A stretch of 64,000 bases of DNA from an uncultured Bifidobacteriaceae bacterium (GCA_964446605.1 CAYUPN010000005.1:5039-69038), one strand, 5' to 3'; shown: positions 1 through 64,000, numbered from the stretch's first letter. Notes: a model not told the origin generated them from the sequence alone. Made by a program: numbers and translations.

Positions 1-494
1 TACGCATTGAAGTAGGCGGCCACGGCCTGGTCCGGATCGCACCCGCCGTCGATTTCCCGGCACGCGAGATGGAGTGACGCCGCGTAGCGGACGAGGTCGA
101 CGATGGCCGGGCCATAGCCGGCGTGGTCGAAATCGGCGAGGCCGAAATCGTCATCCGTGACCACGAACTGCTCGAGATGCGCATCGCCGTGGACCGCCGC
201 CGACGGCAGCCGCCAGCGCAGGTCGCGGAACGCTTCGCACGTCCGGTGCTTGAACGGCTCCGCCATCATCCGGAAGTAGCGGAAGGGACTGGCGTCGATC
301 CTGGCGAGCAGGGCCTCAGATGCACCGTTCGATCGCAGCGTGGCCCTGGTCAGCCGGAGACTGAAGATGCGATCACTCGGTGGCCCGATGGGAGCGGGTT
401 GCGCCGGAGCAAGCGGCCCGGCGGTGGTACGACACGCTGCCGTACACACCAGCGCACACACCAGGCTGCTCAGAAGTGCTCGTCGGGCGTTCAT
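1..494 (-). CDS. DUF2252-family kinase-like protein with probable lipoprotein signal (3' end runs off window)
   Basis: Not in the ORF track. Hand translation from ATG at 494 gives MNARRALLSSLVCALVCTAAC...SPFRYFR...VHGDAHLEQF...LADFDHAGYGP..VDLVRYA, matching DUF2252 motifs (SPF.F.R, GD.H, DFD..GP..DL). TAGAAT -10-like hexamer upstream. Confidence 0.7.
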   Translation of the reverse strand, partial: MNARRALLSSLVCALVCTAACRTTAGPLAPAQPAPIGPPSDRIFSLRLTRATLRSNGASEALLARIDASPFRYFRMMAEPFKHRTCEAFRDLRWRLPSAAVHGDAHLEQFVVTDDDFGLADFDHAGYGPAIVDLVRYAASLHLACREIDGGCDPDQAVAAYFNA

Positions 495-583
495 TGCACG
501 GGCCACCGCGATTCTATTCGACACCCACCGTCACGGTGTCGGGGACAGTTGCTGGTGAGATCAAGACGCCTTTGCCGCGCCCC

Positions 584-1567
584 TCACCATCCCAGCACGT
601 GCGCGAAGATGAGCGGCGCGACGATCGTCGCGTCCGATTCGATGATGAACTTCGGCGTGTCGATCGCCAGCTTCTCCCAGGTGATCTTCTCGTTCGGCAC
701 CGCGCCCGAATACGAGCCATAGCTCGTCGTCGAATCGCTGATCTGGCAGAAGTAGCCCCAGAGCGGGACGTCGCGCTCGAGGTCCTGCCGCAGCATCGGC
801 ACCACGCAGATGGGGAAATCGCCGGCGATGCCGCCGCCGATCTGGAAGAAGCCGATCGAGCGGCGCGCCGACTCGCGCGAGTACCACTCGGCGAGCGTCG
901 TCATCGCCTCGATGCCGGTGCGGACCGTGTGCAGGTGGACAATCTTTCCGGTCAGGCAATGCGCGGCGTACATGTTGCCGAGCGTCGAGTCCTCCCAGCC
1001 CGGCACGAACATCGGCAGGTTCCGCTCCATGGCGGCGAAGAGCCAGCTGTCGGCGGTCGAAATCTGGAACGACGCAGCCAGGTCGGGCCGGCGCAGGGCC
1101 CTGTAGAAGAACTCGTGGGGAAAGCAGCGCTCGCCGGCGGCCTCGGCAGCAGCCCATTCCTCCACCATGACGCGTTCCACCCTCCGCATCGCCTCCGCTT
1201 CCGGGATGCAGGTGTCGGTGACGCGATTGAGATGCCGTTCGAGCAGCGCCTGCTCGTCCGCGGGCGTCAGGTCCCGGTAGTGCGGCACACGCACGTAGGA
1301 GTCGTGTGCGACCAGGTTGAAGAGGTCTTCCTCCAGATTGGCGCCGGTACAACAGATGGCGTCGACCTTCCCCTGCCGGATCATCTCCGCCAGCGACAGC
1401 CCGAGCTCCGCGGTGCTCATCGCACCGGCCAGCGTGACGAGCATCCCGCCGCCGGCGTCGATGTGTGCGGCGTACGCCCGCGCGGCATCCACGAGCGTCG
1501 CGGCGTTGAAGTGCCGGAAATGACGATTGAGGAACGCAGAGACGGGCCCTGCCGATGGAACGGCCAT
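584..1567 (-). CDS. deoxyhypusine synthase-like protein (bacterial DHS/homospermidine synthase family)
   Basis: HFNAATL, TLAGAMSTAELG, TGANLEED, PGWEDSTLG, QIGGGIAGDFPICVVP and SYSGAVPNEKITWEK motifs. Confidence 0.9.
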   Translation of the reverse strand: MAVPSAGPVSAFLNRHFRHFNAATLVDAARAYAAHIDAGGGMLVTLAGAMSTAELGLSLAEMIRQGKVDAICCTGANLEEDLFNLVAHDSYVRVPHYRDLTPADEQALLERHLNRVTDTCIPEAEAMRRVERVMVEEWAAAEAAGERCFPHEFFYRALRRPDLAASFQISTADSWLFAAMERNLPMFVPGWEDSTLGNMYAAHCLTGKIVHLHTVRTGIEAMTTLAEWYSRESARRSIGFFQIGGGIAGDFPICVVPMLRQDLERDVPLWGYFCQISDSTTSYGSYSGAVPNEKITWEKLAIDTPKFIIESDATIVAPLIFAHVLGW

Positions 1568-1850
1568 GTCGCTCCCTTGCTGCGACCCGAGCCGGTGTCC
1601 TCCGAGCTCCGCGCGGTCGCGACACGGCCTGCCCGGGCGTCCTACGGCTCACAGGGGTGAACCGCCATCGGGATCGCGGGTGGCTGAGGTGGGAATCGTA
1701 GCAAGCCTCAGCCGCTGCGGACAAGCCGGCGCGCCAGGTCCGTACGGGGATGTGACAAGACTCGCGGTGCACGCGAACGTCCCGACAATTGAGGACCGGG
1801 GAGAAAGGCAGGCCTGCTGTGATGCCCGATCCGATTGCGGGCAAAGACGT

Positions 1851-2495
1851 CTACCGGCCGATCACCAGGTGCATCGCCGCTTCGGTGAAGACGCGCTCCT
1901 TGACGTCGTAGCCGAGCGCTCGCAGGTCGAGACCTTCGAACAGCGCTTCACCGCACCCGAGCAGAGCCGGCGAGATCGCGACGTGCATCTCGTCGATGAG
2001 CCGCGCCTGCAGATACTGGCGGATGGTGGAGACGCCGCCGCCAATCCGCACGTCCTTGCCGTTGGCCGCGTCCCGCGCACGCTCGAGCGCCGCCTCAATC
2101 CCCTCCGTGACGAAGTGGAAGACCGTGCCGCCCTCCATTTCCAGTGGCGGACGCGGATGGTGCGTGAGCACGAAGACCGGCACGTGGTACGGCGGATTGG
2201 CGCCCCACCAGCCCTTCCACTCGTAGTCGGGCCAGGGACCACGTATCGGCCCGAACATGTTGCGGCCCATGATCCAGGCGCCCTGATTCTCGAACGAGCG
2301 CGCCGCGAAGTCATCGTCTGGCCCGGTCGTGCCGCCCTCACGCCGCTGGACGTCCCGTTGGAACGTGCGAGTCGGAATGAGCCAGTCGTGCAGCTGCTCG
2401 CCGCCGCGGCCCAGTGGGTGCTCGCGACTCTGGTCCGGACCGGCACCGAACCCGTCAACCGACACGCTGAAGGCGTTCACGCGAACCTTTGACAT
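1851..2495 (-). CDS. dihydrofolate reductase / RibD C-terminal domain protein
   Basis: FSVSVDGFGAGP, GAWIMGRNMF, PVFVLTH, VRIGGG, LIDEMH..P.LLG.G. Confidence 0.88.
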   Translation of the reverse strand: MSKVRVNAFSVSVDGFGAGPDQSREHPLGRGGEQLHDWLIPTRTFQRDVQRREGGTTGPDDDFAARSFENQGAWIMGRNMFGPIRGPWPDYEWKGWWGANPPYHVPVFVLTHHPRPPLEMEGGTVFHFVTEGIEAALERARDAANGKDVRIGGGVSTIRQYLQARLIDEMHVAISPALLGCGEALFEGLDLRALGYDVKERVFTEAAMHLVIGR

Positions 2496-2510
2496 TACCC
2501 ACCGCGAAGA

Positions 2511-3008
2511 TCAGGGCCGAGTTGCGCCGTCGTCGCGTGACCACAGCACCGCGGCCAGTGCCAGTCCGAATCCCGCCATGCTGACGAAGGTGCGGGCGGC
2601 GTGATAGGTCTCCCACCGCTCCCGGATGGTGGTCCAGTCGGCAGGCAAGGTGCCTACCGTCCAGTCGACGATGGCGTAGTCGATCGGGACATTGACGCTC
2701 AACGTGATCACGAGCGCCACGACGAGCAGCCCCGCTCCGGCGAGCATCAGCGCGAAGCTCGCGCGACGTCGCAGACGACGGAGCCCGATCAATACCGGCA
2801 CGGCCGTAATCAGCGTCGTCGGCATGAGCACGGCCATCGGACCGCCGAGGTTGGCGATCATCGTGTGGCCGACTTCGAGGAACGTCGAGGCACTGATCGT
2901 CCCGATCGAGCGGCTCAGGCTGAACCACGTTCCCCAGAACACGCCTACCACGAGCGCAAACAGGAACAAATGCACGAACAGCGTGACGCGGAGCCACTTC
3001 GGAGTCAT
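2511..3008 (-). CDS. DUF1772 (anthrone oxygenase-like) membrane protein
   Basis: Four hydrophobic segments, NVPID..I..W...LPADW...R.RWE..H..RT; start re-picked at MTPKWLR. Confidence 0.75.
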   Translation of the reverse strand: MTPKWLRVTLFVHLFLFALVVGVFWGTWFSLSRSIGTISASTFLEVGHTMIANLGGPMAVLMPTTLITAVPVLIGLRRLRRRASFALMLAGAGLLVVALVITLSVNVPIDYAIVDWTVGTLPADWTTIRERWETYHAARTFVSMAGFGLALAAVLWSRDDGATRP

Positions 3009-3201
3009 CGACACATGGCAGGCGAGAATATCGTTGAGATCGAAAACCGTCGCATCTGCGACTGCGTTGTACTCGAATGAAAGGACCGTGCCGATACATG
3101 CCGACTCTGCGGCATGCCGGCTGCAAGGGCGCATTGGTGCCTGCCCGGAGCTCGCCGAGCAGGAGCACGGCATTCGCGATTCAATCGCCGTCCGTATGAA
3201 C

Positions 3202-3822
3202 CTATGCGCCAGCGCCTCTGCGCGCAGGTCGACGCGCCTTCGGCGTCGACGTCGCGATCGCCGCAAAGACGAAGTCCAGCATCGTGTTCAGCGGCGCCGC
3301 GTTTCCGCGCATCCGGCTCCGCAGGGCCGCTCCCTCCCAGCAGTCCACGAGCAGGCTCGCGAGCTTCTTCGGATCGGCGTCAATCTCGCCGTTCGCCCGA
3401 GCTTCCTCGAGTGCGCCGGCCAGCCGCTCGGCGATCTGAGCGAAGCAATCCTCGACCGTGCGCCGGAAGACGTCGCTCACCCCCGAGAGCTCCTGCCCGA
3501 GCCCGCCCAGCAGGCACCCCAGGTACCCGTCGTCGCGATAGCTCTCCCGGATCTGCTCGAAGAACTTCCGCACGCGCCGAAGCGGCGGCACGCGCCTGTC
3601 CCCGAGACAGCCGTCCAGCACCGCATGGGCGTGGGTCATGTAGAGGTCGATCGCCTGCAGCGCGAAGTCTTCCTTGTCCCGGAAGTGGTGGTAGAAGGAG
3701 CCCTTTGGCGCGCCGGCCTCCTCGAGCAACGCCTGGAGCCCGAGGCCGTTGTAGCCGTGCTCCAGCAGCATCCCCATGCCGACCTCGAGCAGACGCTGCC
3801 TGGTTGGCCGTGCCGGCGCCAT
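3202..3822 (-). CDS. TetR/AcrR family regulator, NemR/ComR-like
   Basis: HTH (GYNGLGLQALLEEAGAPKGSFYHHFRDKE), GCLLGGLGQE, WEGAALR; start re-picked at MAPARPTRQRLL. Confidence 0.9.
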   Translation of the reverse strand: MAPARPTRQRLLEVGMGMLLEHGYNGLGLQALLEEAGAPKGSFYHHFRDKEDFALQAIDLYMTHAHAVLDGCLGDRRVPPLRRVRKFFEQIRESYRDDGYLGCLLGGLGQELSGVSDVFRRTVEDCFAQIAERLAGALEEARANGEIDADPKKLASLLVDCWEGAALRSRMRGNAAPLNTMLDFVFAAIATSTPKARRPARRGAGA

Positions 3823-3824
3823 TC

Positions 3825-4211
3825 CTACGCTCCCGTCTTCCGGATCATGTGGTCGATGACCTGCGAGTGCGCGTGCTGCGGGCTGAACATGATGATCTCC
3901 GCATCCGCCTCGACGCGCACGTTGTGCCCGGGCGGCCAGTAGAAGAGGTCGTTGGCACGCACCGTCTCCTCCGCGCCGTTCCTGTCGATGGTCGTGAGCT
4001 GCCCGCGCAGCACGAACCCCCAGTGTGGGCACTGGCACAGGTCGCCCTCCAGCCCCTGGAAGAGCGGCGTGGTGTCAACCCCGTTCGCCAGCGTGAAATA
4101 CTCGCCGCTGATCGGCCCGAAGCCGTCCGCGACACCGAAGTTCGCCTGCTGCCGGATCACCGCCCCGGGAATCTCCAGCCGGACGTCGACCTGATCTTTC
4201 GCGACCTTCAT
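3825..4211 (-). CDS. cupin domain protein
   Basis: CQCPHWGFVLRG...LFYWPPGH cupin motifs; GGAGG RBS. Confidence 0.8.
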   Translation of the reverse strand: MKVAKDQVDVRLEIPGAVIRQQANFGVADGFGPISGEYFTLANGVDTTPLFQGLEGDLCQCPHWGFVLRGQLTTIDRNGAEETVRANDLFYWPPGHNVRVEADAEIIMFSPQHAHSQVIDHMIRKTGA

Positions 4212-4250
4212 GGCGTCCCTCCAGGCCTGGCTGCCTCATCTCGGCCATCA

Positions 4251-4301
4251 CTAGACCGACCGGTCTAGCCCACCTTAAGACGCGGCCGGTCCCGTTGTCA
4301 A
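4251..4301 (-). promoter_or_regulatory. sigma70 promoter with overlapping TetR operator palindrome
   Basis: Minus strand TTGACA (4296-4301), 18-nt spacer, TAAGGT (4272-4277); palindrome CTAGACC-GACC-GGTCTAG at 4251-4268. Confidence 0.8.
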
Positions 4302-4441
4302 CCCGGGCGCGACCGCACGGGGGCATGCGCTCATCAAGCAGTACCGGACGGAGGAACGCGAGCTGTCGTGGCGTGCCGGCGCGATCTCGTCGGACCGCCT
4401 GGCATGAGATGCGAGGGCGAACGAGCCGGCTCGTCCCTGCT

Positions 4442-5056
4442 CTAATGCGTGCGAACGAACCGCGAGTACTGGAACGCCTGCGTGCTCCCCCAGGGCGTCC
4501 GGTGGATATGGCGTAGGGAGTTAGCGAGAGAGAATCCGGAACCGAGGCGGCGCGCAAGTGTTTCGGGCGAGTACCGCATGACCGGCAACCCGCTGCATGT
4601 CTCCGGACCATCGGGTGCGAACGTCGCGATGATCGCCGAACCCCTGACCTTCAACACGGCCCGGAGATGGCTCAGGTACTGTTCCTGGTCCTCCGGTGTC
4701 GTCAGGAAGTGGAAAACCGCTCGATCGTGCCAGATGTCCATCGGATCGAGCGTCCAGTCGCCCGTCACATCCGCTTCGATCCACACGGGCACCGATGCGG
4801 TCGCGGCGAGGCGCGAACGGGCGCGTTCGAGCGCCGCGCCGGAGACGTCGAGCACGGCCAGGCAATCCATGCCCCGGGCGACGAGATTGTCGATGAGCCG
4901 GGAGTCGCCGCCGCCGACATCGAGCACGCAAGTGTCCTGGGTCAGGCCTGCGTCCTCGAGCATCTGCAGGGACACGACGGGCAGTTGCTCGAACCAGCTC
5001 ACATCCCGCTCGCCTCGGGAGGTATAGAGCCGCTCCCAGTGACCCTTGCGCTGCAT
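4442..5056 (-). CDS. class I SAM-dependent methyltransferase
   Basis: VLDVGGGDS, LDVS..AL, DIWHDRAVFHFL, IIATFAPDGP..CSGL. Confidence 0.88.
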   Translation of the reverse strand: MQRKGHWERLYTSRGERDVSWFEQLPVVSLQMLEDAGLTQDTCVLDVGGGDSRLIDNLVARGMDCLAVLDVSGAALERARSRLAATASVPVWIEADVTGDWTLDPMDIWHDRAVFHFLTTPEDQEQYLSHLRAVLKVRGSAIIATFAPDGPETCSGLPVMRYSPETLARRLGSGFSLANSLRHIHRTPWGSTQAFQYSRFVRTH

Positions 5057-5276
5057 GACGCCCTCGAGGAGATCATGTCCCCTCCGCGCGCGCCGATCAA
5101 CGTCTCCAGGCGAATTGCGATCGCACTCTGGCGTCGCGACCAGGTACTTCGGCGCGCTGATGTGGCCGGAACTCGTGCCAGAGCGGGCGGCGGTCTATCA
5201 ACGGGTTTGCCGGCCGCTGACCGCGGCCGCGTCCCGTCAGCGACGAAGGGCAGGCCTGCCAGCCGTATGCCAACCG

Positions 5277-5447
5277 GAGCCACCCGCTCGCGTCCCGGGT
5301 TGGGGGTCCGTCCGATTGGCGAGTGCAGTGCCAATCCCCACTCTATAATCCGGAGCACATCCATTCCGATGGCGTCGGATGCACGGCTCGGTCCCTACGA
5401 ACGTCTGTCCCTGGAGTTGGCTGAATGGGCGAGGTCCGGAAGACCCG
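5277..5447 (+). repeat. degenerate copy of the kinase promoter and 5' coding region (other copy 6834-7004)
   Basis: Colinear shared blocks: gagccac.cgctcgcgtcc, gagtgca..gccaatccc, ccactctataatccggagc, cacggctcggtcc.tacgaa, atgggcgaggtc.ggaag.cccg. Confidence 0.85.
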
Positions 5448-6825
5448 AGGGATGCTGTTGCGGTGGTCGGCGGTTGTCGCGGCGATCGTCGCTGCGCCGG
5501 TTCTGCCGTCGGGGCAGGCGTCACGCCCGGCCCGGACGACGGTGTTGAATCACGTCGCTGTCGTCGACGTGAACGCGGGCTCGACGAAACACGACATGGC
5601 CGTTGTGATCACCGGGGACCGGATCACGGCCGTGGAGCCTGCCCGACGAGATTACCCCGCCGGCGCCGATATCGTCGATGCCACAGGAAAGTTCGTCGTC
5701 CCGGGCCTGGCCGATGTGCATCACCACCTCGACACCGGCTTCTCGATGCCGGGCGCACCAGGATCACGACGCGCCGGACCCGAAGACTTCCGCCGCTACC
5801 TGACGCACATGCTCGGGTGGGGCTTCACGACCATCTTCTCCACCGCCCACCTCCACCCTGACCTCGAGGACTTCACCAGCATGAGGCTGGCACACGGCGG
5901 CGGACCGCCGATGGCGCGCTATTTCGGCGTCGGCCGGGGCATCACCGTCGAAGGCGGCCACGCGTCGCAGCCAGCCCTCGCCTCCTTCCTCCCCAGGACA
6001 CCGGAGGAGGCGCGCCAACAGGTTCGCCAACTGAAGGCCGCGCAGGTCGACGCGGTGAAGTTCATCTTCGAAGACCTGGCCTGGCACGGCCGACACGTGC
6101 CGGTGATGCGACGCGACATCATGCGGGCGATCATCGACGAGGCACATGCGCTGCAGCTGAAAGCCATCGCGCACGCGCCGCGCCTGCAGCTCGCGAAGGA
6201 AGTTCTGCGGGCCGGAGGTGACGGTCTGGCGCACTCGGTCGTCGACGCGCCGGTCGACGACGAGTTCATCGGCTTGATGAAGAGGAACCGCGCCTCCTAC
6301 ACGACGACCTTGTCGTTGTTTGCCGCGTTCACCGACATCGAGACCTGGATGCAGCGCCTGGAAGCGCTGGATCATCGCGGCGTGGTTCCGAAGGCCGTCT
6401 TCGCGGGCTATCGGAGCCCCGAGGGCGCCAAGCGGTATTACGAGGTGTTCGGCACGATGACGAGGGAGCAGCCGCTGTATTTGCGCAGCAACCTGCGCAA
6501 GGTCGCCGACGCTGGTCTCCTGGTCGTCGCTGGAACGGACACAAGCGTCCCGGGTGTGCTGATCGGCATCTCGAGCCAGATGGAACTGGTGCTCCTGGTG
6601 GAGGCCGGCTTGACACCGGCCGAGGCGCTGCGCGCAGCGACGATCAATGCTGCCCGCATGCTGGGACGTGACGCGGAGCAAGGCACGGTTGAGACCGGGA
6701 AGCTGGCTGACCTCGTCGTCCTCGATGCCGACCCCTTGCTGGACATACGAAACGTCACACGGCTCCATCGCGTCATCAAGGACGGCGCCATCCTGGATCC
6801 GGCGGAACTGCTGGCCGACCGCTGA
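5425..6825 (+). CDS. amidohydrolase family protein with N-terminal signal peptide
   Basis: DATGKFVVPGLADVHHH (HxH), AHA, LAHS, AGTD, G.VETGKLADLVVLDADP; true start may be the downstream MLLRW. Confidence 0.88.
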   Translation: MGEVRKTRGMLLRWSAVVAAIVAAPVLPSGQASRPARTTVLNHVAVVDVNAGSTKHDMAVVITGDRITAVEPARRDYPAGADIVDATGKFVVPGLADVHHHLDTGFSMPGAPGSRRAGPEDFRRYLTHMLGWGFTTIFSTAHLHPDLEDFTSMRLAHGGGPPMARYFGVGRGITVEGGHASQPALASFLPRTPEEARQQVRQLKAAQVDAVKFIFEDLAWHGRHVPVMRRDIMRAIIDEAHALQLKAIAHAPRLQLAKEVLRAGGDGLAHSVVDAPVDDEFIGLMKRNRASYTTTLSLFAAFTDIETWMQRLEALDHRGVVPKAVFAGYRSPEGAKRYYEVFGTMTREQPLYLRSNLRKVADAGLLVVAGTDTSVPGVLIGISSQMELVLLVEAGLTPAEALRAATINAARMLGRDAEQGTVETGKLADLVVLDADPLLDIRNVTRLHRVIKDGAILDPAELLADR

Positions 6826-6915
6826 TTGGGCGTGAGCCACGCGCTCGCGTCCTGCGGCCCTTCCGATGCGCGAGTGCACGGCCAATCCCGCCACTCTATA
6901 ATCCGGAGCGCAGCC

Positions 6916-9540
6916 ATGCCGCTGGCGCCAGGTACACGGCTCGGTCCGTACGAAATTCTGTCCGCCCTTGGCGCCGGGGGCATGGGCGAGGTCTGGAAGG
7001 CCCGCGACACACGTCTGAATCGGCTGGTCGCCATCAAGGCGAGTCTCGGCCCTTTCACCGAGCGCTTTGACCGTGAGGCTCGGGCCATCGCGGCGGTGAA
7101 CCATCCTCACGTCTGTTCGCTTTACGACGTCGGCCCCGACTACCTGGTCATGGAGTTCGTCGAGGGTGCATGGCTGCAGGGCCCGCTGCCGCTCGCTGAG
7201 GCGCTCTCTCTGGCCGAACAGATCCTGGACGCGCTCAACGCCGCGCACGACAAGGGCATCGTCCACCGCGATCTGAAGCCCAGCAACATCCTGCTCACCA
7301 AGAGCGGCGTGAAGGTTCTCGATTTCGGACTCGCGAAGATCGCGCACGCCTCTGCGGTCGCCGGCACCACCCTCGTGGAGACTGACACCGTGTCGCTGAC
7401 GGCGGAAGGCTCCATCATGGGTACGCTGCCGTACATGTCGCCGGAGCAGGTCGAAGGCCGGGACGCTGACGCGCGCAGCGACATCTTCGCCTTCGGCGTC
7501 GTCCTTTACGAGTTGATCGCCGGCACGCGACCGTTCACGGGCCAGACGCAAGCCAACCTCGTTGCCTCGATCCTCAAGGAAGAGCCGCGATCTCTGCTCG
7601 AGGTGCAGCCGCGAACGCCGCGCGGCGTCGCAGAGGTGGTGCGAACCTGCCTCGAGAAGGACCCTGAGAAGCGCTGGCAGTCGGCGCGTGACGTGAAGCT
7701 CGCACTCAGGTGGATGGCGGCGGAGCCTCCGCTGTCGAGCCCCGCGCGATCAATTCGCGTGTGGCAGGGGTTGGCCGTGTTGATGGCGGCGATCGTGCTG
7801 GGGATTGGCGCGTGGGTCTTCCGACCCACGGCGCCGGGCCTGTCCGGCCGATTCGAGGCGCAGGTGCCGGAGGAGGTAACTGCCTTCGGTTACATATCGG
7901 CATCGCCGGACGGCCGCACGCTGGCGATCACGGGGACCGCTCCACGTGCGCACGGGATATGGGTGCGGAGTCTCGATGCCAGTGAATGGCGGCGCCTGCC
8001 GGGGACCGAGGGCGCCTCGAGCCTTTTCTGGTCCCCCGACAGCCGGTACGTGGGTTTCATCGTCGGCGGCACGGTCAAGAGAATCGACACGACCGGCGGG
8101 CCGCCGGAGACGGTTACCAGTGTTCCTGCCATCACCACGCTCGTACCGGGCACCTGGAATGCTCGTGGCGATATCGTGCTTGGCAGTTGGGGCGGAGGAT
8201 CGGGTGGTCCGCTCTGGCGAGTGTCCGCGGCAGGCGGCGCGGCGACCCCGGTGACACAGGTCGACCTGTCCCAGGGAGAGTTCGTTCATACGTTGCCCAC
8301 GTTTCTTCCCGACGGTACTCACTTTCTGTATTTCCGCTCCGGACCGCCCGACGTCGAGGGCATGTACGTTGGTTCGCTCGACGTCGATGCTGGGAACCAG
8401 TCGCGTGAGCGGATCTTGGCCACACGTGTGCCAGCGAGCTTCGCGAACGGCCACCTGTTCTTTCTGCGCGCCGGCACGCTGATGGCGCAACCTTTCGACG
8501 CGCGCCGCCTGAAGCTCCAGGACGTTCCGCCCGTACCTGTGGCCGAGAACATCCCGATCACGTGGTACTTCACCGGAGTGTTTACGGTGTCGGACCGCGT
8601 GCTCGTCTACCAGACGGCAGCGGCGCCCGGCACCTTCCAGCTCACCTGGGTTGACCGCCAGGGAAAGGTTCTGGGCACCGTCGGGCCGCCGGGAACGGAC
8701 GGGCGGGTGGTGTTGTCGCCGGATGGCACACGCGCAGTCGCGAAGGATTCTCAGTACAGCGTGGCGGGCGATCTCTGGATGCTGGACCTTGTCGGCGGTG
8801 GGCGCACGCGTTTCACATTCAACAGGAGCGTGTACTCGCCCGCGGTGTGGTCTCCAGACGGCGACCGCGTTGCCTACTCGGCCGGCCATCTCGGGGACAC
8901 GATCTACGTGAAAGCCGCGTCCGGACTCGGCGGCGAGCAGGTGCTGCTCAAGGAGCCGGGGCTGCGACACTTCGTGACCAGCTGGTCGCGGGACGGTCGG
9001 TTTCTGCTCTATCACACCGAAAACGCGGCGAACACGGGATACGACCTGTGGGCGCTCTCCGTCAGCGACCGTACGCCACATCTGATGCTCGGCGAGACCT
9101 ACAACGAGTGGGCCGGCGTCTTTTCGCCCGACATGCGCTGGGTCGCGTACGCATCGCTCGAGGCCGGACTTTCCTCCGACGTCTATGTGCGCCCGTTCCG
9201 GGTATCGGAACAAACCGGACAGCCGTCATTCGGCGAGGGCAAGTGGCAGATCTCGGTGGACAGAGGCAACTGGCCACAGTGGCGCATCGACCGGGAGATC
9301 GTCTTCAACACGGCTCCACGGGAACCGGCCAGTTTTGCCGCTCCAGTGAACACAACGGGTGCGGTCTTCGAGAGCGGCGTTCCCCGTCGGCTGCCCTTCC
9401 CTGCGATCGGGGGCGTGGATGCGGCTCCGCAGTCCACCCCCAACGGCCAGCGCTTTCTGATCGAAGTGCCGGTGGATCCACCAGCGGTTCGAAGAACATT
9501 CCATGTCGTGATCAATTGGCCAGCGTTGCTGAAGCAGTGA
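6916..9540 (+). CDS. Hanks-type Ser/Thr kinase with TM segment and C-terminal PD40/TolB-like beta-propeller
   Basis: LGAGGMGEVWKA, VAIK, HRDLKPSN, DFGLAK, GTLPYMSPEQ, DIFAFG; repeated WSPD/SPDG; TATAAT and GGAG upstream of ATG 6916. Confidence 0.93.
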   Translation: MPLAPGTRLGPYEILSALGAGGMGEVWKARDTRLNRLVAIKASLGPFTERFDREARAIAAVNHPHVCSLYDVGPDYLVMEFVEGAWLQGPLPLAEALSLAEQILDALNAAHDKGIVHRDLKPSNILLTKSGVKVLDFGLAKIAHASAVAGTTLVETDTVSLTAEGSIMGTLPYMSPEQVEGRDADARSDIFAFGVVLYELIAGTRPFTGQTQANLVASILKEEPRSLLEVQPRTPRGVAEVVRTCLEKDPEKRWQSARDVKLALRWMAAEPPLSSPARSIRVWQGLAVLMAAIVLGIGAWVFRPTAPGLSGRFEAQVPEEVTAFGYISASPDGRTLAITGTAPRAHGIWVRSLDASEWRRLPGTEGASSLFWSPDSRYVGFIVGGTVKRIDTTGGPPETVTSVPAITTLVPGTWNARGDIVLGSWGGGSGGPLWRVSAAGGAATPVTQVDLSQGEFVHTLPTFLPDGTHFLYFRSGPPDVEGMYVGSLDVDAGNQSRERILATRVPASFANGHLFFLRAGTLMAQPFDARRLKLQDVPPVPVAENIPITWYFTGVFTVSDRVLVYQTAAAPGTFQLTWVDRQGKVLGTVGPPGTDGRVVLSPDGTRAVAKDSQYSVAGDLWMLDLVGGGRTRFTFNRSVYSPAVWSPDGDRVAYSAGHLGDTIYVKAASGLGGEQVLLKEPGLRHFVTSWSRDGRFLLYHTENAANTGYDLWALSVSDRTPHLMLGETYNEWAGVFSPDMRWVAYASLEAGLSSDVYVRPFRVSEQTGQPSFGEGKWQISVDRGNWPQWRIDREIVFNTAPREPASFAAPVNTTGAVFESGVPRRLPFPAIGGVDAAPQSTPNGQRFLIEVPVDPPAVRRTFHVVINWPALLKQ

Positions 9541-9742
9541 GCCGCAACTCAGATCGATAGCTGAACCAGATCCGTTCCGGCGTTTGAAACTGTCTGCGAA
9601 TGTCGTCAGGCCTGAGCCCGGCGCCTTTGCGTTCGTCGTGGGATCCACCAGGGGCCGAGGATCGGATACTCGTCGTCGGTCTCTGGCGAACGCCTGGCAG
9701 CGTGCCAGACCTGGTGGACCTCGGCGCAATCAGCGGCCGCTC

Positions 9743-10201
9743 CTATGACCTCTGGCTGCGTTCCTTCGCTCGCCGCAGCGCCGCGAGGCACTCGTCGGCA
9801 AGCACGCCGCCCATGACCTGGGGGACTGGCGGCCATCCTTCGAACTCGCGGTCGGCAAGGATGGCATAGGAGGACGTCCAGGCGCCGGCCTGTCCCGCCG
9901 GCACGCCATAGAACACGCGGCCGATGCCCGTCCGCCGGATGGCGTACCCGCACAGCACGCACGGTTCGACGGTCGTATACAGCGAGCAGCCGCGCAGATC
10001 CAGCGTATCGAGACGCTGGCACGCCTGACGGATCGCTTCCACTTCGGCGTGCGCGCTGGGGTCGCGTGCCGCCCGGGTCCGTTCAACCCCTTCACCGACG
10101 ATTTCGTCGCCACGAACGATCAGCGCGCCCACCGCCGTGTCGCCGGCCTGCGCAGCCATCTCCGCCAGCTCCACGCACCGCCGCATGTACACCGTCGTCA
10201 T
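9743..10201 (-). CDS. nucleoside deaminase (TadA/guanine deaminase-like)
   Basis: AHAEVEAIR and TTVEPCVLC zinc motifs; start re-picked at MTTVYM. Confidence 0.87.
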   Translation of the reverse strand: MTTVYMRRCVELAEMAAQAGDTAVGALIVRGDEIVGEGVERTRAARDPSAHAEVEAIRQACQRLDTLDLRGCSLYTTVEPCVLCGYAIRRTGIGRVFYGVPAGQAGAWTSSYAILADREFEGWPPVPQVMGGVLADECLAALRRAKERSQRS

Positions 10202-10258
10202 GGCACGATGGTAGCGCGCGACACGACATCGCAACGCGATGCTCGCCGCGCGGCCGGT

Positions 10259-10873
10259 TCACTCGTGTCGCGTCGACGGCTGGGGCGGCATCGTGCGGCG
10301 CCTGGACAGGCACGCCCAGGCGCGCCAGGCCGGGTCGTCGCCGTGAAACTCGGTCGTGCGCAGCGAGACGATCTCCAGCGCCGGCTCGATGGCCGTGACG
10401 ATATCGAGCGCGCTGCGGCGCGGGGGCCCCTGTTCGCGCGCCGGACCTTCGGTGCTGCCGATGACGCTCAGCCACAGGCCCTCCGGCCGCAGAAGGCTCG
10501 CCACGCGTGCGGCGAACCGCGCCCGCTCCCCGGCTTCATCGAACACGTGAAATGCGCCTCGATCGAACACGAAGTCGAACGGTCCCTGGACAGCCTCGTC
10601 TGCGAGAAAGTCCGCGTGCACGAAGCTGATTCGAGGAGCACGGCCGGCCCTCGCGCGGGCCATTTCGACCGCGCGCTCCGCGATGTCGACGCCGACCACC
10701 TCGAGCCCCTCGCCGGCGAGCCACACGGCGTTCGTCCCGGTGCCGCTGCCGACCTCGAGCGCGCGGCCAGGCCCCACGACGCCGCCCCTGACGAGCTGCA
10801 TCAGGTGCGGATCCGGTTCATCCGTATCCCACGGCAGCTCGCCGCGAAGGTAGTGTTCGTTCCAGTCGTGCAT
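10259..10873 (-). CDS. class I SAM methyltransferase (TPMT-like)
   Basis: PWD...PD, ALEVGSGTG, GVDIA, FDFVFDRGAFH. Confidence 0.85.
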   Translation of the reverse strand: MHDWNEHYLRGELPWDTDEPDPHLMQLVRGGVVGPGRALEVGSGTGTNAVWLAGEGLEVVGVDIAERAVEMARARAGRAPRISFVHADFLADEAVQGPFDFVFDRGAFHVFDEAGERARFAARVASLLRPEGLWLSVIGSTEGPAREQGPPRRSALDIVTAIEPALEIVSLRTTEFHGDDPAWRAWACLSRRRTMPPQPSTRHE

Positions 10874-10879
10874 CGAACT

Positions 10880-11102
10880 CCTCACGTACGCCGCAGGGTG
10901 CAGGCGAGATATCCAGCCCAGGGAGCAGATAGTCGCGGAACCCCGGTCCGCCGTGCAGCGCGATGACTGCGGGACCCGTGCCGGCCTCCCGAACGGACAC
11001 GGTGATGCCGTCGGCGACCGTGAGCCATCGTTGCGCGGACTGAACGGCGTGAACAGCCCCGATCGAAAGCGCGGCAACGACGATGGCGGACGGAAGGTTC
11101 AC
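10880..11102 (-). pseudogene. truncated alpha/beta hydrolase (N-terminal fragment only)
   Basis: Signal peptide then WLTVADGITVSVREAGTGPAVIALHGGPG..DYL; similarity is lost afterwards and there is no GxSxG motif. Confidence 0.6.
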
Positions 11103-11272
11103 GGCCGGACGATATCACGTGGCGATGATCGGAAGCCCGGCCGAGCAGCCACGTTCAACGGCTGTCCGTGCGCTGGCCAGGTTCTTGCCCTCACATGACC
11201 CGACCGGCGTGGCTCCGCCGGTCTGCGAGGTGCTCCATGGCTCATCGGCACAGCGATCGACCAGAGGCGGAC

Positions 11273-11986
11273 ATGAGCCGGCGCGGCTTTGTGTCACGAG
11301 CGGGCGCGACGGGCATGGTGCTCGTGATGCCGGCGTGGGTAGCAGCTCAGCGGCCTGGCGGCTCGACGCCACCTCCGTCAAAGGACGCGCCAGACGAGGA
11401 GGAGGGTGTGGCGCCACCCGAAGACCTGATGCGGGAACACGGCGTGCTGAACCGCATCCTGCTGATCTATCAGGAGGGCATCCGGCGCATCGATGCCCAC
11501 CAGGAGCTGCCGCCGGATCCGGTCAGGAACAGCGCACAGATCATCCGGTCGTTCATCGAGGACTATCACGAGAAGCTCGAGGAGAACTACCTCTTCCCAC
11601 GGTTCGAGAGAGCCGGGAAGCTCGTCGACCTGACCACCGTGCTACGGGCTCAGCATCAGGCGGGCCGCATACTCACGGACCAGGTCACGCATCTGGCAAC
11701 CGCCGCCTCATTGAAGGATTCGTCCCTTGCCGCCGGACTGCAGGAGGCCATGCGTCAGTTCGTCCGGATGTACGCGCCGCACGAGGCGCGCGAAGACACG
11801 GTGCTCTTTCCGGCACTGCGGACCATCGTGTCGAAGAACGAGTTCGATGCGCTTGGCGAAGACTTCGAAAGGAAGGAGCACCAGCTGTTCGGCGAGGATG
11901 GATTCGCAAAGGTGGTCGACCGTGTGGCATCGATCGAACGGGCGCTCGGAATCCACGACCTGGCGCAGTTCACGCCGCACGTGTAA
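11273..11986 (+). CDS. hemerythrin domain protein with twin-arginine (Tat) signal
   Basis: MSRRGFVS plus hydrophobic stretch; EHG, YHEKLEE..LFP, QHQAGR, HEAREDTVLFP HHE motifs. Confidence 0.85.
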   Translation: MSRRGFVSRAGATGMVLVMPAWVAAQRPGGSTPPPSKDAPDEEEGVAPPEDLMREHGVLNRILLIYQEGIRRIDAHQELPPDPVRNSAQIIRSFIEDYHEKLEENYLFPRFERAGKLVDLTTVLRAQHQAGRILTDQVTHLATAASLKDSSLAAGLQEAMRQFVRMYAPHEAREDTVLFPALRTIVSKNEFDALGEDFERKEHQLFGEDGFAKVVDRVASIERALGIHDLAQFTPHV

Positions 11987-12045
11987 CAAGACTCACGCCG
12001 GCAGAACCAGCGTCGTACTGGCCGGCCGCGTTCAGGTCGTCGCGC

Positions 12046-13188
12046 TCAGCGCCGGCCGCGGAACGGATGCACCATCTGCCGCATCCAGCCCGATGGGACC
12101 TCGGGACCTCCGCTCAACCCGTAGCGAGAGGGCCACCGATCCGGCAGGTAGTAGGTGCCGAACAGCACATCCCAGATCGGGGTGTGCACGGCAAAGTTCT
12201 TGTCCGCGGCTTCACGCTCGGCGCTGTGGTGCCAGTGGTGAAATGCCGGCGTCGCGACGATCCGGCGCACTCGCCGGAATGTCCAGTGGACGTTGGCGTG
12301 GATGAAGGTGGCCTGCGTCGCCACGAGGAACACGTATATCGCGAGCGCGGCCGTCGAAAAGCCGAGCAGGAAGATCGGAACGTAGGTGAGCCCGCGGGTG
12401 ACGATGACGTCGACCAGGTGCAGGCGGGAGCCTGCCAGCCAGTCCATCTCTTCGGCCGAGTGGTGAATGGCGTGGAATCGCCAGAGGAGCGGCACCGCGT
12501 GAAACATGCGATGCACCCAGTACTGCGTGAGGTCGGCGACGAGCACGATGAGCACGACCTGCACGGCGATCGGCAGACCGCCAACAGCGGCGGCAACCGC
12601 GCTGCCCCTCGCCCAGTCCAGTAGCACCAGCGCCGGGCGCAGCGTGAGCAGCGTGAGCACCTCGACGAACAGCGAGTTGACGAAGAAGTAGGTCAGATCC
12701 ACCGTCCAGTGCCGCCGGAACACCGCCTGCGCCGGCCGCAGCGCGAACAGGCGCTCGAGCGGCACGAACACCGCGGAATACAGCAGCAGGTTGAGCACGA
12801 AGAAGTCCACCGCCAGCCATGACTGCGCACCGCCGGCGGCCTCGTAGGCGCGCGCCTGCGATCCGCCGAGCAGCGCAGCCGCGAGGGTGGAGCCGAGTCC
12901 AATCAGCGCCAGCGCCTTGTTCCGGCGCAGCATCGCGCTGATGCTGCCGAGCACGAAGGCGGCCACCAGGGCAATGTGAATCAGCGCGCGCAGATACGGT
13001 GATGCGTAGATCGGGCGGAGCTCGTCGAAGGCGACATGGTCCGGAAAGCGCAGGCTGACGACCACGCCGAGCGCGGCGATGCCGAGCAGCGCGGATGCCA
13101 GGCCGCTGACGAAGCCATGACCGAAGCGGGTGGGTTCCGTCGTCTCGAGCGTGACGTGCGCGCGGTCAGGTCGGGTGGCGTCAGGCAT
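12046..13188 (-). CDS. sterol desaturase / fatty-acid hydroxylase family membrane di-iron enzyme
   Basis: His boxes YWVHRMFH, WRFHAIHHS, FIHAN, FHHWHH; WDVLFGT. Confidence 0.9.
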   Translation of the reverse strand: MPDATRPDRAHVTLETTEPTRFGHGFVSGLASALLGIAALGVVVSLRFPDHVAFDELRPIYASPYLRALIHIALVAAFVLGSISAMLRRNKALALIGLGSTLAAALLGGSQARAYEAAGGAQSWLAVDFFVLNLLLYSAVFVPLERLFALRPAQAVFRRHWTVDLTYFFVNSLFVEVLTLLTLRPALVLLDWARGSAVAAAVGGLPIAVQVVLIVLVADLTQYWVHRMFHAVPLLWRFHAIHHSAEEMDWLAGSRLHLVDVIVTRGLTYVPIFLLGFSTAALAIYVFLVATQATFIHANVHWTFRRVRRIVATPAFHHWHHSAEREAADKNFAVHTPIWDVLFGTYYLPDRWPSRYGLSGGPEVPSGWMRQMVHPFRGRR

Positions 13189-13200
13189 CGGGCGCGGGTG

Positions 13201-13920
13201 TCACGAGAGACGGTCGCTTGCGAATCGGCGTTCGTCCGCTCGAGGCAGCGCCCCGGTCATGCGGGTGAGAGCCCGCTCCAGCAGGCGGAAGAAGTCGATC
13301 GCTTCAAGCGGGCGATTGCACCAGCCCGTAGTGATGCAGTAGTGGCGATCATACCGACCGTGGTGGTGCGCCGCGTGCGCCACCGGCTTCAGCAGGATGC
13401 CAATCCTCTGAAGCATCCGCACGGGCCGCGGCGGGGTAGGCATATGCGCCCACTGATGAATCTGGTTCGTCATCACGCCGAACGCGCACAACCCGAGTCC
13501 GCCGACGGCAAGCGGTGCCCAGCGATCGAGCGGGACGAAGAGCAGCAACAGCAGCACCGGGACCGTCACGGCCGCCACGTCGCCGTTGGCGTCGAGGAAG
13601 CTCCGGCGGAGAATGTCGTTTGGATTGACGTGGTGCACGCGAAACGGCACCAGCAGGCGCGGGCCGAGAATCGGCAGATCCGCGCGCCCCCAGGTATCCG
13701 CGGCCCAGTGCACGATGCCGGAAAGAAAGTCCGCGACGACGATCCCGCCGAGCAGCGCCGCCGGCACCCACCATTGCCGCAGATCCACGCTGGCGACGAT
13801 GCGAGCGGCCAGCGTGGCCAGGAGCAACGCCGCGATTCCCAGCCAGAAGGCCCACAACACCAACTGCAGCCGCGTCGGATCGGGAAGCGCGGGGCGTGGT
13901 GTGGCGCTGACTATAGCCAC
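13201..13920 (-). CDS. CarF/Kua (TMEM189/FAD4) family lipid desaturase
   Basis: DFLSGIVHWAADTWG, FRVHH, NQIHQWAH, HAAHH, YCITTGWCN. Confidence 0.85.
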   Translation of the reverse strand: MAIVSATPRPALPDPTRLQLVLWAFWLGIAALLLATLAARIVASVDLRQWWVPAALLGGIVVADFLSGIVHWAADTWGRADLPILGPRLLVPFRVHHVNPNDILRRSFLDANGDVAAVTVPVLLLLLFVPLDRWAPLAVGGLGLCAFGVMTNQIHQWAHMPTPPRPVRMLQRIGILLKPVAHAAHHHGRYDRHYCITTGWCNRPLEAIDFFRLLERALTRMTGALPRADERRFASDRLS

Positions 13921-13989
13921 GTCGCTGTGTATCGGTCCGGCAGAATGGAGGCTTTGGCCTGTCTCTTCGCAGACCCGCTCAGATCCGGG

Positions 13990-14571
13990 TCAACGGCGCA
14001 TCCGATAGCGCAAGTGCAGCACCCGGTTGCCCTGAATTGCCACGTCAGGATCCTCCAACAGGTGCTGCGCGTCGACCGACCCGAAGTAGCGCCTGCCGGC
14101 CCCGAACACGACGGGTACAACATCCATGCGCACCTCGTCGACCAGACCTGCGGCCAGCACCTGGCCGCCGACGTCGCCCGCGGCGACCTCGACGATGCGG
14201 TCGCCCGCAAGCTCCTGCGCCCTGGCCACCGCTGCCTCGATGCCGTCGACGAAGTGAAACGGCGCTTCGGGGTCCCAGCCCTCGGGCTCCGGCCGGTGCG
14301 TCACGACGACCACATGGTCGATCCCGCTCGGCGGCTTCCCGCCCCAGCCTTCCGTCAGGTCGAAGACGTGGCGCCCGACGATGGTCACCCCAATCTGGTC
14401 CCAGTACGGCCGGACGTAGTCGTAGGACTTCTGCGACACCTTCAAAACGCCGCTCTCGTCCAGCGGCACGTCACCACCGGACAGCCACTCGAACAGGGGT
14501 CCGGGCTGATCGCTCTTGTCCGCGATGAAACCGTCTACCGACACGGAGGCGTACATGACTACCTTGCCCAC
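13990..14571 (-). CDS. dihydrofolate reductase / RibD C-terminal domain protein
   Basis: SVSVDGFIAD, GRHVFD, VVVTHRP, LVDEVRMDVVPVVFGAG; AAGGAG RBS before the GTG start. Confidence 0.87.
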   Translation of the reverse strand: MGKVVMYASVSVDGFIADKSDQPGPLFEWLSGGDVPLDESGVLKVSQKSYDYVRPYWDQIGVTIVGRHVFDLTEGWGGKPPSGIDHVVVVTHRPEPEGWDPEAPFHFVDGIEAAVARAQELAGDRIVEVAAGDVGGQVLAAGLVDEVRMDVVPVVFGAGRRYFGSVDAQHLLEDPDVAIQGNRVLHLRYRMRR

Positions 14572-14944
14572 GGGCGCTCCTTTTCTTCGGGTGCCCCACG
14601 ATAGCGTTTCGTGAGCTGTCAGTCTTGCAAGAAATCACTCGGCTGGCAGCAGCCAGCCTCCGGCACATCCCGGCCAGGTCGGGCGTGTGTATCTAGAATC
14701 CCGGTTCGACGCGCGGAACCTGCTCCATGACGGACGACGCGACGACCCGGCTCGCCCCCACGACGGCAAGCACACAGCTGCGCTGCCAAAGGCGAACTGG
14801 AGGGGAGTTTGAATCGCTGACCGGCCAACCGGACCTGCCTAGCGAAGCTAGCGCCTAGCAGGTGCCCTTCCACTCACACTGGGTTTGCTCAGGGCGACGT
14901 TCCTGAAGCTGGGTTCCGGGGCTCGAGATGAAGGGGAGAGAAAG

Positions 14945-15018
14945 TGGCTGGGAGGCAGGGATTCGAACCCCGATACCCTGGTCCAGAGCCAGGTGTCCTA
15001 CCGTTGAACGACCTCCCA
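14945..15018 (-). tRNA. tRNA-Gln (CTG)
   Basis: Reverse complement folds as a cloverleaf: anticodon arm CCTGG-CTCTGGA-CCAGG, T-loop GGTTCGAATCC, encoded CCA. Confidence 0.96.
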
Positions 15019-15209
15019 GCAAGGCCGGTCGGACCGGAGGGGAAGGATCAGTTTAACCCACGAGGCTGAAACCGGCAAGGTCGGAGCCCGGCCAGACGCT
15101 GGATCCCGGCTCGAGGTGTGCCCGCGAAAAGGGCGCGCGTTACTCTGGTACGAGTGTATCCGCACGTTCGTCCGCAGGCGCAGCAGACGGGCGCGGGCAG
15201 AGGGGCGAC

Positions 15210-15839
15210 ATGCGCGTGCTGGTGCTGGGCGCGACGGGAACTGTGGGACGGCTCGCGACGGGTGACGCGCTAGCCCGCGGGCATGTGGTGACGGCCCTGG
15301 TCCGGAGCCCCGAGAAGCGGGGAGAGCTGACCGGGCAGGTGCGCGTCGTGCCGGGCGACGCGCTGGACGCCGACGCGGTCGGGCGGGCGGTGGCGGGACA
15401 GGACGCGGTCCTCTACGTGCTCGGCGCCGGCAACGTCCGCCGGACGACCCTGTTCTCGGACTCGACGCGCATCCTGATCGCCGCGATGCGGCAGCACGAC
15501 GTCCGCCGCCTGGTTGCGGTGACCGGCGTCGGCGCCGGCGAGACGAAGGGGCACGGCGGGTTCCTCTACGACCGCATCCTCTACCCGCTGTTCACGAAGG
15601 GCGTGTACGAAGACAAGGATCGGCAGGAGACGCTGATCCTCGCCAGCGGCCTGGACTGGACGATCGTCCGGCCCGCGCCGTTCCGGAACGGCGTGCCGGC
15701 CGGGCCGCTGCGCGCGGTGACGGACGTGACCGGCGTCACGCTGCGGAAGATCGGCAGGGCGGAGGTCGCGACGTTCCTGGTGGACGAGCTGGAGCAGGGA
15801 CGGTACGTCGGGAAGGCGGTGTTCGTCGGGCACGAGTAA
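15210..15839 (+). CDS. NAD(P)H-binding protein (atypical SDR, flavin reductase/BLVRB-like)
   Basis: VLVLGATGTVG Rossmann motif, LDWTIVRP, R.EVA.F. Confidence 0.88.
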   Translation: MRVLVLGATGTVGRLATGDALARGHVVTALVRSPEKRGELTGQVRVVPGDALDADAVGRAVAGQDAVLYVLGAGNVRRTTLFSDSTRILIAAMRQHDVRRLVAVTGVGAGETKGHGGFLYDRILYPLFTKGVYEDKDRQETLILASGLDWTIVRPAPFRNGVPAGPLRAVTDVTGVTLRKIGRAEVATFLVDELEQGRYVGKAVFVGHE

Positions 15840-15937
15840 GCCGGATCGGAGGTCCGCCGGAAGGCGGGCCCGACAGGCCCGCCGCTACAGCGACGCCATG
15901 GGGTGGAACGAGCTATGCAGTTGCTGCCGGCTGAGCC

Positions 15938-16726
15938 GTGCGCACACTGCTGATCTGCCATCAGAACAATCGACTGGACGCCGACATCATGCCGCGATGG
16001 CTGGCGTCGTTCTCCACGCTGACGGGCGTCGTCTCGATCGCGGACACGCCCGGCGGGCTGTGGCGCCGCATGCGGCGCGAGCTGCGCCGCGTCGGCCCGG
16101 TCCGGCTGCTGGACGTGATGGCGTTCCGCCTGTATTACGCGATGACGCTCGCGAACGCGGATCGCCGCTGGGAGGACGCGCAGCTGCGCGACCTCGGCGC
16201 ACGCTACACGCCTGTGAACGGCGCCGTTCCACGCCTGGAAACGACCTCCCCGAACACGTCCGACGTCGAGGCCTTCATCCGCCGCGCCGCTCCCGACATC
16301 GTCATCGCACGCTGCAAGTTCCTGCTGAAGGAGGCGATCTTCTCGATACCGCGCGACGGGACGTTCGTCATCCATCCGGGCATCTGCCCGGAGTACCGCA
16401 ACGCGCACGGCTGCTTCTGGGCGCTGGCGGAGCGTGACACCGGGCGCGTCGGCGCGACGTTGCTGCGGATCGACCGCGGCATCGACACGGGCCCGGTGTT
16501 CGGCTACTTCCACGCCGCGATCGACGAAGCCGCCGAATCACACATCCGCATCCAGTCGCGCGTCGTCTACGACAACCTCGACCCGATCGCCGAACGGCTG
16601 CGCGCCGTCCATGCCGGCACGGCGACGCCCGTCGAGACGAACGGCCGACCATCCGCCGTGTGGGGACAGCCCTGGCTGACGAAGCACCTGCGGTGGAAGC
16701 GCCTCGCACGCGGGAGCGTCACATGA
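15938..16726 (+). CDS. formyltransferase domain protein
   Basis: IHPGICPEYRNAHGCFWAL, GATL..ID.GIDTGP. Confidence 0.82.
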   Translation: MRTLLICHQNNRLDADIMPRWLASFSTLTGVVSIADTPGGLWRRMRRELRRVGPVRLLDVMAFRLYYAMTLANADRRWEDAQLRDLGARYTPVNGAVPRLETTSPNTSDVEAFIRRAAPDIVIARCKFLLKEAIFSIPRDGTFVIHPGICPEYRNAHGCFWALAERDTGRVGATLLRIDRGIDTGPVFGYFHAAIDEAAESHIRIQSRVVYDNLDPIAERLRAVHAGTATPVETNGRPSAVWGQPWLTKHLRWKRLARGSVT

Positions 16727-17511
16727 GAGCGCTCGCGCTGATGTATCACGACGTGTTCGACGAGGCCGGACCCGACTCGACCGGGATGCCGGGACCCGCC
16801 GCGGCGCGGTACAAGCTCGACCGGAATGCCTTCGCCGCACACGTGCGCGCGCTCGCGTCCGCCTCGACGCGGCTGAACGACGTCACGCTGCTGCGCGAGC
16901 ACGCCTCATCTGATCCACCGGTCGCGATTACGTTCGACGATGGGGGCGTGAGCGCGAGGACGGTGATTGCCGACATGCTCGAGGAGGCGGCGTGGCGGGG
17001 ACACTTCCTGGTGACCGCCGGATGGGTGGGGCGGCCGACGTTCCTCAGCCCGCCGCAGATCCGCGAACTCCGCAGCCGCGGCCACGTCATCGGGTCGCAT
17101 TCGTTCTCCCACCCGACGCGCATGTCGGCCTGCACACCCGCGCAGCTCGTGCGCGAGTGGACGGACAGCGTGAAGCTGCTGTCGGACATCCTCGGCGAGC
17201 CGGTGCGCGTCGCGTCTGTGCCGGGCGGCTACTACGCGCGGCACGTCGCCGAGCCGCTCGCCGGCCTCGGCGTCACGTCGCTCTTCACGTCGGAGCCAAC
17301 CACTCGGTGCTGGGACGTGAACGGGTGCACGGTGCTGGGACGGTTCACGGTGTGGCGACACACGCCGGTCGAGTCCGTGGCGGCGCTGGCCACGGGGCGG
17401 CTGCGGCCGCGGATGGCGCAGGCGGTGGCGTGGAACGCGAGAAGGGTTGCGAAGGTGGTGGGAGGGGAGAGGTATCTGGCGTTGCAGCGGAGGATTTTCG
17501 GGGAGGCGTGA
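16723..17511 (+). CDS. polysaccharide deacetylase (CE4/NodB) family protein
   Basis: LMYHDV, ITFDDG, IGSHSFSHP, SVPGG; ATGA overlap with the upstream gene. Confidence 0.87.
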   Translation: MRALALMYHDVFDEAGPDSTGMPGPAAARYKLDRNAFAAHVRALASASTRLNDVTLLREHASSDPPVAITFDDGGVSARTVIADMLEEAAWRGHFLVTAGWVGRPTFLSPPQIRELRSRGHVIGSHSFSHPTRMSACTPAQLVREWTDSVKLLSDILGEPVRVASVPGGYYARHVAEPLAGLGVTSLFTSEPTTRCWDVNGCTVLGRFTVWRHTPVESVAALATGRLRPRMAQAVAWNARRVAKVVGGERYLALQRRIFGEA

Positions 17512-17523
17512 CGGGCGATCTCA

Positions 17524-17560
17524 CAGGCCTTGGGCTTCAGGCTTCAGGCCTTGGGCTCGG
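17524..17560. repeat. short imperfect intergenic tandem repeat (CAGGCCTTGGGCT x2 separated by TCAGGCT)
   Basis: Read directly; lies between convergent genes. Confidence 0.55.
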
Positions 17561-17627
17561 GTCGGCCTTGCGGCTACAACCAGCTGCTCTCAGAAGCGAC
17601 ATTCACTGTCGCGCTGATGCCAGGTGA

Positions 17628-17654
17628 ATGGCCGAACTGAAGTTCGGCCCTACG
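17628..17654. repeat. GTAG-type REP palindrome, copy 1
   Basis: atggccgaactgaagttcggccctacg (GGCCGAACT/AGTTCGGCC hairpin plus CTAC); identical 27-mer at 55720-55746. Confidence 0.8.
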
Positions 17655-19110
17655 ACGCTTCCAGGAACGCTGCCAAACGTTCCAGCCGTTCGACGCCGCG
17701 TCCCTTTCCAATCAGCACCAGCGTCTCGAAGAGGCCCGGGCTGACCGCCTTGCCGGTCAGCGCGATCCGCGTCGCGTGGATGAGCGTGCCGGCCTTGATG
17801 CCGGCGCGTTCGGCGATCTCGCGCAGGACGCGCTCGGTCGACGCCTCGTCGAACGGCTCGAGCGTGCGATACGCGTTCGCCAGCTCCCGCAGGTGCGCTC
17901 CAAGACCGGGCGCCTTGAGGTGCTTCGCGACGGCGGACTCATCATAGGACTGCACGTCACCGAGGAACGGCACCAGCTGCGGCGCGAAGTCGCCGAGCCG
18001 CTTCGCGCGCGGGACGAGGAGCGACAGGACGCGCAGGAACCAGTCGCGCCGCGGACCGGTCAGATCATCCGACCAGAGATCCGCCGCCTCGAGCTCCGGG
18101 CGCACGCGCGCAATCAGATCGTCGGGCGCCAGCCGCGCCAGGTGCTGCGCGTTGAACCACTCGAGCTTCTCGGGATTGAAGACGGCATTGCCGCCGCTGA
18201 TGCCCTCGAGCGTGAAGCGCGCGACGAGTTCGTCGCGCGTGAACAGCTCCTCGTCGGTCCCGGGCGACCACCCGAGCAGCGCGAGGAAGTTGACCATCGC
18301 CTCGGACAGGTAGCCCTGCCGCTGGTACTCGGTCACCGACGTCGCACCGTGCCGCTTGCTCAGCCGCTTCTTGTCGGGGCCGAGGATCAGCGGGACATGG
18401 GCGAACTGCGGCACAGCAGCGCCAAACGCGCGATAGAGCAGGATCTGCTTCGGCGTGTTCGAGATGTGATCGTCACCCCGGACCACGTGCGTGATCCGCA
18501 TCTCCACATCGTCGCAGACGACGGAGAGCTGGTACGTGGGCTGGCCGTCGGAGCGCAGGAGGACGAAGTCCTCGACGGTCGCGTGGTCGATGGTGATCGG
18601 CCCGTGCACCAGGTCCTCGAACGTCGTCTCGCCCTCCGGCACGCGCATGCGAACCGCACGGGGCGCGCCTTCCGCTTCGAGCTTCGCAATTTCACCGGCG
18701 CTCAACGACAGGCAACGCCGGTCGTAGATCCACCCTTCGCCGCGTGATTCGGCGGCACTGCGCTCCTGCTGCAGCCGCTCGACGGAGCAGTAGCAGTGAT
18801 ACGCGAGCCCGCGCTGGACGAGCTCCGCCGCTCGCGCGCGATGCCGGTCGAACCGTTCGGACTGGAAGTACGGGCCGTGCTCACCGCCGACGTCGGGCCC
18901 TTCGTCCCAGTCGAGCCCGAGCCAGCGCATGCCGTCGACGATGCCGCTGACCATCTCCCAGGAGGAGCGCTCGGCGTCGGTGTCTTCGATACGGAGGACG
19001 AACACGCCCCCGTGGCGCCGTGCGAACAGCCAGTTGAAGAGCGCCGTGCGGGCGCCGCCGACATGCAGATAGCCGGTCGGGGATGGAGCGAAGCGGACGC
19101 GAACTGTCAT
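17650..19110 (-). CDS. gltX: glutamate--tRNA ligase
   Basis: VRFAPSPTGYLHVGG, LRIEDTD, THVVRGDDHISNTPKQ, RLSKRHG, SPGLFE. Confidence 0.97.
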   Translation of the reverse strand: MTVRVRFAPSPTGYLHVGGARTALFNWLFARRHGGVFVLRIEDTDAERSSWEMVSGIVDGMRWLGLDWDEGPDVGGEHGPYFQSERFDRHRARAAELVQRGLAYHCYCSVERLQQERSAAESRGEGWIYDRRCLSLSAGEIAKLEAEGAPRAVRMRVPEGETTFEDLVHGPITIDHATVEDFVLLRSDGQPTYQLSVVCDDVEMRITHVVRGDDHISNTPKQILLYRAFGAAVPQFAHVPLILGPDKKRLSKRHGATSVTEYQRQGYLSEAMVNFLALLGWSPGTDEELFTRDELVARFTLEGISGGNAVFNPEKLEWFNAQHLARLAPDDLIARVRPELEAADLWSDDLTGPRRDWFLRVLSLLVPRAKRLGDFAPQLVPFLGDVQSYDESAVAKHLKAPGLGAHLRELANAYRTLEPFDEASTERVLREIAERAGIKAGTLIHATRIALTGKAVSPGLFETLVLIGKGRGVERLERLAAFLEAS

Positions 19111-19224
19111 CGGAGATCGAGCGATCGGAGTGAACTGCCGGACGGCCCGGCGAGTGCGATGCGTCGACGTCCAGTATACCGTCCGCGTCCCGCGGCAGCC
19201 GGTCGGCCGGCAGCGCCCTCCCGT

Positions 19225-19596
19225 CTAGTTCCCGCAGTGCGGGCACTTCGCGGCAGCCTGCAGCCGCTTGTTGCCGCAGTGCGCGCACCTCACCAGCTCG
19301 CCCTGCGGACGCGAGAACAGATAGACGACGATCCCGATGACCGGAACGAGGAAGACGAAGATCATCCAGACCACGGCGCCGTCCAGGCCGCGCGCCTTGG
19401 CGTCCCTCGCCACCCAGACGAGCAGGGCAATCTGGATCGCGAGCAGGACCAGCGGGATCACGAGGAATGTGCCACAGCCGAGGCACCCGAGCACCGCGGC
19501 GGCCGCGTCCTCGTCCGAGCGCGATCGGCGCTGGGCGTACAGGTGGGCGTGCGAGAGCAGGAGCGTAGCCGACGCGCAACTCAGGAAACGGGGCAA
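19225..19596 (-). CDS. small membrane protein (PLDc_N-like TM pair) with C-terminal zinc ribbon
   Basis: WVARDAKARG...W...V.IVVYL; CAHCG...CPHCG. Confidence 0.7.
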   Translation of the reverse strand: MPRFLSCASATLLLSHAHLYAQRRSRSDEDAAAAVLGCLGCGTFLVIPLVLLAIQIALLVWVARDAKARGLDGAVVWMIFVFLVPVIGIVVYLFSRPQGELVRCAHCGNKRLQAAAKCPHCGN

Positions 19597-19803
19597 GGGT
19601 CCTCCACAGGGGCAGATCGGCCGGTACGGGTGTCAGAGACCCGTACCCACGGCCGCAAGCCGGACGTTCGCGGCGTCAGCCAGCTCAGCCGTAAGGCGGC
19701 GATTCTTGATCCAGGGGGGCGCCGGATGCAACCGGCAGAATTCCGGCGGGCTTACCGGGAAGTTCGGGGATCCCTGGGCTACCTGCCCAGGCGTGGAGGG
19801 AAC

Positions 19804-19897
19804 TGGCGGTGAGGCAGGGATTCGAACCCTGGGTACAGGTTTAAGCCCGTACAACGGTTTAGCAAACCGCCGCTTTCGGCCACTCAGCCACCTCACC
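19804..19897 (-). tRNA. tRNA-Ser (GCT)
   Basis: GGTGAGG acceptor stem, anticodon loop TTGCTAA, long variable arm, GGTTCGAATCC, CCA end. Confidence 0.96.
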
Positions 19898-19984
19898 GCA
19901 CGGAGCTAACTATTGTCGCACAAGGACTTGCGAATTTCAGCCGTTCGATCCGGATCGGCGATCCTGCTCGATCGTCCCTGTCGT

Positions 19985-20128
19985 GGCGTCGAAACGCCTG
20001 ACGGCCTCGGAAGGCACCGAACCATATTGTATCGCTCGAACACGCTCCGGGTCTCGTGCCAGGTTATCCGCATCGCCATGCCCGGATTCCCGGCGCGGAC
20101 GATTGCGCAGCGCCGTTCTGCGGATCGC
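19985..20128 (-). pseudogene. frameshifted C-terminal remnant of a tyrosine recombinase/integrase
   Basis: Across frameshifts: IRRTALRN / VRAGNPGMAMRITWHETRSVFERYNMV / EAVRRFD, resembling the HDxRRT.VRN..RAG....AM..TGH.TRSVFDRYNIV box II region. Confidence 0.75.
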
Positions 20129-20161
20129 CCTTCGCTGCCTGCACTTCGAGCCGCCCACGTG

Positions 20162-20848
20162 TCATCGGGAACGTGCGGCCTTCGCCGTTCCCACATGGCG
20201 ACGGAATATCGCGCGTATGAGCAATGCCAACGCGGGCAGCGCCAGCGCACCTGCGAAGGCCACCATGAAACCCGCGTCGACGGCGGCGGCGCCCATCGCG
20301 GCGTACCAGGCTGACACGGCCACGTTCGCGGTGCTCACGGCCACGAATACGTGGCCGAACGGCACGCGCAATGCTCCAGCCGAGATCACCGACGCCTCCG
20401 CCAGCACGGGAACCGGGCGGAAGAGCACGAGCGACAGCACACCATGAGCCTGCAGTGTCGCTTCGGCACGCGCGATTTCGTCAGGCGCGACGAGGGCGGT
20501 CGCTGCCGGCCGGCCATACCTGTGGCCGAAGAGGTAACCTCCCGAGCACCCCAGAGTCATCCCGACCGCGGATGCAACGGTTCCCCAGAAGAAGCCAAGC
20601 AGCGTGCCCGCGGCGGTGCTCACGATGCTGGATGGCACGGGAAGGAAGATGTCGCTCGCGAGAAGCGCGACGACCGCCATGCCGGTCAGCGATCGCGAAC
20701 GGCCAGGGGCCAGCGCACCCGTCGACACGTCGAACATGGCGTCCTCGAACATGACGAACGGTCCGAGGATCAGGCCCAGCAGCAGTGCAACGAGAATCGC
20801 CCATCCCTTGAAACGGGCGCGCGCTGGCCGGGATGGAGTCGACGACAT
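20162..20848 (-). CDS. VTT/DedA (TVP38, SNARE-associated) family membrane protein
   Basis: DIFLPVPSS....AAG.LLG, GY.FG, FRPVPVLAE...AG. Confidence 0.82.
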   Translation of the reverse strand: MSSTPSRPARARFKGWAILVALLLGLILGPFVMFEDAMFDVSTGALAPGRSRSLTGMAVVALLASDIFLPVPSSIVSTAAGTLLGFFWGTVASAVGMTLGCSGGYLFGHRYGRPAATALVAPDEIARAEATLQAHGVLSLVLFRPVPVLAEASVISAGALRVPFGHVFVAVSTANVAVSAWYAAMGAAAVDAGFMVAFAGALALPALALLIRAIFRRHVGTAKAARSR

Positions 20849-20863
20849 GGCCGGGTGACGTGA

Positions 20864-22957
20864 CTACATGTTCAGGTTGCACCACCGCACGAGCAACTCG
20901 CGCTTGCCGGCGGACAGCTCGCGCGTGATCGGCATGTAGAGCGTGGAGTTCCAGAAGTTCGGGTCCGTGAACTGGATCATGTTGTTGGCGAATGCCTTGA
21001 CCTTCTCCGGATCCTGCGGCGCGTCGTTCGGTCCCCACGGGATGAACGTGGACATGATCGGATAGAGGAGCGAGAAGTAGCAGAAGACCTCGGAGTAGAT
21101 GAACGGCCAGTTGTTGATCTGTTCGTCGGTATAGCTGCTGTAGTCGTCGGTCGGCAGAATGCGCACGACGGCGTAGAACTCGTTGTCCCACGCGAAGTTC
21201 GGAGCCGCCGGGGGCACGTTGGCGTCGCGGAAGCGGATGGCACTCGTGCCGGGACGGATCGCGGTCAACGTCAGCGTGAGCACGCCGCCGGCGGGCACGA
21301 CGACCGATTCGGTCATCGTCGGCACGGTCTGCGGTCCACCACCGTAGTAGCGCAGGAGGTACGATGTGTTCGGGAGCGCCGTCGCGCCCGCCACGCTGAA
21401 GTACGGCCCCGTCGAGCCCGGCGGCGTGCCCGGCAGCGGCACCGGCACCATCGGCTTGTCGGGATTGATGTAGTCCTTCTGGCACATCCAGTGCTCGAGA
21501 ATGACCGTCGTGGGCGTCTGCGCCAACACCCCCTTCCTGAATACCTTGATCGTGATCGTCGCGGAGCCAGGCAGCGGTGGCTCGCCGACCTGCGGGATCG
21601 CCTCCTGGAAGTACACCGCACGGTCGTCGGTCTGAATGTCGATGTCGGGCACTTCGGCCAGCAGCGTCGTGGCGGGTGACAGCCCCTGAATGGCCAGCGT
21701 GCCGGTGGCGATGTCCTGCTGGATCTCCGCCAGGTTCGGATTCGACGCGTAGCCGATCTCCACGAGGCCGCCACCCGACTCGTAGGTCTGTTGATCGTTG
21801 GGGATCGAACCGATCGTGATCGGTGTTCCACCGGATGCCGGTACGACGACCAGGTTCAACGTGCCCAGCGACAGCTTCTCGTTGGTGTTGACGTTGCACT
21901 CCGGGAACGTGCTGATCGCGTCGAGGGTCACCAGCGAGTTGGTGGCGTCAACGTTGGCGAGGGCTTCGCCGAGCGCGATCGTGCTGGCGGTCACTGCCTG
22001 GCCGCCGCAGGTGGCGCCTGCGGTTGAGAACTGCTTCTGCACGTAGAGCTTGCGGCCGGGGGGCGCGCTCAGCATGTCGTCCGGCTGAAGCACGCCGATG
22101 GTGCCGAGCATCTTGCCGACGTACGGGTTCGGCGAGTACACCCCCTTCGCATAGTCTGCGTACAACTCGTCGGGAGTGGTCTGGTAGATCGCGTCGTAGA
22201 AACAGTAGCGGATGGTCAGGCCCGCGCCAGCGGCGACCGCCGCCGCCAAATCGTCGAGCGCGGGGGACGTGACGCCCGACGGGTTGATCTTGAGGCCGGG
22301 GCCGTTCTGCACCGAGCCGATGAAGATCGCCGACACCATCTGGAAGCCAATCGCGTCGGGATCGACGTTCTTGTACGGGTTGATGAAGTACGAGAATGCC
22401 CGGTTGTTCTGCTGCGCATCGATCAACACGGTCGTGCCGTCCGCGGCGATTACCTGGAACCCTGCGGAGAAGATCTGGGTGGTGATGAGGGCGAGCGGAT
22501 CGACGTCCACCATCACGGCGTTCGACGGCGGACCACCGAAGAACACGTTGCCGACAATCTGCACGGTCGCGCCGTAGAGCGGATCCGTCGCCGGAACCGT
22601 GACGCCGGGACTCGCCCAGATGGTGTTCACCGTGGCCGACTCGAAGCGGGTCGCGTGGTCGCCGTAGTAGTTCCAATGCGCCTGCTGACCGTACGGTCCG
22701 CCCTCGGAGGCCGGCAGCCCGGTCATCAGCCCCATCAGCCATGCGCGCGCCAGCGCCGAGTCGGCCGGGCCGCCATACGGCAACGTCTGCTGCCCCGCCG
22801 GGTACTGCACTTGCGCCCCGGTTATCGGCGTCATCGTCGGGTTGAACGTCAACGTGTCGATATTGAACACATCGGCGAAGTCCTGGTTGTTCGCCGTCGA
22901 CGGGTTGGCGTACACCCCGCCCATGAAATGGAAGACGGGACGGCTCAAATAGCTCAT
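20864..22957 (-). CDS. VioB/StaD/RebD-related protein (about 697 aa) lacking the C-terminal ferritin-like domain
   Basis: Start re-picked at MSYLSRPVFHFMG...NPSTANN (compare VioB MSILDFPRIHFRG...PTANRD, from memory); WNYYGD; C-terminal W..IY..V..YF.LLYP.M...YMPITRELSAGKRELL..W. Confidence 0.65.
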   Translation of the reverse strand: MSYLSRPVFHFMGGVYANPSTANNQDFADVFNIDTLTFNPTMTPITGAQVQYPAGQQTLPYGGPADSALARAWLMGLMTGLPASEGGPYGQQAHWNYYGDHATRFESATVNTIWASPGVTVPATDPLYGATVQIVGNVFFGGPPSNAVMVDVDPLALITTQIFSAGFQVIAADGTTVLIDAQQNNRAFSYFINPYKNVDPDAIGFQMVSAIFIGSVQNGPGLKINPSGVTSPALDDLAAAVAAGAGLTIRYCFYDAIYQTTPDELYADYAKGVYSPNPYVGKMLGTIGVLQPDDMLSAPPGRKLYVQKQFSTAGATCGGQAVTASTIALGEALANVDATNSLVTLDAISTFPECNVNTNEKLSLGTLNLVVVPASGGTPITIGSIPNDQQTYESGGGLVEIGYASNPNLAEIQQDIATGTLAIQGLSPATTLLAEVPDIDIQTDDRAVYFQEAIPQVGEPPLPGSATITIKVFRKGVLAQTPTTVILEHWMCQKDYINPDKPMVPVPLPGTPPGSTGPYFSVAGATALPNTSYLLRYYGGGPQTVPTMTESVVVPAGGVLTLTLTAIRPGTSAIRFRDANVPPAAPNFAWDNEFYAVVRILPTDDYSSYTDEQINNWPFIYSEVFCYFSLLYPIMSTFIPWGPNDAPQDPEKVKAFANNMIQFTDPNFWNSTLYMPITRELSAGKRELLVRWCNLNM

Positions 22958-24234
22958 GGTCGGGGCCCGTTGCTGCTGGTGGTGCTCTTGGAGTGGGCGT
23001 TGCGGAACGACCACGCGTAGTCCATCTGCTTGAACGTGGCGTTGGGATATTGCTGCCTGGCCAGCGCCTGGAAGTCGACCTTGCCCGTGTAACCCTCGAC
23101 GTTGCCGTTGGCGGTATTCCAGAACGTCAACCGCAGCGTCTGCGGCGACCCGATACTGCTCAGCGAGTGACACGTCATGCACGACGATGAAGATTGGAAG
23201 TACGTTTCAGCCTGTGTGTTGGCAAACAGCGTCGGCTGGCCCTTGTCGTCGGTGAATGCCGTCTGCCATCCCTGGATGGCGTAGTACTGCCACTTGGTGC
23301 CAGCCAGGGCGGCCTGAAACGTCGTGTTGTAGGCGGCTGCAGCGGGGTTGAACGTCTGATTCGGCCCGACCGCAGCGCCGGGCTGGCCTTCGTAGAACTG
23401 GAACGTCGACGTGGGGTTGTCCTGCTGCTCGAAGGTCACCCACAGCCAGTCGGGCAGCACCTTGCTGATGATGTGAAGCCCGGTCAGGCCCACCTTCGAC
23501 AACATCGCCTTGCCGTTCTCGTCGGTGTAGATCCCGTACGAGGTCCAGTAGCGGCTGTCGTCCACGCCCGGTTCGAGGATCCGCCAGGCCGCCTTGACCT
23601 CGATGGCCGCGGTGGGAAAGCTGAATGTGTAGGTCGGATCGTCGAGCGCCGCTCCCTGGCCTTCGAGGTTGAACAACTCGAAGCCGGCGGGATTGTTGAC
23701 GACGTATTCGAACGCATCGCGATTCATGCGCACGTCGTACTGCACAATCCTGGCGGCGCTGTCGACGATCTGCCTGCCATCGATCATCGTCGACTCCGAC
23801 AGGTAGTGCAGGTACGGCGAGTCGACGGAGCCGATGGCGGCAGCGGCCCTCGCCCATTCCGGCGACTCCGAGGCCAGCATGTACGGAGCCTTCCACGGCG
23901 CCGGCCTGGAGCCGTCCTTCAGATAGACCTCAGCGGTGCTCTTGAAGGTTTCCCAGACCGTTGGACCTGGCGCGCCGATCTGCCTGTCGAAGTCGGGCAC
24001 GCCCCGTTCGTTGGCCAGTGCCGGCCACGACAGGAACACGAACAGCGTCCACCCGAACTCGCCCGGATCCTGAAGCGCGGCGGACGCCCCGCCGGCCCTG
24101 GGATCGACGGCCTCGATCGCCGGCTCGCGCAACGGCGCGGCCGGAGCGGCGGGAGGAGCCTGGCAGGCTCCGGCCCACGCCGCGACGGATGCCGCAAGGA
24201 CCAGTACGGCGAGGCCTCGACGTGCTGCGTGCAT
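22954..24234 (-). CDS. predicted lipoprotein with a single C-terminal CxxCH (c-type cytochrome)
   Basis: AGGAG RBS; MHAARRGLAVLVLAASVAAWAGAC lipobox-like; LSWPA, VWETFK, YDVRMN, IEVKAAW, GLHIISK, WVTFEQ.DN, SSSCMTCH, DYAW. Confidence 0.72.
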   Translation of the reverse strand: MHAARRGLAVLVLAASVAAWAGACQAPPAAPAAPLREPAIEAVDPRAGGASAALQDPGEFGWTLFVFLSWPALANERGVPDFDRQIGAPGPTVWETFKSTAEVYLKDGSRPAPWKAPYMLASESPEWARAAAAIGSVDSPYLHYLSESTMIDGRQIVDSAARIVQYDVRMNRDAFEYVVNNPAGFELFNLEGQGAALDDPTYTFSFPTAAIEVKAAWRILEPGVDDSRYWTSYGIYTDENGKAMLSKVGLTGLHIISKVLPDWLWVTFEQQDNPTSTFQFYEGQPGAAVGPNQTFNPAAAAYNTTFQAALAGTKWQYYAIQGWQTAFTDDKGQPTLFANTQAETYFQSSSSCMTCHSLSSIGSPQTLRLTFWNTANGNVEGYTGKVDFQALARQQYPNATFKQMDYAWSFRNAHSKSTTSSNGPRP

Positions 24235-24253
24235 CGCTACTCCTGAAACGCGA

Positions 24254-27200
24254 CTACGCTGATTCCGTACACGCAGCGGCGACGCTCGTTGCGCCCCATG
24301 CTGCCCAGGCTTCGCGAGCGGCGTCGCGGTGCCGTTTCGCTTCATCGCCGTGGCCTTGCTGCGCCGCCATCTCGGCCCATCGTTCATGGGCCATGCCGAT
24401 AACCTGCACGTATCCCGTTTCCGTCGCGGCGGCGATCGCGGCCGCATAGTGCGCGGCGGCGGCCGCGGAGCGACCGGCTACCCGTTCGCGCTCGCCCGCC
24501 AGCAGCCGATGCTTGTGCGCGAAGTTGTCGGGGCATCGCGCCGCCCACGACGCGAACCTCCTTTCCGCCTTCTTCAAGACAGCGCCCGCGCCGGGACTGC
24601 CGGCGGCAGCGGCGATGAGCGCGTCGAGAAACACGTGCTCGGTGCTGTGGAGCATGCCGGCGGACGCCTTCAGATAGCTCGCCGACACCGCGGCGAGCTC
24701 GGCGGCGGCGGCGTATTGCTTCCGCAAGTACAACGCGAGCATCTTGTCGACGAAGTAGTAGTGGGCGAAGTGCTTCGACCCGAACCCGTCGAGCTCCGCG
24801 ACGAACGCCGTCTCATCGAACGTCTCATCGTCAAACGAAGCGGGGCCGGCCGTGGCCCCCTTGAGGCAGGCAATCGTCTGCCGCACGGCCCGCACGCAGC
24901 CAAGCGTCTCGCGCTGCTGCGCTCGCGCCAGCCAATCCGCGTATTGGCCGGTCAACGCATGGATGTCGTCGAGCGGCGCGCCCCGCATCAACTGGCTTTG
25001 CACCGTGCCGGCGCAGGCACAACCGGTGTGAAACAGGTCGCCGCTCTCCAACCCGGCGGCGTGCGCCTGCTGCCACAGGGCCTCGGCGTCGGTCGCCGGT
25101 CGCAGCCACGACGTGCCGAAATAGCCGACCACGAAGCGGACCTCGGCACGCTGCATGCGGTTGTCGTAGCGCTCGACCAGATCCAGCGCGACACGGCCGT
25201 ACTCGTAACCCGTTTCGTACCGCCCGAGGACGCCGCCGAGGAAGATCGCCCCGAACACCATGAACGGCACCGCCGACTCGCCGATGTTGCCGTGGCGCAG
25301 CGAGAGCGTGACGGCCTTCGTCGAGATCGCGACGCACAGCTCGGGACGAACCTGGAACGCCGACTTCGCCGTCGCCGAGATGATGCGCACCGCCCAGCGG
25401 TGCTGTTCGTCGGTCATCTCCGGCAACTGCGAGATGTCGGCGATGCGCCGGCGGCCAAGCTGCCATCGCGCTCGCGCCAGATCCAGGAGGAAAGCGGGTG
25501 GCACGAAGCTGGCCGGCAGACGCACGCCAAAGCCGGCCGCCGCCTTGCGGCCGGTGTCGTACGCATCGCGGAAGCGACCGGTGTCGGCGTAGAAGTGGAT
25601 CAGGCGCTCGAGGACTTCCGCCTTCGCCACGGTCGAGCCCGCCAGCTCCGCCGCCCGCGTGAGATATTCCTCGGCACGCTCGAAGGCCAGCACTTCGACC
25701 GCGGCGGCACCCGCCTTTGCGTAGTAGGTCGCGGCTCGCGCCGGCTCGGAGTGCGCGAGGTGCACGGCGATCTTCTGCGGTTCGGCCACGCCGCTCGCCT
25801 CGAGGGCGCCGGCCAGCCGCTTGTGGCAATCGAGCCGGGTGCCGGGGTCCACATGGGCAGCCACGCTCTCGCGCACGCGATCGTGATAGCACTCGATCTG
25901 ATCGTCGACGCTCGGACCGGTGGTCCGAACGAAGTGACCGGTGCGGAGCGCGATCACGACCTGTTGGGGAAACGAGTCGAACCCGGCGGCCAATGCCGCG
26001 TCGCGCACCCGCACGGGTTGTCCGGCGACGGCGATCGTCTCGAGCAGCCGCCGTGGGGCGGCGTCCAGCAGCTGCACGCGCGACCACAACACGGCGTCGA
26101 GATCGAGGCCAGACGCGCGGTCGAGATTCAGCCCGGCGCGCACGTGACGCGCCAGCTCGATGATGAAGAACGCGTTGCCGCCGGACTCCTTGAGGATGCG
26201 CTCCGCGATCTCCCTGGTATCCGGCCGGGCCGAGCCAAGCAGGGCCAGCGCCAGCTGCAGGGTCTCGCCCTCGGCCATCGCCGGTACGTCGACGACCTGC
26301 CACTCGACGCCGGCCTGCTGCTCGCGTTCGGCGGCCACCAGAGCATCGAGACAGGCGCTCCGGCCCGCCGATTCCGTGCGGTGCGCCAGCAGCACCAATG
26401 CGCGCGGAATCCGCGACGCGCGCAACAGGTCGACCAGCAGGTGCGCCGAATCGACATCGCCCCACTGCAGGTCATCGATCGACAGCACCAGCGGACGCGA
26501 TTCGGCAATGCGGCCGAGCAATTCACCGAGGGCCCGGAAGCCGAGACTCCGCTGCTCACGCAGGTCGGCGCCTTGACCCGTCGTCTCGCCCGTCTCGCGG
26601 ACGCCGGGGAGCCCCTTCATCACCGGGAACAGGCGCGCGAGACCGGCGATGCTGGACGGCAGCACCTGCGCGCGCTCGGCGGCCGGCAGGCCGGCCAGAT
26701 AGTTGTAGAGGGAGTCGAGCAGGCTGTCCCATGCCTTGTACGGGACGGACTCCTGCTCGTAACAGCGACCGGTCAGCACGACGACGTCGGGACGCTGCGA
26801 CACCGCCTCGAGAAAATGCGAGACGAGCGTGCTCTTGCCTGCACCTGATCGCCCGTGGACGCGGCACACCACGACGGTGCCGCGCGCGCGATCGAAGGCG
26901 GCACTCAGGCGACCGAGCTGTTCGTGCCGGCCGACAAACGGCGTCTCGCTCTCCCACGTTGCGGCGGCAAGGGGTCCTGCGGTCGCAGCGACGCCGCTCA
27001 ACGCGGCCAGGATCACGTTGCCCGACGGCCGCGCATCGGGGTCGCGCGACAGCAGCGCCATGCACAACGCATCGAGATCCGCGGGCACGTTGCGCACAAG
27101 GACCGACGGGCGAACCGGATCGCCGGTCTTCTTCGCCTCGAGCACGTCCCGAGCGGATCCAGCGAAGGGCCGCTGCCCGGTCAGCGCTTCGTACAACATC

Positions 27201-28036
27201 ACGCCCACCGCGTACCAGTCGCTCGCGGTGCCGAGCGGCTGGGCCGAGGCTTGCTCCGGCGACATGTAGTGCACGGTGCCGGCGATGTAGTCCGGGTGGA
27301 CGTAGCCGCTGCGATGGCTGGCCGGGCCGAAACTGGCGCGCCCCGGACTGCCGGACCTGTGGCCATGCGCCACCGACGGGCCGCTGGTCAGATCGGCAAT
27401 CAGGCCGAAGTCGAGCAGGCGGACCCGTCCGTCCGGTGTGACCAGGACGTTTTCGGGCTTGAGGTCACGATGCAGCAAGCCGGCCGAATGGAGCGCCATG
27501 ACGCCCTCGACCAGCTGCTGCATCGCGGCCCGCAGTTTCTGTTCGTCGTGGATTGCCGTGAGTGCGGCGGCAGGTCCAGGCGCATGCGAGGACTCGAGCG
27601 ACCCGGCATCCAGTCCGGTCACCGTGGCCTGATCGGCCCCGGCCGGTGCCGACGTTTCCGCGCCAGCGTCCAGCGCATCAGCGCCGGCGTCCTGGTTCCG
27701 CACCCACCGCCGGAAGTTCACGGCATCGTCGAGCAGCTCCATCGTGAAGTGCCAACGGCCATCGACGAGAAAGAGCTCGTAAAGCGAGAGCAGGTTGCGG
27801 TGGACCAGATCGGTGAGCGCGCGAAACTCCTGCTTGAAGAGGTAAATCGTTTCGGGGTCGGCGCGGCGGAGGACTTTGAGCGCCACGCGTTCGCCACGCT
27901 CGTGGTCGAACACGTCGTAGACCATTCCCATGCCGCCCGCGCCGATGAAGCGGTTGACTGAGAAACGAGCGGTTCCGGTGAATTCGTGGCCTGGTTCTGG
28001 CACCCGCCCACCGTCCTGCGGCGGAGATACTACCAC
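24254..28036 (-). CDS. Ser/Thr kinase + AAA/STAND-like ATPase + helical-repeat protein
   Basis: IGAGGMGMVY, HRDLKPEN, DFGL, GTVHYMSPEQ; FVGR..L; Walker A GRSGAGKS; Walker B LSIDDLQWGD; HDRVRE. Confidence 0.92.
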   Translation of the reverse strand: MVVSPPQDGGRVPEPGHEFTGTARFSVNRFIGAGGMGMVYDVFDHERGERVALKVLRRADPETIYLFKQEFRALTDLVHRNLLSLYELFLVDGRWHFTMELLDDAVNFRRWVRNQDAGADALDAGAETSAPAGADQATVTGLDAGSLESSHAPGPAAALTAIHDEQKLRAAMQQLVEGVMALHSAGLLHRDLKPENVLVTPDGRVRLLDFGLIADLTSGPSVAHGHRSGSPGRASFGPASHRSGYVHPDYIAGTVHYMSPEQASAQPLGTASDWYAVGVMLYEALTGQRPFAGSARDVLEAKKTGDPVRPSVLVRNVPADLDALCMALLSRDPDARPSGNVILAALSGVAATAGPLAAATWESETPFVGRHEQLGRLSAAFDRARGTVVVCRVHGRSGAGKSTLVSHFLEAVSQRPDVVVLTGRCYEQESVPYKAWDSLLDSLYNYLAGLPAAERAQVLPSSIAGLARLFPVMKGLPGVRETGETTGQGADLREQRSLGFRALGELLGRIAESRPLVLSIDDLQWGDVDSAHLLVDLLRASRIPRALVLLAHRTESAGRSACLDALVAAEREQQAGVEWQVVDVPAMAEGETLQLALALLGSARPDTREIAERILKESGGNAFFIIELARHVRAGLNLDRASGLDLDAVLWSRVQLLDAAPRRLLETIAVAGQPVRVRDAALAAGFDSFPQQVVIALRTGHFVRTTGPSVDDQIECYHDRVRESVAAHVDPGTRLDCHKRLAGALEASGVAEPQKIAVHLAHSEPARAATYYAKAGAAAVEVLAFERAEEYLTRAAELAGSTVAKAEVLERLIHFYADTGRFRDAYDTGRKAAAGFGVRLPASFVPPAFLLDLARARWQLGRRRIADISQLPEMTDEQHRWAVRIISATAKSAFQVRPELCVAISTKAVTLSLRHGNIGESAVPFMVFGAIFLGGVLGRYETGYEYGRVALDLVERYDNRMQRAEVRFVVGYFGTSWLRPATDAEALWQQAHAAGLESGDLFHTGCACAGTVQSQLMRGAPLDDIHALTGQYADWLARAQQRETLGCVRAVRQTIACLKGATAGPASFDDETFDETAFVAELDGFGSKHFAHYYFVDKMLALYLRKQYAAAAELAAVSASYLKASAGMLHSTEHVFLDALIAAAAGSPGAGAVLKKAERRFASWAARCPDNFAHKHRLLAGERERVAGRSAAAAAHYAAAIAAATETGYVQVIGMAHERWAEMAAQQGHGDEAKRHRDAAREAWAAWGATSVAAACTESA

Positions 28037-28205
28037 TTGGCCCGGCCAGTGAGGTGCGCTGTGCGGGAGACGTCGCGATCATTTGGCGGTTCACGGGGAG
28101 ACGGCGCGTCGCACCTGTCGAGGGCGTCAGCCGGCCGAAATATGACCTCTTCGGCTCCCCGGGTGTCGGTTGCGGCCGTCGCGCGGCGTATGCCAGCATG
28201 TCGCC

Positions 28206-29363
28206 GTGCGAATCCTCGTCGCATCCGGGATTTTCCCGCCCGATCCCGGCGGCCCCAGCACGCATCTCGGCCAACTGATTCCGGAACTCGTCGCGCGCGG
28301 GCACGAGGTGCGGGCGGTCGTCTTCGGACATGCCGCCGGCGGCCCGCCCGGCTGCGTAGCAACTCGCATCCCCCTGGACCTGCCGCTCCCGGCACGTGCG
28401 CTGCGCTACGCGCGCGCGTACTGGCGTGAAGCGCGACACGCCGACCGCGTCTACGTCGCGACGATGGGACTGCCGCGCCCGCCGTGCCGGCCTCCGGTGA
28501 TCCTGCGGGTGCCCGGCGACCCGGCATGGGAGCGCGCGGTCAATCGCGGCCTCGTCCCTCCGGGCACGGACATCGACGCGTTCCAGACCGCAAGGTCCCG
28601 GGCACGCGTGGCATGCCTCAAGTGGGCGCGCGCGGTCGAAGCGCAACGCGCCGACCGCGTGCTCGTGCCGAGCGACTATCTGCGCCGGATGGTCGCGGCG
28701 TGGAACGTCGACGCTGAGAAGATCGCGGTCGTGTACAGCGCGGTCGATGACGGGCGCGGCGACGGGCGCGCGATCGATCGGCATGCAGCCCGGGAAGCGC
28801 TGGGATGGGACGCCGCGGGCCAGTACGTCGTGACAGCAGCCCGGCTGACCGCCTGGAAGGGCGTGGATCACCTGATCGACGCCGTGGCCCGCGTGCCGGG
28901 CGTGACGCTCGTTGTTGCGGGCGACGGCCCCCAACGCCAATCCCTGGCGGCGCGCGCCGCCTCCAGCGGCGCGGCGGTCCGCTTCACGGGCATGCTGCCC
29001 CGCGAGCGGCTCGCCACGCACATCAGTGCCGCCGACTACGTTGCGCTCTACTCCGGCTACGAGGGGTTCTCGCACCTGCTCCTGGAAGCGCTCGCCGCCG
29101 GGACGCCGGTGATCGCGAGCGCGCGCGGCGGCAATCCCGAGATCGTCCGCGACCGCGTCAACGGATTCCTGGTCACCCATCCCGATTCCGACGCGCTCGC
29201 CGCCGCAATCAGCCGGGCATTCGCCGGGGGTACGCGAGCCCGGCTCGCGGCGCGAACCGGGGACGGCCTCGCGCGCTTCCGCGCGTCGGCGGCGATCCCC
29301 GCCGTCGCGGACGCCATCGAAACCGCCGGGCCGCGAGCGGCTGCCGTGCCATGCGCGTCCTGA
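28206..29363 (+). CDS. GT4 glycosyltransferase
   Basis: ILVASGIFPPDPGGP, RL..WKG, EGFSHLLLE (EX7E). Confidence 0.88.
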   Translation: MRILVASGIFPPDPGGPSTHLGQLIPELVARGHEVRAVVFGHAAGGPPGCVATRIPLDLPLPARALRYARAYWREARHADRVYVATMGLPRPPCRPPVILRVPGDPAWERAVNRGLVPPGTDIDAFQTARSRARVACLKWARAVEAQRADRVLVPSDYLRRMVAAWNVDAEKIAVVYSAVDDGRGDGRAIDRHAAREALGWDAAGQYVVTAARLTAWKGVDHLIDAVARVPGVTLVVAGDGPQRQSLAARAASSGAAVRFTGMLPRERLATHISAADYVALYSGYEGFSHLLLEALAAGTPVIASARGGNPEIVRDRVNGFLVTHPDSDALAAAISRAFAGGTRARLAARTGDGLARFRASAAIPAVADAIETAGPRAAAVPCAS

Positions 29364-30406
29364 TGCTGACGCAGGCAATCGACCCGGACGATGCCGTGCT
29401 TGGCAGCACGGCGGGGTGGGCCGCGGCGCTCGCGCGCCACGTGGAGTCCGTCGACGTCCTCTGCCTGCGCTCCGGAGGGACGAAGCCGGACGGCGTCGGC
29501 GTCTGGGCCGTCGGCGCGCGCGGCGAGTCAGGCCGCTTCACCCGCTTCATCGCCTTCGAACGCACGCTCGCACGCCTCGCGGCGCGGACCGACGTCGTCT
29601 TCACGCACATGGTGCCGCGATACACGTGCCTCGCCGCTCCCATGGCGATGGCGGGCCGTCTGCCGCTCCTGCTCTGGTACACGCATCGCCACGACTCGTT
29701 CGAGCTCCGCGCCGCCACCGCGCTGAGCCGCGTCGTCGCCACGGCGGTTCCGGAAAGCTTTCCCTTCGCCACGCCGAAGCTGCGCGTGCTCGGCCACGGA
29801 GTGGACACCGGCGTCTTCTCGCCGGCGCCCGTCGCCTCGCCGCCCTCGGCCCCGACAATCGTGTTCGTCGGCCGCCTGGCGCCGATCAAGCATCAGGCCA
29901 CGCTCGTGGAGGCGCTGGCCCGGATCGGCATCGCGCACGACGGCGTCACGGCGGTGTTCATCGGGCCGGAGCACGACGGCGGCGCCTACCGGCGCGAGCT
30001 CCACCGGCTCGCCGAGCGATTCGGATTGCACCAGCGCGTACACTTCGCGGGGCCGCTGCCGCCCGCCAGGGTCGTGGACTGGTACCGCCGCGCGACCGTT
30101 GCCGTGAACCTGAGCCCCGATGGCCTGTTCGACAAGGCGGCGCTCGAGAGCATGGTGGTCGGCACCCCGACGGTCGTCGCGGGCGCAGCGTTCGATCCTC
30201 TGCTCGGGCAGGCCGCATGGCTCCGCGTTCGCGCGCCGGACGACGCGGACGCGCTGGCCGACGTGCTCCGGCAGCTGCTGGCCATGCCGGACGGCGAACG
30301 GCGCGCGCTGGCGATGGACGTCCGGCAGCGCGCGGTCGATGCTCACGCACTCGATCGCTTCATCCTGCGGCTCGTCGCGCTGATGGAGTCGGTCCGCCGG
30401 CAGTGA
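29351..30406 (+). CDS. GT4 glycosyltransferase
   Basis: MRVLMLTQAID, GHGVD, VGRLAPIK, GLFDKAALESM. Confidence 0.85.
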   Translation: MRVLMLTQAIDPDDAVLGSTAGWAAALARHVESVDVLCLRSGGTKPDGVGVWAVGARGESGRFTRFIAFERTLARLAARTDVVFTHMVPRYTCLAAPMAMAGRLPLLLWYTHRHDSFELRAATALSRVVATAVPESFPFATPKLRVLGHGVDTGVFSPAPVASPPSAPTIVFVGRLAPIKHQATLVEALARIGIAHDGVTAVFIGPEHDGGAYRRELHRLAERFGLHQRVHFAGPLPPARVVDWYRRATVAVNLSPDGLFDKAALESMVVGTPTVVAGAAFDPLLGQAAWLRVRAPDDADALADVLRQLLAMPDGERRALAMDVRQRAVDAHALDRFILRLVALMESVRRQ

Positions 30407-30407
30407 C

Positions 30408-31607
30408 ATGGTCGTCATCTACCTTGCCAACGCGCGGCTTCCAACCGAGAAGGCGAACGGCCTGCAGATTGTCGAGAACTGCGATGCCCTGGCGCGCGCG
30501 GGAGCCCGAGTCACCTTGGTTGTCCCGCGGCGCGCGGGCACCAGGCGATCGGCGGACGATGTCCGGACGCACTATGGGCTGCGGCCCACGTTCACGCTTC
30601 GGTTCGTTCCGTGCGTCGATCTGTTCCCGCTCGGGCGCTGGTGCGCCGGCATCGCGGCTCGCGTGCTGCTCCTGACGTTCACGCTGGCGGCCCTGTTCGC
30701 CCTCCGGCGCGAGACGGCGGATGTCTACTTCAGCCGCGATCCGCTGCCGCTCCTCCTGCTCGGCTTCATCAGGCCTCGCGCGGCGCTGGCGTACGAGGCA
30801 CATACGCTGGCGCCCGGCGGGCCCGGCAGGTGGCTCCAGCGCGCCTGCGTCCGCCGCGTCGGCACTGTCGTCGCGATGACGGACCGTCTGGCGGCCGACC
30901 TCCAGCGCGGCGGCGCCGGAGAGGTCGTCGTCCTCCGTGACGGCTACCGCGTCGAGCGCTTCGCGGATCTCCCCTCGCGCGACGAGGCGCGTGCGGCAGT
31001 CGGCGTTCCACGGGACGTGTTCTGCGCCGGCTACCTCGGGCAGCTCGAGACGCTTGGCGCGTCGAAGGGGCTCGAGCTGGTCGTCGATGCGATCGCGCGC
31101 CTCCGCGACCCCCGCCTCCACCTGTGCCTCGCCGGCGGACCCGGCAATCCGGCCGCGGCCCTGCGGGCCCGGTGGCAGGACGCCGGGCTTCGACCCGATG
31201 CGTTCCACTGGCTCGGGGACCGTCCGCCTTCGGAAGCCGCCCGTCTGCTTCCGGCATTCGACGCCTGCCTGCTGCCGCTGCCCGCGACGCCGCACTTCGC
31301 CCTCTACGCGTCGCCGTTGAAGCTCTTCGAGTACATGGCGGCGGGCCGTCCCATCGTCGCCGCGGCACTGCCGTCGATCGCGGAAGTCGTCACATCCGGG
31401 GAATCGGCGCTGCTGGTTCCGGCCGGCGACGCGGCGGCCCTGGCCCGCGCGATTGCGGACCTGCGGGACGATCCGTCGCTCGGTGTGCGGCTGGGGGCTG
31501 TCGCGCGGAATGCGGCGCGCGCTTTCACCTGGGACGTGCGGGCGCGGAAGCTGCTGACTGTGCTGGCTGGGCGGCCGGCGGCGCGGATCGCGCGCCCGTC
31601 CGCGTGA
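30408..31607 (+). CDS. GT4 glycosyltransferase
   Basis: NARLPTEKANGLQI, SPLKLFEYMAAGRPIV. Confidence 0.88.
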   Translation: MVVIYLANARLPTEKANGLQIVENCDALARAGARVTLVVPRRAGTRRSADDVRTHYGLRPTFTLRFVPCVDLFPLGRWCAGIAARVLLLTFTLAALFALRRETADVYFSRDPLPLLLLGFIRPRAALAYEAHTLAPGGPGRWLQRACVRRVGTVVAMTDRLAADLQRGGAGEVVVLRDGYRVERFADLPSRDEARAAVGVPRDVFCAGYLGQLETLGASKGLELVVDAIARLRDPRLHLCLAGGPGNPAAALRARWQDAGLRPDAFHWLGDRPPSEAARLLPAFDACLLPLPATPHFALYASPLKLFEYMAAGRPIVAAALPSIAEVVTSGESALLVPAGDAAALARAIADLRDDPSLGVRLGAVARNAARAFTWDVRARKLLTVLAGRPAARIARPSA

Positions 31608-32907
31608 GCCACAGCACCCAGGCAATGCCGGCTGCCGTCAGCAGCGTGTAGCGAAGCGCGTGGAACCATGCGCCGCCCACCGCACCGGCGCCTGGAATGA
31701 GTGCGTAACCGACCGGCGCGGCGGCCGCAATGGAGAATGCCTGCAGGGCGATCCCGAACGACGGCCTCTCAATCGCGCGGAGCGCGGCGCCGATGCCGAC
31801 GCCCGCGCCGGTCGCGAGCGACTGCAGCGCGAGCGGGTACAGCGCCGGAATGGCCGGCGCGTACTCGGCGCCGGCCAGCCGCACGAGCACGGCCGGCCCG
31901 GCGAGCAGCATCCCTGCGGTCACAACCGCCCAGGCGGCGCCCATGCCGACGGTGACGCCGATGAACGTCCGGCGCGCGCCGTTCCATTCCTCGCCGGCCC
32001 GGAACGGCAGCAGCACCTCGAGATATCTCGCGAAGGCCGAGACCAGCGGATACGGCAGCGACATCGTGCGCAGCGCGGCGCTGAAGTAGCCGGCCGCATC
32101 CGGCCGCAGCACGCCGACGAGGAGCATCGGCAACTGGCTCCCGAGATTCGCCAGGTTCTTGTCGATGGCCAGAGCGAACCCCGCGGCGGTACGGCCGGCG
32201 CGGTCGGCCCTGCCCGCGCGGCGCAGCAGGTCCGCCCATGACGGCAGCGACAGGTCGACGCGCACCAGTCGCCCGTACGCGCGCGTTCCCCAGAGTGACG
32301 CCAGCACGCTCACGCTCACGTGGACGGCCGCGAGGCCCGCCAGCCCGAACCCCGCGAGCAGAACCGCGATCGTGCAGACGGCGGTCACGATCGCGCGGGA
32401 CGTTTCGACCCGGGCGAGACTCCGTGTCCGACCGCGCCCGTGCAGCACGAGGACGAGCAGATTGAACGGCAGGTCGAGGGCGAGCGGAAGGGCAAACCAG
32501 CGCGCCCAGAGGCCGGCGTCCGAGCGTCCGTACAGCCAGCCCGCGATCCACGGCGCGAACAGGAAGAACACCGACACGAGTGGAAGGCGAACGGCGGCCG
32601 CGGCGCGCAGGAAGCGGGCGAGGATCGCGGCAGCCCGCTCCGGCGCGCCTTCGCCGCGCGCCCTTGCCAACTCGGTCAACGCCAGACGGCTCGCGCCGCT
32701 CAGGTCGAAGAACCCGGCGGCTGCGGCGAGCGCCACGCTGATCGCATAGAGTCCCACCGCGTCCGGGCCGAGCACGCGCAACAGGACCAGGCTCGTGGCC
32801 GCCTGCATCGCAACCGTGACGGCCTGGCCAACCTGGAGCGGCAGGGCGCCGGCGATGGCGCCGTGCGCGCCAGCGGCACGGATGCGATCGAGCAGCGGCC
32901 GGATCAT
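31525..32907 (-). CDS. Wzx-like oligosaccharide flippase
   Basis: Many TM segments; RVLGPDAVGLY; AGYFSAA; LAGAEYAPA. Confidence 0.78.
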   Translation of the reverse strand: MIRPLLDRIRAAGAHGAIAGALPLQVGQAVTVAMQAATSLVLLRVLGPDAVGLYAISVALAAAAGFFDLSGASRLALTELARARGEGAPERAAAILARFLRAAAAVRLPLVSVFFLFAPWIAGWLYGRSDAGLWARWFALPLALDLPFNLLVLVLHGRGRTRSLARVETSRAIVTAVCTIAVLLAGFGLAGLAAVHVSVSVLASLWGTRAYGRLVRVDLSLPSWADLLRRAGRADRAGRTAAGFALAIDKNLANLGSQLPMLLVGVLRPDAAGYFSAALRTMSLPYPLVSAFARYLEVLLPFRAGEEWNGARRTFIGVTVGMGAAWAVVTAGMLLAGPAVLVRLAGAEYAPAIPALYPLALQSLATGAGVGIGAALRAIERPSFGIALQAFSIAAAAPVGYALIPGAGAVGGAWFHALRYTLLTAAGIAWVLWLTRTGARSAPPAAQPAQSAASAPARPR

Positions 32908-34028
32908 GAGCGTTCGAGGAGAGCCCGGTAGTGCCGTGCCAACCCCGCCGCAAGGGCCGCCCACGAGAGTGCCTTCGCACGTGCCACGGCGTTGACGGCC
33001 ATGGCGGCGCGCAGCGCGTCGTCTTCGAGCAGACGACACACAGCGCCGGCCGCGGCGGGAGGATCGTTCTGCGGCACGATCAGCCCGGTCTCGCCCTCGC
33101 GGATCGCCTCGGCCGCGCCGCAGCCCGACGTCCCGACCGCCGGCACGGCGGCGGCAGCGGCCTCGAGATACACCAGGCCGAGCCCCTCGAAGGCCTCGCC
33201 GTCCTGAACGGGCAGCTGCAGAAAGACGTCGGCCCTCCGGTACCAGGCCGCGAGCTCCGCGGCGCTCACCTCGCCCATCAGGCGGAACGCGCTGTCCATG
33301 CCGAGCCGCCCTGCCTCCCGGCGCAAGAACCTGACGTAGCCCGAATCCTCGTTCGCGGGTCCGACGACGACGAACTGCAGATCCGGATGGCGGCGCCGCG
33401 CCAGCGCGGCGGCCTCGAGCGCGACGTGGATGCCCTTCCGCCGCTTCACCTGCCCGACGCCCAGGATCACCGGCGCGCCACGCGACCACTCGGGCAGCAG
33501 CACCGGCGCCGGATGCCCTTCGTCCACGCGCACACCACCCGGAAGGACCTCGTGCGGCGGAAGCCGAACTTCACGCGCCATCGCCTGCAGCGTGTAGCGG
33601 CTCTGCGCGACGAGGAGATCCACGCGGCGCAGCGCGCACGCGAACAGCGGGCGCTGGAGGCGGTTCCGCAGTGGTCGCACCGACCACGTGCCGTGCGCCG
33701 TCTGCGCGAACGGTTGTCGTGCGCCACAGGCGAGCGCGAGCAGCGGCAGATACGGTTCCGCGACGCCGTGCACGATGGCGCAGGTCCGCAGCACCCGGCG
33801 AACGCGCGGTGTCGCGGTCAGGTTGCGCACCGTTTCGAATCGCCCCGCGAAGATCGGCGGCAGCACGCCGTGATGCTCAAACCCGGCGAGCTCCGGATCC
33901 ACCCGCCGCTCCGCCGTCACCAGCACCGGTTCGATCCCGACCGCGGGCGCGGCGCGTGCGAGCTCCACGCCGTAGCGCCCCCATCCATCGACGGCGCGGG
34001 CGCGCGGCAGCACGAAGGCGACGCGCAT
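32904..34028 (-). CDS. GT4 glycosyltransferase
   Basis: DGWGRY, VGQVKRRKG, FEGLGLVYLEA. Confidence 0.88.
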   Translation of the reverse strand: MRVAFVLPRARAVDGWGRYGVELARAAPAVGIEPVLVTAERRVDPELAGFEHHGVLPPIFAGRFETVRNLTATPRVRRVLRTCAIVHGVAEPYLPLLALACGARQPFAQTAHGTWSVRPLRNRLQRPLFACALRRVDLLVAQSRYTLQAMAREVRLPPHEVLPGGVRVDEGHPAPVLLPEWSRGAPVILGVGQVKRRKGIHVALEAAALARRRHPDLQFVVVGPANEDSGYVRFLRREAGRLGMDSAFRLMGEVSAAELAAWYRRADVFLQLPVQDGEAFEGLGLVYLEAAAAAVPAVGTSGCGAAEAIREGETGLIVPQNDPPAAAGAVCRLLEDDALRAAMAVNAVARAKALSWAALAAGLARHYRALLERS

Positions 34029-34135
34029 GCTAGCGCGGAGGGTGAAAGGCCATGCGGTATGATAAGCGGCCAACGCGGGAAGACATCCCGTCGATGCCGC
34101 GCGATCACGGTCGCGGCGCGGAGCGCAGTGCGCGG

Positions 34136-35311
34136 ATGCCCCCCGTTCGAGTCCTCTTCCTCAGTTCCTACACCGGGCTCGGCGGCGGCGAGACAAGTCT
34201 GCTGGCGCTCCTCGGCGCGCTCGACCGGTCGCGGCTCTCCCCGTTTCTGCTCTGCCCGCGCGAGGGGCAGTTGACCGACGCGGCGCGGCGACTGGACGTG
34301 GACGTCCGGGTGGTACCATGGCGCGCCGCACCGGTCTGGTTCGCACCGCCGATCTGGACGCGTGCGCCTGCGGTCTCCCGCCTGCTCTCGTGCATCGACG
34401 ACATCCGGCCGTCGGTCCTGCACAGCGAGTTCCACGCGCTCCCGTACGTCGTCGGTGCCGCCCGCCGCCGCGCCCTGCCGGTCGTCTTCACCTGCTACGG
34501 ATGGTGGTTCCACCCGCGGCCCTGGCAGCGGGCCTTCTACGCCGATCGGCGGCTCTCCATCCTGGCCATCTCCGAGGCGGTCCGCACCGGATTTCTCGGC
34601 ACTCCTCCCGCGATCGAGCCCGATCGGGTCGCGCTGGTGCCCCTCGGCGTGGACACGACCACGTTTCGCCCGCGCCCGGATGAACGGCAGGGGCTCCGCT
34701 CCGCGTTCGGGCTGCCGCCCGAGACGCCGGTCGTCACGCTCGTGGCGCGCTTCCAGGACGTCAAGGGCCACGACATCTTTCTCGACATGGCGTCGCGCGT
34801 CCGGTGTGTGAATCCCCGCACATGTTTCGTTGTCGCGGGGGAGAACGTCTTCGGCGGGTCTGCCGAGGAAGCCTACAAGCGACGCGTCCTGGCCATGGCG
34901 GCCGGCGATCCGGTCCTCCGGGAAGCGGTGCGCTTCCCGGGATGGGTCTCACGCCCCCAGGATCTCTTCGCCGCCTCCGACGTCGTCGTGTGCAGCAGCC
35001 GGTTCGAGAGCTTCGGCATGACCATTGTCGAGGCCATGGCCAGCGGAGTGCCCGTCGTCAGCACGAACGTCGGCGGCCCCGCCGAGATCGTGGAGGACGG
35101 CGTGACGGGGTATCTCGTCCCGCCCGGCCGGTCCGACCTGCTGGCGGCACGGGTGGCCGAATTGCTCGACGATCCGGACAGGCGGCGGGCGTTTGGCGAG
35201 GCCGGCCGCCGTCGGGTCCTCGAGCGGTTTACCGTCGAGCGCTACGCCGCCGCTGCCACCGACCTGCTGTTGTGCCTGGCAGCCGGAGGCGCTTCAACCG
35301 GCAGTGCGTGA
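34136..35311 (+). CDS. GT4 glycosyltransferase
   Basis: LGGGE, ARFQDVKG, ESFGMTIVEAM. Confidence 0.9.
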   Translation: MPPVRVLFLSSYTGLGGGETSLLALLGALDRSRLSPFLLCPREGQLTDAARRLDVDVRVVPWRAAPVWFAPPIWTRAPAVSRLLSCIDDIRPSVLHSEFHALPYVVGAARRRALPVVFTCYGWWFHPRPWQRAFYADRRLSILAISEAVRTGFLGTPPAIEPDRVALVPLGVDTTTFRPRPDERQGLRSAFGLPPETPVVTLVARFQDVKGHDIFLDMASRVRCVNPRTCFVVAGENVFGGSAEEAYKRRVLAMAAGDPVLREAVRFPGWVSRPQDLFAASDVVVCSSRFESFGMTIVEAMASGVPVVSTNVGGPAEIVEDGVTGYLVPPGRSDLLAARVAELLDDPDRRRAFGEAGRRRVLERFTVERYAAAATDLLLCLAAGGASTGSA

Positions 35312-36493
35312 GCGCTCGTCGATCGCGGCCTCGTACAGGCTCTCGTACGCGGCAGCCACGCCTGACCAGGTGTATCGCGCCTCGACGAGTCTCCGGCCGG
35401 CGGACGCCAGTCGTCCCGCGCGCGCTGCGTCCTCGAGCAGGCGCACCACGGCTGCCGCCAACTCTTCTGCACCGGTGCCCACCGCCAGGTGCTCGCCCTC
35501 CCTGATCTCGAGCCCCTCGCAGCCGATTGACGTCGTGACCACTGGAAGCGCGGCAGCCATCGCCTCGAGGATCTTGTTCTTGATGCCGGCGCCGCGCGAC
35601 AGCGGCGCGACGAAGCACGCGGCGCGGGCGCGGTACGGAGCGAGATCCGGCACCGGCCCGGTGACGTCGACGCCCTCACCGCGGAGCGCCAGCACCTCCG
35701 GCGCGGGATCTGCGCCGGCCAGCACCACGCGCACCGACGGCACGCGCGCACGCACGCGGGGCCACACCTCGCGAACGAGCGTCACGGCGGCCCGCACGTT
35801 CGGGCCGTAGCTCAGGTTCCCGGTGAAGAGCAGTTCCGGTGGCACGACCGGGCATCGCCGGAGCGGCGGGAGCCGCACGCCGTTTCCGATCGTCGCGATC
35901 GGCAGCGACGGATCCAGCCGCAGGAGGGCTGCGCGATCGTGCGGCGCCAGCACCACGACGCGGTCGAAGCCCTCATAAATTCTGCGTTCGTATGCTCTCG
36001 CCATCGTGAGAGCCGCCCGCAATCGTACGCGCTCGACGAGCCGCGGGCGATCGGCGAGCGCACGCTCCAGGTACAGGCTGAAGCTCTCGTACGGCACGAT
36101 GACCGAGGGGATGCTCCTGACGGCTTCTCGCACCTCGTACACCGTGACGCCCCCGAACAGGTGCACGACGTCATACCGTTGCGAGGCGAGCCGGTGCTCG
36201 ACCACGCGCCACAGCTCGGGGTTCCATGACTCGGCCGCCCGCCGGGGAAACGGCCTCCGGAGCCTGGTCAGGTACTGCAGGTGTGAGCGCGGCGCTTCCC
36301 GAACGACGTCGAGCCTGCGGCAGACTGCCGCCCCACGGGCTGCATCCTCCCCGGTGTCATCAGGCTGGGCGAGCGCGACGACGTCGCATGCGTGCCCCCG
36401 GGCCGCAAGCTCCGGGAGCAGCTGATACAGGATGACGCGGTCGCCGTGATGCGGCGGCCAGGGAAGGCACCGGGCGACGAACAGGATGTTCAC
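35294..36493 (-). CDS. GT4 glycosyltransferase
   Basis: PWPPHHGD, FTGNLSYGPN, GAGIKNKILEAM. Confidence 0.88.
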   Translation of the reverse strand: MNILFVARCLPWPPHHGDRVILYQLLPELAARGHACDVVALAQPDDTGEDAARGAAVCRRLDVVREAPRSHLQYLTRLRRPFPRRAAESWNPELWRVVEHRLASQRYDVVHLFGGVTVYEVREAVRSIPSVIVPYESFSLYLERALADRPRLVERVRLRAALTMARAYERRIYEGFDRVVVLAPHDRAALLRLDPSLPIATIGNGVRLPPLRRCPVVPPELLFTGNLSYGPNVRAAVTLVREVWPRVRARVPSVRVVLAGADPAPEVLALRGEGVDVTGPVPDLAPYRARAACFVAPLSRGAGIKNKILEAMAAALPVVTTSIGCEGLEIREGEHLAVGTGAEELAAAVVRLLEDAARAGRLASAGRRLVEARYTWSGVAAAYESLYEAAIDERSRTAG

Positions 36494-36520
36494 GGGCGAT
36501 CGGTACGGCAGCGGGCGGGA

Positions 36521-37378
36521 TCATGCACAGCGCAGAACCGAGGCGATGTCCTGCGCCAGACGCATCGGCGCGGCACACGCGCGCAGCCGCTGCGCGCGCG
36601 CCGGCCCCCAGCGCAGGCGGGCATAGGTCACCATGTCCTCGTAATACAACCGCCTCGCCAGGCGCCGGACGCTCGCGGTGCTGACCCCTTCGGCGTGCAC
36701 CATGTCGCCAATCGGCGCATAGACGATCGTGTAGCCGGCGGCGCGGATGCGCGTGCACCACTCGTCCTCGGAAAAGTACATGACGAGCCGTTCGTCGAAG
36801 CCGCCCGTGCGCGCGATCGCGTCCCGCCGCACCAGCATGCACGAGCCGGGGATCACCTCCACTTCCCGGGCAGTCGTCCGGTCCCAGTCCGCATACCAGT
36901 ACGAGGCGCGCGCGCGGCGGCGCGCCTGCGGGCGGAACAGGCCGACCGGTGTGTACTCGTAGAGAAGCAGATCGTAGCTCCACGCGCGTGCGCAGTTGCG
37001 CTGGAGCCGGCCGTCGGGAAACCGCATGCGCGGCGATAGCGCGCCTGCGCGGGGATTGGCGTCCATGAACGACACCATCGCCTTCAGCGTGCCCGGCTCC
37101 GGCCGGGCGTCCGAGTTGAGCACCAGCAGGTAGCGGCCCCGGCCGGCCGCGATCGCCTGGTTGTTGGCCGCGGAGTAGAACCGGTTCGTCCGGTTCTCGA
37201 TGAGCCGGACCCGCGGAAACCGCTCGCGTACCATCGCCGCGCTGCCATCGCGGCTGGCGTTGTCCACGACGATGACCTCCATCGCCAGCGATCCGGAATC
37301 CGCCAGCACGCCCTCGATCGTGCCCGCGAGCACGTCACACGTGTTGAAGCTGACGATGGCCACCGTGAGGTCGATCAC
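36521..37378 (-). CDS. GT2 glycosyltransferase (WbbL/rhamnosyltransferase-like)
   Basis: IVSFNT, VVDNAS.DGS, LLVLNSD, GGFDE...MYFSEDEW. Confidence 0.88.
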   Translation of the reverse strand: MIDLTVAIVSFNTCDVLAGTIEGVLADSGSLAMEVIVVDNASRDGSAAMVRERFPRVRLIENRTNRFYSAANNQAIAAGRGRYLLVLNSDARPEPGTLKAMVSFMDANPRAGALSPRMRFPDGRLQRNCARAWSYDLLLYEYTPVGLFRPQARRRARASYWYADWDRTTAREVEVIPGSCMLVRRDAIARTGGFDERLVMYFSEDEWCTRIRAAGYTIVYAPIGDMVHAEGVSTASVRRLARRLYYEDMVTYARLRWGPARAQRLRACAAPMRLAQDIASVLRCA

Positions 37379-38136
37379 GGCGCCGCCTTGCGCGCGATGA
37401 CGAGCGAGGTGAACGCCATCGCGCGCGGCAGCACGCGCGCACAGATCGATCCGAGCGAGTCGGCCACCCGGCTGGTCTCGTAGTAACCGGGTCCGCGGAA
37501 CGGCCTCCCCAATCCCCACAGCGTGAACTCGTGATCCGTGACGTCCTGCTCGACCACCACGAAGCCGGCCGCCGCCACGTGGCGCGACAGCTCGGTGACG
37601 GCATAGGTGGTCTCGAAGTAGCCGTGCGCAAGACCGGTGTCACCACGCAGGCGGCGTCTGGCCCTGACCAGCCGCCACACGAGGTTCGGCGCCGGAACGG
37701 TCAGCACCAGCACGCCGCCGTCCCGGAGGACGCGGTTCGCCTCCCTGAGCGCGGGGCCGGGCCCGAACGCGAAATGCTCCAGCACCCCGAACGAGAGGTA
37801 GGCGCCGAACGCGCCGTTGCGAAACGGCAGGGCGTGAACGTCGCCGGCCGCGAGCCGCAGCGATGGGCGATGGCGCTTCAGGGTCGCCGTCGCCGCGGTG
37901 ACGTAATCCACCCCGACCACGGCATGACCGGCGTCGGCCAGGCCGATCAGTTCGGCGCCGAGGCCGCATCCGGCTTCCAGGATCGGCTCGCCCTCCGGGA
38001 GGTACGGGAGAAACCGCCGCCTCAACCGTCGCGCCCGCGCCCAGGTTCGGCTCTCGAGCTCGCGCGCGACGTTCGTGTCGCGCCAGATGCCGGCCCATGC
38101 GGCCCGCGTCCGTTGATAGACGGGACCATCGATCAT
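37375..38136 (-). CDS. class I SAM methyltransferase
   Basis: ILEAGCGLG, GDVHALPF, SFGVLEHF, RVLRDGG. Confidence 0.87.
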   Translation of the reverse strand: MIDGPVYQRTRAAWAGIWRDTNVARELESRTWARARRLRRRFLPYLPEGEPILEAGCGLGAELIGLADAGHAVVGVDYVTAATATLKRHRPSLRLAAGDVHALPFRNGAFGAYLSFGVLEHFAFGPGPALREANRVLRDGGVLVLTVPAPNLVWRLVRARRRLRGDTGLAHGYFETTYAVTELSRHVAAAGFVVVEQDVTDHEFTLWGLGRPFRGPGYYETSRVADSLGSICARVLPRAMAFTSLVIARKAAP

Positions 38137-38792
38137 CCGGGGGCCATCCGCTCGCGCGCCGCGGCCGCGTCCACGCCACGAATGATCCGCGCCGGATTAC
38201 CTGCCGCCACGACGCCGGGCGGCACGTGCCCCGAGACGACGCTCCCGGCGCCGATGACCGCCCCGCGCCCGATCCTCGAGCCCTTCAACACCAGGACGCG
38301 TGTGCCGATGAAGACGTCGTCTTCGATGACGATCGGTGCCGCGGCGCCCGGGTCGAAGCGCCGCTCCGGCTCGAGGCCGTGAAAATCGGTATCCGCGATC
38401 ACGCTGTTGGCGCCAATCACGACGCGATGCCCGAGCGTCACGCGGAGCTGGGCGCAGATCGCGACCCCGCTCATCGCGGCGCCGTCGCCGATGACGATCT
38501 CCGCGCCGGCCGCCCAGGTCGCCAGGATGGTGGGATGCACGACGCCCAGCGGATTCGACGTGAACCAGTTGCGCATCTCCAGATCGTCGCCGATCACGAT
38601 CCGGCTCGGCCTGTAGCGCTGGATGACCGGAAGCCCGTAGATTCGCCATCCGCGCCCGCACGACACGCCGTGCCGGGCGAAGTGGAGGCGGACGAACGGC
38701 AGCAGCGCGTAGCGGCGCAGTTCGGTCGCCGCCTTCCTCGGCGTGCGGCGCGTCTCCGCCGCCATCGCGCGCAGCGAGTCGGGACGCGCCAC
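38133..38792 (-). CDS. hexapeptide-repeat (LbH) O-acyltransferase
   Basis: IGANSVIADTDFH, IVIEDDVFIG, IGAGSVV, AGNPA. Confidence 0.88.
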   Translation of the reverse strand: MARPDSLRAMAAETRRTPRKAATELRRYALLPFVRLHFARHGVSCGRGWRIYGLPVIQRYRPSRIVIGDDLEMRNWFTSNPLGVVHPTILATWAAGAEIVIGDGAAMSGVAICAQLRVTLGHRVVIGANSVIADTDFHGLEPERRFDPGAAAPIVIEDDVFIGTRVLVLKGSRIGRGAVIGAGSVVSGHVPPGVVAAGNPARIIRGVDAAAARERMAPG

Positions 38793-39970
38793 TACAGCCC
38801 CCGAACCACGCCGGCGAGCGCCGCCGCCCGGTGGCGGAACGTATGCTCCGCCAGCGCGCGCCGGCGGGCGGCGGCGCCGATCGCGCGCCGCTCGGCTTCG
38901 TGGGCGATCAGGTAGCGATACCGATCGATGGCTTCTTCGGCCGAGCCGACGACCACGACCTCCCGGCCGGGCTCGAACCAGCGCTCGATCCCGTTGTACG
39001 GATTGCAGACGATGCAGGCGCCCATCATCGCCAGCTCGAACGGGCGCATCGTGGAGGACGCGTAGGTGCGCGCGTGCGGTTCGCGCGTGATCGCGAGGTT
39101 CACGCGGCTGCGCGCGATCCGTGCGCAGAGCCGGTTGAACGGCACGCCCTCGACGACCATCGCGCGGCCGAGATCCCCAAGGCCGGTGCCCCGCACCGCG
39201 AAGCGCGCCTCAGGCATCGCGCGCGAGGGCTCGGCAATCATCGCGGCGATCCACCCGGCGCGGTACTCGGCGGTGTGGCCGTAGAAGAACACGTCCGTGT
39301 CCTGCGCCAGGTCCAGCGGCTGATAGAGGTCCGGATCGGCCGCGTAGTGCAGCGTCTCGACGCGGCGCGCTCCCATCGTCTCGAGCGCGGCTCGGGCACC
39401 TTCGGAATTGCTCAGAACGAGATCGAACTCACGCAGGTCGGCGCCGTCGTAGATGCGGAACCCGCTGGCGAAGCCGTCGGAATCGGGCAGGCTGGCCGGG
39501 GCGTCGCCGTCGTAGAACGCGACGGGAACCCGGTAGCGCGACCGGATCGCGCTGGCAACTCCCCGCACATGGTTCGGCGGGATCGACACGAAGAGCACCG
39601 CGTCGACAGGCTGTTCCCGTTCGATGACGCGGGTCAGATGCCGGATCCACTTCGGCCCGACGACGGCCCGCGCGAGCATCCGCTCGGCGCGATGGCGCAG
39701 CGTCTCCCCGGAGCCCGCGCGCGTCGCGCGACGGCCGCCGCCGTTCACGCCGCGGGTGAGCCGGCGCGCCGCCGCCACCAGCTCCCCTTCGACCCGCGCC
39801 GGGTTGGGATAGGCGCGCCACCAGGGGGTGCTCGGTGCGCGCCCGTGGTACGTCGTGACCACGAGGTCGACGCCGACCTCGTAGAGTCCCTTCAGCAACT
39901 GCCACCACGCCGGCGTCGCGCTGAGCGGAACCTCCAGGTCGAGCGACGAGCAGGCGACGACAAGCTTCAT
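38792..39970 (-). CDS. CgeB/YkvP-like glycosyltransferase
   Basis: ADPDLY, SRVNL, RPFE, WFEPGRE, ALAEHTFRHR; TATAAT upstream. Confidence 0.8.
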   Translation of the reverse strand: MKLVVACSSLDLEVPLSATPAWWQLLKGLYEVGVDLVVTTYHGRAPSTPWWRAYPNPARVEGELVAAARRLTRGVNGGGRRATRAGSGETLRHRAERMLARAVVGPKWIRHLTRVIEREQPVDAVLFVSIPPNHVRGVASAIRSRYRVPVAFYDGDAPASLPDSDGFASGFRIYDGADLREFDLVLSNSEGARAALETMGARRVETLHYAADPDLYQPLDLAQDTDVFFYGHTAEYRAGWIAAMIAEPSRAMPEARFAVRGTGLGDLGRAMVVEGVPFNRLCARIARSRVNLAITREPHARTYASSTMRPFELAMMGACIVCNPYNGIERWFEPGREVVVVGSAEEAIDRYRYLIAHEAERRAIGAAARRRALAEHTFRHRAAALAGVVRGL

Positions 39971-40124
39971 CGGCTCTGGGGAGAGATGTCTCGGGCTGCA
40001 TTATACGGGCGCCCGGACGTCGCGGCTCGTACTCGGCGGGTTCCACCTGCTCGTCCAGGCATTCGTGACGGACGTCGCCAGCGTGCCGGCACACAGCACG
40101 CGGCTGGATGCCGAGCCGCGCCGG

Positions 40125-42707
40125 TCACGGCGCGACGACCCTGGCCGCCGACGACAGGAGGCGGTGATAGGCGGCGGCATACGCCTCCGCTGACACGATC
40201 GCCCGCGCGCGCTCGCGGGCGCGGACACCCAGTCTGTCGACGTCGTCCGAGGCGAACGCGCGGACCAGTGCCCCGGCGAGCGCGTCCGCATCGGCCGGCG
40301 GCACGAGCCAGCCGTTGCGATCGTCGTCCACGATTTCCGGCAGGCCGCCGACGCGGCTCGCCACGACCGGCGTGCCGGCCAGCATCGCCTCGAGCGCGAC
40401 GCGCGAAAGCCCCTCGCTCAACGACGGGACGACCACGATCCGCGCCTCCTTCATCAGGCCGGCCAGCTCCCCGGTACCGAGTTCGCCGGGGAGGGCGACG
40501 TCCCGCAGACTCAGCGCCGCGAGCCGGGCGCGCAGGGCGCGGGCGTACGCGGCGTTGGGCGCCGGACCGGCCAGCACCAGACGCGCGCCGGCGATGCGCG
40601 GCCCCGCCAGACCGAACGCTTCCACGAGCACGTGGGCGCCCTTGATCGGCGCGAGCGTGCCGGCGAACAGGATCAGCCGGCTCGCGCCGGGCGGCGCCGC
40701 TCGCGGCTCGCGCGCGAAGGCGTCGGCGTCGATCCACGCCGGGAAGATCACGACAGGCAGCCGGGGCGCGGACTGCTGGAGCGCATCGCGCGTCGCCCGC
40801 GACACCGCGCGCCCGAGGTCGGCGCGGCGAAGGGCGAAGGCGACGGCACGGCGCCGCAGCCGGGCGGACGCGCGCGGCAGCACCATCCGGCGGTAGAGGC
40901 GTGCTCCGTCCGTGAAATCGCCGTGGGACTCGACGACGAGGACGGCCGGACGGCCCACCCGCGCGAGGATCCCCTTGACCGCGGCGCCAATGGCACCCTC
41001 GAGCGGGCTCTGCGCGACGATGATCCGCGCATCGCGGCGCAGCGCGAGCCAGAGCAGCACGAGCGGCGCCGCCGCCGCCATCAGCGCCTGACGCACGGCG
41101 GCGACCGGGATCCAGGGGAGCAGGTAGAAGGCGGCATGCTGCCGGAACCGGCGCGGACGTCCGTCGCATGAGAACGCCACGACGTGCATCACGATGCCGC
41201 TGGCCGCGAGCGTTTCCCACTTGCGCGCGGTCGATCGGTCGAGCGGCCGGGAATAGCGTGCGCTGCCGAGCCAGCTCGCCGTGATGGGCCGCGACGGTTC
41301 GAGTGCGTCGGCACGATCGGGCCTCGCACGTGTCCTCCCGGTCCACGCCCGCGCCATGTGCAGGAGCGCAACCGCCGCGAAGAGGAAGAGTGCGGGATCG
41401 CCGGGGACGCGGTACCGCGTGGACGGGTGCGTGACCACGTAGACGATCGTCAGGGCAATCGCGGGGCACCACAGGACCACCGCGTCGCGCCAGCGCCGCC
41501 GGCTCCACCACGTGCCCAGTACCGCGAGCAGCAGGAGCCCGCCCCAGTAGAGCCTGTGCACGGATCGTCCGACCCGATTGAAGAGCGGGCGCGCGTAGAT
41601 GACCACCGGCTCGGTGGGCGGAAGGCCGGCCAGACGCAGCGAGCCGTCCGCGTTCACGTGCGCCGCCGCTTCTCCCGGCGGCGCCGGCGGTCCGTCGGCC
41701 GAGGGATTCACGCGCGGCGAGATATCGAGGCTCCATTGCACGCGGAGCTTGGTCCAGACGAGATCCGGGACGACCTGCGGGTTCGCGCGCAGGTAATCCA
41801 GCGCCTGCTGGAACATCTCCGCACCGGCCTCCGGCCCGAGGCGGTCCGCGGCCTCGACATCCGGCGGCGGCACCCATTGCGCGTCGTAGCCGGCGCGCAG
41901 GTAGGCGATGGTCTGCGCGTTGTTCCCCTGCCAGAAGTTCGATCCGCCGTTGGTGGCGACCGGCACGAACTGTCCATACACCCGCGTGTTGCGCGCCAGC
42001 CAGGGAGCGAGCACGAGGCCGGCCACGAGCGCCGCGGGTAGCAGGCGGCGGGCGGCAGCCCGCGCCCCGAGGGTCGCCGCGAACCAGATCGCTACGAGTC
42101 CGGCCAGGGGCGCCACGATCGGGCGCGCCAGCGCCGCGATCCCGAGAAGCGCGCCGCACACGGCGCCGCTCATCCAGATCGCTCGTGCGCCGGACACATC
42201 ACGCAGCGACACCGTGGCGGCGAGCACGACGTACAAGAGGGCGATGAACAACGACGTGTCGGAGACGGAGACGCTCTGAAAGACGAGGTAGGGATAGAAG
42301 GCCGTGAAAGCGGCCGCCAGCGTGCCCGTCGTGAGACCGCCCGGCAGCAGCCGCGCCCCGAGGCGGCGCAGCGCGAGGATGGCAGCCAGATCGAGAATCG
42401 TGTTGAGGATGACGACCTGGAGCGCCCCGCGACCCGCGAGCGCGTAGACCGCCGCCAGCAACGCGCTGTACAGTGGCGGCAGCACGGCATCCGGCACCCC
42501 CGCGTGGAGACCGTAGACACCGGTGTCCAGCAGGTTGCGCGCGTAGGTGTCGTAGGCTGTCGATCCGTGGATGATTCCGGTCGCGTCGAACGCGAACAGC
42601 TGCCCAAATGCCCCCAGCACCGCGATCCGGATGGCCGCCGCTCCGACCAGCAGCGCGACGAGCGTCCGGCGGCTGGCGAGCACGCGCGTCAACGCCTGCA
42701 CGGCCAT
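40125..42707 (-). CDS. fusion of an N-terminal GT-C (ArnT/PMT-like) membrane domain and a C-terminal GT4
   Basis: YARNL..GVY..PPLYS, TM helices, PWLARN, TNGG.NFWQGNN, TRYRVP; then GTLAPIKG, EGLSRVALEAM. Confidence 0.8.
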   Translation of the reverse strand: MAVQALTRVLASRRTLVALLVGAAAIRIAVLGAFGQLFAFDATGIIHGSTAYDTYARNLLDTGVYGLHAGVPDAVLPPLYSALLAAVYALAGRGALQVVILNTILDLAAILALRRLGARLLPGGLTTGTLAAAFTAFYPYLVFQSVSVSDTSLFIALLYVVLAATVSLRDVSGARAIWMSGAVCGALLGIAALARPIVAPLAGLVAIWFAATLGARAAARRLLPAALVAGLVLAPWLARNTRVYGQFVPVATNGGSNFWQGNNAQTIAYLRAGYDAQWVPPPDVEAADRLGPEAGAEMFQQALDYLRANPQVVPDLVWTKLRVQWSLDISPRVNPSADGPPAPPGEAAAHVNADGSLRLAGLPPTEPVVIYARPLFNRVGRSVHRLYWGGLLLLAVLGTWWSRRRWRDAVVLWCPAIALTIVYVVTHPSTRYRVPGDPALFLFAAVALLHMARAWTGRTRARPDRADALEPSRPITASWLGSARYSRPLDRSTARKWETLAASGIVMHVVAFSCDGRPRRFRQHAAFYLLPWIPVAAVRQALMAAAAPLVLLWLALRRDARIIVAQSPLEGAIGAAVKGILARVGRPAVLVVESHGDFTDGARLYRRMVLPRASARLRRRAVAFALRRADLGRAVSRATRDALQQSAPRLPVVIFPAWIDADAFAREPRAAPPGASRLILFAGTLAPIKGAHVLVEAFGLAGPRIAGARLVLAGPAPNAAYARALRARLAALSLRDVALPGELGTGELAGLMKEARIVVVPSLSEGLSRVALEAMLAGTPVVASRVGGLPEIVDDDRNGWLVPPADADALAGALVRAFASDDVDRLGVRARERARAIVSAEAYAAAYHRLLSSAARVVAP

Positions 42708-42779
42708 CCCGAGACACGTCCGACGAGACCTGCGCCGGCCAACTGAATCAGGACGCCTGTCTCCGGATCGCGAGTGCGA

Positions 42780-42982
42780 CCGCGCGGGACTGCTCCGAAG
42801 CGCATCGGAATCACCTGGCGGGAACGGCGACGTACGAAGTCGCGGATGCGAGCGCGCTGACCCTGCCCGACCGGCACGACGACGCCGTCGTCGCGGAGGG
42901 CATTATGCATCATCCGCCCGGCACCGATGCGCTCGTCGCGCGGCTGCATCGTGCGCTCGTGCCGGGCGGCCGGCGCGCATGA
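42780..42982 (+). pseudogene. degenerate SAM-methyltransferase fragment
   Basis: YEVADASALTLPDRHDDAVVAEGIMHH...LHRALVPGG; motif I (GxGxG) is absent. Confidence 0.55.
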
Positions 42983-44190
42983 TCGTGCTGCACGTTTCGC
43001 CCTACTTCGCACCTGCCTGGAGCTTCGGCGGCGTCTGCCGCGCGGTGACCGACCTCGCCCGGACGCAGGTCCGCATGGGACATAGGCCACTGGTGCTCAC
43101 CACCGATGCACGCTCGCGATCGTCCCGGCTGCCGGCGGGCGAGGATCGCGTGGATGGCATCCCGGTCGTGCGAGTCCGCAATCTGAGCCTCGCGGCTCGC
43201 GCGCGTCTCAACCTGTCCACGCCGGTCGGCTTCGCGTCCGCCTTGACGTCGCTGCTGGAGACCTACGCCCCCGACGTGGTCCACTGCCACGAGCTGCGCA
43301 CGATCGAGACGCTGCAGGCGGTGCGCACCGTCCGCCGACGCCAGACTGCCGTCGTGCTCTCGCCTCACGGCACGCTGCCGCACGCGACGGGACGATCGCG
43401 GGCGAAGCAGCTCTGGGACCTGGTTTTCACCGCCCGCATGCTTCCGGTGTTCGACGGCGTCGTGGCGCTGACGAGCGCGGAGCGCGCGGACGTGGAGGCC
43501 CTCTGGCGATCACACGGGGCGCCGCTCGAGCCGGCCCGGATCCCGGTCGTGCCGAACGGCGTGGACCCGGACGCGTTCGCCGGACGTCCGCCGCGCGAGG
43601 AGGCGCGCGCACGCTGGGGGCTCGGCCGCGGTCCGGTCGTGCTCTTCATGGGACGCTTGACGCCGAGAAAGAACCTGCCGCTGCTCGTGGGCGCGTTCGC
43701 CGACGCCGCTACGTCGCTTCCCGAGGCGCGGCTGCTCGTGGCGGGACCCGACGAAGGCGACGACGTGGCGGCTCGTGCGGCGGCCGCCCGTCCCGGCGCC
43801 GCGGGACGGGTCGTCTTCGCCGGCGCCGTGGACGGCGCGGACCGGCTCGCGGCCTTTGCAGCGGCCGATCTCTTCGCGCTCCCTGCCGTCGGCGAAGGGT
43901 TTCCCGTCGCCGCGCTCGAGGCGCTCGCATGCGGAATCCCGGTAGTCCTGAGTCCCGAGTGCCACTTCCCGGAGGCGGCCGCGGCAGGCGCCGGACTGAT
44001 CGTCGAACCGGCGCGCGAGCGTCTCGCCGCGGTGCTGAGCGAACTGCTGCCGGATCGGCCGCGCCTCTCGGCCATGGGCGTGCGGGCGCGGGATCTGGCG
44101 CGTCGCCAGTATGCGTGGACGCGCGTCGCCGCCGACATCGAGGCCGGCTATCGCGCCGCCATCGCGTGGCGACAGACGCATCCCCGATGA
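42979..44190 (+). CDS. GT4 glycosyltransferase
   Basis: PYFAPAWSFGG, SPHG, VVPNG, GRL..RKN, EGFPVAALEA. Confidence 0.9.
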   Translation: MIVLHVSPYFAPAWSFGGVCRAVTDLARTQVRMGHRPLVLTTDARSRSSRLPAGEDRVDGIPVVRVRNLSLAARARLNLSTPVGFASALTSLLETYAPDVVHCHELRTIETLQAVRTVRRRQTAVVLSPHGTLPHATGRSRAKQLWDLVFTARMLPVFDGVVALTSAERADVEALWRSHGAPLEPARIPVVPNGVDPDAFAGRPPREEARARWGLGRGPVVLFMGRLTPRKNLPLLVGAFADAATSLPEARLLVAGPDEGDDVAARAAAARPGAAGRVVFAGAVDGADRLAAFAAADLFALPAVGEGFPVAALEALACGIPVVLSPECHFPEAAAAGAGLIVEPARERLAAVLSELLPDRPRLSAMGVRARDLARRQYAWTRVAADIEAGYRAAIAWRQTHPR

Positions 44191-45671
44191 AGGCGGCCAC
44201 GGCCGAACCCGGTGCGACGTCCAGCGTTGCCGCCAACGCGGCCGCGCTCGCGACGTCGAAGGTGGTCACCTCCAGCCTGCTGTTCGGCTGGCAGATCGTC
44301 CTCGGGCGGGCGCTGGGCAGCGCCTCCTACGGCGTCTACGGCACAATCGGCGCGTTGATGGCCGTCGGCGCGGCGATCGCCGACCTCGGCACGGGCACGA
44401 TCGTCGTGCGGGACGTGGCCCGCCGCCCGGACCTGGCCGGCCGGTACTTCACGTCCTCACTGGCGTTGCAGAGCGTGCTGGCGCTGCTCGCGTATGCCGT
44501 GCTCCAGGCAGGCGCGGCCGCGCTCGGCTACGACGCCGACCTGCGCGCGCTCCTGGTGTTCGTCGGCGTGAACCTGCTCATCGACGCGGCCGGCACGGCC
44601 GGGCACAACCAGCTCGTCGCCGCCGAACGCATGTGGCGAACCGGGCTCATCAGCGTCGCGCACGTCGTCGTCCTCGTCGCGCTCGGGAGTCTTGCACTGG
44701 CGTTCGGCGGCGGACTGTGGGCGATCTATGCCGCGTTGGTCGGCGCCAGTCTGATCCGCGCGGTCCTCTATCTGGCTGCGGCGCGGCGCGCGACCGCCAC
44801 GCCCGGCATGGTGCCCGGCATCGACCCGGGGCTGGCCCGGCGCGTGCTCGCGGCCGGACTGCCGCTCGGGGCGGCGGCCCTCGTGTCGCTCGCCTTCCTG
44901 CACGCCGACAAGCTCGTGACCACGGTGATCCTGGGAGTCGAGGCGACGGGGCAGCTGACCGCCGCATTCGTCCTCGTCTTCGGCGTCGCGGAACTGCTGG
45001 GCAGCACGTTGCTGGTGGCCACGCTGCCCGTGATGTCGCGCGGCGCGGCGCATGACAGGCCGGCCGCGAACCCGTCCATGCTGGAGTCGCTGATCTACGC
45101 CGTGCTCCTGATCGGCGTGCCGGCGGCGGCGTTGATCGCGTGGCTCGGGAGCGGCATCGTGCAGCTGCTGTTCGGAGCCGGCTATGCCGCCGCCGGAGCG
45201 GTCCTCCGCGTGCTCGGCTGGTGCGTGGTGGTGCGCATGCTCGAGGGGGCGATCGCGCAGGCATTGCTCGTGCGCGATCGACAGCGGGACGTGCTCGTGG
45301 CCCGCCTCGGCGGGCTGTGCGTCAATCTCGTCCTGACGATCAGCCTGCTCCCGCGGATCGGCGTCATGGGCGCGGCCGTCGGCACCCTCGCCGGCGAACT
45401 GGCCATGACGGCCTGCATGCTGGTCGCCCTCGCGCCTCCGGCAGAGTGGCGGCTCCGGATGGGCCGACGTGCGGTACGGCTCGCCGGGCCCATCCTCGTG
45501 CTGGGCGCTTCGGTCGCGGTGGCGGACTCCCGGCTTCCAGTGCTCGCGACCGCCGTCGTGGGGATCGTCGCGTACACGGCGGCCGCAGCCGCTACGGGGG
45601 CGATCTCGCGCCACCATCTCCTGCTCTTCCTGCGGGCGGTCCCCGGCGGCTCCCGCTTCCGACCCTCGTGA
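44187..45671 (+). CDS. Wzx-like flippase
   Basis: RALG.ASYG.YG, ADLG...VVRDVAR, ADKL, LFGAGY, LLPRIGVMGAA. Confidence 0.85.
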   Translation: MKAATAEPGATSSVAANAAALATSKVVTSSLLFGWQIVLGRALGSASYGVYGTIGALMAVGAAIADLGTGTIVVRDVARRPDLAGRYFTSSLALQSVLALLAYAVLQAGAAALGYDADLRALLVFVGVNLLIDAAGTAGHNQLVAAERMWRTGLISVAHVVVLVALGSLALAFGGGLWAIYAALVGASLIRAVLYLAAARRATATPGMVPGIDPGLARRVLAAGLPLGAAALVSLAFLHADKLVTTVILGVEATGQLTAAFVLVFGVAELLGSTLLVATLPVMSRGAAHDRPAANPSMLESLIYAVLLIGVPAAALIAWLGSGIVQLLFGAGYAAAGAVLRVLGWCVVVRMLEGAIAQALLVRDRQRDVLVARLGGLCVNLVLTISLLPRIGVMGAAVGTLAGELAMTACMLVALAPPAEWRLRMGRRAVRLAGPILVLGASVAVADSRLPVLATAVVGIVAYTAAAAATGAISRHHLLLFLRAVPGGSRFRPS

Positions 45672-46834
45672 ACGCCGGCCTCCCGCTCCGCGTCGTCCAC
45701 ATCTGCAAGGTCAAGGGCATCGCCGGCGCCGAGCGCCACCTGCTGTCGCTGCTGCCGGCTCTCGCGCGCCATGGCGTTGCGGCGACCCTGCTGGTGATCG
45801 AGGAGCGGGGTGGGGCGGCGCAGGACTTCTGCGATGCGGCGCGGCGGCTGGGCATTCCGGTCGAGTCGGTGGCCACCCGGCACCACATCGATCCGACGCT
45901 CGCCGGCCGGATCGCCGCGCGTCTGCGCACGTCTGGCGCGGACCTCGTGCACACGCATCTCGTACACGCGGATCTCTACGGGCTCGCGGCGGCGCGGCGC
46001 GCCGGCATCGCTGCGGCGGTCTCGTCGCGGCACGACAACAATCCGTTCCGCCGTCGGTTCCTGATCCGCTGGCTGAATGGCCGCGCGATGCGGAAGGCAC
46101 GGCGCGTGATCGCCATTTCGCACGCCGTGGCCAGTTTCGTGCGGAACGTCGAGAGGACGGCCGCAGCCGCCATCGTGCCGATCCACTACGGGATCGAGGT
46201 TCCCGCGTGCGACGACGCGGCGCGCACCCGGGCGCGCCGCGCATTGGACTGTCCGACCGGCGTTCCCGTGATCGGCTTCGCCGGGCGGCTTGTGCACCAG
46301 AAAGGCGTGGACGTCCTGCTCGAGGGATTCAGCCGTCTGTTGCCCCTCCGTGCCGATGCACGGCTCGTCATCGCCGGCGACGGCCCGCTCCGTGCGCGGC
46401 TGGAGCGACTGGCCGGCGCGCTCGGGATCGCAGGGCGTGTGACCTTCGCCGGCTGGCAGGCCGACGCGACAGCCGTGATGCCCGCCTTCGATGTGATGGT
46501 GGTGCCATCGCGCTGGGAGGGACTCGGTCTCGTGGCCCTGGAGGGGCTCGCGTGCGCGCGCCCGCTGATCGCGAGCCGGGTGGACGCCCTGCCCGAGCTC
46601 GTGACGCACGCCGAAACCGGCCTGCTCGTGCCGCCCGGCGATCCGTCGGCTCTGGCCGATGCGCTGCGGGACCTGATCGACAACCCGGCACGCGCCGCGC
46701 GGATGGGCGAGGCCGGACGGGAACACGTCCGGCGCCACTTCACCGTGGAGCGCATGGCACGCGCGACGCTGGACGTCTATCGCGACGTGCTCGAGGAGGC
46801 CGCCGGTTCGTGCCTGCCGTCAACGCGTCCGTGA
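45668..46834 (+). CDS. GT4 glycosyltransferase
   Basis: GIAGAERHL, VHTH, GRL..QKG, EGLGLVALEG. Confidence 0.9.
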   Translation: MNAGLPLRVVHICKVKGIAGAERHLLSLLPALARHGVAATLLVIEERGGAAQDFCDAARRLGIPVESVATRHHIDPTLAGRIAARLRTSGADLVHTHLVHADLYGLAAARRAGIAAAVSSRHDNNPFRRRFLIRWLNGRAMRKARRVIAISHAVASFVRNVERTAAAAIVPIHYGIEVPACDDAARTRARRALDCPTGVPVIGFAGRLVHQKGVDVLLEGFSRLLPLRADARLVIAGDGPLRARLERLAGALGIAGRVTFAGWQADATAVMPAFDVMVVPSRWEGLGLVALEGLACARPLIASRVDALPELVTHAETGLLVPPGDPSALADALRDLIDNPARAARMGEAGREHVRRHFTVERMARATLDVYRDVLEEAAGSCLPSTRP

Positions 46835-48118
46835 GAGATCGGGTACAGGCGGGGTGTGAGTCCTTCTCGCAACCGCTGCCGCCGCGAGCACCCACAGAAA
46901 CGGCTGCATCGGGAAGAGATAGCGCGGCGTAGCCGGGAGCAGGCCGTGTACCACCAGCGGGTAGGCGATGGCGACGTACACGGGGAACCACTCGCGCCAT
47001 CGCGTCCACGAGCGGACGCCCCCCACGAGCGCCAGCCCGAGCGCCGTGAAGTGGAAGCCATAGACGAGCAGGCGCACGATGAAGCCGGGTCTGGCCGCGA
47101 TCCGCCAGAGGCCCGCGAACGATCTCTCCTCACGGAGCCAGCCGGCAAGTTCCTGCTTCGCTGACGGGCCCCCGAGATCCGTCGTGCCGTGCGGCTGCAG
47201 AAGCGCACCGCCGAGGTTCCGGAGCCGCCTCGCCATCCAGCCCGGGGGATCGGCGGAGACGAGTCCCAGCGCGCCATCCAGGTACCCGCGACCCGACGCG
47301 CGGAGCTGGTCCTCGCGTTCGTGGAACGCCGTGACCCCGAGCGGCCCGCCGTTCCCTTGCGCGCCGATCCACAGGTTCGAGCTGAAGCCCTCCGGCAGCG
47401 GACTGCCCGTGCTCCGATACAGTGCCGCGTGCCAGGGCAACAGGACCATCGCGGCGCCGACGAGCAGCAAGGCGGCCGCACCGGCGCCGCGGCGGCGGCC
47501 ATGGACAAGACAATGCCCGCAGAGAACCACGGGAAAGAGCAGCAGCACGGGTCGCGTCAGCGCCGCCGCCCCGAGCGTGCCGCCGGTCAGGAGCGAGCCG
47601 GCGGCCGTGGGCTGTGCCGCGTTCCTGATGTGCAACAGCACGCCGCCGGCCAACAGCACCAGGAAGAGCGTTTCGGTGCGGATCAAGAACGGCTCGATCA
47701 CGAAGGCCGGACCGAGACCGACGCCGGCTGCCGCGACGAGACTGCCGCGACGGCCACACCGCAGGACGCCGGCCATGAGCGCCGCGATCGCGGCGGTCGC
47801 AACCCCGAGGCAGACCTGCAACAGCCGGACTGTCGTCAGATACGCCGCGCTCGTCCCTGCGGCGCCGTCGGGCTCGCCGGCATCCGGCACCGCCACCCGG
47901 ACCGCGGCGAGCGCGAGCGGATAGGCGGGACCTACCGTGCGCAGGGGCTCCTCGAGCGATCCATGCGCGAGCTGCCACGCTTGTTTCACGTACCAGGGGC
48001 CGTCGCCTCCCTCGAACCAGGCGTGCGCAGGCATCAGCAGCACCACGAGCAGACGAGCCGCCGCAGCCAGCACCAGGACGACGAGCAGGGACACCCCTGG
48101 AGCAGTCCGCCGTTTCAT
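46820..48118 (-). CDS. GT-C (ArnT/GT39-like) membrane glycosyltransferase
   Basis: D..WY..A, PAYP, TETLF, LTRP, PW, NLWIG, PRY. Confidence 0.72.
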   Translation of the reverse strand: MKRRTAPGVSLLVVLVLAAAARLLVVLLMPAHAWFEGGDGPWYVKQAWQLAHGSLEEPLRTVGPAYPLALAAVRVAVPDAGEPDGAAGTSAAYLTTVRLLQVCLGVATAAIAALMAGVLRCGRRGSLVAAAGVGLGPAFVIEPFLIRTETLFLVLLAGGVLLHIRNAAQPTAAGSLLTGGTLGAAALTRPVLLLFPVVLCGHCLVHGRRRGAGAAALLLVGAAMVLLPWHAALYRSTGSPLPEGFSSNLWIGAQGNGGPLGVTAFHEREDQLRASGRGYLDGALGLVSADPPGWMARRLRNLGGALLQPHGTTDLGGPSAKQELAGWLREERSFAGLWRIAARPGFIVRLLVYGFHFTALGLALVGGVRSWTRWREWFPVYVAIAYPLVVHGLLPATPRYLFPMQPFLWVLAAAAVARRTHTPPVPDLSRTR

Positions 48119-50007
48119 CGCGCCGCCGCGGAAGGTTCGGGCGCCGGGCTCGAGACGCGATAGACGGCAGCGCCGCCCGCCCTGTACACGAGCGTGAGAA
48201 ACGGCGCGTCGGCCGGGCTGCTCCGTTCGCCGGGAAGGCGGGCCGGCGGCTTCCAGCGCCAGGCGCGATCGAGGCTCGACGGATCGCCGACCGATTCGGG
48301 GACCAGCACGTAGGAGATTCCCGCCTCGAGCAGCCGCTCGGCGTGCGCCGGATCGGCGGGGTCGCGCCAGAACGCGAGCAACGTCCGCTGCTCGTGTCGC
48401 GCGGCGCCGACGCCGTCCTCGCCAGCGAAGAAGGGCTGCATCCGGAAGTAGACGCAATCGCGTTCGGTCACCACGGGCGCCCAGTGCGCCTCCCAGTCAT
48501 GCTGGCGCTCGTAGTCACCCGGATAGTTCAGGATGCGGACGCCGGCGGGCGTCCGGTCGCGAATCCAGCGCATGGCGCGCAGGTCGTTCGCCGACGAGAA
48601 CGTGCCGAACCACGGAACGAGGGGCCGGGTGAACGGCAGCAGCACGTCCGCCATGAGCACGGCCATCGCCGCGAGCGCGGCGAACGCGGCCGTCACACGA
48701 ACGCGGCAGACCGGCACGGCACGCACTCGCGCGGCCGCCATGATCCACACGAGCGTGCCGGCCCCCAGCGTGAGGTACGGCACGATCGGACCGTGCCAGG
48801 CCAGGCTGAACGGGTAGTTGAACCGGAAGGCCAGTCCGGTGACCGCCGGGACGGCGCGTTCGAGCCAACCCAGCACGCTCGTCTCGATGATCAGGACGAT
48901 CCAGACGACCATCACGATGGCCCACGTGCGCCGCCGGCCCCAGACGAGCGCCCCCAGCACCGCCGCGAGCGGCCAGACGACCGCATGATAGAAGACGATC
49001 AGCCGCCAGTGCGACGGGTCGACGGAGTACGGCGATCGGATGCCGGCGCCGATGAGCGGCCACAACGTGGCAACCCACGGCGCAATCGTGAGCGCCGCGC
49101 CGACGGGAATCACGATGGTCGCGGTGATGAGCCGCCGGCGCGGACGCGCTCCCCTCCTGCTCCACCAGACGATGGCAAAGGCCAGCAGGCCCAGCGCGAG
49201 GATGACCGCGGTGTCCGCATGCGTCATCAGCACAGCGGCGGCGAGCACGATGGCCGCGCGCATGTCCGACGCACGGCCCGTCCGCAGGTACCGCATCTGC
49301 GCCGTCACGAACGCGATCAGGAACAGGAGCCCGACGACTGCCGTGTAGTGCGCGTCGAGCAGCGCCGTCCACATGCCTGCGCTCGACGTGGCGGCGACTG
49401 CCGTCGCCCAGGACCACCACGCGCGGTCGGCGGCCGTCGGTTCGGGCTGCACCGCCGGCGAAGCCTGCGGCTCGAGCGCCAGCTCCGCGCCAAGCTCCCA
49501 GGCGACGGCGACGACGAGGACTGCCGCCGCGTGGCTGACGCCCATCATCACCGCCGGCATCGAAGCCCCCGCGAGGGCCGATGCGGCCGCGAACAGCACC
49601 AGCGCTCCCGGGGAATAGAGGTAAGCGATCGCCGGACGCCAGGGCGCAAGGGAGTCCAGCGTGCCGCCGTCACGGACGGCGAGGGCGAGCATCCCGAATC
49701 CCTGCGCGTCGGTGTCGAGCGGCACCGGCAGGATCAGCAGCGGGACGGCCGCGACGATTCCTGCGACCGCGAGCACGCCGGCGGGGGGGCGCACGCCCTC
49801 GGCGAGCGGCAGCCCCCGGCGCCGCCGCGCAGCCAGCACGAGCAGCAGCCAGGCGGCGGCGATCGCGGCCGGCGAGAACGACCACAGCGCGGCAACCGTG
49901 ACGCCGACGATCACGACGCACGCGAGCGCGGCCACGGCGCGCAGCGGCGATCGGCCGCACGCCGCGACGGCGACGCCGGTCAGCAGCGCGATGACGAGGG
50001 CTTCCAC
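48115..50007 (-). CDS. polytopic membrane protein, probable GT-C fold
   Basis: DTDAQGFG acidic loop after the first TMs, YLYSPG, many TMs, C-terminal DLRAMRWIRDRTP...ISYVLV domain. Confidence 0.6.
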   Translation of the reverse strand: MEALVIALLTGVAVAACGRSPLRAVAALACVVIVGVTVAALWSFSPAAIAAAWLLLVLAARRRRGLPLAEGVRPPAGVLAVAGIVAAVPLLILPVPLDTDAQGFGMLALAVRDGGTLDSLAPWRPAIAYLYSPGALVLFAAASALAGASMPAVMMGVSHAAAVLVVAVAWELGAELALEPQASPAVQPEPTAADRAWWSWATAVAATSSAGMWTALLDAHYTAVVGLLFLIAFVTAQMRYLRTGRASDMRAAIVLAAAVLMTHADTAVILALGLLAFAIVWWSRRGARPRRRLITATIVIPVGAALTIAPWVATLWPLIGAGIRSPYSVDPSHWRLIVFYHAVVWPLAAVLGALVWGRRRTWAIVMVVWIVLIIETSVLGWLERAVPAVTGLAFRFNYPFSLAWHGPIVPYLTLGAGTLVWIMAAARVRAVPVCRVRVTAAFAALAAMAVLMADVLLPFTRPLVPWFGTFSSANDLRAMRWIRDRTPAGVRILNYPGDYERQHDWEAHWAPVVTERDCVYFRMQPFFAGEDGVGAARHEQRTLLAFWRDPADPAHAERLLEAGISYVLVPESVGDPSSLDRAWRWKPPARLPGERSSPADAPFLTLVYRAGGAAVYRVSSPAPEPSAAAR

Positions 50008-51692
50008 TAGGGCGGCTGAATTCCTTCCTGCTCCGGCCGGTGGACTGCGGCCCCCGTGGCGTAGAGCGCGTACCCGTCGGTTGTGCGCCAGAGAGGCGCG
50101 ACGGCAGGCGCCGGATCCAACGCCTCACCCGCGCGGCGGTGGTACACGACGTAGTCGAACGCCTCCGACAGCGCGGACGGTGATTCGTCCGGCTCGCGGT
50201 AGTCGAGGCCGGCGAACCGGCGTCGATCGAGATGGAAGCGCGCCATTGGCGGCACGCCGCCCACCCGGCTCCCCGCCGGCAACCGGTTCAGCGCCGCCGC
50301 CAGATCGTACAACCCGCCGATCCGGACCCGGTGCCGATCCGCGTTCGTCATGAGGGGTGTCCGCGCGAGCACCGCTTTGTGCTCGACGCTCTTGCGAAAG
50401 GCCGCGGCCGTGGCGTAGAGGCTCACGGCCAGCGCGGCAATGGTCGCCACGCGAAGCCGTCCGGGCGCGGAACCGGCGGCGATCCACGCGGCGGCATCGG
50501 TCAGCATCAGCGCGCCCATCGCAGCCAGCAGCGGAACGACCGTCATGAGGAAGCGGGCGTCATAGCTCGCCAGCCACCACCAGGCGGCGGCGTACGGCGT
50601 GAGCAGCACCAGCAGAACGTAGGCGGCGTCCCGCTGGCAGCCACGCCGCACGGCACGAACGACGGCGAAGGGGATCGCGGCGGTGAAGATCCAGCCGCTG
50701 ATACCGAAGTGCCGATCGGGCGCCAGCATCACACCCGCGGCACCGATTGTGTGGCGGGCGAGGTCGGTGAACGCCGTGGGCGGCACCACGAACCCGTGGA
50801 GCGACAGGTTCCGGATGTACCACGGACCCGCCACGGCAGCGGTGACGCCGAGCACGGTGGCGAGATCGACCCACGGCCCTCTCGTGCGCGCGCCATGTCC
50901 GTCCGCCATGGTCGGTCTCGACAGCACCAGCCAGACGAGCGATGGCAGCAGCGCGAGCGTGCTGTTCTTCGTCCACATCGCCAGGCCGGCTGCGATCCCC
51001 GTGCACACCAGCGCGCCGCGCGTGCCGGATGTCCACCATCGCCACGCGAAGATCGCGGTGAGCCCCACGTAGAAAGCGGCGGGAATGTCGGTATAGCCGG
51101 TCGAGGCCCACCGCCCGAACACCGGCGTGAACGCGATCAGCGCGGCCGCGACCACCCCCGCACCGCGTCGCGACATGTCGCGCGCCAGGATCCCTCCGGC
51201 ACCAATCGTCCCGATGGCCAGGAGCGCGGCAACGAGCCTGGGCAGCCACTCGGACACCGCTCCCGCGGCCCGATACGCAAGCGCGTACGCGATCGGCACG
51301 AGCATCGGGTAGGTCTCGTGAAGTCCCTCGCCCACCGGCAGGGTCCCGGTTTCGGCGATGTGGCGGGCGAAGGGGGCGTAGAGCGCCAGGGCGTCCCCGA
51401 TTTCGAAGGGCCAGTAGACCGCGTTGAAGAGGATGCCGGCGCAGCACACGGCGATGCCGGCGATCAGGACAGGAGCGAGCGGCTCGCGCAGGATCGCGCG
51501 GGATGGCGTCCTGACGCTGCGACCGGATTCGCGCGAGCGGCCGCCTGCGGCCGCGGCAGCCGGCCACCCGAGCAGACCCGCGGCGGCGCCCAGCGCGAAC
51601 ACCGGACCCTCCGGCCACACGAGCATCGCCCAGAACGTGCCCAGGGTAGCCAGCCCGAGGCCGAACCCCGCGGCCGTGACCGCACGTCGCAT
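50007..51692 (-). CDS. GT-C (ArnT/GT39-like) membrane glycosyltransferase
   Basis: GDALALY, YPMLVP, GYTDIP, GLAMWTK, PWYIRN, RFL. Confidence 0.75.
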   Translation of the reverse strand: MRRAVTAAGFGLGLATLGTFWAMLVWPEGPVFALGAAAGLLGWPAAAAAGGRSRESGRSVRTPSRAILREPLAPVLIAGIAVCCAGILFNAVYWPFEIGDALALYAPFARHIAETGTLPVGEGLHETYPMLVPIAYALAYRAAGAVSEWLPRLVAALLAIGTIGAGGILARDMSRRGAGVVAAALIAFTPVFGRWASTGYTDIPAAFYVGLTAIFAWRWWTSGTRGALVCTGIAAGLAMWTKNSTLALLPSLVWLVLSRPTMADGHGARTRGPWVDLATVLGVTAAVAGPWYIRNLSLHGFVVPPTAFTDLARHTIGAAGVMLAPDRHFGISGWIFTAAIPFAVVRAVRRGCQRDAAYVLLVLLTPYAAAWWWLASYDARFLMTVVPLLAAMGALMLTDAAAWIAAGSAPGRLRVATIAALAVSLYATAAAFRKSVEHKAVLARTPLMTNADRHRVRIGGLYDLAAALNRLPAGSRVGGVPPMARFHLDRRRFAGLDYREPDESPSALSEAFDYVVYHRRAGEALDPAPAVAPLWRTTDGYALYATGAAVHRPEQEGIQPP

Positions 51693-51739
51693 CTTCGGCA
51701 GAGGCAATGATAGTGTATGGCCCGTACGACCCCACGCGA

Positions 51740-53017
51740 ATGAAAACGGACCACGGGCTGGGCGCCTCCTGCGAGGGCCAGGCCCCGACCGCATCCGATG
51801 CGACTGGCCCGGCCCCCGCATCACGCACGGCGAGGCCGCTACGGGTGCTGCAGATCATCACACGCTTGAACATCGGCGGGCCGGCCCGCCACACGCTGAC
51901 GACCGCGCGCGAATTGCGCGCCCTGGGGGTCGTGCCGCTCGTCGTTTTTGGCGCCGCAGACGCTCACGAGGGCACCTTCGAAGGCGGACCGGAGGCCGAG
52001 GGCTGCGAGGCCGTGCGGATCGCCGCGCTCGGCAGGCCCGTCCGGCCCTGGCACGACATGATTGCGCTCGCACGCCTGACGCGGCTCGTGTTCGCCGAGC
52101 GGCCGGACGTCGTCCACACGCACACGGCCAAGGCCGGCGTGCTCGGCCGCCTCGCCGCATTCGCTTACAACCTGACCCGCCGTGACCACTCGCGATGCGT
52201 CGTCGTCCACACCTTCCACGGCCACATCTTCACCGGCTACTTCGGCGCAACGGGAAGCCGCCTGGTGCAGCTCGTGGAGCGCGTCATGGCCGGCGTGACC
52301 GACCGGATCCTGACCGTCTCGCCGCGCCTGCTGAACGACATCTGCGTCCACTTCCGCGTCGCGCACGCCGAACGGGCGGAAGTGCTGGAAATCGACGCCG
52401 GCCTCGAGCCACTGCTCCACCTCGAAGGCCGATCCCCGTTGCGTGGCGAGCTCGGCTTTGCTCCCCACCATGTGGTCTTCGGCTACGTGGGGCGGTTCGT
52501 GCCGATCAAGAACCTGCCGACCCTGCTGCGCGCGTTCGGCCGGCTCTCGGCGCGCTGCGACCACGTCCGGCTGCTGCTCGTCGGCGACGGCGAGCTCCGG
52601 CGATCCATGGAGAGGCTGGCGGCCGAGCTCGGACTGAACGGCCGCGTACACTTCACCGGCTGGGTCCGCGATCTCCCGGCCATCTACGGCGCGCTGGACG
52701 TCGCGGTGCTGACGTCGATCAACGAAGGCACGCCGCTCGTGCTGCTCGAGGCGATGGCGGCCGGACGCCCCGTGATCGCGACGGCCGTGGGCGGCGTGGA
52801 GGATCTCATCGACGGCGGGCGCACCGGGCTGCTCGTGGCCGCCGGGGACGAGGATGCGCTGGTGACGGCCATGGCGCGGGTCGCCGCGTCGCCGGACGAG
52901 CGCGAGCGGCTCGGACAGGCCGCCCGCCGCGCGATTGCGGACGCGCGTGGCAGGCACACGACGGCTGCACGCCTGGCCGCGCTCTATCACTCACTGCTCG
53001 AGGAGCGGCGTGTGTGA
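51740..53017 (+). CDS. GT4 glycosyltransferase
   Basis: ITRLNIGGP, HTHTAKAG, HTFHGH, GRFVPIK, NEGTPLVLLEAM. Confidence 0.9.
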   Translation: MKTDHGLGASCEGQAPTASDATGPAPASRTARPLRVLQIITRLNIGGPARHTLTTARELRALGVVPLVVFGAADAHEGTFEGGPEAEGCEAVRIAALGRPVRPWHDMIALARLTRLVFAERPDVVHTHTAKAGVLGRLAAFAYNLTRRDHSRCVVVHTFHGHIFTGYFGATGSRLVQLVERVMAGVTDRILTVSPRLLNDICVHFRVAHAERAEVLEIDAGLEPLLHLEGRSPLRGELGFAPHHVVFGYVGRFVPIKNLPTLLRAFGRLSARCDHVRLLLVGDGELRRSMERLAAELGLNGRVHFTGWVRDLPAIYGALDVAVLTSINEGTPLVLLEAMAAGRPVIATAVGGVEDLIDGGRTGLLVAAGDEDALVTAMARVAASPDERERLGQAARRAIADARGRHTTAARLAALYHSLLEERRV

Positions 53018-53334
53018 AAGTCCGCATCGAGCGGAGACCCTCGCCGCCTGAGCTGTGTGCCTCGCGAGCCACAGCCACGCTCGCCGCCCCGGCCCGCATC
53101 ATGGGCACGGCGAGCATCATCATGATCCCGTGCACGGCGAACGCCGCCGCGAGCACGAGTCCGAGCACTGTCACAGCCATCGTCACGCCCGACCGCCCGT
53201 TCGCGTCCGACTGCAGCGAAGACGCGCGAGCGAGTCCGGTGTGACAGCTCATCCTTCAACTTGTACTGGACGGTCTCTTGCATGAGTGGTCATGCCCGGA
53301 GCACGGGCATCAAACCTTCGAACAGGGAGACGTC

Positions 53335-53715
53335 ATGGCAGTACGCAAGGCAGCCGTTCGCCCCGCCACGCGCGCGGGAGCCAGCGTGGCCGCCGCCACG
53401 AGGACCACGGCGAGAAGCACGAAGTCAGCTCCGACCACCAAGCGGTCGACGACCAGGAAGACCACCACGAAGAGCGCCGCGCCGACCACCCGCACCAGGA
53501 GCACCAGCGCGGTGAAGAAGACCACCGGCAGGAGTGCGACGAAAGCCCCGCGGAAGCACGTCGGCGACGTGATCGGTCTCGGCCCGGCGAATCCGCCGAA
53601 GCCGGCATCGCGACCGGCGAGCCGCGGCAGACGGCCGAAGGGAATCGAGATCTCGACGCGCGGGCAGGGAAGACTCCCGCAGGCCCGGGTGACCGGAGGC
53701 TCGAGCCGGCGCTAG
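53335..53715 (+). CDS. small, highly basic histone-H1-like protein
   Basis: K/R/T/S/A-rich low-complexity N-half; GGGAGA RBS before ATG 53335. Confidence 0.55.
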   Translation: MAVRKAAVRPATRAGASVAAATRTTARSTKSAPTTKRSTTRKTTTKSAAPTTRTRSTSAVKKTTGRSATKAPRKHVGDVIGLGPANPPKPASRPASRGRRPKGIEISTRGQGRLPQARVTGGSSRR

Positions 53716-53766
53716 AGCGAGGCGGGGCTCAGCTCCGCCCCGCCTCTCCCGTTCCACCGGTCGCGA

Positions 53767-55020
53767 CTACAGATAGCTCAACCACCAGTCGCGACGCCGC
53801 GCCTTCAGCCGCATGTAATAAAGACAGACGCCGTACAAGCTCGCGACGACTGCAAACCAGACGGCGTAGACGACGCCGAGGTCCCACCCGTAGTCGGACG
53901 GAAACGCCTCACGCGGGCTTCCCAGCGTCGGCGGCGGCAGGAACAGGAACGGTGTCGCCCCGTACCGGACCGCGTTCATGGCGATCGCCACCGCGTGGAC
54001 GACCGGGATGTGGAGCACGAAGAAGAACAGCGGCACGCGGCCGAAGACGAGCAGCGGGTCGCGATCGCCGGCGCGCAGCCGATCGGCCCACGCGAGAAAC
54101 AGCAGCGCCGGCCCGAGCGTCATCAGCAGGAACGTCAGCGATGGCGGATACTTCGTCGCGTTCAGGAACGACAGGACGGTGAATAGCGGCGCGTCCTGAA
54201 CCGCCCACGGCCGCGGGTCGCCGTATCCGTTCAGTGCGCGCACCACGACGAAGCCGAGCGTGAGCGCAATGCCGGGCCGGATCAGCAGCCGGCGACGACG
54301 CTCGGGCGGCAGATCGTAGACGCGCCCCAGACAGAAGCCCGCCGCCATCACGCCGATCCACGGGATCAGCGGATACGCGACGATCACGAGCGGCGACAGC
54401 GAGAGCAGTCCCGGCACGTGAAGCACCTGCCACACCGGGCCCAGGGGACCGGGCTGCTGCGGAGTCACGCCATCGAACAGGTTGTGACCGGCAATCATCG
54501 CGACGGCGATCGCCAGGATCGCGCGCCACGGCAGACGGATCAGCGCGGCCAGCACGATCATGCTCATCCCCAGCGCCCAGAAGACGAGCAGCAGGAACGG
54601 CACCTCGAACACGTCGAAGAAGAAGCCGGCCCTGACGACCGTGAACTCGAGCAGGACAAGCCAGAGCCCACGCGTCCACAGGAATCTCGACAGCTCCGGA
54701 ACGGTCCCGCCGCGACGAAGGCGGAGGTACGCGCCGATCCCGGCGCACAGCATGAACACCGGCGCGCAGAAGTGCGTGATCCACCGGGTCAGAAAGGTCG
54801 CCGCCGTGGCCTGCGTCAGATCCTCGGGCGGAAACGCCATCGCCGGCGCATGGACGAAGTCGCGCGTGTGGTCGATGGCCATCAGGACGATGACGAGACC
54901 GCGGAGGATGTCGACGGACTGGACGCGGGTGCGTGCAACCGGGGGCGCGACCGTGCCGGGCGGCGCCGTCGAGACGCTTCCGGCGGCGGGAGATATCCCT
55001 CCGGAAATCTGATTGCCCAT
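53767..55020 (-). CDS. DUF1624 / heparan-alpha-glucosaminide N-acetyltransferase-like membrane protein
   Basis: SVDILRG..IVLMAIDH.RD, TRWITHFCAP, TKYPPSL, GRVPLFFFVLH, WWLSYL. Confidence 0.85.
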   Translation of the reverse strand: MGNQISGGISPAAGSVSTAPPGTVAPPVARTRVQSVDILRGLVIVLMAIDHTRDFVHAPAMAFPPEDLTQATAATFLTRWITHFCAPVFMLCAGIGAYLRLRRGGTVPELSRFLWTRGLWLVLLEFTVVRAGFFFDVFEVPFLLLVFWALGMSMIVLAALIRLPWRAILAIAVAMIAGHNLFDGVTPQQPGPLGPVWQVLHVPGLLSLSPLVIVAYPLIPWIGVMAAGFCLGRVYDLPPERRRRLLIRPGIALTLGFVVVRALNGYGDPRPWAVQDAPLFTVLSFLNATKYPPSLTFLLMTLGPALLFLAWADRLRAGDRDPLLVFGRVPLFFFVLHIPVVHAVAIAMNAVRYGATPFLFLPPPTLGSPREAFPSDYGWDLGVVYAVWFAVVASLYGVCLYYMRLKARRRDWWLSYL

Positions 55021-55216
55021 GCGAGGACCAGGGGGACGAGCGTGGAGGGCAGAGTATACCGATCGATCCCTCCCGCGCGGGCGATTTCTGCGGCGCGCTC
55101 ACCCACATCTCACCTCGCCCTCACGGCACGCTGAGGACTTCCGGCGCCTCCACGGACGATGCTCGCGGGAAATCGCGGGCACCGTGCGCCCGCCTGCCAG
55201 CCAGACCGGAGGATGC

Positions 55217-55690
55217 ATGAACACGCTTGCCCTGAGCCCGGCCATTCATCACACGACCATCCGCGTGACGACCACCAGCCCGACGGCATTCGTCGATCTC
55301 ACGGAGCGCCTGCAGGCCTGCGTGAGCGGCATCCGCCTCCGCACGGGCCTCCTCACGGTCCAGACCCGTCACACGACGACCGGCATCATCGTCAACGAAC
55401 ACGAGCCGCGACTGCTGGAGGATTTCCGGGCGCTGCTGGAGCAGCTCGCCCCGGCGCAGGCCGAGTACCGTCACGACACGGCGCCCGCGCGCGACGGGCA
55501 GCCGCCTGAGGCCGAGCGCCGCAACGGGCATGCACACTGCCGGGCGCTGCTGATGCCGACGTCCGCCGGCCTGACGGTGGCGGACGGACGGCTGCAGCTC
55601 GGGCGATGGCAGCGGGTGTTCCTGCTCGAGCTGGACGGCCCGCAGGAGCGGGAGATTGTGGTGCTGGCGGTGGGGGAGTGCGAGCGATGA
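55217..55690 (+). CDS. yjbQ: YjbQ / UPF0047 family protein
   Basis: HTTTGIIVNE, YRHD, NGHAH, LGRWQ..FLLELDGP..R. Confidence 0.88.
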   Translation: MNTLALSPAIHHTTIRVTTTSPTAFVDLTERLQACVSGIRLRTGLLTVQTRHTTTGIIVNEHEPRLLEDFRALLEQLAPAQAEYRHDTAPARDGQPPEAERRNGHAHCRALLMPTSAGLTVADGRLQLGRWQRVFLLELDGPQEREIVVLAVGECER

Positions 55691-55691
55691 T

Positions 55692-55746
55692 TAGGGCCGG
55701 ATTCTGTCCGGCCCATTTGATGGCCGAACTGAAGTTCGGCCCTACG
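55692..55746. repeat. GTAG-type REP doublet (inverted degenerate unit plus copy 2)
   Basis: tagggccggattctgtccggccc followed by atggccgaactgaagttcggccctacg, between convergent genes. Confidence 0.8.
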
Positions 55747-55748
55747 TT

Positions 55749-58205
55749 CTACTCGTCGCGCAGGACGACGACCGGGTCGACCCGCGTGGCGCGGTGCGCG
55801 GGCACGATGCACGCGAGCGTCGCGATGGCGCCGATTGCCGCGACCACGCCGCCAATCGTCAGCGGATCGGTCGGCTCGACGCCGAAGAGGAGCGACTCCA
55901 TGAGCCGGGTCAGGGCCACCGACCCGGCAACCCCGACAGTCGCACCGATGCCGGCCAGCGAGAGCCCCTGACCCATGACGCTCGTCAGCACGCGGCTGCG
56001 CTCCGCGCCGAGCGCCATGCGGATGCCGATCTCGCGGCGTCGCTCGCTGACCATGTAGGACAGCACCCCGTAGGTCCCCACGGCCGCCAGCAGCAGCGCG
56101 AGGCCCGCGAAGATCCCGAGCAGGCTGGCGATCAGCCGCGGACGGTTCAGCGACTCGGCGAAGACCTCGTCCATCGCCCGGAGCCTGATGATCGGCAGCG
56201 TCGGATCGGCGGCGCGCACGACGCGCTCGATGGACGGCGCAAGCGTTTCGACCGGGAGCGTGGTCCGAAGGGCGACGTGCATGTTCGTCGGCGCGAAGTT
56301 GACGTGCCGGACCGCACTGCCCTCGTGGAAGTACACCTCTGTGCCCGTCTTCTGATCGACGCCCCCCTGCTTCACGTCCTTCGCGACGCCGACGATCGTC
56401 ATCCAGATCTCCTCGGGACCGGTCGACGGCGCCACGCGTGCGCCGAGCGGCGATCGGTCGGGCCAGAACGTCCGCGCCATGGTCTCGTTGATGACGACCA
56501 CCGGCGGGCCTTCCGCGTCGCTCGGAGTGAACCCGCGCCCCTCGACGATGGGGATGCCCATCGTTTCGAAGTAACGGTCGGCGACCATCTGGTAGTAGTC
56601 GACGTTCTCGTAGGGGCCGCCCTCGGGCGCGGTGTAGCCCTCGATATCGGTGTCGTTCGCGTCGACCCGGCGCTGCGGCGGCAGGCCCCGCATCAGCGTG
56701 ACGCCCTGCACGCCCGGGATGGCGGCGAGCTCCCGCTGGATCCGCTGATGGAACGCGTGGACCATCACGGGCTCGGAATAGGTCGCGGTCGGCACGTCGA
56801 GCGCGAAGGTCACGAGACGCGACCGGTCGAAGCCCGCGTCGACGTTCAGCAGGTTGACCACCGTCCGCAGCATCAGGCCGGCGCCGACCACCAGGAGCAC
56901 GGCCAGGGCGACTTCGGCGGTGACGAGCGCGCGGCGGACGTAGTGACGAGCGCCGGTCGACCCGCGCGCGCCCCCCTCCTTCAGCGCATTCGCGACGCCG
57001 CCGGACGACACGCTCAGCAGCGGCGCCAGCCCGAAGATCGCGCCGGTCACCACCGCGACGGCAAGCGTGAACAGCAGGACCGCCGGGTCCACCGCGATGT
57101 CGGCCGAGCGCGGGAGGCTGTCGGGGAATGCGGCGGTCAACGCGCGCACGCCGCCGTACGCCAGGCCGAGTCCCAGGACCGCGCCGAGCAGCGCGAGCAG
57201 AATGCCTTCCGTCAGGAATTGCGCGATGAGGCGGCCCCTGCCGGCGCCGAGCGCCAGCCGGACCGCGAACTCGCGCTGCCGGGTGGACGCGCGCGCGAGC
57301 AGCAGGTTCGCCAGGTTCGCGCAGGCGATGAGGAGCACGAAGCCGACCGCCGCCTGGAGCACCCAGATCGCGCGGCGCGCGGAGCCGACGATCTCCTCCT
57401 GCAGCGGCTCCATCTGCATCGCGTGCGCGTTCTCGACGAGGCTGTAGACGTGGTTGCGGACGCCGACGCGCTCGCCCCAGTTCGCCATCAGCGTGCGCAG
57501 TTCCGTCTGCGCGGCCTCGAGCGTGACGCCGTCCTTCAGCCGGCCGATCAGATAGAGATAGTGGTTGCCGCGGTTCTGGCGGTTCTCGGGATTGAGCCGG
57601 AGCGGCAGCCACACCTGCACGCCGGCGTCCATGACGTCGAAGCGGGGCGGCATGATGCCGACGACCTCGCGCCGGACGCCGTTGACGTCCACGGTCTGCC
57701 CGATCAGGTCGCGCCCGCCGAAGACGGACTGCCAGATCTCGTGCGACAGGATGACGATCTCGGGGCCGTTCTCCCGCGTCTCGTCGCGCGTGAACCAGCG
57801 GCCGGTCTGCGGCGAGACCGCGAGCGCCTCGAGCAGCTGCGCGTCGACGCTGCCGCTGACGACGCGCCGCGGCCGGTCCAGCGCGGCGAGGTTCACCTCC
57901 GAGGTCGTGAACGCGCCGATGACCGAGAAGGACTGGTTCATCTCGCTCATCTCGAAGTACTCGGGCGGCGAGACCCAGAACTGGTCGAATCCCAGCGCCG
58001 GGAAGCGGCTGGTCAGGAACACCAGCTGCTCCGGGCTCGGGTAGCCGAGCGGCCGCAGGATGACGCCGCGCACCACCGAGAAGATGGCGGTGTTCGCGCC
58101 GATGCCGAGCGCGAGCGTCAGGATCGTCACGGCCGCGAACCCGGGCGCACGCACCAGGTTGCGGATGGCGGAGCGGAGGTCGCGGCGGATGTGGTCGAGC
58201 GTCAT
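55749..58205 (-). CDS. ADOP/MacB-type duplicated ABC transporter permease
   Basis: LALGIGANTAIFSVV, LLIACANLANLLLAR, R.ALGA.R, YGVLSY.V..R.REIGIRMALGA, DP...LR. Confidence 0.93.
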   Translation of the reverse strand: MTLDHIRRDLRSAIRNLVRAPGFAAVTILTLALGIGANTAIFSVVRGVILRPLGYPSPEQLVFLTSRFPALGFDQFWVSPPEYFEMSEMNQSFSVIGAFTTSEVNLAALDRPRRVVSGSVDAQLLEALAVSPQTGRWFTRDETRENGPEIVILSHEIWQSVFGGRDLIGQTVDVNGVRREVVGIMPPRFDVMDAGVQVWLPLRLNPENRQNRGNHYLYLIGRLKDGVTLEAAQTELRTLMANWGERVGVRNHVYSLVENAHAMQMEPLQEEIVGSARRAIWVLQAAVGFVLLIACANLANLLLARASTRQREFAVRLALGAGRGRLIAQFLTEGILLALLGAVLGLGLAYGGVRALTAAFPDSLPRSADIAVDPAVLLFTLAVAVVTGAIFGLAPLLSVSSGGVANALKEGGARGSTGARHYVRRALVTAEVALAVLLVVGAGLMLRTVVNLLNVDAGFDRSRLVTFALDVPTATYSEPVMVHAFHQRIQRELAAIPGVQGVTLMRGLPPQRRVDANDTDIEGYTAPEGGPYENVDYYQMVADRYFETMGIPIVEGRGFTPSDAEGPPVVVINETMARTFWPDRSPLGARVAPSTGPEEIWMTIVGVAKDVKQGGVDQKTGTEVYFHEGSAVRHVNFAPTNMHVALRTTLPVETLAPSIERVVRAADPTLPIIRLRAMDEVFAESLNRPRLIASLLGIFAGLALLLAAVGTYGVLSYMVSERRREIGIRMALGAERSRVLTSVMGQGLSLAGIGATVGVAGSVALTRLMESLLFGVEPTDPLTIGGVVAAIGAIATLACIVPAHRATRVDPVVVLRDE

Positions 58206-58571
58206 CGGTGGATTGGACGAGACCGCCCGGAGCCAGGTTGCAGGCGACGGCGATGCCGGGTCAGCACGGCGGGCCGTCGGCCATGGCGCCGATGGACCAG
58301 GACGTCGCGCCCCCGGAGCACGACACGCTGCCCCCGGTCCCGCTCCAGCTGAACCTCACGGGCCCGAGCAACTCGCCGGTTGCCAGCAGCCTGCCCGACG
58401 TCATCGAGTGCCCGGTCACGGCGACCCGCTGCCGAAGCTGGCCTGCGCCGGCAGTGCGGGGAGGGTGACCGGTATGGGCTCGACGGGGCCGCCGCACGCG
58501 CCAAGTCCCATCGCCAGGAGCACGGGAGCGAGACGCCGCATGGACCAGCCGGTTACGCCCGGACCCGGCGA

Positions 58572-60743
58572 TCAGCAAGTGACCTGACCCGCTCGTTGCA
58601 CGGTGACGCGGGCGTTGTAATCGGGCTCCAGGGACCCGGGCGCGACCAGGTCCGGATCCAGAAGGACGTTGCCCTCGGGCCAGTGCACCTCGAGGTTGCC
58701 GGGCTTGATCGGCGCTTCCATGAGGCGGCCGGTGAACGCGCCGTGCGCCGATCGCAGGATCACACGGGCGCCGGGCTCCAGCTCGAGCCGCGCGAGATCC
58801 TCGCGGCTGATCAGGATGTCGTCGCGGGACGCCCCCGTGAGCGGATCGACCTCGCGCTGGACCATGGAGTTGAACTGCTTGCCGCGTCGGGTCGAGACGA
58901 CCAGGGAGTCCGGGTCGGCCACCGCGCCGGTGACGGTCACGGCCGAGAAGCGCGCCTTGCCGTCGGGCGTCGCGAACCGTCCGTCGGCGAACAGCGTCGG
59001 TCCGCCCCACTGGATCTGATCGCCCTTCGCCGCCAGCGTCTCGATCCCGGCGTAGAGCGGCACGGCCCGCCCAATCTCCTGCCGGACCGCGGCGGCGTCC
59101 TCCAGGCCGGCCAGATGGGCGCGTTCCGGCCAGGTGCGAATCATCACCTCGCGGAAGACCCACCACTCCGGCTGCGCGGAGCCGATACGCCGCCCCGGGA
59201 TCTCGGGCGAGAAGATGATCCGCCGCTCCGTCGACGTCTCGGTGCCGCCGCCGGGCGACTCGTAGCGCGTCGCCGCCGGCAGCAGGAGCACCTCGCCGTC
59301 GGACGGCGCCAGCATCGCGGACGACAGGACGATGTCCTGGTGCACGCGGAGCGCCGGCCGGCGGAGCGCCTCGAGCGATCGCGCCTCGCCGCCGAGCGTC
59401 TCGAGGAAGTTGCCCCCCACCATCCAGAAGAGATCGACGTCCCCCTCCGCCGCATGCGCGACCATCTCGGTCGCGCTCCAGCCGGGGCTGTCCGGCACGT
59501 CGAAGCCCCATACCTCCGCCCATCGCGCGGCGGTCTGCGCGTCGACGCGCGGCACGCAGCCGACCTCGGCGCCTCCCTGAACCCCCGAGTGGCCGCGAAT
59601 CGGTACGAGGCCGCGGTTCGGCCGGCCGGGCAGCCCCCGCGCGAGGCCGACGTTGATGAGCGCCTGGATGGTCTCGACGCCGTGCACGTGCTGCGTCAAC
59701 CCCATCGACCAGACGAACACGGCGTTCGGCCGCGCGATCAGCAGATCGGCGAACGCCTCGATCTGCTGACGTGAGACGCCGCTCTCCGCCTCGATCCGAT
59801 CCCAGTCCGTCGCACACGCAGCCCTCACCGCAACGTCGAACCCGGTGGTCCGCTCCCGCACGTAGGCATCGTCGATGCCTCCGCGGTCGACCAGGCCGCG
59901 CAGCACGCCGACGAGGAACGCCAGATCGCCGCCGGTATGCACGTGGAACCAGTGATCCGCGAGCGCCGTGCCGCGCAGGGCGCTCTCCGCGATCGACGGG
60001 ATCCAGTACCGCTCGAGCCCCGGCTCGCGGTACGGATTGACGACGGCGATCCGTGCGCCGTTCTTCTTCGCGGCGTGCAGGTACTTCGTCGTGACCGGCT
60101 GGTTGTTGGCGACGTTGGATCCGAACAGGACGATCAGGTCGGCGCCGAGCCAGTCGACGTAGCTGCAGGTCGAGGCGCCGTGCCCGAGCGTCGCCTTCAT
60201 CGCCGCGGTCGAGGCCGCATGGCAGAGCCGGGCGGAGTTGTCGACGTGGTTCGTGCCGAGGAACCGCGCCGCTTTCTGGGCGGCGTAGTAGACCTCGTTG
60301 ATGATGCCGCGCGACGTCAGGTAGAACGCCAGGCGCGCGGGGTCGGCCTCGCGCGCCACCCGGGCAATCCGCTCGCACGCCTCGTCCCACGAGACGACGT
60401 GGAACCCGCGCGCGCCGGCAGCGCGCAGCATCGGATACGGCAGCCGGCCGAGCTCGCGCAGCGCCTTCGAGCGCGTGCCGGCCAGCGGCTCGACGTCCGC
60501 AAGCACCGCCGGATCCAGCGCCGGCGCCGTGTTCAGGCGCATCAGCTCCAGCCGAATCATGCACAGGTGCGTACTCGGCAGGGTCCAATCCGACAGTCCG
60601 GAGGTGCCGAGTGCGCAGCCGTCGCAGACGCCGTCCCGCAGGATGCGCCACGCGAACGGCAGCTGGTCGCGGTTCTCCCACGCCGTCCGCAGCATCTCGC
60701 GGTAGTGGCGGGGCTTCTGCGCGTCGAGTCCGAAGAGCGCCAT
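58572..60743 (-). CDS. FdhF/YdeP family molybdopterin oxidoreductase
   Basis: GVCDGCA, NSARLCH, WSMGLTQH, PIRGHSGVQG, STRRGKQFNS, PDYN. Confidence 0.9.
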   Translation of the reverse strand: MALFGLDAQKPRHYREMLRTAWENRDQLPFAWRILRDGVCDGCALGTSGLSDWTLPSTHLCMIRLELMRLNTAPALDPAVLADVEPLAGTRSKALRELGRLPYPMLRAAGARGFHVVSWDEACERIARVAREADPARLAFYLTSRGIINEVYYAAQKAARFLGTNHVDNSARLCHAASTAAMKATLGHGASTCSYVDWLGADLIVLFGSNVANNQPVTTKYLHAAKKNGARIAVVNPYREPGLERYWIPSIAESALRGTALADHWFHVHTGGDLAFLVGVLRGLVDRGGIDDAYVRERTTGFDVAVRAACATDWDRIEAESGVSRQQIEAFADLLIARPNAVFVWSMGLTQHVHGVETIQALINVGLARGLPGRPNRGLVPIRGHSGVQGGAEVGCVPRVDAQTAARWAEVWGFDVPDSPGWSATEMVAHAAEGDVDLFWMVGGNFLETLGGEARSLEALRRPALRVHQDIVLSSAMLAPSDGEVLLLPAATRYESPGGGTETSTERRIIFSPEIPGRRIGSAQPEWWVFREVMIRTWPERAHLAGLEDAAAVRQEIGRAVPLYAGIETLAAKGDQIQWGGPTLFADGRFATPDGKARFSAVTVTGAVADPDSLVVSTRRGKQFNSMVQREVDPLTGASRDDILISREDLARLELEPGARVILRSAHGAFTGRLMEAPIKPGNLEVHWPEGNVLLDPDLVAPGSLEPDYNARVTVQRAGQVTC

Positions 60744-60771
60744 GGCCAGCGGCTATCATACGTGCACGCTC

Positions 60772-61593
60772 ATGTCCGGCACGCCCCTGAACCCCGCGAT
60801 CCGCCCGATCGACGTGCATCGCCGCGGCGCCACCGGTCCCGTCGAGGACCGGGTTGCGGTCGAGCTGCCGCTGCAGGTACGGCTGAACGGCGAGCCGTTC
60901 TCGGTCATCATGCGAACGCCGGGCGCCGATCGTGAGCTCGCCCTCGGCTTCCTCTTCTCCGAGGGCGTCGTCTGCTTGCGCGAGGACATCGATCGCGTGA
61001 TCGACGACGAGCCGGACGCCGTCGATGTTCACCTCGTCGGCGAACGCCGCGCGGCCGCCCTGCAGGCGCTCGGCTCGCGCCGTCAGGTCACGATGAACTC
61101 GTCGTGCGGTATGTGCGGTCGTCGCGAGCTCGAGTCGCTCAGCGTCCCGCTCACTCCGCTGCGCGCCACGTGGAACGTGTCAGGACACGTGATCGCGCGC
61201 CTGCCCGACGCACTCCTCGAGGCGCAGCGCGCGTTCGCCGAGACGGGCGGACTCCACGCCGCCGGTCTGTTCGATCCGGATGGACGGCTGCAGGCCAGCG
61301 CCGAGGACGTCGGCCGCCACAATGCCGTCGACAAGCTGCTCGGCCGCACGCTCGACGCCGGCGCTCTCCCTCTCTCCCACTCCGTGCTCGTCGTCAGCGG
61401 CCGCTCGTCGTTCGAGATCGTGCAAAAGGCCTGGCTCGGCGGCGTTCCGGTCGTCGCGGCGGTGTCGGCCCCCTCGAGTCTCGCCGTCGATCTGGCGCGC
61501 GAGGCGGGCATCACGCTGCTCGGCTTCGTGCGCGACGGGCGGTTCAACGTCTACGCACATCCCGAACGCATTGCGCCGACAGAGGACGACTGA
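60772..61593 (+). CDS. fdhD: formate dehydrogenase accessory sulfurtransferase
   Basis: MRTPG.D.ELA.GFL.SEG, SSCGMCG, TGGLHAA, EDVGRHNAVDK, SAPSSLA. Confidence 0.93.
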   Translation: MSGTPLNPAIRPIDVHRRGATGPVEDRVAVELPLQVRLNGEPFSVIMRTPGADRELALGFLFSEGVVCLREDIDRVIDDEPDAVDVHLVGERRAAALQALGSRRQVTMNSSCGMCGRRELESLSVPLTPLRATWNVSGHVIARLPDALLEAQRAFAETGGLHAAGLFDPDGRLQASAEDVGRHNAVDKLLGRTLDAGALPLSHSVLVVSGRSSFEIVQKAWLGGVPVVAAVSAPSSLAVDLAREAGITLLGFVRDGRFNVYAHPERIAPTEDD

Positions 61594-61679
61594 GTCCACG
61601 TCGTTCCTCCCGTCGGGAATGGCGTCGATGTGGCGCAGTCTGCGCCGGCAGGAAGCCCGGCCCAGGTGGGAGAGAGCCG

Positions 61680-64000
61680 TCAGGCGCCGGGAGCGACGTC
61701 GAGCGTCAGCGGCGACTCGACGGGAATCGCGGTGCCGTCCGCCGCGACGGGCGCAATCGTCACCTTCCACGGGCCATGATCGCGCAGCGCGTCGGGCGGC
61801 AGCAACGGCGTCTGGATGGCCGCCCGCTCGGCGGGGAAGATCGAGCGCGGGATATTCATCCGCTGCTCGTGCTCCGGCGCGTCGCCGTCTGCGGCGCGCC
61901 AGCGAATGGAGAGCTGCACCGGCACGCCGGCGCCAGACGACTCGTCCACCGGCAGCCAGACGGCATCTCCGCCGTTGTTCGCGACGATCTGAATCGACGT
62001 GCCCGCTTCGACTGCGTTCACGCCGCCGACAACGCGCAGCTGGCCGCGCACCTGACGGGTACTGCCGTCCGGCACGGGCCAGTCGTCGGCCATCAGGGTG
62101 ATCGACTCCACGGCAACGCCGAGCTGCCGCGGATCGCCGTCGGCCTTCCAGGGCGGCGTCACGATCGTGATCTCCCAGCGGCGCGGCCTGAGCGATTCCG
62201 GCGGACACGCACGCAGCGAGAGCGTCCGGCTCCACGTCGCCTGGACCGTGTCCGAGAACAGCGGGCAGTCGTTGACGGTGAGCGTGAGCGGCGTGCCGCC
62301 GCGCGGCGCGCCGGTCAGCACCAGCCGGAGTGAGCGCGGCACACGGTCGGGCTCGACCGGCACGATGAGGCTCGCGTTGCCGTCCGTCCAGCGATAACCG
62401 ATCGGCACCCCTTCCTCGTCGTAGAAACCGGATTGCTGGACGTTCCAGCTGTCCGCTGCACTGCGCGAGGCAAGATTCAGGTACGAGGGCCGGGCCTGCG
62501 GCGTGTAGGCGAGATGCAGCCGCGAGGGGCCCTCGTCCGGAATGACATACACCCGGACGTCATTGCGGCCCGTCGACAGCGCCTCCGGCGCGAGCAGCGC
62601 GCCCCATCGTCCGCGGTCGAAGTCCGGGTCGAACGTCCGCGTGACCGCGGCAATGGTGCCGTTGACCGCGATGGCGAGCTCGACATCAGCGAGAATGCCG
62701 CCGTCGTCGCGCACTTCGCCGGTCACCAGCACGGGCCAGACCAGATCCTCTGTGGTCAGCCACGACCAGCGGTCCGCGGCCTCGACCTGTGCGTGCCAGG
62801 GCCCGGTCACGATCCGGAACTCGTCGACCTTGCGGCCCACGAGCGCACGCGGCGCGCCGGGAGGCGCAATGGGCGGCCAGCCCGGCCCGCTGCCGAACAG
62901 CGCGACCTTTCGCGCCACGGCCTCGTCGCGCTCGGCCGCCAGCGCCGCCGCGTCGATCCGCAGCCGATCCCGCGCGGCGTGATAGAAGACCGTCTTGACC
63001 GAGTCGTTCGCCTCGCCGCCGGGAGATCCCTCCGCCTGCCACGTCAGCGGCACGCCGATCAGCTTCGCGATCGTCGGCATGACGTCGACGCTCTGGACGT
63101 TGCGGTCGTCGACCACGCCCTCCCGCTGACCCGGCGCCTTGACGAACAACGGCACGGGTACCGTATCGGCCAGCGTGTCGTCGTCCACGCCCTTGAACGG
63201 CAGGCCGGCCCTGAAGCTCACGCCGTGGTCGCTCGTCACGACGATCAGCGCTTCGTCGTAGAGACCGGCGTCCCTCAAGCGGTCAAAGAGCCGTCCGAGC
63301 AGCGAGTCGACGTACCCGACCTGCAGCAGGTGACGGCGGTACGCCAGCGTCGGCAGCCATTCGTCCGTCGTCCAGAGGCCGCTCCTGTTGTCGATGCCCG
63401 GCATGCGCGTATCGATGCCGATCTGCTGGCCCGACGGCAGGTAGACGTATGGCTCGTGCGGCAGCAGCGCGTGCACGAAATACAGCGTCGGCTGCGGGTC
63501 GTCGCGGCCGATCGACTGGATGAACTCCTCGGGGAGCGCGCGCCGATCGCGGCGGCTCTCGACGACCCAGCGGCGCCGCCAGTTGTTGGCGGCGATGAAG
63601 TCGCGCCAGTTCTCCGTCAGCGGCGGCAGGAGCTGGCGCAGATCGCGCGGCAGGCTCAGCGACGCGTATACGACCGAGGAGTCCAGCGTCATCGAGGCGA
63701 GCCGCACCGCAAGCGGCTCGCGTCCCTCATCACACAGCGACTCCGGACAGAACTGCGTGATCGACTCCATGACCTCGAGCCGGTAATGTCCGCCGAGCCA
63801 CGTGAAGAGGTTCGAGGGATACGTCTTCCAGGTCGGCACGCGTCCGGGCGCCGGCGTCTGACCGGTCAACAGCGGCGGCAGCGCCCATCCCGTGAAGTCC
63901 GCCATCGTGCTGAAGTTGCGGTACCAGGTCGCGGTGTCCGCCAGCTCGGCGAAGGCCGGATAGTGATCACGGTCGACTCCGCCGTCCGCGTCCATCAGGG
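61680..64000 (-). CDS. sulfatase/alkaline-phosphatase superfamily protein (LtaS-like), 5' end outside window
   Basis: Thr at the nucleophile position (ADFTGWALP..LTG), HALLPHEPY, VTSDHG, VPLFVK, DVMPT; C-terminal beta-rich domains (RWTDG.A). Confidence 0.75.
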   Translation of the reverse strand, partial: LMDADGGVDRDHYPAFAELADTATWYRNFSTMADFTGWALPPLLTGQTPAPGRVPTWKTYPSNLFTWLGGHYRLEVMESITQFCPESLCDEGREPLAVRLASMTLDSSVVYASLSLPRDLRQLLPPLTENWRDFIAANNWRRRWVVESRRDRRALPEEFIQSIGRDDPQPTLYFVHALLPHEPYVYLPSGQQIGIDTRMPGIDNRSGLWTTDEWLPTLAYRRHLLQVGYVDSLLGRLFDRLRDAGLYDEALIVVTSDHGVSFRAGLPFKGVDDDTLADTVPVPLFVKAPGQREGVVDDRNVQSVDVMPTIAKLIGVPLTWQAEGSPGGEANDSVKTVFYHAARDRLRIDAAALAAERDEAVARKVALFGSGPGWPPIAPPGAPRALVGRKVDEFRIVTGPWHAQVEAADRWSWLTTEDLVWPVLVTGEVRDDGGILADVELAIAVNGTIAAVTRTFDPDFDRGRWGALLAPEALSTGRNDVRVYVIPDEGPSRLHLAYTPQARPSYLNLASRSAADSWNVQQSGFYDEEGVPIGYRWTDGNASLIVPVEPDRVPRSLRLVLTGAPRGGTPLTLTVNDCPLFSDTVQATWSRTLSLRACPPESLRPRRWEITIVTPPWKADGDPRQLGVAVESITLMADDWPVPDGSTRQVRGQLRVVGGVNAVEAGTSIQIVANNGGDAVWLPVDESSGAGVPVQLSIRWRAADGDAPEHEQRMNIPRSIFPAERAAIQTPLLPPDALRDHGPWKVTIAPVAADGTAIPVESPLTLDVAPGA

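Follow-up and report, generated by a model that had tools for sequence, protein, structure and literature searches.

VioB and its relatives StaD and RebD are haem-dependent coupling enzymes. VioB has haem b as its cofactor and lacks a solved structure, according to the portion of PMC9705886 available to us, and the front half of VioB, StaD and RebD is called structurally unknown in the accessible part of a 2021 review. With the cytochrome c'-beta/P460 fold, proteins can oxidise NH2OH, bind NO and carry out peroxidase-like chemistry, as set out in the accessible sections of PMC11928373. The partial texts returned by our literature search held no paper on stand-alone proteins resembling the VioB N-terminal half, or on a gene pair joining such a protein to a haem-c protein.

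A pair of this kind occurs in an uncultured Bifidobacteriaceae bacterium, within a window that comprises the whole 64,000-nucleotide stretch of DNA analysed. The sequence-only reading described four co-oriented minus-strand genes here, and all four open reading frames are present: a STAND Ser/Thr kinase (24254..28036, 1260 amino acids), a predicted mono-haem c protein (22954..24234, 426 amino acids), a VioB-like protein (20864..22957, 697 amino acids) and a DedA/VTT-domain membrane protein (20162..20848, 228 amino acids). The spacings it reported can likewise be read in the sequence. The kinase stop codon (TAG) is followed by a 19-nucleotide spacer (24235..24253, minus strand) with an AGGAG ribosome-binding site 6 nucleotides before the ATG at 24234; the two central genes share an ATGA stop/start overlap at 22954-22957 (-4 nucleotides); and a 15-nucleotide gap precedes the DedA start. 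A promoter/terminator scan was uninformative: it picked up 0 promoter-like sites, where shuffled sequences gave 0.7, and 6 terminator-like sites, where they gave 4.6. ARAGORN calls the adjacent tRNA-Ser(gct) at 19804..19897 on the minus strand, as had been noted, and the cluster sits on the 5' side of this tRNA rather than at the 3' end. A scan of 16 ORFs from 15057 to 34160 showed no flavin Trp oxidase, P450 or VioE, in agreement with the earlier description of the region.

By profile similarity, the 697-amino-acid protein is a stand-alone homologue of the N-terminal module of VioB, hereafter half-VioB. It matches the NCBIfam model of VioB, TIGR04492 for iminophenyl-pyruvate dimer synthase, with an E-value of 2.4e-16 (residues 534-692 on model positions 426-578, plus a second stretch), scoring 58.8 bits against a curated, full-length cut-off of 1250. 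All 19 aligned family members match the same model, bearing out the suggested kinship to VioB/StaD; the half-VioB protein of the related locus L036 covers positions 1-292 (E 2.9e-39), that of L029 covers positions 489-582, and the family as a whole spans positions 1 to ~590 of 1003. The description as VioB-like holds for this N-terminal module, whereas the ferritin-like C-terminal half of VioB/StaD/RebD (positions ~597-938, PF12902) is absent from the protein, and no PF12902 gene was found in its own genome, which is 99.56% complete. A further difference is that no VioA-type oxidase, VioE or P450 gene adjoins the half-VioB gene.

The start of half-VioB is correct, M1 being invariant in 26 of 26 aligned homologues, and because the protein has no signal peptide we infer that it is cytoplasmic, like VioB. 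It matches no Pfam family. An AF2 model (pLDDT 80.9) has beta-sandwich domains and a C-terminal helical domain, and a fold search with the whole model returned only generic Ig-like or macroglobulin-like sandwiches over residues ~435-603, with the N-terminal 430 residues barely covered. Since these structural matches are generic and the family alignment contains no invariant His or Cys, it is solely the homology to VioB that suggests a catalytic nature. The family comprises 2166 representative clusters at E<=0.001; the best 150 matches of an exhaustive search are all stand-alone proteins of 488-803 amino acids, with no fused VioB among them. A word-indexed search with the L036 protein towards named VioB proteins gave four matches, none named, and the family profile had no sequence match in the PDB (E<=1 and E<=10, the thresholds used for both the half-VioB and the haem-c families). 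This is a large, uncharacterised stand-alone family without a Pfam model.

We compared the neighbourhoods of 58 half-VioB-related loci from at least eight phyla. A ferritin-like PF12902 gene adjoins half-VioB in 13 of them, and ferritin-like proteins encoded beside half-VioB match TIGR04492 at positions 597-929, 666-938 and 665-760. Given that half-VioB proteins match the front positions of the model and the adjacent ferritin-like proteins its back positions, VioB is, on this profile evidence, a fusion of two modules also found as separate genes. The split genes run in the opposite order to the corresponding domains of VioB. These pairs, themselves uncharacterised, are found in Actinomycetota, Chloroflexota and Bacillota, and in one Myxococcota and one Acidobacteria-labelled locus. 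As at our locus, a tightly coupled gene of the half-VioB family is present, and a DedA gene of the same subfamily often follows immediately downstream (L024, L027, L048, L050, L051 and L053), but the partner is cytoplasmic and helical, and none of the 13 loci has the STAND kinase. L036 has a LuxR-type STAND protein ahead of its ferritin-type pair.

A haem-c gene lies directly upstream of half-VioB, on the same strand, in 36 of the 58 loci, so that the two central genes do co-occur repeatedly, as had been predicted, and because of this recurrence the arrangement is far beyond chance. Neither partner is present in eight loci, three of which are truncated contigs or fragments. In L040, the ORF upstream of half-VioB has no similarity to the haem-protein profile. 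On the half-VioB family tree the partner type switches at least three times: the module has repeatedly swapped its ferritin-like partner for a haem-c partner. Apparent Myxococcota fusions of the two central genes were rejected as artefacts, produced by upstream frames that stay open in high-GC DNA.

The 426-amino-acid partner contains one CXXCH with its proximal His, near the C-terminus (CMTCH, residues 352-356, encoded at 23167..23181 on the minus strand). C352, C355 and H356 are invariant in the alignment, as is K214, and 20 of 20 homologues keep both the CxxCH and, by inspection, an N-terminal hydrophobic signal sequence. The protein is thus predicted from its sequence to be exported, probably as a lipoprotein, and cytochrome c assembly genes are present in its own genome. 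In a VIA fold search with its AF2 model (pLDDT 80.8), the top five matches are all c'-beta/P460 proteins, with Z-scores of 7.6-6.3, a middling range, against 4.7 for the next, unrelated match. The top Foldseek matches belong to the same group (best E 3.8e-3), and the structural matches span whole chains, with 125-138 residues aligned to chains of 135-158. The predicted fold is therefore closest to cytochrome c'-beta/P460. Sequence searches gave no Pfam or NCBIfam match above threshold, no PF16694 match at E<=0.1 and no PDB match at E<=10; one Atlas neighbour cluster (score 0.89) carries PF16694 on 12% of its members, which we treat as a lead only. The single CXXCH near the C-terminus and the predicted export are P460-like, as the modelled beta-sheet fold may be, but the protein is much larger, at 426 residues with large insertions versus ~135-190. 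Its earlier description as a membrane-anchored c-type cytochrome stands with respect to haem motif and export signal, and can be refined to a predicted P460/c'-beta fold.

The kinase combines a Pfam Pkinase domain (E 3.7e-39) with an AAA_16 domain (E 2.1e-23) and ~700 amino acids of helical, sensor-like sequence. The motifs VALK, HRDLKPEN and DFG and the Walker A sequence GRSGAGKST are readable in its translation, and the kinase domain looks active on this basis. TIGR03903 (TOMM_kin_cyc) matches residues 355-775 (E 2.2e-24), and the protein shares with that family a succession of Pkinase, AAA_16 and helical repeats. The closest known systems are large STAND regulators carrying a kinase or cyclase head, among them this family and the mycobacterial PknK-type and LAL-type regulators. 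The present kinase differs from such regulators in that no DNA-binding domain was detected, in that its scores all fall far below the family cut-offs, and in that it is tied to the haem-c/half-VioB pair, not to a known biosynthetic cluster. Full-length STAND homologues, 40-48% identical, accompany the pair in four phyla and occur near 24 of the 36 haem-c-type loci, versus none of the 13 ferritin-type loci; they are absent from eight haem-c-type loci with sufficient flanks. Of the 24 loci, 21 have a kinase as the output domain and three a cyclase, the rest of the protein being homologous.

The last gene of the block encodes a DedA-family protein (PF09335, E 7.6e-16, 59.1 bits against a gathering cut-off of 33.9). 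It shares the VTT domain with UptA, the undecaprenyl-phosphate transporter, but the UptA model scores only 21.8 bits on it, against a cut-off of 250. Its own 4.66-Mb genome holds two DedA-like genes, with one close copy only. Against these two genes in a whole genome, the same subfamily occurs in 11 of the 58 related loci, at most 200 nucleotides downstream in six of these. By sequence, it is a distinct DedA subfamily tied to the half-VioB gene; as a member of the four-gene system proposed earlier it is a recurrent accessory, and not a core gene.

The block looks horizontally acquired, as the sequence-only reading had proposed, on the grounds that, of 151 genomes in the order, only two carry the half-VioB gene, that the GC content of the block is 0.63-0.66 versus 0.68-0.74 nearby, and that its flanks are unrelated to those of a similar block, L001. 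The window and L001 are 92.6% identical over 7156 nucleotides and 89.7% over DedA, and the homology stops at the edges of the gene set, which in L001 comprises the same genes plus an inserted TonB receptor. The module of haem-c protein, half-VioB and kinase is real and horizontally spread. A short ORF next to the block (19937..20158, minus strand) had been proposed as an integrase remnant, an assignment that found no support: it has no Pfam match even at E<=10 and no tblastn match in 50,697 phage and 72,556 plasmid records (E<=10), and the recombinase-like motif at its C-terminus is absent from every other ORF of the genome. For lack of phage-integrase similarity in these searches, we rejected it as a tyrosine recombinase remnant.

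Taking the homologies, predicted fold, conserved gene linkage and patchy distribution documented above as a starting point, we tentatively favor, at somewhat less than an even chance, a mobile, kinase-regulated oxidative small-molecule module that is split across the inner membrane. In the cytoplasm, half-VioB would handle the substrate, as the N-terminal module of haem-dependent coupling enzymes of the VioB type; in other lineages it would work with a ferritin-like protein, and here its redox partner would be the exported mono-haem c protein. A small metabolite, probably aromatic or nitrogenous, would have one protein to handle it on either side of the membrane and would be moved by DedA, or in relatives by a TonB-dependent receptor; such receptors adjoin the haem-c/half-VioB pair in seven loci. 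The STAND kinase would respond to a ligand or protein state in the cytoplasm and turn the module on or off through phosphorylation, with the STAND protein of some relatives signaling through a cyclic nucleotide instead. We infer this topology together with the cofactor loading, substrate class, direction of flow and kinase role that accompany it. Despite the ATGA overlap of their genes, a physical complex of the haem-c and half-VioB proteins as in VioB is unlikely because the two are predicted to reside in different compartments, unless the 697-amino-acid protein is exported by another route; a complex prediction with haem-c residues 44-416 and half-VioB residues 85-697 (score 0.28, mark 0.32) gives no verdict either way. 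Counting against a small-molecule role, no substrate-supplying enzyme is conserved across the related loci; flavin oxidases occur in two only (DAO-type in L001, Amino_oxidase in L009). Also against it, the signaling neighbors (GAF, FHA-PP2C and cNMP-binding TIR) would suit a sensing or conflict role just as well.

An appreciable though clearly smaller probability attaches to a redox- or gas-sensing signal-transduction module, in which the periplasmic haem protein has NO, CO, NH2OH or peroxide as its ligand, the STAND protein relays the state this produces as phosphorylation or as a cyclic nucleotide, and half-VioB is an adaptor or target rather than an enzyme. The interchange of kinase and cyclase outputs on an otherwise homologous STAND protein favors such a role, as do GAF proteins upstream of the kinase in seven loci, FHA-GAF-PP2C or PP2C genes adjoining in L005 and L002, and a cNMP-binding histidine kinase in L048; c'-beta cytochromes are moreover described as ligand-binding proteins in the accessible sections of PMC11928373. 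However, no conserved protein spans the membrane to connect the haem protein in the periplasm with the STAND protein in the cytoplasm, half-VioB also pairs with a cytoplasmic ferritin-like protein where STAND is lacking, and a conserved protein of 600-700 amino acids is large for an adaptor. That the four genes are not one unit, the central pair forming a unit and the kinase and DedA being neighbors unrelated to it, seems improbable to us. DedA is missing from 47 of the 58 loci and the STAND gene from the eight well-flanked ones, yet the kinase accompanies the pair across four phyla, DedA genes of one subfamily turn up beside both kinds of partner, the block common to L001 is exactly these four genes apart from the inserted receptor, and spacings of 19, -4 and 15 nucleotides leave no room for internal promoters or terminators.

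We also doubt, quite strongly, that this is a conflict or defense system in which the STAND NTPase would detect an invader or damage to the envelope and set off an effector, with the haem protein and half-VioB as sensor or effector parts. Its patchy, island-like distribution would fit, as would the pairing of a cyclase-STAND protein with a cNMP-binding TIR protein in three verrucomicrobial loci, which presumably resembles cyclase plus cNMP-TIR defense pairs. The kinase domain does match defense-kinase models in PADLOC, but only generic ones (mad6, PD-T4-6), and no PADLOC family was found for the haem protein, half-VioB or DedA. There is no conserved nuclease, protease or pore-forming domain, the TIR gene is confined to 3 of 58 loci, and neighboring TonB receptors and outer-membrane channels suggest substrate traffic instead. 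Least probable of all, and very unlikely, is a surveillance module in which the STAND NTPase monitors the c-type cytochrome, alone or with its half-VioB companion. Were the envelope to lose its integrity, or the cell to be infected, the exported haem protein or its unexported precursor would meet the cytoplasmic STAND sensor, which would fire its kinase or cyclase and, in certain lineages, also a TIR effector activated by cNMP; if true, prokaryotes would have a counterpart to the way APAF-1 senses cytochrome c.

In the present arrangement, each of the four families is unannotated or uncharacterised. The haem-c protein would, according to its model, belong to a branch of the P460/c'-beta haem fold that is enlarged and so far unannotated, and the half-VioB pairs offer a concrete handle on the role of the front half of VioB, StaD and RebD. 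Together, the observations point to a widespread redox module of soil bacteria.

Four minus-strand genes make up the module in a window of high GC content (0.63-0.74): a STAND kinase-ATPase (24254-28036), a CxxCH protein with a predicted haem-c site (22954-24234), a 697-aa homologue of the N-terminal part of VioB, here called half-VioB (20864-22957), and a DedA membrane protein (20162-20848). Their three junctions, 19 nt with an AGGAG, an ATGA overlap and 15 nt, match those of the sequence-only reading. That reading had also placed an integrase remnant beside tRNA-Ser(gct) (19804-19897). The short ORF in question gave no Pfam match at E<=10, no tblastn match to phage and plasmid collections and no sibling elsewhere in its own genome, and we do not accept this identity. 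Between gltX (17650-19110) and the tRNA lies a small ORF (19225-19596) whose product combines a PLDc_N domain with a zinc-ribbon. Directly past the module, the opposite strand carries a cluster of genes for group-1 (GT4) glycosyltransferases and a polysaccharide flippase-like protein (28170-34160), probably an exopolysaccharide locus.

One genome per species was scanned, yielding 284 confirmed stretches; 58 loci were kept and linkage was counted by profile searches on their six-frame translations. By record titles and tree labels, these loci span Acidobacteriota, Planctomycetota, Verrucomicrobiota, Myxococcota, Chloroflexota, Actinomycetota, Bacillota and Pseudomonadota. The suggested association of the two central genes holds: the CxxCH gene lies directly upstream of half-VioB on the same strand in 36 of the 58 loci, with gaps of 3-304 nt, and one more (L056) has a weak relative on the opposite strand. 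At 13 loci a ferritin-like gene (Pfam PF12902) adjoins half-VioB in place of the CxxCH gene, and eight have neither partner, among them two cut contigs (L008, L022) and a fragment (L033). Of the 36 haem-c-type loci, 24 have a full-length kinase-ATPase homologue close by, two further loci being cut at contig ends; none of the 13 ferritin-type loci has one close by. The STAND gene is upstream and co-oriented in 14 cases and downstream on the other strand in seven (six Myxococcota and the acidobacterial L030); three Verrucomicrobiota loci have a downstream STAND homologue with a class III cyclase in the kinase's place. The same DedA subfamily occurs at 11 of the 58 loci, six times within 200 nt downstream. 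L038, L044 and L047 have the half-VioB gene twice in tandem, L056 has its two copies on opposite strands, and in L047 the CxxCH gene is present twice as well.

The 697-aa protein matched no Pfam family. Its proposed kinship to VioB stands: residues 534-692 align to positions 426-578 of the NCBIfam VioB model TIGR04492 (E 2.4e-16), and all 19 aligned relatives match the same model. Other half-VioB proteins match positions 1-292 (L036, E 2.9e-39) and 489-582 (L029), and ferritin-like partners match 597-929 (L029), 666-938 (L036) and 665-760 (L053). Since the two partners cover separate stretches of the model, VioB is a fusion, and the window protein is therefore its N-terminal module only; a PF12902 gene is absent from its own genome (99.56% complete). 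VioB uses haem b and had no available structure, according to the passages on it in PMC9705886. No His or Cys is shared by all 26 diverse half-VioB members compared; residues conserved throughout include W95, D151, M635, M675, R679 and R686. Conservation of the N-terminus from Met1 in both partner types indicates that the protein lacks a signal peptide. An AF2 model (pLDDT 80.9) shows a chain of beta-sandwich domains and a C-terminal helical domain, and fold searches with it returned generic Ig-like matches only. A word-indexed search found 47 homologues, every one hypothetical. When the profile was searched exhaustively, 2166 representative clusters reached E<=0.001, 894 of them with E<=1e-30; the 150 best are without exception stand-alone proteins of 488-803 aa. 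Our literature search turned up no paper dealing with VioB-N-like proteins that stand alone, or with the half-VioB/haem-c pair.

The 426-aa CxxCH protein had nothing above threshold in Pfam or NCBIfam. By inspection, the C..CH motif and a hydrophobic signal sequence at the N-terminus are common to all 20 cluster members, and several have a Cys lipobox; the genome carries cytochrome c assembly proteins. With the AF2 model (pLDDT 80.8), Foldseek ranked cytochrome P460 and c'-beta first (best E 3.8e-3). In an independent all-versus-representatives alignment the top five chains were again c'-beta/P460 (Z 7.6-6.3, the next 4.7), each aligned over 125-138 residues against chain lengths of 135-158. 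In an Atlas neighbour cluster (score 0.89), 12% of members have PF16694, which is a lead only. The review PMC11928373 credits the c'-beta/P460 fold with oxidation of NH2OH, binding of NO and peroxidase-like chemistry.

Among 151 genomes sampled from the order, only two carry the half-VioB gene, one of them its own genome. The second carrier, of the same genus (G105), has a divergent half-VioB (27-35% identity) and kinase (46-57%), with its own CxxCH gene and a DedA fragment. This copy (L068, G105:C4:306000-325523) is flanked by tRNA-Gln and gltX; relative to gltX, the window's copy is on the other side, which makes this chromosomal neighbourhood variable. The related locus L001, called a 95%-identical relative, is 92.6% identical in nucleotides from kinase to half-VioB (7156 nt) and 89.7% identical in DedA; its flanks are unrelated to the window's, and the common stretch coincides exactly with the gene set. 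In L001 a TonB-dependent receptor is inserted between half-VioB and DedA, and a DAO-family FAD oxidoreductase lies directly upstream of the kinase; neither gene (L001:10099-12132 and L001:1582-2805) is found at this place in the window. In a quick tree of 60 rows, restricted to ORFs that cover 520 profile positions or more (which leaves out L033 and L046), phyla are interleaved and partner type switches at least three times.

Other neighbours vary: TonB-dependent receptors (seven loci), GAF proteins upstream of the kinase (seven), MetA-type outer-membrane channels (four), phospholipase-B-like genes (three), PP2C phosphatases (L002, L005) and flavin oxidases (DAO-type in L001, Amino_oxidase in L009). 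Six Myxococcota loci (L028, L032, L034, L035, L039, L042) have a BadF/BcrA-type ATPase-DUF2229 fusion upstream on the opposite strand, and in all but L039 an unannotated protein of ~616 aa adjoins the pair. L035, L037 and L040 have S-Me-THD-like genes downstream. The Bacillota locus L029 encodes, two genes ahead of its ferritin-like/half-VioB pair, a membrane protein (L029:4044-5366) that resembles cytochrome bd subunit I and is fused to a c-type cytochrome domain.

The kinase matches Pkinase (E 3.7e-39) and AAA_16 (E 2.1e-23) in Pfam, with ~700 further residues and intact catalytic and Walker motifs. A sensing module is an alternative that we consider unlikely. A conflict system is improbable. 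The kinase domain was the sole PADLOC match among the module proteins. A cNMP-binding TIR protein adjoins the module in the three verrucomicrobial cyclase-STAND loci (L007:5593-6588 and 10250-13345; L009:5491-6423 and 10301-13399; L012:10100-13261 and 14216-15055), a pairing reminiscent of cyclase plus cNMP-effector defence pairs. It is likewise improbable that the outer genes are only loosely associated with the central pair. The DedA protein has a VTT domain scoring above the Pfam cut-off, and its subfamily is represented in its own genome by the module copy and one distant paralogue only.

The conserved core consists of the STAND kinase, the haem-c protein, which is predicted to be exported, and half-VioB; DedA or TonB receptors are accessory to it. 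The main difficulty for an oxidative role is that the half-VioB and CxxCH genes are tightly coupled and their products are predicted to lie in different compartments. The simplest reading, which we favor tentatively and at somewhat less than even confidence, is that of a module for oxidative chemistry on small molecules, related to that of VioB; its redox partner would have been swapped for another and shifted to the periplasm, and a STAND switch would be in control.
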